Positions 1 to 32,000 of a DNA stretch of 32,000 nt are shown here, one piece after another. Source of the DNA: Nitrosomonas europaea (GTDB lineage: Bacteria > Pseudomonadota > Gammaproteobacteria > Burkholderiales > Nitrosomonadaceae); assembly GCF_900167395.1 (NCBI RefSeq), contig NZ_FUWK01000007.1:1-32000 (forward strand), read 5' to 3'. A program made the translations under genes and the position numbers. Each line of letters opens with the position of its first letter. The stretch's first letter is position 1. The notes under the pieces are model-generated. The model searched no databases and was not told where the DNA came from. It worked only from the letters and a program-made list of their open reading frames with translations.

Positions 1-498
1 AAACTGGATCCGGCCAAGGACTACACCCAGGACAAAGACTGCGTAGGTTGTCACGTGGATGGATTTGGTCAGAAAGGGGGCTATACGATCGAATCGCCCA
101 AACCGATGCTGACGGGTGTAGGCTGTGAATCCTGCCATGGACCTGGACGTAACTTCCGGGGAGATCATCGTAAGAGCGGGCAGGCTTTTGAGAAATCGGG
201 CAAGAAAACGCCTCGCAAAGATCTGGCAAAGAAAGGACAGGACTTCCACTTTGAAGAACGCTGCAGTGCGTGCCATCTGAACTACGAAGGTTCACCGTGG
301 AAAGGAGCCAAAGCGCCTTACACCCCGTTTACACCGGAAGTGGATGCGAAATACACCTTCAAGTTTGATGAAATGGTCAAGGAAGTCAAAGCCATGCATG
401 AACATTACAAACTGGAAGGCGTATTTGAAGGAGAGCCGAAATTCAAATTCCATGATGAATTCCAGGCCAGTGCCAAACCCGCCAAAAAAGGAAAATAG
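1..498 (+). CDS. cycA: Multihaem c-type cytochrome, cytochrome c554-like (5'-truncated by the window edge)
   Basis: The frame is open from base 1 (KLDPAKDYTQDKDCVGCHVDG...). Three CxxCH haem motifs are visible (CVGCH, CESCH, CSACH), with a lysine-rich C-terminus. A NapC/NirT cytochrome follows directly, as in Nitrosomonas hao-cycA-cycB clusters. The identity with c554 is from memory and needs BLAST. Confidence 0.85.
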   Translation, partial: KLDPAKDYTQDKDCVGCHVDGFGQKGGYTIESPKPMLTGVGCESCHGPGRNFRGDHRKSGQAFEKSGKKTPRKDLAKKGQDFHFEERCSACHLNYEGSPWKGAKAPYTPFTPEVDAKYTFKFDEMVKEVKAMHEHYKLEGVFEGEPKFKFHDEFQASAKPAKKGK

Positions 499-1202
499 TG
501 ATGACCAGACTGCAAAAAGGATCGATTGGTACTCTGTTGACAGGAGCACTGTTGGGTATAGTCCTGGTGGCTGTTGTCTTTGGTGGAGAAGCGGCATTAT
601 CGACCGAAGAATTCTGCACCAGCTGTCATTCCATGACTTATCCGCAAGCCGAGTTGAAGCAATCCACCCACTATGGTGCGCTGGGTGTTAACCCGGGATG
701 CAAGGACTGTCATATTCCTCAGGGAATAGAGAATTTCCATCTTGCGGTAGCGACACACGCGATAGATGGTGCCAGAGAACTGTATCTGGAGCTGGTCAAC
801 GACTACTCCACCCTGGAGAAGTTTAATGAAAGAAGACTGGAGATGGCTCATGATGCGAGAATGAATCTCAAGAAATGGGACAGCATCACTTGCCGCACCT
901 GTCATAAGAAGCCGGCACCTCCTGGAGAGAGTGCTCAGGCTGAACATAAAAAGATGGAAACAGAAGGGGCGACCTGTATAGATTGTCATCAGAATCTGGT
1001 GCATGAAGAAGTTCCGATGACGGATTTGAATGCAAGTATTGCTCAAGGCAAGCTGGTATTGAAACCGGAAGATGATGGGGATGATGAAGAAGCTGATGAG
1101 GACGAAGATGAAGAAACCGAAGAAGCTGACGACAGCAGCGACAGCGAATCCGCTTCCTCCAGTGACAACAGCGACAACGAAGACGATAACAACGATGAGT
1201 AA
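498..1202 (+). CDS. cycB: NapC/NirT-family membrane-anchored tetrahaem cytochrome (cytochrome cM552-like) with an acidic C-terminal tail
   Basis: N-terminal TM helix (GTLLTGALLGIVLVAVVF) and four CxxCH motifs (CTSCH, CKDCH, CRTCH, CIDCH). The start is GTG 498 overlapping the cycA stop (TAGTG), or ATG 501. The last ~45 residues are D/E/S/N-rich. Confidence 0.85.
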   Translation: MMTRLQKGSIGTLLTGALLGIVLVAVVFGGEAALSTEEFCTSCHSMTYPQAELKQSTHYGALGVNPGCKDCHIPQGIENFHLAVATHAIDGARELYLELVNDYSTLEKFNERRLEMAHDARMNLKKWDSITCRTCHKKPAPPGESAQAEHKKMETEGATCIDCHQNLVHEEVPMTDLNASIAQGKLVLKPEDDGDDEEADEDEDEETEEADDSSDSESASSSDNSDNEDDNNDE

Positions 1203-1244
1203 GTTTTGAGTATGTAGTTGTTGAGTATCGAAGATACATCAAAC

Positions 1245-1300
1245 AGCAAGTTGCAGTCTTTTGAGGCCAGATTGGCTTCCGGATTGTAGCTTGCTTTTTT
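1245..1300 (+). terminator. Candidate rho-independent terminator after cycB
   Basis: A long imperfect hairpin pairs 1245-1259 with 1281-1295 (including G-U pairs). An apical helix pairs gaggcc 1263-1268 with ggcttc 1274-1279. A T6 run follows at 1295-1300. Confidence 0.6.
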
Positions 1301-1377
1301 ATCAGAAGATTCGTAGTTTTCAGTTAAACAAATGTGTACAGGTGGATTGGTTAATTTGAATTCTGACAAGAGGTACG

Positions 1378-2709
1378 ATGGGCAGCAAACTTTATATTAG
1401 GACGTTCGGCTGCCAGATGAACGAGTATGATTCGGCCAAAATGGCTGATATCCTGTTGTCTGAAAAGGGTATGGAGTTGGCCGAAACACCTGAAGAAGCC
1501 GATCTGATCCTGTTTAATACCTGTTCGGTTCGTGAAAAAGCACAGGAAAAAGTTTTTCATGACTTGGGACGCGTACGGCATCTTAAAAACAGCAAACCAG
1601 ATCTTCTGATTGGTGTGGGTGGGTGCGTAGCCAGTCAGGAAGGTCCTGAGATAGTCAAACGTGCTCCGTTTGTGGATTTGGTATTTGGGCCTCAAACATT
1701 GCACAGATTGCCTGATCTGATCGATGCTCGCAGGCGTACAGGTCGTCCCCAGGTAGATATCAGCTTTCCTGAGATAGAGAAGTTTGATCGCTTGCCGCCT
1801 GCACGTACAGAAGGGTCCACTGCTTTTGTATCGATTATGGAAGGGTGCAGTAAATACTGCAGTTTCTGTGTCGTGCCTTATACCCGGGGAGAAGAAGTTT
1901 CGAGACCGCTGGATGATGTTCTTACCGAGGTAGCAGGACTTGCAATACAGGGCGTCAAAGAGGTTACGCTGCTCGGACAGAATGTAAACGCCTACTTAGG
2001 CAAAATGATCAATGGTGAGATTGCCGATTTTGCTACACTACTGGACTATATTCATGAAATTCCCGGTATAGAACGCATCCGATATACCACCTCTCATCCG
2101 AGGGAATTTACAGCTCGATTGATTGAAGCATATCAACGCTTACCGAAGCTGGTTGGTCATGTACATCTGCCCGTGCAATCCGGATCAGATAGAATATTAG
2201 CTGCAATGAAGCGCGGTTATACTACCGTTGAGTACAAATCCATTGTTCGCAAATTGCGTCTCGTTCGTCCGGATATATCAATATCATCCGATTTCATTAT
2301 CGGATTTCCTGGAGAAACAGAGGATGATTTCGAAGCAACGATGAAACTGATTGATGATGTACATTTTGATGAATCTTTCAGTTTTATTTACAGCCCGCGT
2401 CCAGGAACACCGGCTGCTGATTTGCCGGATAACACGTCACATCAGATAAAATTGACAAGACTGTATCGTTTGCAGGAAAAAATTCAGCTTAATGCACAAG
2501 CAATCAGTCAGGGCATGGTCGACACTGTCCAGCGTATTTTGGTAGAAGGTCCGTCGAGAAAAGATCCTGGCGAATTTTGTGGCAGGACAGACAATAATCG
2601 GGTAGTCAATTTTGCCGGGCATGCAGGGCTGACAGGAAGTTTTATTGATATCAGAATAACAGCGGTTTCATCTCATACATTGCGTGGTGAAATTTCTGAT
2701 ATGCAATGA
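1378..2709 (+). CDS. miaB: tRNA-2-methylthio-N6-dimethylallyladenosine synthase (radical SAM methylthiotransferase)
   Basis: N-terminal [14 protein letters not shown], radical-SAM CSKYCSFC (CxxxCxxC) and a C-terminal TRAM-like region. An AGAGG RBS precedes the ATG. Confidence 0.95.
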
Positions 2710-2769
2710 TCATAGTGTTGCCATTGGCTTGCGGTTTTATCTGATTACTGCCAAAGTCCAAGCACGACA

Positions 2770-3780
2770 ATGACACTTGATGCGGCAACAAAATCCAAGC
2801 CGGTTGAACTGATGTTCTCTCCCACGGACAATGAACGCCTGGCCAACCTTTGTGGCGCACTGGATGAAAACCTCAAACAGGTTGAGTATGCTTTCAATGT
2901 GATGATTTCACGCAGAGGGGGGCATTTTAAGCTTTATGGCTCTGTAGAACATACTCATCTGGCAATTCAGGCGCTAAAAAAATTTTATGATGATTCGTAC
3001 CATCACCTCAGTGTGGAACAAATACAGCTGGGCCTGATTGAAATTCGAAATAATCCTTCACCTCCTCTTGGGGACTCGGATAGGGCTATTGCCGGTTCCA
3101 ATGCAACTTCCTTGCAGCTTGTTACCCGTCGCGGCAATATTCAGGGCCGTACTGCCCGGCAGACTGATTACCTTTTTCAGATCAAGAAACATGATATTAC
3201 TTTTGGTATTGGCCCGGCAGGTACCGGTAAGACTTATCTTGCCGTTGCCTGTGCAGTGGATGCGCTGGAGCGTGAACTGGTCAGTCGTGTTATTTTGGTG
3301 CGTCCAGCTGTGGAAGCTGGAGAAAGGCTGGGGTTTTTGCCGGGAGATATGGTGCAGAAAGTGGACCCCTACTTAAGACCGCTTTATGATGCTCTGTATG
3401 ATTTGATGGGATTTGAAAAAGTCAGCAAGCATTTTGAAAGAGGGATCATCGAGATTGCGCCATTGGCTTTCATGCGCGGCCGTACTCTTAATCAGTCATT
3501 CATCATTCTGGATGAAGCACAAAATACAACGGCTGAACAGATGAAGATGTTTCTGACACGTATCGGTTTTGGCTCTAAAGCCGTTATCACCGGAGATATA
3601 ACGCAGATAGATCTGCCTAAGCATCAGAAGAGCGGTTTGGTTGAAGCAGAACGAGTATTGAAGAATGTAAACGGGATCGCATTTACCCGCTTCAGGACGG
3701 AAGATGTAGTCCGTCATCCGTTGGTTCAACGTATAGTAGATGCCTACGAGAAATATGCCCCTGACAAAGAATCCGGTTGA
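2770..3780 (+). CDS. ybeZ: PhoH-like ATPase
   Basis: Walker A GPAGTGKT and Walker B-like IILDEAQN. It sits in the conserved miaB-ybeZ-ybeY-corC order. Confidence 0.93.
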   Translation: MTLDAATKSKPVELMFSPTDNERLANLCGALDENLKQVEYAFNVMISRRGGHFKLYGSVEHTHLAIQALKKFYDDSYHHLSVEQIQLGLIEIRNNPSPPLGDSDRAIAGSNATSLQLVTRRGNIQGRTARQTDYLFQIKKHDITFGIGPAGTGKTYLAVACAVDALERELVSRVILVRPAVEAGERLGFLPGDMVQKVDPYLRPLYDALYDLMGFEKVSKHFERGIIEIAPLAFMRGRTLNQSFIILDEAQNTTAEQMKMFLTRIGFGSKAVITGDITQIDLPKHQKSGLVEAERVLKNVNGIAFTRFRTEDVVRHPLVQRIVDAYEKYAPDKESG

Positions 3781-4234
3781 GTCGCCAGATCATGAGCAGG
3801 AACTCGTACTGACAGTGCAGTACGTGGCTGATAAGACGGATATTCCGAATAGACGATTGTTTCGTAAGTGGGTTAAAGCAGCACTAAGTAAACCTGCAGA
3901 GGTGGTTATTCGTATTGTTGACAGGCAGGAAGGCGAAATACTCAATCGCGACTTTCGTGGCAAAAGTTCGGCAACCAATGTGTTGACGTTTGTGTATGAC
4001 GACGATGTTCCGCTTTTGGGTGATATTGTGTTGTGTGCGCCAGTGATTTGCAACGAGGCACAGCAGCAAGGCAAAGATCTGACTGCTCATTATGCTCACC
4101 TTACTATCCATGGTATTTTGCATTTGCAGGGCTATGATCACATCCGCGATGAAGATGCAGTGGTGATGGAATCACTCGAAACAGAGATTATCACCAGACT
4201 CGGTTACCCCGATCCTTATGTCATTCAACATTGA
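3740..4234 (+). CDS. ybeY: rRNA maturation endoribonuclease YbeY
   Basis: Zinc-binding HGILHLQGYDH motif. The start is ATG 3740 or ATG 3755, and either overlaps the ybeZ 3' end by 41 or 26 nt. Confidence 0.92.
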   Translation: MPTRNMPLTKNPVESPDHEQELVLTVQYVADKTDIPNRRLFRKWVKAALSKPAEVVIRIVDRQEGEILNRDFRGKSSATNVLTFVYDDDVPLLGDIVLCAPVICNEAQQQGKDLTAHYAHLTIHGILHLQGYDHIRDEDAVVMESLETEIITRLGYPDPYVIQH

Positions 4235-4290
4235 GATGATATAAGCACGCGTGAGACAGTCTTTTTTATTCCCGATGTTATATACATTTC

Positions 4291-5154
4291 ATGAACGAAA
4301 CCTCCCCTAAAATCGGTTGGTTTGAGCATATCAGTACATTACTTTCGCGCAAACCGGAAGATCGTGAGCAATTGCTGGCTCTGTTGCATTCTGCTTATGA
4401 GCGCAACCTGCTTGATGCAGATGCATTGGCTATGATTGAGGGAGTGATGCAGGTTTCTGAAATGCAGGTACGTGATGTCATGATCCCTCGTTCGCAAATG
4501 GACACCATTGATATCAGTGAGAAACCGGAAGGGTTTATTCCATTTGTAATGGAGACTGCTCATTCGCGTTTCCCGGTTACGGATGGCAGCAAAGATCAGA
4601 TTATCGGTGTATTGCTGGCAAAGGATTTATTACGTTATTACGCGAGCAGGGAAGAATTCAATATCAGGGATATGCTGCGCCCGGTGATCTATATACCCGA
4701 GTCCAAGAAATTGAATATTCTGCTTAAAGATTTTCGCAGTAACCGTAGCCATATTGCTATCGTCGTTGATGAGTATGGTGGCGTAGCCGGGCTCGTCACG
4801 ATCGAAGATGTCCTGGAACAGATTGTCGGAGATATTGAGGACGAATTTGATTTTGATGAAGATGATGCTTACATTGTTGCAGATACGGATGGTCACTATC
4901 GTGTCAGGGCAATTACAGAAATATCCAGCTTCAATGAGACATTAGGCGCAACGTTCAGTGACAAGGAATTTGATACGATTGGCGGTCTCGTTATCAATAA
5001 ATTTGGCCGGCTTCCTAAAAATGGAGAATCCATTACTATTGAGGGTTTCAATTTCACTGTCACGAGAGCGGACAGCCGTCGTTTGCATTTGTTGAAAGTA
5101 GAGCGTATCGAGCCCGGGGTGGTTGAAGATGCAGATTCTCATGACTCGGTTTAA
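4291..5154 (+). CDS. corC: CBS-domain magnesium/cobalt efflux protein, CorC/HlyC family
   Basis: A tandem CBS region (VRDVMIPRSQM..., IAIVVDEYGGVAGLVTIEDVLEQIVG) and a C-terminal CorC_HlyC-like domain. Its position after ybeY fits the conserved order. Confidence 0.88.
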   Translation: MNETSPKIGWFEHISTLLSRKPEDREQLLALLHSAYERNLLDADALAMIEGVMQVSEMQVRDVMIPRSQMDTIDISEKPEGFIPFVMETAHSRFPVTDGSKDQIIGVLLAKDLLRYYASREEFNIRDMLRPVIYIPESKKLNILLKDFRSNRSHIAIVVDEYGGVAGLVTIEDVLEQIVGDIEDEFDFDEDDAYIVADTDGHYRVRAITEISSFNETLGATFSDKEFDTIGGLVINKFGRLPKNGESITIEGFNFTVTRADSRRLHLLKVERIEPGVVEDADSHDSV

Positions 5155-5159
5155 TCTCT

Positions 5160-5210
5160 GCGGGTTCAATTCCCCGCCCCTTGGGGCGCGAAGGCTGGCT
5201 GAAAGCCAGC
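5160..5210 (+). other. tRNA/tmRNA-like T-arm fragment plus two GC-rich hairpins in the corC 3' flank
   Basis: GCGGG-TTCAATTC-CCCGC at 5160-5177 resembles a T-arm (GGTTCAAtTCC). A second hairpin is cgcccc/ggggcg (5175-5188) and a third is gctggc-tgaaa-gccagc (5194-5210). There is no acceptor or anticodon arm and no CCA, so it is not an intact tRNA. Confidence 0.3.
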
Positions 5211-5315
5211 GGGCTTGGAAGGCGCAGTTAATACCCAGCTGCTTGCAGCGAGGTGTTTTATTGTGTTTCAACAATATGCTGCGTTGCTGAATTAATGATG
5301 AATGGTTGTTTGTGA

Positions 5316-5345
5316 TTGAGACAGAAGGTTGCAAATTGTTAAATA
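5316..5345 (+). promoter_or_regulatory. Candidate sigma70-type promoter for rpoE
   Basis: TTGAGA (5316-5321), an 18-nt spacer, then TAAATA (5340-5345), about 40 nt upstream of the rpoE ATG. This is sequence pattern only. I did not find a GAACTT-N16-TCTGA type sigmaE promoter here. Confidence 0.25.
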
Positions 5346-5384
5346 AAGCCCGCTTATATCTTCCTTATCCCGGGAATCTGAGAG

Positions 5385-5987
5385 ATGAGTGATCGTGAAA
5401 TCGATCAGCAGTTGGTAGAACAGGTACAACGAGGTGACAAGCGTGCGTTTGACCTGCTGGTTATCAAGTATCAGAGACGACTGGCGCGTTTATTATCGCG
5501 ATTCATCCGTGATCCTGCTGAAGTGGAGGATATTACTCAAGAGACTTTTATCAAGGCCTACCGGGCATTACCTTCTTTTCGCGGTGATAGTGCCTTTTAT
5601 ACCTGGTTATATCGGATCGGGGTCAATACGGCCAAGAATTTTCTGGTATCACAAGGTCGTAAGCTTCCTGCAACTGTAAATGGGTTCGGTACCGAGGAGG
5701 CGGAAAATTTTGAAGGAGCCGATCAGCTTCGGGAAGTAAACACTCCGGAAAGTGAACTTATGGGCAAACAGGTTGCCCAAACCGTAAATCAGGCGCTTGA
5801 AGCTCTGCCCGAGGAGTTGCGCACGGCGATTATTCTCAGGGAAATCGAAGGGCTTAGTTATGAAGAGATTGCTGATATCATGAATTGTCCTATTGGTACG
5901 GTGCGGTCCCGGATATTCAGGGCACGTGAAGCTGTGGCCGACAAATTAAGGCCTTTATTGGGTACTGATAAAAGTAAAAGATGGTGA
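5385..5987 (+). CDS. rpoE: ECF sigma factor sigma-E (sigma-24 / AlgU type)
   Basis: Sigma-70 region 2 (FDLLVIKYQRRLARLL..., TQETFIKAYRAL) and region 4 (EELRTAIILREIEGLSYEEIADIMNCPIGTVRSRIFRAREA). An anti-sigma gene and an HtrA protease follow. Confidence 0.92.
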   Translation: MSDREIDQQLVEQVQRGDKRAFDLLVIKYQRRLARLLSRFIRDPAEVEDITQETFIKAYRALPSFRGDSAFYTWLYRIGVNTAKNFLVSQGRKLPATVNGFGTEEAENFEGADQLREVNTPESELMGKQVAQTVNQALEALPEELRTAIILREIEGLSYEEIADIMNCPIGTVRSRIFRAREAVADKLRPLLGTDKSKRW

Positions 5988-6586
5988 CAAGAGGTGAAAT
6001 TGTGAGAAATAAAGTTTCTGAGTTGATGGATGGTGAACTTGATGGCACTCATGCTGCCAAGATTATTAACGCAGTCAAAACCGACAACGATTTGTTTTCT
6101 GACTGGAAAATTTATCATGCAATCGGTGATTCGTTGCGTCAGTCGGCCGTTAATATAGATATATCGGAACAGGTCAGAAATCAACTGGCTGATGAGCCAC
6201 TTTTATTATCACCTTATCCACACAAAACCCACCAAAATCGTAAACAAAAGCTGCTGGGTCTGTCGGTTGCCGCTTCGGTTGCTGCGTTATCGATTGGATG
6301 GCTGATATCTCAATCAATGGAACAGCATGAAACGACACTTAAAGAAATATATGTGGCTGAAAAAAATAACGGAAAGACTGCGCCTGTCGGAGGGCCTCGT
6401 TCGTTAATGACTTTTCAGCCGGTATCTGCGTATTCATCTCCTTCTATGCCTGTAAACACCCACTACAATAATGATCCTCTGATTTACAGGGATCTTACCT
6501 ATGAAAGATCAGTTCGTTATCCAGCCACCGGAATATCTTCCCCTGCTGAGGTAGTCGGGGAACAGTCTGCTGCATCTGCTGAATAG
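5981..6586 (+). CDS. rseA: Anti-sigma-E factor, RseA/MucA-like
   Basis: RseA_N-like VSELMDGELDG motif, a single TM segment (LLGLSVAASVAALSIGWLI) and a periplasmic tail. The start is ATG 5981 (ATGGTGA overlap with the rpoE stop) or GTG 6002, which is preceded by an AGAGG RBS. Confidence 0.75.
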   Translation: MVTRGEIVRNKVSELMDGELDGTHAAKIINAVKTDNDLFSDWKIYHAIGDSLRQSAVNIDISEQVRNQLADEPLLLSPYPHKTHQNRKQKLLGLSVAASVAALSIGWLISQSMEQHETTLKEIYVAEKNNGKTAPVGGPRSLMTFQPVSAYSSPSMPVNTHYNNDPLIYRDLTYERSVRYPATGISSPAEVVGEQSAASAE

Positions 6587-6640
6587 CGCACCGGCCCAAC
6601 TATATAAGAAAATAAACACTATCTCTTAACTGGTGATTGC

Positions 6641-8131
6641 ATGGCTGACATAATCTCCCGGAATAATTTCCATTCAGGTATAGGATCCAGGTTTTTGATA
6701 AATACGGTTACAGTTGCGGATATATGGCGCAAGGGTATTTTTGCGATTTGTCTTTTGGTAGCAGCGTTTATGTTGTCTGCCTCATTGCATGCGAAGGATT
6801 TACCGGATTTTACTGACCTGGTGGAAAAGCATGGGCAAGCAGTTGTCAATATTAGTACCGTACAAACGCAGCAGATAGATGCGAACCATTTCTTTCCGGG
6901 AATTCCCAACATCCCCGAAGATTCTCCTTTTTACGAGTTTTTTCGCCGGCATATGCAACCTTTTTCCGGCCCGAGAAAATATGAATCCCGTTCACTGGGC
7001 TCAGGTTTCATCATCAGTAAGGATGGTTATATTCTGACCAATGCACATGTAGTCGAATCAGCCAATGAAATCACGGTCAGACTGACCGATAAGCGTGAGT
7101 TTGGTGCGAAAGTGATAGGGACCGATCGAAAAACGGATATAGCTCTGTTAAAAATTGATGCGGATGATTTGCCGGTAGTCACCCAGGGTAGCCCTGATCA
7201 GCTTAAAGTTGGCGAATGGGTGATCGCCATTGGTGCCCCTTTTGGTTTTGAGAATACAGTTACAGCAGGGATCGTGAGTGCGAAAGGGCGATCGCTTGCC
7301 CAGGAAAATTATGTTCCTTTTATTCAGACTGACGTGGCAATCAATCCAGGCAACTCTGGTGGGCCACTGTTCAATATGAAAGGAGAAGTCGTAGGGATTA
7401 ACTCCCAGATTTACAGCCGTACGGGTGGCTTCATGGGGCTTTCTTTTGCTATTCCGATCGATGTGGCAATGGAAATTACCAGTCAGCTCAAGGCTTACGG
7501 CAAAGTCTCACGAGGAAAAATCGGTGTCATGATCCAGGAAATGACAGATGAGCTGGCGGAATCTTTCAATCTGGATAAGTCACGTGGCGCGCTGGTTGTT
7601 TCTGTGGAGAAAGACGGGCCGGCTGACAAGGCAGGCATCAAGATAAGGGATGTGATTCTGAGATTCGATGGTAAAGGTATCGATACTTCAAGTGATTTAC
7701 CCCGCATAGTCGGAAATACGAAACCGGATGCCAGGGTATCTGTTGAAGTATGGCGTAATGGCTCAGTCAAGAAACTGACTGTTACAGTAGGGGAAATGCC
7801 TGGAGATGACAGTAGTACTACTGTCCAGAAACAAAGTAAATCAGGAGATGCCACCAGCAGGTTAGGGCTTGCTCTGAGAGAACTTTCTGCAAGCCAGAAG
7901 AATGAGCTTGGAATTGATAGCGGTCTGCTGGTCGAAGAGGTCTATGACGGAATTGCCAGCAGTGCAGGCATTCGTCCCGGAGATGTCATTCTGGGGTTCA
8001 ATAACCAGGATATAAAATCTATCCAGCAGTTCAATAAACTATTGGATGATGCCAAAAAAGGCCGGAATATCGCTCTGCTGATAAAAAGGGGAGATATTAC
8101 GACCTTTATTACTATAAAGATAAATGGGTAA
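6641..8131 (+). CDS. degP: Periplasmic serine endoprotease DegP/MucD (HtrA family, two PDZ domains)
   Basis: Catalytic triad contexts TNAHV, DIALLK and GNSGGPL, with two PDZ-like regions. In-frame TTG 6695 would give a more typical signal peptide (..RKGIFAICLLVAAFMLSASLHA/KD) than ATG 6641. Confidence 0.92.
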   Translation: MADIISRNNFHSGIGSRFLINTVTVADIWRKGIFAICLLVAAFMLSASLHAKDLPDFTDLVEKHGQAVVNISTVQTQQIDANHFFPGIPNIPEDSPFYEFFRRHMQPFSGPRKYESRSLGSGFIISKDGYILTNAHVVESANEITVRLTDKREFGAKVIGTDRKTDIALLKIDADDLPVVTQGSPDQLKVGEWVIAIGAPFGFENTVTAGIVSAKGRSLAQENYVPFIQTDVAINPGNSGGPLFNMKGEVVGINSQIYSRTGGFMGLSFAIPIDVAMEITSQLKAYGKVSRGKIGVMIQEMTDELAESFNLDKSRGALVVSVEKDGPADKAGIKIRDVILRFDGKGIDTSSDLPRIVGNTKPDARVSVEVWRNGSVKKLTVTVGEMPGDDSSTTVQKQSKSGDATSRLGLALRELSASQKNELGIDSGLLVEEVYDGIASSAGIRPGDVILGFNNQDIKSIQQFNKLLDDAKKGRNIALLIKRGDITTFITIKING

Positions 8132-8148
8132 GATTTGCTGCTGGTGCA

Positions 8149-8406
8149 ATGAATAATCAGGTAGAACCCAGGAAATTGGTCGTATATGGAAGGGAAGGTT
8201 GTCATCTGTGTGAAGAGATGATTGCTTCCCTGCGGGTATTACAAAAAAAATCCTGGTTTGAGCTGGAAGTAATCAATATTGACGGGAATGAACATTTGAC
8301 CCGATTGTACAATGATCGTGTTCCTGTTCTTTTTGCTGTCAACGAGGATAAGGAGCTGTGTCACTATTTCCTTGATTCAGATGTAATTGGCGCTTACCTC
8401 TCCTAA
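8149..8406 (+). CDS. Glutaredoxin-like small thioredoxin-fold protein (DUF836-like)
   Basis: 85 aa with a CxxC motif (GREGCHLCEEM) and a short beta-alpha-beta thioredoxin-like pattern. Genes like this commonly lie upstream of lepA in betaproteobacteria. Confidence 0.7.
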   Translation: MNNQVEPRKLVVYGREGCHLCEEMIASLRVLQKKSWFELEVINIDGNEHLTRLYNDRVPVLFAVNEDKELCHYFLDSDVIGAYLS

Positions 8407-8691
8407 TTTCATCTCACGGCTGATTCGTTGAACAGGTCGGATTTTCCATTCCGGAAGACGCGGCTTTCATATTTTCCTATTCTGCTTGGTATAAGAAATC
8501 GAGGTAGAGCAATCGTTGATAGGCTGACGCATTTAACAGACTCTCGCTGCTTCCGTGATCATCAGGGTATACTTGGCTGTCAGGCTATTTTGGCGAAATC
8601 AGCCGAATCTATCTTCCCTCTGTCGATTTGTATACAATCGCCCCTTTTGTCTCTAGCTTTTGTCGATTTTTCTCCCGAGCGGTGATTTCTT

Positions 8692-10488
8692 TTGATACAG
8701 CATATTCGTAATTTTTCCATCATCGCGCATATCGATCATGGCAAATCCACACTTGCCGATCGCATCATCCAGTTTTGTGGTGGTCTTTCCGACCGGGAAA
8801 TGGAGGATCAGGTACTTGATTCGATGGATTTGGAGCGTGAGCGCGGTATTACGATAAAGGCACAAACTGCAGCGTTACACTATCAGGCCAAGGACGGTAA
8901 AAATTATCTGCTGAATCTAATTGATACCCCGGGCCACGTTGACTTTTCTTATGAAGTATCCCGCTCACTCTCTGCTTGTGAAGGCGCTTTGCTGGTTGTT
9001 GATGCCTCTCAGGGTGTTGAAGCGCAGACGGTGGCAAACTGTTATACCGCGATTGAGCAAGGTGTCGAGGTGATCCCGGTGCTCAACAAGATCGACTTAC
9101 CTGCCGCGGATCCTGACAGGGTGATAGCCGAAGTGGAAGATATCATCGGAATTGAAGCCAAAGGTGCTTTGCGTATCAGTGCAAAGACCGGTGAGGGAGT
9201 GGATCAGGTCCTGGAAATGATTGTGGCGCAGATTCCGCCGCCTGAGGGAGATGTCGATGCACCACTCAAGGCGCTGATCATAGATTCCTGGTTTGACAGC
9301 TATGTGGGTGTCGTGATGCTGGTTCGAGTCGTGGATGGTGTACTGAGACCGGGCAACAAGATTTTGTTGATGTCCAGCAAAGCAAATTATTTATGTGAAG
9401 AAGTGGGCGTTTTCCAACCGAAAGCGGTAAGCCATAAATCTCTGAGTGCTGGCGAGGTGGGTTTTATCATTTCAGGAATCAAGGATTTGAAATCTGCCAA
9501 AGTGGGAGATACGGTGACACTTGCTGATCGCCCCGCCGGTGAGCCCCTGGCCGGGTTCAAGGAAATCAAGCCGCAGGTTTTTGCCGGGTTATACCCGGTC
9601 GAATCCAATCAATATGATGCATTGCGTGCGGCACTGGAAAAACTGCAGTTGAACGATGCTTCTCTGCATTTTGAGCCGGAAACTTCCCAGGCACTGGGTT
9701 TCGGGTTTCGTTGTGGGTTTCTGGGGTTACTGCACCTGGATATTGTGCAGGAACGGCTGGAGCGGGAATATGACATGGATCTCATTACCACTGCGCCCAC
9801 GGTGGTTTATCAGGTTGTTCTGCGTGATGGCAAAATCACGGAAATCGAGAATCCATCCAGACTGCCCGACCTGTCCAGCATAGAAGAGATCAGGGAACCG
9901 ATTATTACTGCGACGATTCTGGTTCCAGAAGAATACGTTGGCACAGTGATGACATTATGTACCGGCAAACGTGGTATCCAGAAAAACATGCAATACATGG
10001 GCAGGCAGGTAATGCTGGTCTATGAAATGCCTTTGAACGAGGTAGTTATGGATTTCTTTGACAGATTGAAATCTGTAAGCCGCGGTTATGCTTCACTTGA
10101 TTATGAATTCAAGGAATTCAGAGCGGCTGATCTGGTTAAGCTCGACATATTGATCAATAGCGACCGGGTGGATGCTTTGTCTCTGATTGTGCATCGTGCC
10201 AGCAGCCAGCACCGCGGGCGGGAATTGGCACAGAAAATGCGTGAACTCATCCCGCGACAAATGTTTGACATTGCGGTACAGGCGGCAATAGGTGCTCACA
10301 TTGTGGCGCGTGAGAATGTCAAGGCATTGCGCAAGAATGTATTGGCGAAGTGCTACGGTGGAGACATTACACGTAAACGCAAGCTGCTGGAAAAGCAGAA
10401 AGCGGGGAAAAAGCGTATGAAACGAGTCGGTAATGTTGAAATTCCCCAGGCAGCGTTTCTTGCCATCCTGCAGGTGGATGGCAAGTAA
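8692..10488 (+). CDS. lepA: Elongation factor 4 (translational GTPase LepA)
   Basis: [15 protein letters not shown] (G1), DTPGHVDF (G3), NKID (G4) and a LepA C-terminal domain. There is no in-frame ATG near the N-terminus, so the apparent start is TTG 8692. Confidence 0.97.
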
Positions 10489-10556
10489 CAAGTAAAAGTG
10501 CCGGCAAACGGGATGAGTAAGGTGTTGATCGGTATATTTCTAGGTCATGGGGTATT

Positions 10557-11360
10557 ATGAACTTTCCTTTGGTGTTGCTTATTTTATTAGTAGTAACGGG
10601 CGGGATCTGGCTGCTTGATTATTTTGTGCTGAGGCACAAACGTGTTTCCGGAAATACCGAAGAGCCATGGTGGGTCGAATATCCTAAAAGCTTTTTTCCG
10701 ATCATCCTGATTGTATTCAGCCTGAGATCGTTTCTGGTAGAACCTTTCAAAATTCCTTCCGGTTCGATGATTCCAACTTTGCTGATCGGGGATTTTATAC
10801 TGGTCAATAAATACACCTACGGGATCAGACTGCCGGTAGCAAACCTGAAAATCATTGATATGAATGAACCCCAGCGTGGCGAGGTCATGGTATTTCGTTT
10901 TCCCGAGGATCCCTCTATCGACTACATCAAGCGAGTGATCGGTGTGCCCGGAGATATGGTTACCTACCGGAATAAACAGTTGAGTATCAATGATGTTCCC
11001 GTTCAGCTGGAGCAGGGGGGGGACTATAAATATATCGATGGTCCGGCATACATTTATACTCAACGGTTCAAAGAGAATATGGATGGCAGCGAACATGACA
11101 TCCTGATCAATGAAGATATGCCGGATATTCAGCTATCTGCTATTCACCACTTCCCTAATCGGGAGAATTGCACCTTTGACCGGACAGGTTTTTCCTGCAA
11201 GGTCCCCGAAGGGAATTATTTTACTCTGGGCGATAATCGTGATGGCAGCAGTGACAGCCGTTACTGGGGGTTCGTGCCGGAAAATCATATCGTCGGGAAA
11301 GCCTTTCTGATCTGGTGGAATTTTAATGATCTGAGCAGAATAGGCACGTTGATCAAATAA
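10557..11360 (+). CDS. lepB: Signal peptidase I
   Basis: N-terminal TM segment, catalytic Ser box PSGSMIPTL, Lys box KRVIGVPGD, and GDNRDGSSDSRYWG. Confidence 0.95.
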   Translation: MNFPLVLLILLVVTGGIWLLDYFVLRHKRVSGNTEEPWWVEYPKSFFPIILIVFSLRSFLVEPFKIPSGSMIPTLLIGDFILVNKYTYGIRLPVANLKIIDMNEPQRGEVMVFRFPEDPSIDYIKRVIGVPGDMVTYRNKQLSINDVPVQLEQGGDYKYIDGPAYIYTQRFKENMDGSEHDILINEDMPDIQLSAIHHFPNRENCTFDRTGFSCKVPEGNYFTLGDNRDGSSDSRYWGFVPENHIVGKAFLIWWNFNDLSRIGTLIK

Positions 11361-11394
11361 TGATTTGAATCTTCAGTATGTCGCGGAGGTATCT

Positions 11395-11775
11395 ATGAAT
11401 CCGATTTATTCCTCGATGAACAGAAGGCAGCAGGGAGTGAGTTTGCCGGGTCTGCTGACATGGTCGGTAATCATTATCCTGGTGGCGATCCTGGGGATGA
11501 GACTTGTTCCTGTTTACATCGAGTTTGCTGCAATCAAGCGGGCACTGGTGGCAATTGCCAGTGATTCCGAGTTGCATAATGCCGGTGTCCATGAAATTCG
11601 CCAGGCGTTTAACAAGCGCGCTGCCGTGGATGCCATAAAATCCGTAAACGGAAATGATATCGTCATTAGAAAGCAGGATGGGCAACTCGTGCTGGATATC
11701 AACTACACAGTTACGAAACCTCTGTTTGCAAACCTTTCTTTACTGATCGACTTCGATGCGGCCAGTGATCGATGA
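11395..11775 (+). CDS. DUF4845-like small membrane protein
   Basis: ATG 11395 is preceded by a GGAGG RBS (11385-11389), whereas the ORF track begins at TTG 11365. It has one TM helper segment (LLTWSVIIILVAILGMRLVPVYI). The lepB-to-rnc position is typical for this family in betaproteobacteria. An ATGA overlap joins it to rnc. Confidence 0.7.
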   Translation: MNPIYSSMNRRQQGVSLPGLLTWSVIIILVAILGMRLVPVYIEFAAIKRALVAIASDSELHNAGVHEIRQAFNKRAAVDAIKSVNGNDIVIRKQDGQLVLDINYTVTKPLFANLSLLIDFDAASDR

Positions 11776-12509
11776 CCAGTTCCCGGCCTATTGCACACAA
11801 TACGAAAAACAAGCAGACAAAAACGCTGAAAGGGCGAGATTACGCAGTTTTTTTGCAGAAACTGGGTTATACCTTCAAACAGCCCGATTTACTCCGGGAA
11901 GCACTTACTCATCGCAGTCTCGGTTTTCCGAACAATGAACGTTTTGAATTTCTCGGTGACAGTGTGCTGAACTGTGCAGTATCAACATTGCTGTTCAAAC
12001 GTTTTCCATCATTGCCGGAAGGAGACCTGACCCGATTACGTGCCAATTTCGTCAATCAGCAGGCATTGCATCGACTGGCATCCGCCCTGGGTATCGGAGA
12101 GCTGATTTTACTCGGCGAGGGTGAGCGTAAAAGTGGTGGGCATCATCGACCTTCGATTCTGGCAAATGCAGTGGAAGCCATCATTGGCGCGATTTATCTC
12201 GAAAGCGGGTTTGCAGTGGTGGAGCAGGTCATTGTTGCATTGTATGAACCCCTGATCAGGCAGTTGGATCCGGATACTTCCGGCAAGGATTCCAAAACCC
12301 TGCTGCAGGAATATCTGCAGAGTCGTAAAATCGCTCTGCCTGAGTACAGCGTGCTGTTGGCACAGGGTGATCCACACGCACAGGTTTTTCATGTGGAATG
12401 TGTCATTCCCGGATTCGGCATTCGCACGAGAGGTGAGGGAACCAGCCGCCGCCGGGCCGAACAGGAAGCTGCACGCCAAGCCTACGAACTTGCCATCGTA
12501 AGGCATTGA
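11772..12509 (+). CDS. rnc: Ribonuclease III
   Basis: RNase III signature ERFEFLGDSVL and a C-terminal dsRNA-binding domain (KTLLQEYLQ..., RRRAEQEAARQA). Confidence 0.95.
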   Translation: MTSSRPIAHNTKNKQTKTLKGRDYAVFLQKLGYTFKQPDLLREALTHRSLGFPNNERFEFLGDSVLNCAVSTLLFKRFPSLPEGDLTRLRANFVNQQALHRLASALGIGELILLGEGERKSGGHHRPSILANAVEAIIGAIYLESGFAVVEQVIVALYEPLIRQLDPDTSGKDSKTLLQEYLQSRKIALPEYSVLLAQGDPHAQVFHVECVIPGFGIRTRGEGTSRRRAEQEAARQAYELAIVRH

Positions 12510-12594
12510 GTCGACATCACTCCATAAGCAACAAGCTATATTTTCTCGATCAATCTCAGTTTTTACCTGAATTTACCTGAAAAAGACATTGGCC

Positions 12595-13485
12595 ATGAAC
12601 GCACCCGGTTACAAAACTGGTTATATATCCATCGTGGGACGGCCCAATGTCGGTAAATCAACACTGTTGAATCATCTGATCAAACAGAAGATCAGTATTA
12701 CTTCCAGAAAAGCGCAAACTACTCGCCATCGCATTCACGGGATATTGACCGATGCACAGTCGCAGTTTATTTTTGTGGACACGCCCGGTTTCCAGACGCG
12801 CCATCGCAGCCAGCTCAATCAGGTAATGAATCGGGTCGTTCTGCAAAGCATGCAGGATGTGGATGTCGTTGTATTCGTGGTTGAAGCAGGTCGATTTGGC
12901 CGGGAGGACGAACAGGTTCTGGAACAACTGCCGCGGAATCTGCCCGTGGTCCTGGTGATCAACAAAATTGATTTGCTGCCGGATAAATTGCAGTTGCTTC
13001 CGTTCATGCAGAAAATGGCAGATGTGTTCGAGTTTTCTGCTATCGTTCCGGTCAGTGCTTTGCAGAACAGACAGTTATCTGCCCTGATCGAAGCAATTCG
13101 TCAGCATTTGCCGGGAAATCCCTTTTTATTTGCCGAAGATGAGATCACCGATCGCAGTGAGCGGTTTCTGGCAGCAGAACTGCTGCGTGAAAAAGTGTTC
13201 AGGCAGATCGGAGAAGAAGTACCTTATTCGGTCAGCGTGGTGATAGAGCAGTTTACCGTGGAGGGTAATTTGCGACGCATCCATGCCTGTATCCTGGTGG
13301 AAAGGGAAAACCAGAAGGCTATCATCATTGGCAAGCAGGGGAAGAAACTGAAGGATATGGCTACACAGGCGCGCAAGGATATGGAAATGCTGTTCGGCAG
13401 CAAAGTCTATCTGGAAGTATGGGTCAAAGTGAAATCCGGCTGGGCGGATGATATCACTGCACTAAAGAGCCTGGGTTATGAGTAA
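12595..13485 (+). CDS. era: GTPase Era
   Basis: GRPNVGKST (G1), DTPG (G3), NKID (G4) and a C-terminal KH domain. ATG 12595 is preferred over the track's TTG 12589. Confidence 0.96.
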
Positions 13486-13539
13486 AAGGGAAAGTTTTAG
13501 AAATCACTCATTGGAAACAAGCGGGAAAACTGAATAATC

Positions 13540-14265
13540 ATGATAGCTCTGGGTGTCAATATCGACCATGTGGCAACAGTGCGCCAGGCACGCGGCACGA
13601 CTTATCCCAGCCCGGTCGAAGCCGCACTGGTTGCCGAGGTGGCTGGTGCAGATGCGATTACGCTGCATTTGCGCGAAGATCGTCGTCATATACAGGAAAA
13701 TGATGTCGTAATTCTGCGTGATCGGCTTAAAACCAGAATGAATCTGGAAAGTGCCGTAACAGAAGAAATGATTGCTTTTGCCTGCCGGATCAAACCGCAC
13801 GATATCTGCCTGGTGCCAGAGCGACGTGAAGAACTGACGACGGAAGGCGGGCTGGATGTCATTCGCCATTTCCAGCAGGTGAGTGTGGCGTGCAAGCGCC
13901 TGGCAGAAGCGGGAATCCGCGTTTCACTGTTCGTCGATGCGCAGGCCGGTCAAATCGATGCCGCAGTCGAGGCAGGTGCTCCCGTAATTGAACTGCATAC
14001 CGGCCGTTATGCGGATGCTGCAACACCCGAAATGCAGCAGGTCGAGCTGGAAACAATTCGTACCATGGCAGCCTATGCTTTTGGCCGGGGATTGCAGGTC
14101 AACGCCGGGCATGGGCTGCATTACGAAAATACCGTACAGATCGCCGCCATACCGGAGCTGTCCGAGTTGAATATCGGCCATGCCATCGTTGCCCGGGCAT
14201 TGTTCGTCGGTTTTGCTGAAGCGGTTCGCGAAATGAAAGCCCTGCTCCAGCAGGCGCGTGCATGA
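13540..14265 (+). CDS. pdxJ: Pyridoxine 5'-phosphate synthase
   Basis: N-terminal [16 protein letters not shown], plus HLREDRRHI and NAGHGL motifs. Full length is about 241 aa. Confidence 0.96.
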
Positions 14266-14639
14266 TATACGGCATCGGGACCGACCTGGTCGATCCTGCC
14301 CGGATTGCCAGCTCGCTGGAGCGTTACGGTGAACAATTTGCCAGACGTGTGCTGGCAGATTCTGAATGGCCAGATTACCTGGAGCACATCAAACCTGCAC
14401 TGTTCCTGGCAAAGCGCTTCGCCGCCAAGGAAGCATTCTCCAAAGCAACGGGCACAGGCTTGCGTGCTCCGGTCATGTTCGGAAATATGGCTGTTCAGCA
14501 TGATTCGCAGGGAAAGCCCTATTTTGAGTTTCAGCAGGAGCTGGCTGAATGGATAGGACAGCGTGGTATCACTCGCCATCATCTTTCCATCAGTGATGAG
14601 CTGACCATGGTAAGCGCCTTTGTCGTACTGGAAAAATAG
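14262..14639 (+). CDS. acpS: Holo-[acyl-carrier-protein] synthase
   Basis: GIGTDLV motif and [10 protein letters not shown], 125 aa. An ATGA overlap joins it to pdxJ. Confidence 0.93.
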
Positions 14640-14641
14640 AG

Positions 14642-15688
14642 ATGTCCCTCGGCCCGCTGATGCTCGATATAGCGGGCACAGAACTGACTGAAACGGATCG
14701 TGTCCGACTAAGTCATCCCTTGGTGGGAGGCGTTATCCTGTTTGCACGGAACTACGCATCTCCGGCCCAGCTGGCCGGACTGACAGCGGAGATTCATGCG
14801 CTGCGATACCCGTCTCTGCTCATTGCAGTCGATCAGGAAGGCGGCAGGGTGCAGCGTTTTCGGGATGGTTTCGCTCGTTTGCCCCCAATGCGTGTGCTGG
14901 GAGAAATCTGCGACAGGAACCCGGATCGGGCGCATCACCTGGCGAGCCAGGCTGGTTATGTGCTGGCTGCAGAGCTCAAAGCCTGTGGTGTCGATCTGAG
15001 CTTTACACCCGTGCTCGATCTCGATTACGGACAGAGCTGCGTAATCGGTGATCGTGCTTTTCACCGAGAGCCGCAGGTCGTTGCCGATCTGGCTTGCGCC
15101 CTGATGAATGGTTTGCAATCAGCGGGAATGGCAGCAGTTGGTAAACATTTTCCCGGTCACGGTGCGATTCGAGCGGATACTCATGTTGAAACCGCCATTG
15201 ATACACGCAGCTACACCGATATTGAGAAGGAAGATCTGATTCCTTTCCGCCGGATGATCGACGCGGGACTTTCCGGCATCATGGCAGCGCATGTCATTTA
15301 TCCGGCCATCGACCAACATTCGGCAGGTTTTTCCAGCAGATGGCTGCAGCGCATTCTGCGGCACGATCTGGGTTTCGAAGGCTGTATTTTCAGTGATGAC
15401 CTGGGTATGCAGGCCGCCAGGAATTATGGCAGCATCACTCGTCGGGCAGAGCAGGCTCTGCAGGCGGGCTGTGATATGGTGCTGGTATGCAATGATGCCG
15501 ATGCGGCAGATGAACTGCTGGGATCTCTGCACTGGGAATTCTCTGCTGCCAGTCTGGCCAGAGTGGAATGCATGCGCGGACAACACATGATTCATTCTAT
15601 GGCGCAGTTGCATGAAATGGAACGATTCCTCCAGGCAGCAGACGAGATCAGTAAAATCGATCCGGCCGGTATCAGCGTGTCTTTGTAA
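14642..15688 (+). CDS. nagZ: Beta-N-acetylhexosaminidase (GH3, peptidoglycan recycling)
   Basis: GH3 motifs [18 protein letters not shown] and FSDDLGM. Confidence 0.92.
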
Positions 15689-15729
15689 GTGTTTAATTTT
15701 ACAACAAGTTATTTTTACCCTTAATTGAT

Positions 15730-17202
15730 ATGGATAATTTATTCGATGTGGCAGTCATCGGTGCAGGCCCTGGTGGCTATGTGGCGGCTATCCGCTGTGC
15801 GCAGCTCGGGCTCAACACCGTATGTATCGATGACTGGAAAAATGAGCAGGGCAAACCCAGTCTGGGTGGCACCTGTCTGAATGTCGGCTGTATTCCCTCC
15901 AAGGCATTGCTCGAATCTTCCGAGAATTTCGAACGGGCCGGACATAAATTTGCCGAACACGGCATCAAGGTGGATGGACTATCGATAGATGTCCCGGCCA
16001 TGATCGCTCGCAAGAACAAGATCGTCAAAGCTTTTACCGGCGGCATTGGCATGCTGTTCAAGAAAAATAAAGTGACTGCCCTGCATGGTCGCGGAACGTT
16101 GCAAAAGCATGATCAGGCACGTGATGGCGGTGATGACAGCTGGGAAATCCAGGTGAGTGCCGATGGAAAAGAGCAGTCGGTACATGCCAGGCATGTCATC
16201 ATCGCGACAGGTTCTACGCCCCGTACTCTGAAAGTGGCACCGGTCGACGGGAACAACGTGCTCGACAATGCGGGCGCCCTGGCTTTGCAACAGACTCCCG
16301 GGAAACTCGCCATCATCGGCGCGGGGGTGATCGGCCTGGAATTGGGAAGCGTCTGGCGCAGGCTGGGTGCGGAAGTGACCCTGCTGGAAGCCCAGGCTGA
16401 TTTTCTGCCGGCAGCGGATGAACAGGTGGCCAAAGAGGCCTATAAAGCGCTGACACGCGAGACAGGACTCACCATTCATACCGGAGTCGAGATCAAATCG
16501 ACCCGAGCAAGTGAAAACGGTGTGGAGATCGACTACGTCGATCGTGACAAGAATGCACAGAACCTGAAGGTGGACAAACTCATCGTAGCCGTGGGACGAG
16601 TTCCTAACACTTCCGGTCTGGGGGCTGAAGCAGCGGGATTGAAGCTCGATGAGCGCGGATATATCAGCGTGGATGAATTCTGCCAGACCAGTCTGCAAAA
16701 TGTATATGCAATTGGAGATGTCGTAAGAGGGCCGATGCTGGCACACAAGGCTTCCGAGGAAGGTGTTGCCGTTGCCGAACGGATAGCATCAGGCCGGCAG
16801 GGAGCAACTGATTCATCTGGCCATGTGGATCTTGGAATGATGCCATGGGTGATCTATACCGCGCCGGAGATTGCCTGGGTAGGTAAAACCGAACAAACGC
16901 TGAAAGCAGAAGGGGTTGCCTACAAAGCGGGGCAGTTCCCGTTCATGGCCAATGGGCGTGCCCGTGCATTGGGAGAAACGACCGGGTTCGTCAAAATTCT
17001 GGCGGATGCGGAAAGTGATCGTATCCTGGGTGTACACATGGTGGGTCCTTATGTTTCCGAGATGATTGCAGAAGCCGTAGTTGCCATGGAATTTTCCGCC
17101 AGCAGTGAAGATCTGGCGCGTATCGTACACGCCCATCCCTCACTTTCCGAATCACTGCATGAAGCTGCATTGGGCGTGGATAAGCGGGCCATTCATATCT
17201 GA
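15730..17202 (+). CDS. lpdA: Dihydrolipoyl dehydrogenase (E3)
   Basis: FAD-binding GAGPGGY, redox disulfide [13 protein letters not shown], a second dinucleotide fold [10 protein letters not shown], and C-terminal HAHPSLSE. There are no adjacent E1/E2 genes. Confidence 0.93.
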
Positions 17203-17245
17203 TTCTTGTAAGATTTCGGCCTGGATCGTTCGGGAGGAAAACTGT

Positions 17246-17656
17246 ATGAAACTGCTGTTTTTCTGTTTGTTGCTGGTTTCAATGTCTGTACCAGCGGTAG
17301 CGGGTAATGAAAAACAGATTTTCGAGCTGGAGGCGGCCATCATGCAGCAGCAACAGGAACAGCAGATCCTGTTTCAGCGGTTTCAAATGCTGCAGGAACT
17401 GCGACGCCACGAAATCACGCAGATTGAGCAGGCACTGCCGACCGGCAGTGACGTCATTATCAATGGCGAAGCACCGAAGTATGAAGACGTAGCCAGACAA
17501 CGCAAGGAACGTGCTGAAAGGGTCCATCGCTATACGGATGAGCTGGATGAACTCTACATGCGCTATCAGGAAACGGAAAATGAAAGACGGGCGCTGATCG
17601 AACAGTTGAACGGACTGAAACCGGGCCAGGATGTTTCAGCAGAGCCGAAAAAATGA
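17246..17656 (+). CDS. Hypothetical secreted Gln/Glu-rich coiled-coil protein
   Basis: ATG 17246 has a GGGAGGA RBS (17232-17238). The signal peptide MKLLFFCLLLVSMSVPAVA/G is followed by heptad-like QQQQEQQ.../ERAERVHRYTDELDELYMRYQETENERRAL. The part of the track ORF upstream of 17246 overlaps lpdA and is discarded. Confidence 0.6.
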   Translation: MKLLFFCLLLVSMSVPAVAGNEKQIFELEAAIMQQQQEQQILFQRFQMLQELRRHEITQIEQALPTGSDVIINGEAPKYEDVARQRKERAERVHRYTDELDELYMRYQETENERRALIEQLNGLKPGQDVSAEPKK

Positions 17657-17795
17657 TCGGATAGACTGGTACCTATTTCCCCCGTTCCCTGCTGACATAG
17701 GTGAAGAAGTGATTGCTGAAGCGGAACGGGTATCGTCTGATCTTCTTCACAACCCGCGTTTATGCAGATCCGGTTCCTGAAAAACGGATCCTGAT

Positions 17796-20108
17796 TCAAA
17801 ACATCGGACTTTCCGTCTGATCAGTGAACTCGGGATCCTGGAAAGAGTAATCCATTTCAGGCGGAAGCTGCTCCTGAAAGAAGTATTCATTGAGTGTTCC
17901 GAATATATCTCTCATGCCTGTCTCAGGATTGATTTTCGCTACGATGATGCCTTTGGGAGATGAAGTTTTTGCAACCGGTATCGATTTGAGTGCCGTGGCC
18001 ATGTAGTCGATCCAGATGGGTAAAGCGGCCTGCCCTCCGGTTTCTCTGTTTCCCATGGATCTGGGTTCATCGAATCCCATCCAGGTAACCGCCACCAGAT
18101 CTTTCTGATAACCGCAGAACCAGGCATCGACCGCGTTACTGGTCGTCCCCGTTTTTCCTGCAATGTCATTACGTTTGAGCGCTCTGGCCCGGGCAGCGGT
18201 TCCTCTCTGGACGACATCCTGCATCATGCTGGTCATCAAAAATGCATTGCGCGGGTCGATGACCTGTTTGGCATTTCGGCCGGCAGTGGCAAAGCGGGCC
18301 TGTTCGATGATGTTTCCGTGTTCATCCTCGATCCGCTCAATGAAATAGGGATGAATGTGGTAGCCCCCATTGGCAAAAGTGGCATAGCCGATGGCCATCT
18401 GCATCGGTGTGGCCGAGCCGGCACCGAGTGCCATGGGAAGGACTGCCGGGTGATGTTTCTTATCGAAACCGAAACGGGTGGCGTAATCCTGCGCGTAAGC
18501 CGGGCCAATCGCCTGAAGAATACGGACCGATGCCAGGTTTTTGGAATGTGTCAGTGCGGTGCGCATTCTGATCGGGCCGCTGAACTTGCCATCATAATTC
18601 CTGGGTTCCCAGGCTTTGCCGCCAGTTTGCTCCGGCCCCAGATACAATGGTGCGTCATTGATGATCGTAGCCGGGGTAAAGCCTTTTTCAAGTGCGGCAG
18701 AATAAACGAACGGTTTGAAGCTCGATCCCGGCTGGCGCCAGGCTTGCGTGGCATGATTGAATTTGTTGAGGTGGTAGTCAAACCCGCCTACCAGTGCACG
18801 AATGGCGCCATTGTTCGGGTCCATGGCAACCAGTGCAGCTTCGATTTCTGGCAGCTGAACGATCTGCCAGCTACCTTTTTCCGTTTTCTTCACCCGGATC
18901 AACGCACCAGGGCGTATCCGCTTCTCGCCGATTTTGGGATCGTTACTGAGAAATCGGTGAGCTGCTTTCAGACCATCCCCTGTGATCCGGATGGTTTCGC
19001 CATTTTTGCGGAAGGCTTCGACGGCACCGGGCGTAGCAGACAGAACGACTGCTGCCAGGATGTCATCGCTGTTGCCGATATCCTGCATGATGTCCTGCAA
19101 TGCTTCGCGGTCCTTGAGATCTTTTGGCAGTTTCAGGAATGCTTCCGGGCCGCGGTAACCATGCCGGGCGTCATACTCCATGACGCCTTTGCGCAACGCA
19201 CGGTAGGCTGCTTCCTGATCCGTTTTTCTCAGCGTGGTATAGACCTTGATTCCGCGAGTGTAGGCTTCTTCACGGTAGCGGTCGTAAACGATCTGCCGCA
19301 CCATTTCTGCGACGTAATCAGCAGGCATGGCGAAGACTTTCACCCGGCGATGAATGGCAATCGCAGTCTCTTTTGCCCGTGCAAACTGTTCAGCAGAGAT
19401 ATATCCGAGTTCGTGCATCCGTTTCAGCACATACTGCTGCCGGGTTTTTGCCCGTTCCAGGTTAACGATCGGATTGAACCGGGAAGGAGCCTTGGGAAGT
19501 CCGGCCAGCATGGCTGCTTCCGCCAGATTGATGTCGGTGAGCTGTTTACCAAAATAAGATTGTGCTGCGGAAGAAAAGCCGTAACTGCGCTGTCCGAGAT
19601 AAATCTGATTGATATACAGCTCGAGGATCTGATCTTTCTCTAAACTGTGCTCGATTTTGAAAGCCAACAAGGCTTCACTGAATTTTCTGGTAAGCGTTTT
19701 TTCCTTGGTCAGAAAGAAATTGCGTGCCACCTGCATGGTAATGGTGCTTGCCCCCTGATGCGCGCCGCCCGCCTTGAAATTGGAATAGATGGCACGTAAA
19801 ACACCAATGTAATCCACCCCGTAATGCTGATAAAAACGATCATCCTCGGCTGCCAGAATCGCTTGTTTGAGTGATTTGGGCACTTCCTCGATTTTGATGA
19901 AATCCCTGCGTTCCTCACCGAATTCACCAATCAGCAAATTGTCGGCACTGTAAATTCTCAGCGGGATTTTGGGACGGTAATCAGTCAGTGTTTCAAGACT
20001 GGGCAGAGAGGGCAGCGTAACCAGGGCAGCAAACACCACCAGCAATGCGGCAAGCAAACCAGTGGCCAGAGCAACCAGGAAAAAACGGTAAAACCAGCGG
20101 AATAACAT
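17796..20108 (-). CDS. mrcA: Penicillin-binding protein 1A (bifunctional glycosyltransferase/transpeptidase)
   Basis: GT51 motifs EDDRFYQH and RKFSEALLA. Transpeptidase motifs SSFKP (SxxK), HSKN and KTGT. There is an N-terminal TM anchor, and the gene is divergent from pilM as in many proteobacteria. Confidence 0.95.
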   Translation of the reverse strand: MLFRWFYRFFLVALATGLLAALLVVFAALVTLPSLPSLETLTDYRPKIPLRIYSADNLLIGEFGEERRDFIKIEEVPKSLKQAILAAEDDRFYQHYGVDYIGVLRAIYSNFKAGGAHQGASTITMQVARNFFLTKEKTLTRKFSEALLAFKIEHSLEKDQILELYINQIYLGQRSYGFSSAAQSYFGKQLTDINLAEAAMLAGLPKAPSRFNPIVNLERAKTRQQYVLKRMHELGYISAEQFARAKETAIAIHRRVKVFAMPADYVAEMVRQIVYDRYREEAYTRGIKVYTTLRKTDQEAAYRALRKGVMEYDARHGYRGPEAFLKLPKDLKDREALQDIMQDIGNSDDILAAVVLSATPGAVEAFRKNGETIRITGDGLKAAHRFLSNDPKIGEKRIRPGALIRVKKTEKGSWQIVQLPEIEAALVAMDPNNGAIRALVGGFDYHLNKFNHATQAWRQPGSSFKPFVYSAALEKGFTPATIINDAPLYLGPEQTGGKAWEPRNYDGKFSGPIRMRTALTHSKNLASVRILQAIGPAYAQDYATRFGFDKKHHPAVLPMALGAGSATPMQMAIGYATFANGGYHIHPYFIERIEDEHGNIIEQARFATAGRNAKQVIDPRNAFLMTSMMQDVVQRGTAARARALKRNDIAGKTGTTSNAVDAWFCGYQKDLVAVTWMGFDEPRSMGNRETGGQAALPIWIDYMATALKSIPVAKTSSPKGIIVAKINPETGMRDIFGTLNEYFFQEQLPPEMDYSFQDPEFTDQTESPMF

Positions 20109-20270
20109 TCAGAGGCAGTGTATGTGTCGTGTAGGGTGAAAAATGATCTAGAACGAAATTATAAAGGGTATATCAATCGTTATTGTATGAATTAACTCAT
20201 TCATTAAGCTGTCAGAATCGGCCTCAGTTGCAGTACCCCGTCCGGATGAAAATATTCCGGTCAACACGTT

Positions 20271-21422
20271 ATGCAAGTGAGAGCAGAAATGGCCTTGAGT
20301 TCATCCATCCTGAAAAAACCTCTCGATATCAAGTTTGATATCGACTTCAGCCTGCTGGCAGGCACCGCTCGCATGTTGGGGGTGGATATCAGCGCCTCGT
20401 CGATCAAGGTGGTGGAACTTTCCAGGAAAGGCAGGTTGCCTCATTCATACCGCCTGGAGCGTTATGTGATCGAGCCCATGCCGGTGGATGCACTACAGGA
20501 TGGCGGAATCAACCAGATCGAACAGGTAAGCGAATGTCTCCGGCGTGCTGTGAAACGGATGGGGGCACGGCAGAAAAAAATTGTCATGGCATTGCCGCTG
20601 ACTTCTGTCATTACCAAGAAAATCAACGTTCCCGCCGGTTTGCGTGAGGATGATCTGGAATTTCAGGTTGAAACAGAAGCCAATCAGTATGTGCCATTTG
20701 CGCTGGATGAGGTCAATCTCGATTTTCAGGTGATCGGGCCGGTTCCCGGTCATCCGGAAGAAGTGGAAGTACTGCTGGCAGCCGCCCGCAAGGATAAGGT
20801 GGAAGATCGGGTGGCAACGGCAGTATCTGCCGGACTGAAAGTGATGGTGATGGATGTCGAGCAGTTTACTGCGCAGGCCGTATCTGCCAGAGCGATCAGA
20901 CAGCAACTGCCGGATGATGGCAAGGACAAAGTGATTGCACTGATAGACATTGGTGCGAGCGTTACCCGGGTCAATGTGCTGTTGAACGGCGAATCCGTTT
21001 ATATGCGTGATCTGTCTTTTGGTGGAGATCAGCTGACACAGGAAATCCAGAACCAGTTCAATCTTTCCCCCGAAGAAGCCGAGATTGCCAAGCGCAACGG
21101 AACATTGCCGGAAAATTACCGGAATGATGTGTTGCAACCCTTTTGTGAAACGGTGGCACTGGAAGTGTCCCGGGCACTTCAGTTCTTTTTTACTTCTACC
21201 CAGTATATCCAGGTGGACTACATTTTTCTGTCAGGAGGGTGCGCAGCCATCCCCGGCCTGGAAGAGATCATCTCTGAACGTACCAAAGTGATTACCCAGA
21301 TCATCAATCCATTTGCTGACATGGAACTGTCCGGCCGGGTCGCACCGAGACAACTGAAAATGGATGCTCCCGTTCTGTTGACGGCCTGCGGCCTGGCCAT
21401 GAGAGGATTTGACCCGTCATGA
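20271..21422 (+). CDS. pilM: Type IV pilus assembly protein PilM (actin-like ATPase fold)
   Basis: LGVDISASSIKVVELS N-terminal motif and its position as first gene of pilMNOPQ. The true start is uncertain (ATG 20271, 20289 or 20373). Confidence 0.9.
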   Translation: MQVRAEMALSSSILKKPLDIKFDIDFSLLAGTARMLGVDISASSIKVVELSRKGRLPHSYRLERYVIEPMPVDALQDGGINQIEQVSECLRRAVKRMGARQKKIVMALPLTSVITKKINVPAGLREDDLEFQVETEANQYVPFALDEVNLDFQVIGPVPGHPEEVEVLLAAARKDKVEDRVATAVSAGLKVMVMDVEQFTAQAVSARAIRQQLPDDGKDKVIALIDIGASVTRVNVLLNGESVYMRDLSFGGDQLTQEIQNQFNLSPEEAEIAKRNGTLPENYRNDVLQPFCETVALEVSRALQFFFTSTQYIQVDYIFLSGGCAAIPGLEEIISERTKVITQIINPFADMELSGRVAPRQLKMDAPVLLTACGLAMRGFDPS

Positions 21423-22030
21423 TACGCATCAATCTGCTTCCACACCGTGAACTCAAACGTAAAGCGCGTCAGCAGCAGTTTGCCGTACTGGCCGGCCTCA
21501 CTGTGATACTGGGTATGCTGATCATATGGGGAGTACACGAAATGGTACTGGATAAAATCGATTACCAGAATGGGCGCAATCAGTATCTGAAGGATGAGAT
21601 CGCCGTGCTGGACCGGCAGATTGCCGAGATCAGATCGATCAGAGAAAAAATTCAGGAAATGCTGGCACGCAAAGGGATCGTCGAATCACTGCAAGGCAAT
21701 CGTGCCAAGGTGGTGCACATGCTGGACGAGGTGGCCAGGCGAGTACCGGAAGGGGTTTATCTGAAGGGCTTCAAGCAGACGAACGAGCATCTCCGTCTTG
21801 CCGGCTATGCCCAGTCCAATGCCTGGGTATCGACACTGATGCGCAATCTGGATGCTTCATCCTGGATGGAATCGCCATTGCTGATCGAAATCAAGGCGGC
21901 TACCGCAAATGGTATCAGGCTCAGTGAATTCGATCTGAATGTCAGGTTGACCGAGTTACCGGAAGAAGGCAGTCATACCGGAGGAGAGGAAATGACATCA
22001 AAAATTACCGCAGCGGCGGGACAACCATGA
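21419..22030 (+). CDS. pilN: Type IV pilus assembly protein PilN
   Basis: Hallmark N-terminus MIRINLLPHRE and a single TM segment. An ATGA overlap joins it to pilM. Confidence 0.88.
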   Translation: MIRINLLPHRELKRKARQQQFAVLAGLTVILGMLIIWGVHEMVLDKIDYQNGRNQYLKDEIAVLDRQIAEIRSIREKIQEMLARKGIVESLQGNRAKVVHMLDEVARRVPEGVYLKGFKQTNEHLRLAGYAQSNAWVSTLMRNLDASSWMESPLLIEIKAATANGIRLSEFDLNVRLTELPEEGSHTGGEEMTSKITAAAGQP

Positions 22031-22677
22031 ACCTGCTGGAAGAGTTGCGTCATGTCAATCCTAATGAGCCGGGAAGCTGGCCGGCTGTAATTAAGGCGGG
22101 TGCGCTTGCACTGTTGCTGGCGACCCTGATGGTGGCCGGTTATTTTCTGGACTGGGAAGAACAGTGGACGACGCTGGAGCAGGTGCGGGAAGAAGAAAAT
22201 ACACTCAGAAGTACTTTTCTTGCCAAAAAGACCAGTGCAGTCAATCTCGATGTTCTGCGCCAGCAACTGGCAGAAGTGCAGCAAACGCTGGGCACCTTGC
22301 TCAAGCAATTGCCCAACAAATCTGAACTGGATGCGCTGCTGGTGGATATCAACCGGGCCGGGCTGGGACGGGGGTTGCAGTTCGAGCTGTTCAAACCTGA
22401 TGCCAGGGAGACGGTGCGGGAGTTCTATGCCGAACTGCCGGTTACCATCAGAGTAACGGGCAATTATCACGATATCGGTGCTTTTGCCAGCGATGTGGCT
22501 CAGTTGCCGCGTATCGTCACGCTGCACAATATCGAGATCACTCCAGGGAAAGATCATCAGCTGATATTCAATGCGACGGCGAAAACCTTTCGTTACCTCG
22601 ACGATGAGGAAATCGCAGCACATAAAAGAGAAATGTCGGAGAAAGACAAACAGAAGAATCCCAAGGGGGCGTCATGA
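22027..22677 (+). CDS. pilO: Type IV pilus assembly protein PilO
   Basis: One TM segment and a coiled-coil plus ferredoxin-like region. Its operon position and ATGA overlaps on both sides support the call. Confidence 0.88.
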   Translation: MNLLEELRHVNPNEPGSWPAVIKAGALALLLATLMVAGYFLDWEEQWTTLEQVREEENTLRSTFLAKKTSAVNLDVLRQQLAEVQQTLGTLLKQLPNKSELDALLVDINRAGLGRGLQFELFKPDARETVREFYAELPVTIRVTGNYHDIGAFASDVAQLPRIVTLHNIEITPGKDHQLIFNATAKTFRYLDDEEIAAHKREMSEKDKQKNPKGAS

Positions 22678-23204
22678 GCAGCCGGTTCAGCTGGTGGATA
22701 GCTGTAATGATGTTGTCATTGGTGGGCGCATGCAGCCAGGAAGGTTATGAAGATCTGGAGTCTTTTGTCAGGGAATCAGGCGCTGGATTGAAGGGAAAAG
22801 TGGATCCCCTGCCTGAAATCAGGCCGCTGGAGCATTTCGTTTATCAGGCGTTTGACATCCCTGATCCCTTCAGCAATCGCAAAAACAAGCCGGGGAAACC
22901 GGATCGCAACGAACTGGAACCTGATCTGAAGCGACCGAAGGAAGCCCTGGAGAGTTTTCCGCTGGAGAACCTCGTCATGGTGGGTTCGCTGCGGCGCGGA
23001 AATAATGTGTTTGGTCTGGTCAGAGCGCCGGATAACTCGGTTCACCGCGTCAGGACCGGTAATTATCTGGGCCAGAATTTCGGCCTGATTACAGGCGTTT
23101 CCGAAGTGGAGATCAAATTGAGAGAGATTACACGGGATAGCGGGGACGAATGGAGCGAACGGGCCAGTGTACTCATGCTGCAAACTCAGGAGCAGAAGCA
23201 ATGA
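22674..23204 (+). CDS. pilP: Type IV pilus assembly lipoprotein PilP
   Basis: Lipobox-like LVGAC after the signal sequence. Operon position is between pilO and pilQ. Confidence 0.85.
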   Translation: MSSRFSWWIAVMMLSLVGACSQEGYEDLESFVRESGAGLKGKVDPLPEIRPLEHFVYQAFDIPDPFSNRKNKPGKPDRNELEPDLKRPKEALESFPLENLVMVGSLRRGNNVFGLVRAPDNSVHRVRTGNYLGQNFGLITGVSEVEIKLREITRDSGDEWSERASVLMLQTQEQKQ

Positions 23205-25357
23205 ACTGGATAACGGGAAACAAAGAGTACGAGAATCGCGTCATCGGGGTTATTCACCGGATCTGGCAATGCCTGCCAGCCTGTATTTTGCTGCTTGCAT
23301 GGGGCTATGTTCAGACTGTAACCGCATCAGTCAATACACTGCGTGCAGTGGATGTCTCGTCACAAACGGATGGCAGGACGGTTGTCAGGGTGACTCTGGA
23401 TAAACCGGTTGAAGTGCCACCTGCCGGAGTGCTGCTGAATGATCCTGATCGCCTTTATTTCGATCTGGAGCAGATGGACAGCGCACTGGGAAAGTCCGGC
23501 AGAATTTCCGGCCGGGGTGTCATCAAAAATATCGATGTCGTACCTGCCGAGGGCCGCATTCGTCTGGTGATGAATTTGTCAAACACGGCGGCCTATGAAA
23601 CCGATGTCGAAGGCAATCATTTATTGATATCGCTCAGGAGCAATGAAATCTCTGGCGGAACTCCCGCCCGTCCGTCCGTTTCGACTTCCAGTCCGGCTAG
23701 AAGTGAAACGATGAGTCTGCGCGATATCGACTTTCACCGGGGTACCCAGGGTGAAGGCAGAGTGGAAGTAGAACTTTCGCAGCCGGGTGCAGTAATCAAT
23801 GTCCATAGTCACGGCAGCAGATTGCTGGTTGAATTCATGAAGGCCTATCTGCCCCCTAATCTCGAACGGCGGTTGAATGTACTGGATTTTGCCACACCAG
23901 TGCAGTCAGTCGAAACGGTTGCCCGGGATGGCAACGTGCAGATGATCATCGAGCCGAAAGGGCGCTGGGAACATACTTCCTGGCAAACCGGCACCAGTTT
24001 CGTGGTGGAAATCAGACCGATGGCTGAAGCCGAAGATATACCCATTCACAAGAAACTGATCGATGGGGGCTATACCGGTGAAAAACTTTCACTTAATTTC
24101 CAGGATGTCGAGATTCGTTCGATTCTGCAGGTGATTGCAGACTTTACTGACCTGAATATCATCGCCAGTGACTCCGTCAAAGGTAATCTGACTTTACGGT
24201 TGAGGGATGTTCCCTGGGATCAGGCGCTGGATATCGTGCTGCAAACGAATGATCTCGATAAACGCAGGGCAGGCAATGTGATTTTCATTGCGCCCCGGGA
24301 AGAAATGGCTGCCCGCGAAAAGCTGCAACTGGAGCAGAACCAGCAAATAACCGAGCTGGAAGTACTGCAAACCGAGGCTTTCAAACTGAATTACAGAACC
24401 GCCAGCTCGATTCCGCTCAAAGGCATTCTGAGTCAGCGCGGTTCGGTGGAAGTGGATGACATCAGCAATACGCTGACCGTTACCGATATTCCCACGCGGC
24501 TGGCAGAAGTGGCAAGACACGTCGCCAACCTCGATACTCAGGTGCGGCAAGTCATGATCGAAACCCGGATCGTCGAAGCAACCGATACATTCAGCCGTAA
24601 CCTGGGAGCTCGTTTCGGGGTGCAGAACGCCACCCGGATCGGCAGCGAGACCAACGGGCGGCGGCTGGGGATTTCCGGCAATTTAGGTAATTCCAGCGGA
24701 TTGGCTGGTGGCACAGTATCCCCTTCTGGCGGGGATAATCTCAACGTCAATCTGCCGGCAGCTGCACTGGCCGGTGTTGCGGGTGGACCGGCCGCACTGG
24801 GCCTGAGCCTGATCAAGATCAACAATGGCACGCTAATCAATCTTGAACTCTCCGCACTGGAGTCGGACAGCAAGGGCCGAGTGATTGCCAGCCCGCGTCT
24901 GGTGACGGCCAATCGCGTGGAGGCAAGTATCGAACAGGGTACTGAAATTCCGTTCCAGACCATCAGCGTGACACGGCCGCAGATCCAGTTCAAAAAGGCC
25001 GTGCTTGGCCTCAAAGTGACACCGCAAATCACCCCTGATGACAACATCATCATGAAACTGCAGGTCAATCAGGATACCCGGGGAGAAAATACACCCGCCG
25101 GACCGGCGATCGACACCAAGCAGATCGTTACCGAAGTGCTGGTGGAAAATGGTGGCACAGTCGTCATCGGCGGTATTTTCGAACAGGTCGAGAAACAGGA
25201 TCGTAATCAGGTACCACTTCTGGGAGACATACCCGTACTGGGGAATCTGTTCAAAAACACTGCGAAACGGGACGATAAACGCGAATTGCTGATCTTCGTC
25301 ACCCCGCGCATCCTAAACGAAAACCTCAGTAACAATATTCGATCTGCATTAAATTGA
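23201..25357 (+). CDS. pilQ: Type IV pilus secretin PilQ
   Basis: ATG 23201 overlaps the pilP stop (ATGA). There are two AMIN-like N-terminal repeats (LRAVDVSSQ...VVRVTLDKP and LRDIDFHRG...VEVELSQPG) and a secretin C-domain (VPLLGDIPVLGNLF, ELLIFVTPRIL). The track start at 23150 is rejected. Confidence 0.95.
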   Translation: MNWITGNKEYENRVIGVIHRIWQCLPACILLLAWGYVQTVTASVNTLRAVDVSSQTDGRTVVRVTLDKPVEVPPAGVLLNDPDRLYFDLEQMDSALGKSGRISGRGVIKNIDVVPAEGRIRLVMNLSNTAAYETDVEGNHLLISLRSNEISGGTPARPSVSTSSPARSETMSLRDIDFHRGTQGEGRVEVELSQPGAVINVHSHGSRLLVEFMKAYLPPNLERRLNVLDFATPVQSVETVARDGNVQMIIEPKGRWEHTSWQTGTSFVVEIRPMAEAEDIPIHKKLIDGGYTGEKLSLNFQDVEIRSILQVIADFTDLNIIASDSVKGNLTLRLRDVPWDQALDIVLQTNDLDKRRAGNVIFIAPREEMAAREKLQLEQNQQITELEVLQTEAFKLNYRTASSIPLKGILSQRGSVEVDDISNTLTVTDIPTRLAEVARHVANLDTQVRQVMIETRIVEATDTFSRNLGARFGVQNATRIGSETNGRRLGISGNLGNSSGLAGGTVSPSGGDNLNVNLPAAALAGVAGGPAALGLSLIKINNGTLINLELSALESDSKGRVIASPRLVTANRVEASIEQGTEIPFQTISVTRPQIQFKKAVLGLKVTPQITPDDNIIMKLQVNQDTRGENTPAGPAIDTKQIVTEVLVENGGTVVIGGIFEQVEKQDRNQVPLLGDIPVLGNLFKNTAKRDDKRELLIFVTPRILNENLSNNIRSALN

Positions 25358-25385
25358 ATTCCTGATACAGTGTTTTGTAAGAAAG

Positions 25386-25410
25386 AAGGGGGCTTGATAT
25401 AGCCCCCTTT
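25386..25410 (+). terminator. Rho-independent terminator after pilQ and left boundary of the accessory operon
   Basis: The stem aagggggc (25386-25393) pairs with gccccctt (25402-25409) around the 8-nt loop ttgatata. TTTATCATT follows, and an A-rich run upstream makes it potentially bidirectional. Confidence 0.6.
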
Positions 25411-25440
25411 ATCATTACTGAATTTGAATCTGTGAAAAAA

Positions 25441-25448
25441 GAGGAGGA
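25441..25448 (+). promoter_or_regulatory. Strong Shine-Dalgarno sequence for the helicase gene
   Basis: GAGGAGGA lies 9 nt upstream of ATG 25458. Confidence 0.6.
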
Positions 25449-25457
25449 TGGGTACAG

Positions 25458-28355
25458 ATGGTGCAGCAACTTCTGACGCCGCATCAAAGCCAGTACATCG
25501 CCTGGCAGCTTACTCGCCGGGCAGCCAAAGACAGCGTAGAGTCGCTGGCCTCGACGTTGGTTGATTCTCAGGTTGACCTCAACCCGCACCAGGTCGATGC
25601 AGCTCTCTTCGCATGCCGTAATCCGCTGTCGCGTGGTGTGATCCTGGCGGACGAGGTAGGGTTGGGCAAGACGATTGAAGCGGGGCTGGTCATTTCCCAA
25701 CATTGGGCAGAGCGGCGTCGCAAGATGCTCATCATCGTGCCTGCCAACCTGCGCAAGCAATGGCACCAGGAATTGCAGGACAAGTTCAATCTTCAGGGGT
25801 TGGTCCTCGAAGCGAAAAACTATAACGCCATGCGCAAGGAAGGTGTCACGCAACCCTTTCTGCATGCAGGCGGGCCGATCATCTGTTCCTACCAGTTCGC
25901 CAAAGCCAAGGCCGATGACCTCAGGCGCATCCATTGGGATCTGGTGGTCATGGATGAAGCCCACCGTCTGCGCAATGTCTACAAGAACGGCAACGTCATT
26001 GCCCGGACGATCCGCGATGCGCTGGAGCACGTCGATGCGAAAGTCCTGCTGACGGCCACACCGCTGCAAAACACCCTGCTGGAGCTTTACGGCCTGGTGA
26101 GCATGATAGACGAGCGTGTGTTTGGCGATCTCGATAGTTTCCGAACTCAATTTTCTGGCGTCAGAACCGAACAATCCAACCGGGCACTGCGAGAGCGGTT
26201 GACGCCGCTTTGCAAGCGCACGCTGCGCCGGCAAGTCCAACAGTACGTGCCGTATACCGCACGTATCGCCATCGTCGAAGAATTCACGCCCAGCCAGGAA
26301 GAGCAGCAGCTCTCCGCATTGGTCGCCGATTACCTGCGCCGCCCTAACCTCAAGGCACTGCCTGAAGGCCAGCGTCAACTGATCTCGTTGGTGCTATGGA
26401 AGCTACTGGCCTCGTCCAGCCACGCCATTGCCGGGGCGCTGGAGACCATGGCCAATCGTCTTCAAGGACAATTGGATGAGTTGCCTGATGTCCCTGACCT
26501 GACAGAGTCGCTGGATGACGACTACGAAGGACTGGATGAAACTGCCGACGAGTGGAATGGCGCAACCGCCAATGATGCCGATGCCAGCGCCAACGAACGA
26601 GCAGCCATTGCCGACGAAGCGGCCGAACTTCGACGCTTCAAGGAGTTGGCTACGAGCATTCGACAGAATGCCAAAGGGCAGGCGCTGCTGACAGCACTGG
26701 ACAAGGCTTTTGCCGAGCTGGAGCGTTTAGGAGCGAGCAAGAAGGCCATCATTTTCACCGAGTCCAAGCGCACCCAGAATTACCTGCTTTCCCTGTTGGC
26801 TGAAACACCCTACGGCATCGTGCTGTTCAACGGCACCAACACCGATGCCAGGGCGCAGGCCATTTACAAAGACTGGCTGCAACGGCATGAAGGCAGCGAT
26901 CGCATTACTGGCTCCAAAACCGCTGACACCCGCGCCGCGCTGGTTGAGCACTTCAAGGAGCGCGGCACCATCATGATCGCCACGGAGGCAGGCGCGGAAG
27001 GCATCAACCTCCAGTTCTGCTCTCTGGTCATCAATTACGACCTGCCGTGGAATCCACAGCGTATCGAACAGCGCATCGGTCGCTGCCACCGTTACGGGCA
27101 AAAGCACGATGTGGTGGTGGTCAACTTCGTGGACCGCAGCAACGAGGCGGATGCCCGTGTCTATCAGCTGCTGTCGCAGAAGTTCAAGCTGTTCGAAGGC
27201 GTATTCGGCGCCAGTGACGAAGTGCTGGGAGCCATTGGCTCCGGTGTGGATTTCGAGCGGCGGATCGCCGCCATCTACCAAAATTGTCGCGAACCCGAAG
27301 AAATCCGCAGCCGCTTCGAAGACCTCCAGCGCGAGCTTTCCAGCGAGATCGACGAAGCGATGCTCAGAACACGGCAGCTTCTGCTGGAGAATTTCGACGA
27401 GGAGGTGCAGGAGAAACTGCGCATCCACAGCCAGGACAGCCAGGCAGTGCTGAACAAGTACGAGCGCCTGCTGATGGACTTGAGCCGCACGGAATTGCGG
27501 GATCATGCCCGCTTTGATACTGCCGAAGAGGTCAATGGCTTTGTCCTGCACAGCCTGCCCGATGGGCTAGGTCTCGCCACTGGCAGCCGAGAACAGGCAG
27601 TGATGGCGGGGCGCTATGAACTGCCCAGACGCAGCGGCGATGCGCATCTTTACCGTATGGGCCATCCCTTGGCGGAATGGGCCATTGAGCGCGCCAAGGC
27701 AAGAGACCTACAAGCCCCTGCACGATTGGCGTTCGACTACGCCGCCTATGGCAAACGGCTCGTCAGCCTTGAAAAATGGCGCGGCCAGTGTGGCTGGCTG
27801 AGCGTGACCCTTTTGTCCGTCGAAACCCTGAACGATCAGGAGCAGCACCTGGTTGTTTCCGCCTGCACCCAAGCGGGGGAAGCGCTGCCAGAGGACGATC
27901 CAGAAAAACTGCTGCGCCTGCCAGCGCAGGTCGAAGGCGACGCGCACCTGCAAGTATGTGCCGAGCTCGTCGCCAACGTCGAAAGCCGGAAAAGCGTACT
28001 TCTGCGCGGGATCAATCAGCGCAATCTGGGCTACTTCGAGCAAGAGGTGCAAAAGCTCGATACTTGGGCCGATGACCTGAAGCTCGGGCTGGAGCAGGAA
28101 ATCAAGGCCATCGACGGCGAGATCAAGGAGGTGCGCCGCACCGCCGCTGCGTCACCCACGCTGGAAGAAAAGCTGGCACATCAGAAACGCCAGCGAGAAC
28201 TGGAAACCAGGCGCAGCAAACTACGCCGCGACCTGTTTGCGCGGCAGGATGAGGTGGAAGAGCAGCGGAACAAGCTGATTGGGGAGTTGGAAGAGCAGCT
28301 CAAGCAGCAGGTAGCGGAACGCATGTTGTTTACCGTCGAATGGGAGTTGACGTAA
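25458..28355 (+). CDS. SNF2-family (SF2) DNA helicase/translocase with a ~330-aa C-terminal extension ending in a coiled coil
   Basis: Motif I ILADEVGLGKT (~25641-25673), motif II DEAH (25953-25964), motif III LLLTATPLQN, motif V ATEAGAEGINLQ, and motif VI QRIGRCHRYGQ (~27069-27101). The C-terminus EIKAIDGEIKEVRR...RQDEVEEQRNKLIGELEEQLKQQ is heptad-like. Confidence 0.9.
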   Translation: MVQQLLTPHQSQYIAWQLTRRAAKDSVESLASTLVDSQVDLNPHQVDAALFACRNPLSRGVILADEVGLGKTIEAGLVISQHWAERRRKMLIIVPANLRKQWHQELQDKFNLQGLVLEAKNYNAMRKEGVTQPFLHAGGPIICSYQFAKAKADDLRRIHWDLVVMDEAHRLRNVYKNGNVIARTIRDALEHVDAKVLLTATPLQNTLLELYGLVSMIDERVFGDLDSFRTQFSGVRTEQSNRALRERLTPLCKRTLRRQVQQYVPYTARIAIVEEFTPSQEEQQLSALVADYLRRPNLKALPEGQRQLISLVLWKLLASSSHAIAGALETMANRLQGQLDELPDVPDLTESLDDDYEGLDETADEWNGATANDADASANERAAIADEAAELRRFKELATSIRQNAKGQALLTALDKAFAELERLGASKKAIIFTESKRTQNYLLSLLAETPYGIVLFNGTNTDARAQAIYKDWLQRHEGSDRITGSKTADTRAALVEHFKERGTIMIATEAGAEGINLQFCSLVINYDLPWNPQRIEQRIGRCHRYGQKHDVVVVNFVDRSNEADARVYQLLSQKFKLFEGVFGASDEVLGAIGSGVDFERRIAAIYQNCREPEEIRSRFEDLQRELSSEIDEAMLRTRQLLLENFDEEVQEKLRIHSQDSQAVLNKYERLLMDLSRTELRDHARFDTAEEVNGFVLHSLPDGLGLATGSREQAVMAGRYELPRRSGDAHLYRMGHPLAEWAIERAKARDLQAPARLAFDYAAYGKRLVSLEKWRGQCGWLSVTLLSVETLNDQEQHLVVSACTQAGEALPEDDPEKLLRLPAQVEGDAHLQVCAELVANVESRKSVLLRGINQRNLGYFEQEVQKLDTWADDLKLGLEQEIKAIDGEIKEVRRTAAASPTLEEKLAHQKRQRELETRRSKLRRDLFARQDEVEEQRNKLIGELEEQLKQQVAERMLFTVEWELT

Positions 28356-31300
28356 TGGCAAAACGAGAAATTTCCCGAGGTTCGCTCTGGAATCAATGGG
28401 ATCTGCATGTGCACACGCCAGCTTCATTCCACTGGTTGGGGAAGAAATTTGAGGGCGACCTGTCATCTGATGTCAATAAGGCGCTAGTGGATGAAATGAT
28501 TGATGCCATGAACAAGGCAGAACCTGCGGTTTTTGCCATCATGGATTATTGGACATTCGATGGTTGGTTCGCGCTCAAGCGACGGCTTGCAGAACAAGAC
28601 TCTCCTAAGCTTCACAAGAAAGTGTTCCCTGGAATCGAGCTGCGCCTTTCTGCCCCTACTGCGATAAGACTTAATGCTCATGTTGTTTTTTCGGATGAAA
28701 TCCCCGACCAACACCTCAAGGATTTCTTGGCAGATCTTAAGATTGAGCGGACTGGCCGTTCTGTCTCCAAAGATGCACTTATTGCCCTGGCCAGAGCAAC
28801 TGCCCCGGACATGCTTGAAAAGAAAGGGCATAAAAAAGATGTAGTAGTTACCGATGATGCGGATGCCCTTTTGGCCGGGTACAAGTTGGCTGAGATTAAA
28901 GCTGATAGCTACAAAGATGCTATATCAAAGGTCCCCAATGGATTGGCGATTGGTTTTATGCCATATGACACGAGTGATGGCTTGGCGGAGGTCAAATGGG
29001 AGGAGCATTACTCATATTTCCTTGGGCTTTTGGAGTCATCGCCAATTTTTGAATCCAGAAATCTGGAGCTTAGGTTCGCCTTCCTTTGTGAGGAGACGGA
29101 GAAGAACAAGGGCTGGATCGGAAATTTCAAGCATGGTCTGAAAGGAATTCCAAGGCTTGTGGTTGCTGGCAGTGATGCGCACTGCTTTATTGGCACTCCT
29201 GGAGATAACGACAAGCGCGGCTATGGTGACTTCCCGTCAGGAAAGAAAACCTGGATTAAAGCCGATCCATCGTTTCGTGGCCTAAAGCAAGCCATTCTTG
29301 AGCCTGCCAAACGCTCTTTCATTGGGCAGAAGCCCCCAAAATTACAAGAGATCGAATCCAACAAGGTTTATTACATCGACTCGCTGGAGGTCGCTAAGAC
29401 TGGCAGCGAGTCGGATATTGGTAAATGGCTGGATGGCTGTGACATTCCGCTGAACCCCGATCTTGTTGCAGTCATTGGTAACAAGGGCAGTGGTAAGAGT
29501 GCGTTAGCGGATGTCATTGCGACACTTGGAAATTCCAAGCAATCAAGGCACTTCAGCTTTTTGAGGAAAGAACGTTTTCTTGGGAAGGCTGGCGAGCCTG
29601 CACGCCACTTCACAGGTACTTTGACATGGTGCGATGAAAGCACTGAGGCGCGGCCACTCAATGAGTTACCTTCGGAAGAGAAGCCGGAACTGGTTCGCTA
29701 CATCCCTCAAGGCTACTTCGAGGAACTTTGCAATGAACACGTTTCTGGAAAATCGAATGCATTCGAGAAAGAACTGCGTGCCGTTATCTTTTCGCACACA
29801 AGTGAGGAGATGCGGCTTGGAGCGCTCGACTTCGATCAGTTAACTGAACAGCAGGAGCAATCGCTCAGAAACCGACTGGGCGAGTATCGCAAGGTGTTGT
29901 CATCCATCAATGCTGATATTGTGCGCATTGAAGAGCAGCTTCAGCCTATTGAGTTAGAAAGGTTGAATGAACTTCTTTTGCTGAAGATCAAACAAATTGA
30001 TGAGCATGAAAAGCTAAGGCCAGTGGAGGTCGCCGCGCCAGCAGAAGCGCTAGATCCAGAACAAAAGAAAGCTTCGGAAGAGCTGGTTTCAATAAACCAA
30101 AAAATAGAATCATCCCAAAAGCGTTCACAAGAGATTGCGTTGGAGAACACCGATCTCGCCAAGCGGCAAAAGGCTATCACCAATATCCGCGAACAGTTGA
30201 GATTATTTCAGCGCGCATTCGAGCAGGCGCAACAGACTGTCTCCGATGACCTGAAAATTCTGGGTATCACATGGCCTGATTTAGCTGTTATTGATATCAA
30301 ACAGCATATCCTTGATGAAAAATCGGCAGAAATTTCCAAGAAACAGGAACAGTTGAAGAGCGAAGCTGAAAAGATTGCCGAAGAGCTGAAGGAGAGTGTC
30401 GCATCGCAGCAAAGTTTTACGGCGAAATTGAATGCTCCCCAGCAGCAATTCGAAGCGTACCAGCAACAACTTTCCGAATGGAACAAAAAGCTGGCTTATC
30501 TGAAAGGTTCACCTACCGAGCCCGAAACCAAGGTCGGCTTGGAAACTCGTATTGAACAGATCAAGATGTTGCCGGAACAGCACACGGAGTTGGAAGAAAA
30601 ACGCTTGCGCCTATCTGGTGAGATTTTCGACACATTAGACGCACAGCGCAAAGCACGCGAAGAGCTTTTCAAACCGGTGCAAGATCTGATCCAGAAAAAC
30701 AGCTTGATACGTGAGGATTACAAGCTGCAGTTTCAGGCAACGCTTGCAGCCTCTTCGGAGGCTATCGCCGATCAGTTGTTTGCGCTAATCAAGCAGACTT
30801 GGGGGGATTTCCGAGGTCAGGACGAGGCGCCTTCGACGATTAGAAAACTGTTTGACAACTACGATTTGAACTCCAAAGAGGGGGCTCTGGCATTCATCGC
30901 CGCCTTGCAGGAAAAGGTTCAAGAAGCCTCAACGCTCTCCGGTGCGACTGTTGGAATTTTTAATCTGGTCAAGAAGGGGCAGTCTGCTATATCAGTATAT
31001 GACTTGATCTTTGGGTTGAACTTCCTTGAGCCGAGATATTCGTTGCTGTTCCAGGACACGCAGATTGAGCAGCTATCGCCCGGTCAACGCGGTGCATTAC
31101 TGCTGATTTTCTATTTGTTGGTGGACAAGGGTAAGACACCGATTATCCTCGACCAGCCAGAAGAAAACTTGGACAATGAGACAGTATTCCGGTTGCTTGT
31201 TCCGGTGCTTTCCGAAGCCAAGAAGCAACGGCAGATCATCATGGTCACGCACAATCCGAACTTGGCGGTTGTGTGCGATGCAGAGCAAATCATCTACGCA

Positions 31301-31438
31301 AAGTTTGATCGTGCTGACAATTCAACGGTCAGCTATGAATCCGGCGCTATCGAGAACTCCAATCTGAATGGAATTGTTGTAACAATTCTAGAAGGGACGA
31401 AGCCGGCATTCGACAACCGTTCCGGGAAGTATCACTAA
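28355..31438 (+). CDS. Fusion protein: N-terminal PHP-family metal-dependent phosphoesterase plus Rad50/SbcC/SMC-like coiled-coil ABC ATPase
   Basis: ATG 28355 shares one base with the helicase TAA (TAATG). PHP motifs are WDLHVHTP (28406-28414 codes HVH), GIELR, NAHVVF and GSDAH (29168-29182). ABC motifs are Walker A GNKGSGKS (29477-29500), signature LSPGQRG (31073-31093), Walker B IILDQPE (31142-31162) and H-loop VTHNP (31244-31258). About 530 aa separate Walker A from the signature, and that stretch is rich in heptad-like E/K/Q/L sequence. Confidence 0.85.
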   Translation: MAKREISRGSLWNQWDLHVHTPASFHWLGKKFEGDLSSDVNKALVDEMIDAMNKAEPAVFAIMDYWTFDGWFALKRRLAEQDSPKLHKKVFPGIELRLSAPTAIRLNAHVVFSDEIPDQHLKDFLADLKIERTGRSVSKDALIALARATAPDMLEKKGHKKDVVVTDDADALLAGYKLAEIKADSYKDAISKVPNGLAIGFMPYDTSDGLAEVKWEEHYSYFLGLLESSPIFESRNLELRFAFLCEETEKNKGWIGNFKHGLKGIPRLVVAGSDAHCFIGTPGDNDKRGYGDFPSGKKTWIKADPSFRGLKQAILEPAKRSFIGQKPPKLQEIESNKVYYIDSLEVAKTGSESDIGKWLDGCDIPLNPDLVAVIGNKGSGKSALADVIATLGNSKQSRHFSFLRKERFLGKAGEPARHFTGTLTWCDESTEARPLNELPSEEKPELVRYIPQGYFEELCNEHVSGKSNAFEKELRAVIFSHTSEEMRLGALDFDQLTEQQEQSLRNRLGEYRKVLSSINADIVRIEEQLQPIELERLNELLLLKIKQIDEHEKLRPVEVAAPAEALDPEQKKASEELVSINQKIESSQKRSQEIALENTDLAKRQKAITNIREQLRLFQRAFEQAQQTVSDDLKILGITWPDLAVIDIKQHILDEKSAEISKKQEQLKSEAEKIAEELKESVASQQSFTAKLNAPQQQFEAYQQQLSEWNKKLAYLKGSPTEPETKVGLETRIEQIKMLPEQHTELEEKRLRLSGEIFDTLDAQRKAREELFKPVQDLIQKNSLIREDYKLQFQATLAASSEAIADQLFALIKQTWGDFRGQDEAPSTIRKLFDNYDLNSKEGALAFIAALQEKVQEASTLSGATVGIFNLVKKGQSAISVYDLIFGLNFLEPRYSLLFQDTQIEQLSPGQRGALLLIFYLLVDKGKTPIILDQPEENLDNETVFRLLVPVLSEAKKQRQIIMVTHNPNLAVVCDAEQIIYAKFDRADNSTVSYESGAIENSNLNGIVVTILEGTKPAFDNRSGKYH

Positions 31439-31439
31439 T

Positions 31440-32000
31440 ATGGCAAGTAACCAAAAACTCGAACTCACCTGGATTGGAAAGGAGAAGCGGGCCAAGCTAG
31501 AACCGCGCATCCTGCTCGAAGATCCTGAGAAGTCTTATCATGCCAAGCAGCGTGTTTCGGAGAGTGACGTCTTCGACAACCGGCTGATTTTCGGTGATAA
31601 CCTGCTGGCTCTGAAGGCATTGGAGCAAGAGTTTGCGGGTGAGGTGAAGTGTGTATTTATTGATCCTCCTTACAACACCGGCAGCGCGTTCACACACTAT
31701 GACGACGGGTTGGAGCATTCCATCTGGCTGGGATTGATGCGGGATCGGCTGGAGATCATTAAGCGGCTATTGTCGAATGATGGTTCGTTGTGGATCACAA
31801 TTGATGACAATGAATGCCATTATCTCAAAGTGCTATGCGATGAGATTTTTGGACGAGCCAACTACAAGACTACGATTACATGGCAAAGAAAATACAGCGT
31901 CAGTAATAATTTTCAGGGTATAGCAAGTATCTGCGATTTCGTGCTTGTTTATTCCAAAAGTGAAGCATTCAAAAATAATCTGCTTCCGAGAAGCGAGGAG
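31440..32000 (+). CDS. Type III Mod-like / beta-class (N6-adenine or N4-cytosine) DNA methyltransferase, 3'-truncated by the window edge
   Basis: This ORF is not in the ORF track; I translated it by hand. ATG 31440 lies 1 nt after the ATPase stop. The product begins MASNQKLELTWIGKEKRAKLEPR and contains NRLIFGDNLLALKAL and VFIDPPYNTG (motif IV, DPPY). The frame stays open to base 32000. The LxWxGK ... GDNL ... IDPPYNTG order matches type III Mod proteins such as EcoP15I Mod. Confidence 0.88.
   Translation, partial: MASNQKLELTWIGKEKRAKLEPRILLEDPEKSYHAKQRVSESDVFDNRLIFGDNLLALKALEQEFAGEVKCVFIDPPYNTGSAFTHYDDGLEHSIWLGLMRDRLEIIKRLLSNDGSLWITIDDNECHYLKVLCDEIFGRANYKTTITWQRKYSVSNNFQGIASICDFVLVYSKSEAFKNNLLPRSEE

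What the first reader, a model, noticed from the sequence alone, without database searches (positions are those of the whole stretch)
25358..32000. Helicase / PHP-ABC ATPase / methyltransferase operon: candidate non-canonical methylation-linked defence system
Three same-strand genes follow the pilQ terminator. They have their own strong RBS (GAGGAGGA) and are translationally coupled: helicase TAA and ATPase ATG share a base (TAATG, 28353-28357), and the ATPase TAA is followed by T then the ATG of the methyltransferase (31436-31442). The genes encode an SNF2 translocase, a PHP phosphoesterase fused to a Rad50/SbcC-like ABC ATPase, and a type III Mod-like DPPY methyltransferase. The visible part contains none of the usual partners of known modification systems: no Res (type III), no HsdR/HsdS (type I), no PglZ/BrxC (BREX), and no DrmA/DrmB/PLD (DISARM). 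The only nuclease-like module is the PHP domain. My hypothesis is a 'split Res' logic. In type III Res, an SF2 motor and a PD-(D/E)xK nuclease sit in one protein. Here an SNF2 motor and a separate PHP nuclease-ATPase may jointly attack unmethylated DNA while the Mod-like enzyme marks self DNA. The gene content also recalls two things from the defence-system literature: helicase-methylase-ATPase ('Hma'-type) candidates, and the SNF2 + N6-MTase half of class 1 DISARM. I cannot tell these apart without profile searches, and the operon continues beyond 32000.
Basis: partly seen in the sequence, partly recalled or inferred. Interest (0 to 1): 0.9.

Follow-up and report, generated by a model that had tools for sequence, protein, structure and literature searches.

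The report
SNF2-headed type III restriction operon
The three genes are the first half of a six-gene anti-phage operon: an ordinary type III restriction-modification pair (its restriction gene lies just past the window edge) led by an extra SNF2 motor protein, with three unrelated defence genes nested inside, so the defence role is real but the proposed "restriction without Res" idea is wrong.

Summary
In detail: an SNF2 helicase (25458-28355), a PHP + ABC ATPase (28355-31438) and a type III Mod (31440 onwards) are overlapping, co-directional genes. Contigs identical to the window show the operon continues Mod - YhcG/DUF1016 - RhuM - Res. Res is a full-length type III enzyme with an intact PD-ExK nuclease motif, so the "split Res" hypothesis fails.

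The ATPase is a named family, NCBIfam TrlF. It is a distant relative of the single-gene defence protein Ppl.

Comparative data change what counts as core:
- SNF2 homologues (40-79% identity) precede Mod + Res in about 34 of 41 informative metagenomic loci and in 7 of 7 plasmids inspected.
- All 23 plasmids with an orthologous Res also carry the SNF2.
- SNF2 and Res divergences track each other (Spearman 0.91).
- TrlF occurs in only 3 of 80 such loci, sits in other defence contexts elsewhere, and has a deviant GC content.

My reading is therefore a three-component type III R-M system (DrmD-like SNF2 + Mod + Res) that hosts embedded cargo genes (TrlF, YhcG, RhuM). It is not DISARM, Hma or BREX. 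I found no published description of the SNF2-type III triad in 9 searches, so it may be a new variant. Interest is moderate.

The parts
25386..25409 (.). GC-rich hairpin between pilQ (stop at 25357) and the defence operon. It probably ends pilQ transcription.
   Evidence: Read directly. One search finds 9 pairs (6 G-C) and a 6-nt loop. The T-tract rule is met only on the minus strand, so its function as a + strand terminator is plausible but not shown.
25441..25448 (+). Shine-Dalgarno-like GAGGAGGA, 9 nt upstream of the SNF2 ATG.
   Evidence: No sigma-70-like promoter was found in 25200-25600.
25458..28355 (+). DrmD-like SNF2 (SWI2/SNF2) dsDNA translocase, 965 aa. It is the first gene of the operon and a constant third partner of this type III R-M lineage.
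   Evidence: Pfam SNF2-rel_dom 9e-35 and Helicase_C 3e-21. PADLOC DrmD PDLC02619 658 bits, against HmaA at only 170 bits. NCBIfam DrmD_b 663 bits (cutoff 950) and DrmD 259 bits over residues 37-939 (cutoff 610). The best PDB relatives are RapA and chromatin remodellers. Motifs I (GLGKT), II (DEAH), III (TATP) and VI (QRIGRxHRYGQ) are invariant. It is followed by Mod + Res in the plasmids and metagenomic loci examined.
28355..31438 (+). TrlF-family protein, 1027 aa: N-terminal PHP phosphoesterase (about aa 1-345, 28355-29389) fused to an ABC/SMC-like ATPase with a long coiled-coil insert (Walker A GNKGSGKS at aa 375-382, 29477-29500; signature LSPGQRG and Walker B ILDQPE near the C-terminus). 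I interpret it as an embedded, Ppl-like defence gene.
   Evidence: NCBIfam NF045780 TrlF_fam_ATP 673 bits (cutoff 350), aligned 1-944 of 944. Ppl_antiphage only 98.6 bits (cutoff 1000). PADLOC Ppl 1.4e-22. Pfam SMC_N, AAA_21, AAA_15. PHP metal-ligand residues are invariant and the Foldseek top hits are PHP proteins. The ATG overlaps the SNF2 stop (TAATG). GC is 47-48% against 58-59% in SNF2.
31440..32000 (+). First 187 codons of the type III Mod methyltransferase (567 aa in full, ending at window-equivalent 33143). The operon continues beyond the window with YhcG/DUF1016 (33140-34180), RhuM (34177-35223) and type III Res (35220-37958), all in window-equivalent coordinates.
   Evidence: Pfam N6_N4_Mtase. 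PADLOC MTase_III PDLC03636 724 bits, full length. The DPPY motif is at aa 75-78, and FAGSGTTG lies C-terminal to a hypervariable region with no invariant residue (about aa 140-310). The extension comes from L001 and L166, which are identical to the window over 16,543 and 13,646 bases with 0 mismatches. YhcG_C + DUF1016_N match PADLOC PDC-S02, RhuM matches PDC-S05, and Res matches REase_III PDLC03648 at 710 bits.

Best explanation
The window holds the 5' half of a six-gene, translationally coupled defence operon inserted after pilQ in a Nitrosomonas genome: SNF2 - TrlF - Mod - YhcG - RhuM - Res.

Shown: its backbone is a type III restriction-modification system. Mod is a beta-class N6/N4 methyltransferase with a hypervariable target-recognition region. 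Res is an SF2 ATPase with a C-terminal PD-ExK nuclease.

Shown: this R-M lineage carries a constant third gene at the front, a catalytically intact DrmD-like SNF2 translocase.

Inferred from the family: Mod marks one strand of an asymmetric site and gives Res its sequence recognition.

Inferred by analogy with EcoP15I: Mod-Res complexes on unmodified DNA use ATP to slide and cut on collision.

Inferred, weakest step: the SNF2 motor works with Res on the DNA, either driving or clearing the path for long-range communication or displacing bound proteins. This is the same unresolved job that DrmD has next to DrmMI in class 1 DISARM.

Shown by distribution: the genes between the three core genes (TrlF, YhcG, RhuM) are embedded cargo, that is, independent second-line defence genes co-transcribed with the host system.

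Inferred from its distant relative Ppl: TrlF is most likely a DNA-end-activated PHP 3'-5' exonuclease controlled by its ABC ATPase. In this setting it could degrade the ends that Res creates.
For: Operon and coupling:
- All six genes are on one strand with 1-4 nt overlaps or a 1-nt gap.

R-M identity:
- MTase_III 724 bits and REase_III 710 bits, both full length.
- Walker A, DESH, motif VI and D...ExK are invariant in Res across 26 loci. DPPx and FAGSGTTG are invariant in Mod, and its central region has no invariant residue.

SNF2 as a core gene:
- 7 of 7 inspected plasmids from six phyla or classes have SNF2 - [0-4 other genes] - MTase - [0-2 other genes] - Res-like helicase without TrlF. Many have a small HTH gene in front.
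- Of 41 SNF2-seeded metagenomic loci with at least 8 kb downstream, 36 have a Mod-like gene and 34 have Mod plus Res or a large ORF. Most exceptions are ORF-calling or contig-end artefacts.
- The partners are PADLOC type III in all three sub-architectures.
- 23 of 23 plasmids with a full-length Res orthologue also carry the SNF2.
- Pairwise identity matrices give SNF2 versus Res Spearman 0.91 (0.79 within the close clade). TrlF versus SNF2 or Res gives 0.57-0.61 (0.38-0.42 within the close clade).

TrlF as cargo:
- It is present in only 3 of 80 SNF2-seeded loci.
- In a TrlF-seeded genome scan, 40 of 74 loci have SNF2. The rest lie next to TrlG-like/DUF2130, Shedu, SbcCD-like, GmrSD or type I HsdS genes, or are solitary.
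- In the TrlF tree the SNF2-linked forms make one derived clade plus scattered members.
- GC is mosaic.

Other evidence:
- Other occupants of the same slots are known or candidate defence genes: AIPR/AbiU, LmuB-like, HerA, HEC-01A, VapC, Abi, DUF2130.
- Embedding is an established pattern for Hma, BREX, DISARM and type I R-M (bioRxiv 10.1101/2024.01.29.577857).
- The Ppl mechanism is taken from PMC12904381.
Against: - No experiment exists on any member. The role of the SNF2 protein is inferred only from linkage and co-divergence.
- The SNF2 tree is not perfectly congruent with the three Res sub-architectures, so the partnership is modular, not strictly co-speciating.
- In the proteobacterial clade to which the window belongs, TrlF is almost always present and its ATG overlaps the SNF2 stop. 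A lineage-specific functional tie between TrlF and the R-M system cannot be excluded.
- The TrlF-Ppl relation rests on a weak match confined mainly to the C-terminal half (98.6 bits).
- PHP activity is unproven: Pfam gives no hit and the structural model has low confidence.
- Gene calls in the fetched loci came from a crude longest-ORF caller.
Confidence: 0.75

Rival explanations
1. The SNF2 motor and the PHP-ATPase together replace a missing Res, attacking unmethylated DNA while the Mod-like enzyme protects self DNA.
For: Within the window no Res is visible, and the three genes are tightly coupled. SNF2 and TrlF co-occur in 40 of 74 TrlF-seeded loci.
Against: A complete Res with an intact nuclease motif lies in the same operon. 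The same SNF2-Mod-Res triad exists without TrlF in 77 of 80 SNF2-seeded loci and in all 7 plasmids inspected. Every plasmid with this Res also has the SNF2.
Confidence: 0.03
2. SNF2 and TrlF form a lineage-specific two-protein end-processing machine recruited to the R-M system. Res makes the break, TrlF (a PHP exonuclease with a Rad50-like ATPase) resects it, and SNF2 feeds in DNA. On this view TrlF is a functional accessory, not independent cargo.
For: The SNF2 stop and the TrlF start overlap (TAATG). In the TrlF clade above about 67% identity, almost every locus is SNF2-TrlF-...-Mod-Res, and 33 loci carry all four genes. Ppl is reported to act on 3'-OH DNA ends (PMC12904381), and Res cleavage would supply such ends.
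Against: TrlF at 73% identity occurs without SNF2 (L054). Members at 55-61% identity occur alone or with other partners. Other, unrelated genes occupy the same slot in other lineages. TrlF co-diverges less with SNF2 and Res than those two do with each other, and it has a different GC content. AIPR or DUF2130 genes can sit between SNF2 and TrlF.
Confidence: 0.15
3. A degenerate or variant class 1 DISARM system. SNF2 is DrmD and the methyltransferase is DrmMI, with DrmABC lost or replaced.
For: The best PADLOC and NCBIfam hits of the helicase are DrmD models. In class 1 DISARM, drmD sits next to an N6-adenine methylase, and deleting the pair removes protection against one phage (bioRxiv 10.1101/2021.12.28.474362).
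Against: Both DrmD models score below their curated cutoffs (663 against 950; 259 against 610). The methylase is PF01555 type III Mod, not pfam13659. No DrmA, DrmB (DUF1998) or DrmC (PLD) gene appears in L001/L166 or in any related locus examined. The large downstream helicases all match PADLOC REase_III models, and Res has no DrmA hit.
Confidence: 0.04

Closest known systems
Classical type III restriction-modification systems (EcoP1I, EcoP15I: Mod + Res)
   Same: A beta-class N6/N4 Mod with DPPY and a variable recognition region. A Res with SF2 ATPase motifs and a C-terminal PD-(D/E)xK nuclease. mod lies upstream of res in one operon. Both proteins give full-length matches to PADLOC MTase_III and REase_III models.
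   Different: A DrmD-like SNF2 translocase gene always precedes mod in this lineage. Other defence genes are nested between the core genes. The Res belongs to the PDLC03648 clade and not to the EcoP15I-like PDLC03647 clade, although EcoP15I-like systems with the same SNF2 also exist.
Class 1 DISARM front module (DrmD SNF2 helicase + DrmMI N6-adenine methylase)
   Same: An SNF2 helicase most similar to DrmD models sits at the head of a methylase-containing defence operon. DrmD's role is likewise unknown.
   Different: There is no DrmA, DrmB or DrmC. The methylase family differs (PF01555 against pfam13659). The effector is a type III Res. The helicase falls below both DrmD equivalog cutoffs.
Ppl (Gao et al. 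2020 single-gene system: PHP exonuclease + NTPase)
   Same: PHP phosphoesterase fused to an ABC-type ATPase. There is a weak but significant sequence relation (NCBIfam 2.5e-28, PADLOC 1.4e-22). It is defence-associated.
   Different: It scores far below the Ppl cutoff (98.6 against 1000 bits). It belongs to the separate TrlF family. It is about 150 aa longer, and here it is embedded in an R-M operon, not standing alone.
Photorhabdus temperature-restricting locus, trlR-trlF-trlG (PMC7554251)
   Same: The window protein is a full-length member of the TrlF family named after this locus. TrlG-like (AlbA_2 + HATPase_c_4) - DUF2130 - TrlF arrangements occur among its relatives (L037, L038, L054).
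   Different: There is no trlG or trlR here. In Photorhabdus the growth-arrest phenotype mapped to trlG, and no function was shown for trlF.
Hma / DUF499-centred BREX-related systems with embedded genes (PADLOC; Payne et al.)
   Same: The layout is helicase - methylase - ATPase with an SNF2 helicase first. Other defence genes are frequently nested between the core genes. HEC-01A-like cargo appears in related loci.
   Different: HmaB is an m5C methylase and HmaC a DUF499 ATPase (PMC8565338, PMC12839542). Here the methylase is an N6/N4 type III Mod and the third core protein is Res. The HmaA model scores 170 bits against 658 for DrmD.

Membership tests
Type III restriction-modification system | Mod: beta-class N6/N4 DNA methyltransferase (motif IV DPPY before the TRD, motif I FxGxG after it) | tested here: met
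   PF01555 2e-47 and PADLOC MTase_III PDLC03636 724 bits over 1-530. DPPY is at aa 75-78 and FAGSGTTG at aa 338-345, with a region of no invariant residues between them.
Type III restriction-modification system | Res: SF2 helicase-like ATPase with a C-terminal PD-(D/E)xK endonuclease, encoded downstream of mod | tested here: met
   This gene is outside the window but on contigs identical to it. It has PF04851 ResIII and PADLOC REase_III PDLC03648 at 710 bits, covering 2-858 of 871. GVGKT, DESH, QSIGRGLR and Y..DFV...E.K are invariant in 26 loci. Two cargo genes lie between mod and res.
Type III restriction-modification system | Hemimethylation of an asymmetric site and cleavage that needs two inversely oriented unmodified sites | not testable with these tools
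   This needs methylome sequencing and in vitro cleavage assays.
DISARM class 1 | DrmD SNF2 helicase (NCBIfam equivalogs NF038317 / NF038318) | tested here: inconclusive
   These are the best hits, but both fall below the curated cutoffs: 663 bits against 950, aligned to 21-671 of 868, and 259 bits against 610.
DISARM class 1 | Core triplet DrmA (helicase), DrmB (DUF1998), DrmC (PLD) and a DrmMI methylase (pfam13659) | tested here: not met
   None is present in the operon or its flanks. Res has only REase_III hits in PADLOC. The methylase is PF01555.
Hma (helicase / m5C methylase / DUF499 ATPase) | HmaB m5C methyltransferase and HmaC DUF499 ATPase alongside an HmaA SNF2 helicase | tested here: not met
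   HmaA scores 170 bits, well below DrmD. Neither the ATPase nor the methylase gives a PADLOC HmaB or HmaC hit. Family definitions come from PMC8565338 and PMC12839542.
BREX | PglZ phosphatase and BrxC ATPase with a PglX methylase | tested here: not met
   No such gene is in the operon. BrxHI/BrxHII models hit only the shared SNF2 core.
TrlF family (NCBIfam NF045780) | Full-length match above the curated cutoff | tested here: met
   673 bits against a cutoff of 350, aligned 8-1027 to 1-944 of 944. An identical protein is named 'TrlF family AAA-like ATPase [Nitrosomonas]'.
Ppl anti-phage protein (NCBIfam NF042955) | Full-length match above the curated cutoff | tested here: not met
   98.6 bits against a cutoff of 1000. 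The best stretch covers residues 575-1022 only. The resemblance is in architecture and distant homology, not membership.
PHP (polymerase and histidinol phosphatase) superfamily | Conserved metal-ligand motifs (HxH, D/H, E, H, DxH) on a PHP barrel fold | tested here: inconclusive
   The motifs are met: D16, H18, H20, D64, E95, H109, D274 and H276 are invariant in 30 sequences down to 25% identity. Pfam PF02811 and the PDB sequence or profile searches give no hit. The AF2 model is poor (pLDDT 58.6), but its 13 best PDB matches are all PHP proteins (best E 2.5e-4, TM 0.36-0.43).
Embedded defence candidates PDC-S02 / PDC-S05 (PADLOC) | Full-length HMM match, and a position nested inside a multi-gene defence system on the same strand | tested here: met
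   YhcG/DUF1016 matches PDC-S02 at 4.6e-158 and RhuM matches PDC-S05 at 2.3e-145. Both lie between mod and res with overlapping stop and start codons.

The most novel reading that the evidence does not exclude
SNF2-Mod-Res may be a previously unrecognised, widespread three-component class of type III restriction-modification. In it a DrmD-like SNF2 translocase is an obligate subunit that changes how the enzyme communicates along DNA, for example by relaxing the two-site head-to-head rule or by stripping anti-restriction proteins. The operon would also serve as a general docking platform in which second-line defence genes such as TrlF are exchanged.
Probability: 0.3. Interest if true: 0.65.

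Novelty: new variant of a known kind. Interest (0 to 1): 0.42.

Why it matters
Type III R-M enzymes have been treated as two-subunit machines for 50 years. A large, phylogenetically broad lineage that always carries an SNF2 motor in front of mod would raise two questions: how does long-range communication work in these systems, and what does DrmD do in class 1 DISARM, where its role is still untested?

The locus also extends the 'embedded defence gene' pattern, described so far for Hma, BREX, DISARM and type I R-M, to type III R-M. That gives a cheap way to nominate new defence candidates. Examples are TrlF, DUF2130 and the 666-aa protein with no Pfam match.

For this particular window the practical message is more modest. 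Standard tools would annotate it as type III R-M plus PDC-S02, PDC-S05 and an orphan DrmD-like helicase. The 'Res-less' novelty disappears once the contig is extended.

Tried and rejected
- PHP by sequence: Pfam, single-sequence PDB search and a 30-sequence profile against the PDB gave nothing. Only conserved motifs and a low-confidence fold search support it.
- Hma: rejected after reading the definitions (m5C methylase, DUF499 ATPase) and seeing no HmaB or HmaC hits.
- DISARM and BREX: rejected because their core genes are absent.
- 'TrlF is a core partner of the SNF2': this looked true from the TrlF-seeded genome scan (40 of 74 loci). That was a seeding bias. The SNF2-seeded metagenome scan found TrlF in 3 of 80 loci.
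- Strict co-speciation of SNF2 with the Res sub-architectures: the NJ tree shows partial clustering with exceptions only.
- Phase-variable repeats in mod or elsewhere in the operon: none.
- Mobile-element borders: no integrase, transposase or tRNA next to the operon. No Rfam family in the window.
- Literature searches (9 of 10 used) for a published description of SNF2 + type III Mod/Res found none. The library does not cover most subscription journals, so this absence is weak evidence.
I extended the contig through TrlF instead.

Full report
**1. Observation**

The + strand of the window carries three co-directional ORFs after pilQ (stop at 25357):
- 25458-28355, 965 aa.
- 28355-31438, 1027 aa. 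An in-frame ATG at 28340 is not the start used by gene callers or homologues.
- An open frame from 31440 to the window end.

GAGGAGGA lies at 25441-25448. The junctions are TAATG at 28353-28357 and TAAtATG at 31436-31442, exactly as reported. A 9-bp GC-rich hairpin at 25386-25409 separates pilQ from the operon. The consensus scan accepts it as a terminator only in the minus orientation.

Profile searches confirm the domain reading:
- SNF2-rel_dom + Helicase_C in gene 1.
- SMC_N / AAA_15 / AAA_21 in gene 2.
- N6_N4_Mtase in gene 3, with PADLOC MTase_III at 4e-91 on the visible fragment.

**2. The PHP domain**

Pfam, a PDB sequence search and a 30-sequence profile search all fail to detect PHP. 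Two other results support it. An alignment of 30 TrlF N-termini, down to 25% identity, keeps D16, H18, H20, D64, E95, H109, D274 and H276 invariant. This is the PHP metal-ligand pattern. An AlphaFold model of residues 1-350 was poor (pLDDT 58.6) because the allowed alignment was shallow. Even so, its 13 best Foldseek matches in the PDB are all PHP proteins: RNase AM (E 2.5e-4), BAD_1165, Cv1693 and the PHP domains of PolC and Pol III alpha. I accept the PHP assignment with moderate confidence.

**3. The operon does not stop at the window edge**

Looking up the exact helicase and ATPase proteins returned contigs (L001, L166) that are identical to the window over 16,543 and 13,646 bases. The operon there is:
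- SNF2 (965 aa)
- TrlF (1027 aa)
- Mod (567 aa)
- DUF1016/YhcG PD-(D/E)xK protein (346 aa)
- RhuM (348 aa)
- Res (912 aa)

Every junction overlaps by 1-4 nt or leaves a 1-nt gap. Convergent housekeeping genes follow (DUF488, isochorismatase, a Rieske oxidoreductase), and no integrase is present.

Res is a full-length match to PADLOC REase_III PDLC03648 (710 bits) and Mod to MTase_III PDLC03636 (724 bits). Across 26 related loci the following are invariant:
- In Res: Walker A, DESH, motif VI and a C-terminal Y..DFV...E.K nuclease motif.
- In Mod: DPPx and FAGSGTTG. Its central 170 residues have no invariant position, as expected of a swappable recognition domain.

YhcG and RhuM match PADLOC candidates PDC-S02 and PDC-S05. 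Both candidates were themselves nominated because they lie embedded in other defence systems (bioRxiv 10.1101/2024.01.29.577857).

**4. What the ATPase is**

It is a full-length member of NCBIfam NF045780, the 'TrlF family AAA-like ATPase' (673 bits against a cutoff of 350). It is only a weak relative of the anti-phage protein Ppl (98.6 bits against a cutoff of 1000; PADLOC 1.4e-22). An identical protein is annotated in Nitrosomonas, and 75-89% identical copies occur in Pseudomonas, Xanthomonas, Stenotrophomonas, Cupriavidus, Dyella and Acidithiobacillus.

The family name comes from the Photorhabdus temperature-restricting locus trlR-trlF-trlG. There, growth arrest mapped to trlG and no function was shown for trlF (PMC7554251). 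A recent review describes Ppl as a single-gene PHP 3'-5' ssDNA exonuclease that is held off by bound NTPs and triggered by 3'-OH ends (PMC12904381).

**5. Which genes travel together**

*TrlF-seeded scan.* A scan of one genome per species returned 74 loci. In 40 of them an SNF2 orthologue lies just upstream. In 33 all four of SNF2, TrlF, Mod and Res are present in that order. Between them are 0-4 kb of variable genes: AIPR/AbiU-like in 19 loci, DUF2130 in 8, a 666-aa protein with no Pfam match in 6, and YhcG or RhuM in others.

The remaining TrlF genes sit in other defence settings: next to TrlG-like/DUF2130, Shedu, SbcCD-like, GmrSD or type I HsdS genes, or alone on plasmids.

This scan is biased by its seed, so I ran the reverse experiment.

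*SNF2-seeded searches.*
- Full-length SNF2 homologues at 44-54% identity on plasmids of Deinococcus, Salmonella, Klebsiella, Cupriavidus, a planctomycete, Hymenobacter and Roseomonas are all followed by a DNA methyltransferase and a Res-like DEAD/DEAH protein. None has TrlF, and other cargo fills the gaps (AIPR, VapC, Abi, AAA ATPases).
- A metagenome scan with an SNF2 alignment gave 80 loci at 40-79% identity. Of the 41 with at least 8 kb downstream, 36 have a Mod-like gene and 34 have Mod plus Res or a large ORF. Most exceptions are ORF-calling or contig-end artefacts. Only 3 of the 80 loci have TrlF.
- The partners fall into three sub-architectures, all type III by PADLOC (PDLC03636/03648, 03646/03654, and 03647).

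*Res-seeded check.* All 23 plasmids with a full-length orthologue of this Res also carry the SNF2.

**6. Co-divergence and composition**

Over 26 complete loci, the pairwise identity matrices of SNF2 and Res correlate at Spearman 0.91 (0.79 within the close clade), although the two genes sit at opposite ends of the operon. TrlF correlates with either at 0.57-0.61 (0.38-0.42 within the close clade). Mod correlates less, as expected from recognition-domain exchange.

In the window's own operon, SNF2 is 58-59% GC and Res 55-57%. TrlF and the first two thirds of Mod are 47-48%, and the flanking chromosome is about 52%.

In the TrlF tree, the SNF2-linked genes form one derived clade with one exception (L054). 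A neighbouring clade mixes contexts, and the outer clades never have SNF2 or R-M neighbours. TrlF was therefore captured into this operon and is not an original part of it. The SNF2 tree clusters only partly by Res sub-architecture, so the SNF2-type III partnership is modular.

**7. Interpretation**

*Shown:* the locus is a type III R-M system with a constant extra SNF2 gene and three embedded cargo genes.

*Inferred from the family:* Mod methylates an asymmetric site and guides Res. Res cuts unmodified DNA after ATP-dependent sliding and collision.

*Inferred from linkage only:* the SNF2 translocase, whose ATPase motifs are invariant, works with Res on DNA. This is the same unresolved role as DrmD beside DrmMI in class 1 DISARM, where deleting the pair abolished protection against one phage (bioRxiv 10.1101/2021.12.28.474362).

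*Inferred from Ppl:* TrlF is a DNA-end-triggered PHP exonuclease. It may act independently, or it may act on ends produced by Res.

**8. Comparison with known systems**

- Not Hma: that system has an m5C methylase and a DUF499 ATPase.
- Not DISARM: DrmABC are absent, the methylase family differs, and the helicase scores below the DrmD cutoffs.
- Not BREX.
- It is a member of type III R-M, of the TrlF family, and of PDC-S02 and PDC-S05.

Embedding of defence genes is documented for Hma, BREX, DISARM and type I R-M. I did not find it described for type III R-M. I also found no description of an SNF2-Mod-Res triad in the searchable library. That library omits most subscription journals, so the triad may be known elsewhere.

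**9. Verdict**

Its central hypothesis is refuted. What remains of interest is a variant of a known kind: a widespread SNF2-headed type III R-M lineage that acts as a host for embedded defence genes. I score interest at 0.42.

Noticed in passing
window 20271-25357 (+), 17796-20108 (-): The defence operon is inserted directly after a complete pilMNOPQ type IV pilus operon. A PBP1A-type transglycosylase/transpeptidase is encoded divergently upstream. NCBIfam has a 'pilus expression-regulating Snf2 family helicase' model, but the window's SNF2 scores only 90 bits against its cutoff of 1100, so the adjacency to pil genes looks coincidental.
   Followed up: partly
L001 13001-17000 (window-equivalent about 28458-32457): GC content drops to 47-48% across TrlF and the first two thirds of Mod. 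SNF2 is 58-59% and Res 55-57%. This points to a recombination breakpoint inside mod, near the end of the variable recognition region.
   Followed up: partly
L168 (JGI 3300014930), 13086-18336: An otherwise identical copy of the operon has Mod, RhuM and Res each split into two or more ORFs. This is either decay of the R-M system in that population or assembly errors.
   Followed up: no
L037 7195-13039, L038 1661-7520, L054 1004-9388: Some TrlF relatives sit in a TrlG-like (AlbA_2 + HATPase_c_4 + HTH) - DUF2130 - TrlF arrangement. It echoes the Photorhabdus temperature-restricting locus, with DUF2130 as an unreported extra partner. DUF2130 is also found directly upstream of TrlF inside SNF2-type III operons (L028, L030, L036, L063).
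   Followed up: partly
L013 19342-21096 and the equivalent gene in L015, L016, L017, L053, L055: A 585-aa GHKL (HATPase_c_3, MORC-like) protein with a weak Shedu SduA_C-like C-terminus follows Res on the same strand in six loci. It recalls the MORC / type III R-M association reported by Iyer et al. 2008.
   Followed up: no
L014 14991-16988 and the equivalent gene in L018, L020, L049, L070, L071: A conserved 666-aa protein with no Pfam or PADLOC hit is embedded between TrlF/AIPR and Mod in six loci. By position it is a candidate defence gene.
   Followed up: no
L030 4336-14331; L033 8589-18178: Two incomplete variants. L030 has SNF2-DUF2130-TrlF-Res with no detectable Mod. L033 has DUF2130-TrlF-Mod-YhcG-Res with no SNF2. 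Both are MAG contigs, so this may be real loss or mis-assembly.
   Followed up: no
L080 6232-6432, L081 11763-12008, L082 11804-12004, L083 11789-11998: Most plasmid-borne SNF2-Mod-Res operons start with a small helix-turn-helix gene that overlaps or abuts the SNF2 start, possibly a controller protein. The Nitrosomonas operon has no such gene in the 100 bp after pilQ.
   Followed up: no
window 25326-26378 (-), 26727-27551 (-): Long antisense ORFs of 350 and 274 aa overlap the SNF2 gene. They have no independent support and are most likely by-products of the high GC content of that gene.
   Followed up: no

What the first reader, a model, noticed from the sequence alone, without database searches (positions are those of the whole stretch)
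28355..31438. Single-chain PHP nuclease-like domain fused to a Rad50/SbcC-like coiled-coil ABC ATPase
The first ~280 residues carry the ordered PHP motifs: HxH (WDLHVHTP), an acidic motif (GIELR), a histidine (NAHVVF) and the terminal DxH (GSDAH). The rest is an ABC ATPase whose Walker A (residue ~375) and signature/Walker B/H-loop (residues ~907-968) are split by ~530 residues, much of it heptad-like. That split is the Rad50/SbcC/SMC head-plus-coiled-coil layout. Established biology pairs Rad50/SbcC with a separate Mre11/SbcD calcineurin-type phosphoesterase, and OLD/Gabija/PARIS-type defence ATPases use a TOPRIM nuclease. Here a PHP phosphoesterase sits in cis and at the N-terminus. PHP folds act as exonucleases or phosphatases in PolX, YcdX and RNase AM. 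The architecture therefore suggests a self-contained DNA-end or DNA-tether sensing nuclease, which would be an unusual effector design.
Basis: partly seen in the sequence, partly recalled or inferred. Interest (0 to 1): 0.8.

Follow-up and report, generated by a model that had tools for sequence, protein, structure and literature searches.

The report
Ppl-like PHP nuclease–ATPase defence gene
The gene really does encode a PHP-type phosphoesterase fused to a Rad50/SMC-like ATPase with a coiled coil, but this design is already known: it belongs to the curated TrlF family, which includes the characterised anti-phage protein Ppl, so it is an uncharacterised member of a known kind sitting in a defence island.

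Summary
A confident AlphaFold model of residues 1-345 matches only PHP-fold structures in its top 21 Foldseek hits (RNase AM, Pol III alpha, PolC). The full model matches MukB, Rad50, Smc and JetC heads with coiled coils. The architecture is not new. The protein is 100% identical to a RefSeq "TrlF family AAA-like ATPase" from Nitrosomonas and scores 673 bits on NCBIfam NF045780 (cut-off 350). E. coli Ppl also passes that model, and its PHP domain and ATPase head align with this protein's. There is no Zn hook. The Walker B catalytic Glu is an invariant Gln, also in Ppl, and two of nine canonical PHP metal ligands are missing. The gene sits between an SNF2 helicase and a type III restriction-modification pair. 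In related cassettes that slot holds Gabija, AIPR or other cargo. It is most likely a self-contained, Ppl-like defence nuclease. Interest is low to moderate.

The parts
25386..25409 (.). GC-rich hairpin in the 100-nt gap between the pilQ stop (25357) and the SNF2 start. It is the likely upstream edge of the inserted defence operon.
   Evidence: Terminator-like stem of 9 pairs, 6 of them G-C. ORF boundaries.
25458..28355 (+). SNF2-family helicase, 965 aa, DrmD-like, translationally coupled to the PHP-ATPase gene.
   Evidence: Pfam SNF2-rel_dom 9.1e-35 and Helicase_C 2.8e-21. NCBIfam DISARM_DrmD_b 663 bits, below its cut-off of 950. PADLOC DrmD 6.7e-198. Present in 30 of 31 loci whose TrlF is >=65% identical and that have at least 3 kb of upstream sequence, in most within 24 nt.
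28355..31438 (+). TrlF-family PHP-ABC ATPase gene, 1027 aa plus stop.
   Evidence: NCBIfam NF045780 673 bits against a cut-off of 350, covering the full profile 1-944. 100% identical to RefSeq 'TrlF family AAA-like ATPase [Nitrosomonas]'.
28379..29245 (+). PHP-fold phosphoesterase domain (residues 9-297). Conserved H18, H20, D64, E95, H109, D274, H276, with a helical insert at about 113-197.
   Evidence: AF2 on residues 1-345: pLDDT 92.7, pTM 0.90. The Foldseek top 21 PDB hits are all PHP structures; RNase AM 9etk scores 1.7e-7. hhalign to E. coli RNase AM aligns the motifs, E 2.6e-4. hhalign to the Ppl N-terminal domain gives 98.5% probability. Conservation.
29246..29359 (+). Highly conserved connector (residues 298-335, TWIKADPSFRGLKQAILEPAKRSFIG) between the PHP barrel and the ATPase head. 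Ppl has it too.
   Evidence: W300 and R320 are invariant; K302, G309, L310, E316, G324 and P327 are invariant or nearly so. It aligns to Ppl 'CWLKMSSPDFDGLRHALLDPE'.
29375..29824 (+). N-terminal lobe of the ABC head (residues 341-490), with Walker A at 375-382 (nt 29477-29500) and Q-loop Q452.
   Evidence: Pfam SMC_N spans 363-976. The family profile hits Rad50 5f3w at the Walker A region.
29831..30721 (+). Antiparallel coiled-coil insert (residues 493-789), about 130 residues per arm. It has a conserved break (P556, P562 against W709, G718) and a variable apex at 637-649 with no CxxC.
   Evidence: AF2 helices 493-553, 568-636, 650-717, 726-789. 3.5-residue hydrophobic periodicity in three of the four helices, and large insertions in each arm at 570 and 671 in some homologues. 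Cys positions.
30722..31435 (+). C-terminal lobe of the ABC head (residues 790-1027). Signature LSPGQRG at 907-913 (nt 31073-31093), Walker B IILDQPE at 930-936 (nt 31142-31162) with Gln in place of the catalytic Glu, D-loop D940, H-loop at 964-969 (nt 31244-31261).
   Evidence: Alignment to the AriA E->Q trap mutant 8v46 and to Rad50 'ILDEPT'. hhalign to the Ppl C-terminus gives 99.9% probability.
31441..32000 (+). Start of the type III methyltransferase (Mod, 567 aa), cut off by the end of the window. On the full contig the operon continues with YhcG/PDC-S02, RhuM/PDC-S05 and type III Res.
   Evidence: Sequence shows a DPPY motif. Full contig L001. PADLOC MTase_III 2.7e-218 and REase_III 1.1e-213.

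Best explanation
The gene encodes a self-contained, Ppl-like anti-phage or anti-plasmid nuclease of the TrlF family.

Shown here: an N-terminal PHP-fold metal phosphoesterase is joined through a conserved connector to an SMC/Rad50-type ABC head. The two lobes of that head are separated by an antiparallel coiled coil of about 130 residues per arm.

Inferred: ATP or another NTP binds the heads. Walker A, Q-loop, signature, D-loop and H-loop are all intact. The Walker B catalytic Glu is an invariant Gln, so nucleotide binding and head engagement should be long-lived and hydrolysis slow. That would make the head a nucleotide-level switch rather than a motor.

By analogy with Ppl, as summarised in reviews: bound NTP keeps the PHP exonuclease off. 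When infection drains the NTP pool and free DNA ends appear, the PHP site, probably binuclear here, degrades the DNA.

The gene occupies a variable cargo slot inside an SNF2-helicase plus type III restriction-modification cassette and is co-transcribed with it. It most likely acts as an extra, independent defence layer rather than as an obligatory subunit of that cassette.
For: Family: NF045780 scores 673 bits against a cut-off of 350, full length. E. coli Ppl also passes this model at 477 bits.

Homology to Ppl in both domains: hhalign gives 98.5% probability over 240 columns for the PHP domain and 99.9% for the ATPase C-lobe, including the shared 'LDQPE'.

PHP fold: with conserved ligands. 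SMC-like head plus coil.

Published Ppl behaviour: an ssDNA 3'-5' exonuclease inhibited by NTPs bound to its PHP and NTPase domains and triggered by 3'-OH ends (PMC12904381; PMC13434339; both cite Xu et al., Mol Cell 2026).

The gene behaves as cargo. Close SNF2 homologues (>=50% identity) always carry Mod and Res (14/14), but only 5 of the 15 closest (>=65% identity) carry a close TrlF homologue like this one, and 2 more carry a Ppl-like relative. In other cassettes the same slot holds Gabija-like OLD-TOPRIM plus UvrD, AIPR, an AAA+ protein with an S8 protease, or another SMC-like ATPase.

GC content steps from 56-60% in SNF2 to 47-49% in TrlF and back to 56-57% in Res.

Relatives (TrlF, Ppl and Spaf_1101 types) lie on 1153 plasmid records, 830 of them conjugative. 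Distribution across phyla is patchy.
Against: No activity has been measured for this protein or its subclade.

It scores only 98.6 bits on the Ppl equivalog model (cut-off 1000), has a larger PHP insert and a longer coil than Ppl, and lacks two canonical PHP ligands that Ppl partly keeps (Ppl has the motif II 'DH'). Substrate and polarity could therefore differ.

Its closest solved PHP relatives are RNase AM and Cv1693, which act on RNA 5' ends and on nucleotides.

Within its own clade (>=65% identity) TrlF is always found with SNF2, Mod and Res (30/31, 28/28, 28/28). It is translationally coupled to both neighbours. Both facts also fit a functional partnership.

The primary Ppl paper could not be read, so the mechanism rests on secondary summaries.
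Confidence: 0.55

Rival explanations
1. TrlF is an integral subunit of a four-component, methylation-based system, SNF2-TrlF-Mod-Res, a hybrid of DISARM and type III restriction-modification. In this reading the SNF2 motor and Res recognise or cut unmethylated DNA, and TrlF clamps the resulting ends and degrades them.
For: In genomes whose TrlF is >=65% identical, SNF2 lies upstream in 30/31 loci, mostly within 24 nt, and Mod and Res lie downstream in 28/28. The four proteins diverge together: TrlF 55-61% goes with SNF2 49-57% and Res 55-63%. The unit sits in different genomic contexts; no other locus has pilQ alongside. Start and stop codons overlap or nearly touch.
Against: The association runs one way only. 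Most close SNF2-Mod-Res cassettes lack TrlF and carry unrelated defence genes in the same slot. Other TrlF clades lack SNF2, Mod and Res altogether. Ppl works as a single gene. The GC mosaic suggests TrlF was swapped in.
Confidence: 0.25
2. The PHP domain is not a DNA exonuclease. It acts on RNA 5' ends or on nucleotides, like RNase AM/TrpH or the pAp phosphatase Cv1693, so the protein is an ATP-gated RNase or nucleotide phosphatase effector.
For: The best structural matches are RNase AM (9etk, 7ug9), BAD_1165 and Cv1693 (2yb1), ahead of the polymerase PHP domains. The only significant sequence-profile link to a solved PHP protein is to RNase AM. The third-metal ligands are altered.
Against: The homologous PHP domain of Ppl is reported to be an ssDNA 3'-5' exonuclease. 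The partner domain is of the SMC/Rad50 type, which typically binds DNA. The neighbours all act on DNA.
Confidence: 0.12
3. It is a housekeeping single-chain analogue of SbcCD/Mre11-Rad50 used for DNA repair rather than defence.
For: SMC/Rad50-like head and coil. In a few distant loci TrlF is followed by SbcD-like and SbcC/YhaN-like genes.
Against: Patchy, horizontally transferred distribution with many plasmid copies. It is embedded between restriction-modification genes and candidate defence genes. No Zn hook and no catalytic Glu.
Confidence: 0.05

Closest known systems
Ppl anti-phage protein (E. coli; NCBIfam NF042955; mechanism in Xu et al., Mol Cell 2026, as cited in PMC12904381 and PMC13434339)
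   Same: Same architecture: an N-terminal PHP domain, the conserved 'W-x-K...P-x-F-x-G-L' connector, and an ABC head split by a coiled coil. Same Walker B 'DQPE'. Homology holds in both domains. Both proteins pass the TrlF family model.
   Different: This protein scores only 98.6 bits on the Ppl model, against a cut-off of 1000. It is 1027 aa against 891, with a larger helical insert in the PHP domain and a longer coil. Motif II is D-Y instead of Ppl's D-H. It sits in an SNF2/type III restriction-modification operon rather than standing alone (one search shows the Ppl plasmid context). Its activity is untested.
TrlF of Photorhabdus laumondii (temperature restriction locus trlR-trlF-trlG; PMC7554251)
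   Same: This protein gave its name to the NCBIfam family that the window protein passes. It was also once annotated 'histidinol phosphatase', reflecting the PHP domain.
   Different: The partners differ: TrlG (AlbA_2 + HATPase_c_4) and TrlR there, SNF2 and type III Mod/Res here. In Photorhabdus no temperature-tolerant mutant mapped to trlF, so its role there is also unknown.
Rad50/SbcC, and the SMC, MukB, JetC, LmuB and RecN heads
   Same: An ABC head with Walker A and signature/Walker B lobes separated by an antiparallel coiled coil. These are the best sequence-profile and fold matches. Pfam SMC_N scores above its gathering threshold.
   Different: No CxxC Zn hook or hinge. The coil is only about 130 residues per arm. 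The Walker B Glu is replaced by Gln. The nuclease is a PHP domain fused in cis rather than a separate calcineurin-type Mre11/SbcD.
RNase AM/TrpH(YciV) and Cv1693-type PHP phosphoesterases
   Same: Best fold matches to the N-terminal domain. The HxH, Glu, His and DxH motifs align.
   Different: Those are stand-alone enzymes of about 290 aa with a full trinuclear ligand set. This domain lacks the 'SDG' Asp and the motif II His, carries a helical insert of about 85 residues, and gives no Pfam PHP hit.
OLD/GajA (Gabija) and AriA (PARIS) defence ABC ATPases
   Same: Defence-associated ABC ATPases coupled to a nuclease. They share the AAA_21/AAA_15-type C-lobe. A Gabija-like gene pair occupies the same operon slot in locus L098.
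   Different: Their nuclease is TOPRIM, not PHP. They have a 'DEPE' Walker B with the catalytic Glu; the AriA 8v46 structure with 'DQPE' appears to be an engineered trap mutant of the 'DEPE' chain 8v45.

Membership tests
TrlF family AAA-like ATPase (NCBIfam NF045780) | Whole-protein HMM score at or above the curated cut-off of 350 bits, with full-length coverage | tested here: met
   673.1 bits; residues 8-1027 match profile positions 1-944 of 944. RefSeq gives the identical protein this name.
TrlF family AAA-like ATPase (NCBIfam NF045780) | N-terminal PHP-like domain followed by an ABC/SMC-like ATPase in one chain | tested here: met
   AF2 and Foldseek on the domain and on the full chain.
Ppl anti-phage protein (NCBIfam NF042955 equivalog) | HMM score at or above the cut-off of 1000 bits | tested here: not met
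   98.6 bits. The positive control, E. coli Ppl, scores 1330 bits.
Ppl anti-phage protein (NCBIfam NF042955 equivalog) | NTP-inhibited ssDNA 3'-5' exonuclease activity triggered by 3'-OH ends, and single-gene phage defence | not testable with these tools
   Needs biochemistry and plaque assays. Known for Ppl only from secondary summaries.
PHP superfamily | Distorted (beta/alpha)7-barrel PHP fold | tested here: met
   The model has pLDDT 92.7 and pTM 0.90. The top 21 PDB matches are all PHP proteins with probability 0.96-1.00. This rests on a predicted structure, not a solved one.
PHP superfamily | Core metal ligands: HxH (motif I), Glu, His, and the terminal DxH | tested here: met
   H18, H20, E95, H109, D274 and H276 are present, conserved in 122-135 of 135 representatives, and aligned to the RNase AM motifs.
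PHP superfamily | Full nine-residue trinuclear ligand set (Asp after motif I, His of motif II, His of beta5) | tested here: not met
   F25 aligns with the 'SDG' Asp and Y65 with the motif II His (His in only 20/135). H218 is conserved in 55/135. Assigning these residues to the third metal site draws on general knowledge of the PHP family.
PHP superfamily | Match to Pfam PHP (PF02811) | tested here: not met
   No hit even at E<=10 for residues 1-340. The family profile also finds no PDB PHP chain. RNase AM, used as a control, does hit PF02811.
Rad50/SbcC | ABC head split by a long antiparallel coiled coil | tested here: met
Rad50/SbcC | CxxC zinc hook at the coiled-coil apex | tested here: not met
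   The only cysteines are at 245, 277, 362, 426, 459 and 974, none within 493-789. The apex is not conserved.
Rad50/SbcC | Walker B Asp-Glu with a catalytic glutamate | tested here: not met
   D933-Q934, with Gln in 135/135. It aligns with the Glu of Rad50 'ILDEPT'.
Rad50/SbcC | Adjacent Mre11/SbcD calcineurin-type nuclease partner | tested here: not met
   The operon here is SNF2, TrlF, Mod, YhcG, RhuM, Res. SbcD-like neighbours occur only in a few distant loci.
DISARM (for the surrounding operon) | DrmD passing its model cut-off, together with DrmA, DrmB and DrmC | tested here: not met
   DrmD_b scores 663 bits against a cut-off of 950. No gene in the operon carries the DUF1998 or PLD domains expected of DrmB and DrmC.
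Type III restriction-modification (for the downstream genes) | Mod methyltransferase and Res helicase-nuclease encoded together | tested here: met
   PADLOC MTase_III 724 bits and REase_III 710 bits on the contig that extends the window.

The most novel reading that the evidence does not exclude
The conserved frame SNF2 helicase-[variable slot]-type III Mod-Res may be an undescribed methylation-based defence cassette, a DISARM/type III hybrid, whose internal slot recruits interchangeable effector genes: TrlF, Ppl-like proteins, Gabija, AIPR, or an AAA+ protein with an S8 protease. In the TrlF-bearing version the PHP-SMC protein would cooperate physically with the SNF2 motor or with Res, taking over DNA ends that restriction creates, rather than acting alone.
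Probability: 0.2. Interest if true: 0.55.

Novelty: new member of a known kind. Interest (0 to 1): 0.25.

Why it matters
It matters little as a discovery. The PHP-plus-SMC-like ATPase design already has a curated family name and a characterised relative, Ppl.

Three things are still useful. (1) The result gives a solid structural and profile basis for calling the N-terminal domain of TrlF proteins a PHP domain, which Pfam does not detect. (2) The whole TrlF/Ppl clade carries a natural Glu-to-Gln change in Walker B. That makes the "nucleotide-sensing switch" idea directly testable. (3) An SNF2/type III restriction-modification frame is shown to host swappable defence genes. That frame could serve as a search anchor for new defence genes.

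Tried and rejected
Searches on the N-terminal 340 residues that found nothing:
- Pfam at E<=10 gave no PHP hit.
- phmmer against PDB gave only chance matches to herpesvirus gH.
- A 24-sequence profile against PDB gave no hits.
PHP identity therefore rests on AF2 plus Foldseek, on hhalign to RNase AM, and on the transitive link through Ppl-like proteins that hit Pfam PHP_C and the NCBIfam CehA/McbA metallohydrolase model.

A solved Ppl structure was looked for and not found, either by sequence profile or by fold.

The primary Ppl paper (doi 10.1016/j.molcel.2025.11.011) is not held.

Literature searches for PHP with SNF2 and type III restriction, and for 'PHP-ATPase', 'PHP-ABC' or 'Spaf_1101', found nothing relevant.

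Systems considered and rejected for the operon:
- Hma, which centres on a DUF499 ATPase.
- MADS, where there is only a weak mad3 hit and the composition is different.
- MANTIS/Gao_RL.
- Canonical DISARM, because the DrmD cut-off is not met and no DrmABC is present.

A Zn hook was rejected because the coil contains no cysteine.

Ligand geometry, and whether the coil is extended or folded at its break, could not be checked.

Full report
**1. The observation**

The ORF exists as described. It runs from 28355 to 31438 on the + strand and encodes 1027 aa. Its ATG shares one base with the TAA stop of the upstream gene (TAATG), and a GGAG lies 8 nt upstream. Its own stop is followed 2 nt later by the ATG of the next gene.

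- HxH at H18/H20
- GIELR, giving E95
- NAHVVF, giving H109
- GSDAH, giving D274/H276
- Walker A at 375-382
- Q-loop Q452
- signature LSPGQRG at 907-913
- Walker B ILDQPE at 931-936
- H-loop H966

I aligned the query with 134 family representatives that share 30-55% identity with it. H20, D64, E95, D274, H276, K381, Q452, D933 and H966 are invariant or nearly so. H18 is kept in 126/135 and H109 in 122/135.

The family is large. It has 1509 cluster representatives at E<=1e-30 in a library clustered at 50% identity. Chance is excluded.

**2. The N-terminal domain**

Sequence methods alone do not detect a PHP domain:
- Pfam finds nothing for residues 1-340, even at E<=10.
- phmmer against PDB finds nothing meaningful.
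- A 24-sequence profile against PDB finds nothing.

Structure prediction settles the question. An AlphaFold2 model of residues 1-345 has pLDDT 92.7 and pTM 0.90. Its 21 best Foldseek matches in the PDB are all PHP-fold proteins:
- RNase AM (9etk at 1.7e-7, and 7ug9)
- BAD_1165 (3o0f, 3e0f)
- Cv1693 (2yb1)
- the PHP domains of PolC, Pol III alpha and mycobacterial DnaE

Amidohydrolases follow only at E>0.01.

Profile-sequence comparison with E. coli RNase AM gives E 2.6e-4 at 42% probability. It places WDLHVHTPAS on YDLHSHTTAS, AIMDYWT on AITDHDT, FPGIELR on IPGVEIS and NAHVV on EIHIV.

That alignment also shows two canonical ligand positions that are not kept. The Asp of 'SDG' aligns with F25. 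The motif II His aligns with Y65, which is His in only 20 of 135 representatives. From general knowledge of PHP enzymes these residues belong to the third metal site. A binuclear centre is the likeliest reading; this is inference.

A helical insert of about 85 residues (113-197) lies between strands 4 and 5.

**3. The rest of the protein**

Several results place it among the SMC/Rad50-type ABC ATPases:
- Pfam SMC_N spans residues 363-976 and scores above its gathering threshold.
- The family profile's best PDB hit is Methanocaldococcus Rad50 (5f3w) at 1.8e-6.
- The full-length AF2 model has pLDDT 90.1 and pTM 0.74.
- That model matches MukB, Rad50, Smc, JetC, Lamassu LmuB and RecN heads with their coils at E from 1e-9 to 1e-4.

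The coil is made of helices 493-553, 568-636, 650-717 and 726-789, about 130 residues per arm.
- It has a conserved discontinuity, P556/P562 facing W709/G718.
- Three of the four helices show 3.5-residue hydrophobic periodicity.
- Some homologues carry large insertions in each arm, at 570 and at 671.
- The apex at 637-649 is not conserved, and the coil contains no cysteine, so there is no Zn hook.

About 300 of the 530 residues between Walker A and the signature motif are coil, not "much of" 530.

The Walker B motif is D933-Q934-P-E936, with Gln in 135 of 135 representatives. This position aligns with the catalytic Glu of Rad50 'ILDEPT'. It gives the same 'DQPE' as the AriA chain of 8v46-8v49. 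That chain differs from the 'DEPE' chain of 8v45 at this position and appears to be an engineered trap mutant. All the other nucleotide-binding motifs are intact. I infer a head that binds nucleotide and engages but hydrolyses slowly, that is, a switch.

**4. What is known**

The protein is 100% identical to RefSeq "MULTISPECIES: TrlF family AAA-like ATPase [Nitrosomonas]". It scores 673 bits over the full length of NCBIfam NF045780, whose cut-off is 350.

The family is named after trlF of the Photorhabdus temperature restriction locus. There the protein was annotated as a histidinol phosphatase, and no phenotype mapped to it (PMC7554251).

I fetched E. coli Ppl (WP_015059139.1) from plasmid pMS6193B and compared it directly:
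- Ppl scores 477 bits on the TrlF model, so it lies inside this family, and 1330 bits on its own model.
- The TrlF N-terminal profile aligns to the Ppl N-terminus at 98.5% probability, E 3.6e-15, over 240 columns, with every motif in register.
- The C-lobe aligns at 99.9% probability, including 'LLLDQPEDDLD'.

[quoted passage not shown] NTPs bound to its PHP and NTPase domains hold it off, and it is triggered by 3'-OH ends made by a phage endonuclease (PMC12904381; PMC13434339; bioRxiv 10.64898/2026.05.12.722862). All three cite Xu et al., Mol Cell 2026, which I could not read. Ppl was first listed among the defence genes of reference 20 of PMC13223576; from memory that is Gao et al. 2020.

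TrlF, Ppl and Spaf_1101 proteins match on 1153 plasmid records, 830 of them conjugative.

**5. Context**

The same protein on longer contigs shows a six-gene operon, tightly coupled and all on one strand, inserted after pilMNOPQ:
- SNF2 helicase (965 aa)
- TrlF (1027 aa)
- N6_N4 methyltransferase (567 aa)
- DUF1016/YhcG (346 aa)
- RhuM (348 aa)
- ResIII protein (912 aa)

PADLOC calls the methyltransferase and the ResIII protein type III Mod and Res, at 724 and 710 bits. It calls YhcG and RhuM the candidate defence families PDC-S02 and PDC-S05. The SNF2 protein resembles DISARM DrmD but scores below the model cut-off, 663 against 950 bits.

A scan of species-representative genomes returned 74 loci. 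Among those whose TrlF is >=65% identical to the query, and that hold enough flanking sequence, 30 of 31 have this SNF2 upstream, mostly within 24 nt, and 28 of 28 have Mod and Res downstream. Between 0 and 3.9 kb of variable genes lie between TrlF and Mod, for example AIPR. None of these loci has pilQ as a neighbour.

More distant TrlF proteins, at 29-54% identity, lack these partners. A few are followed instead by SbcD-like and SbcC/YhaN-like genes.

The reverse search changes the picture. It started from the SNF2 protein and scanned metagenome contigs.
- SNF2 homologues at >=50% identity always keep Mod and Res (14/14).
- Only 5 of the 15 closest carry a close TrlF homologue.
- In the others the same slot, directly after SNF2, holds different genes:
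  - an OLD-TOPRIM ATPase plus a UvrD helicase, that is, Gabija-like (L098)
  - AIPR (L086, L091, L100)
  - an AAA+ protein plus an S8 protease (L082; L090 has ORFs of matching size)
  - a 771-aa SMC-like ATPase (L084)
  - Ppl-like PHP-SMC proteins of 932-938 aa that pass the TrlF model and hit Pfam PHP_C (L087, L093)

GC content also steps, from 56-60% in SNF2 to 47-49% in TrlF and back to 56-57% in Res.

The stable frame is SNF2...Mod-Res. TrlF is one of several interchangeable defence cargos in its internal slot.

**6. Mechanism**

Best explanation (confidence 0.55): a self-contained, Ppl-like defence nuclease.
- Shown: the PHP fold with conserved core ligands, the SMC-like head and coil, homology to Ppl, and the defence-island setting.
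- Inferred: nucleotide binding to a head that hydrolyses slowly keeps the PHP site off, and NTP depletion together with free DNA ends releases exonuclease activity.

Rivals:
- An obligatory subunit of a four-part SNF2-TrlF-Mod-Res system (0.25). Strict co-occurrence and co-divergence within the clade favour it. The one-way association and the swappable slot count against it.
- An RNase AM-like RNA or nucleotide phosphoesterase effector (0.12).
- A housekeeping SbcCD analogue (0.05).

**7. Verdict**

The protein is an uncharacterised member of a known, named family whose architecture and likely mechanism are already published for Ppl.

Modest new points:
- structural proof of the PHP fold for TrlF proteins
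- the clade-wide natural Glu-to-Gln change in Walker B
- the incomplete ligand set
- the SNF2/type III restriction-modification cassette with a defence-cargo slot

Interest: 0.25.

Noticed in passing
window 25458-32000 and its continuation on L001 7104-19604; related loci L082-L101: SNF2 helicase...type III Mod-Res forms a conserved frame whose internal slot carries different defence genes in different organisms: TrlF, Ppl-like PHP-SMC proteins, a Gabija-like OLD-TOPRIM plus UvrD pair, AIPR, an AAA+ protein with an S8 protease, or an SMC-like ATPase. I found no description of this frame in the papers searched.
   Followed up: partly
window 25458-31438; L001 7104-19604: GC content is a mosaic inside a single operon: SNF2 56-60%, TrlF and the first kb of Mod 47-49%, the rest of Mod plus YhcG 55-58%, Res 56-57%. 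This suggests recombination joints at the SNF2/TrlF boundary and inside Mod.
   Followed up: partly
L001 14786-16869, just beyond the window's end: Two genes sit between the type III Mod and Res genes with overlapping start and stop codons: DUF1016/YhcG (PD-(D/E)XK-like, PADLOC PDC-S02) and RhuM (PDC-S05). Other loci have nothing or other genes there.
   Followed up: partly
L032 13190-14440; L040 14277-17888; also L041, L065, L070: In some distant TrlF loci the gene is followed by an SbcD/Mre11-like metallophosphoesterase (about 416 aa, starting MSLRFLHTADIHLGK) and, in L041 and L065, then by an SbcC/YhaN-like ATPase of about 1170-1200 aa (L040 has the ATPase without the SbcD-like gene). A PHP-SMC protein thus sits next to a classical two-gene Mre11-Rad50-like pair. 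These were identified by reading the sequences only, not by profile search.
   Followed up: no
window 27990-28352 (SNF2 residues about 845-965): The C-terminal 120 or so residues of the SNF2 protein are rich in E, K, R and Q and look like coiled coil (translation). The DrmD_b profile does not cover this region. It could be a docking element for a partner. Not analysed.
   Followed up: no
window 25386-25409: A strong GC-rich hairpin (9 pairs, AAGGGGGCT...AGCCCCCTT) lies in the gap between pilQ and the SNF2 gene. It is probably the pilQ terminator and marks the upstream edge of the inserted operon.
   Followed up: no
window 28340-28357: An alternative in-frame ATG at 28340 would add 5 residues and overlap the SNF2 gene by 16 nt. 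Homologue alignments and RefSeq favour the start at 28355.
   Followed up: yes
window 17796-25357: Ordinary housekeeping genes lie upstream: PBP1a (mrcA-like, - strand) and pilM, pilN, pilO, pilP, pilQ. The longest contig carrying the identical TrlF protein is 2,812,094 bp. From memory that equals the Nitrosomonas europaea ATCC 19718 genome size.
   Followed up: no
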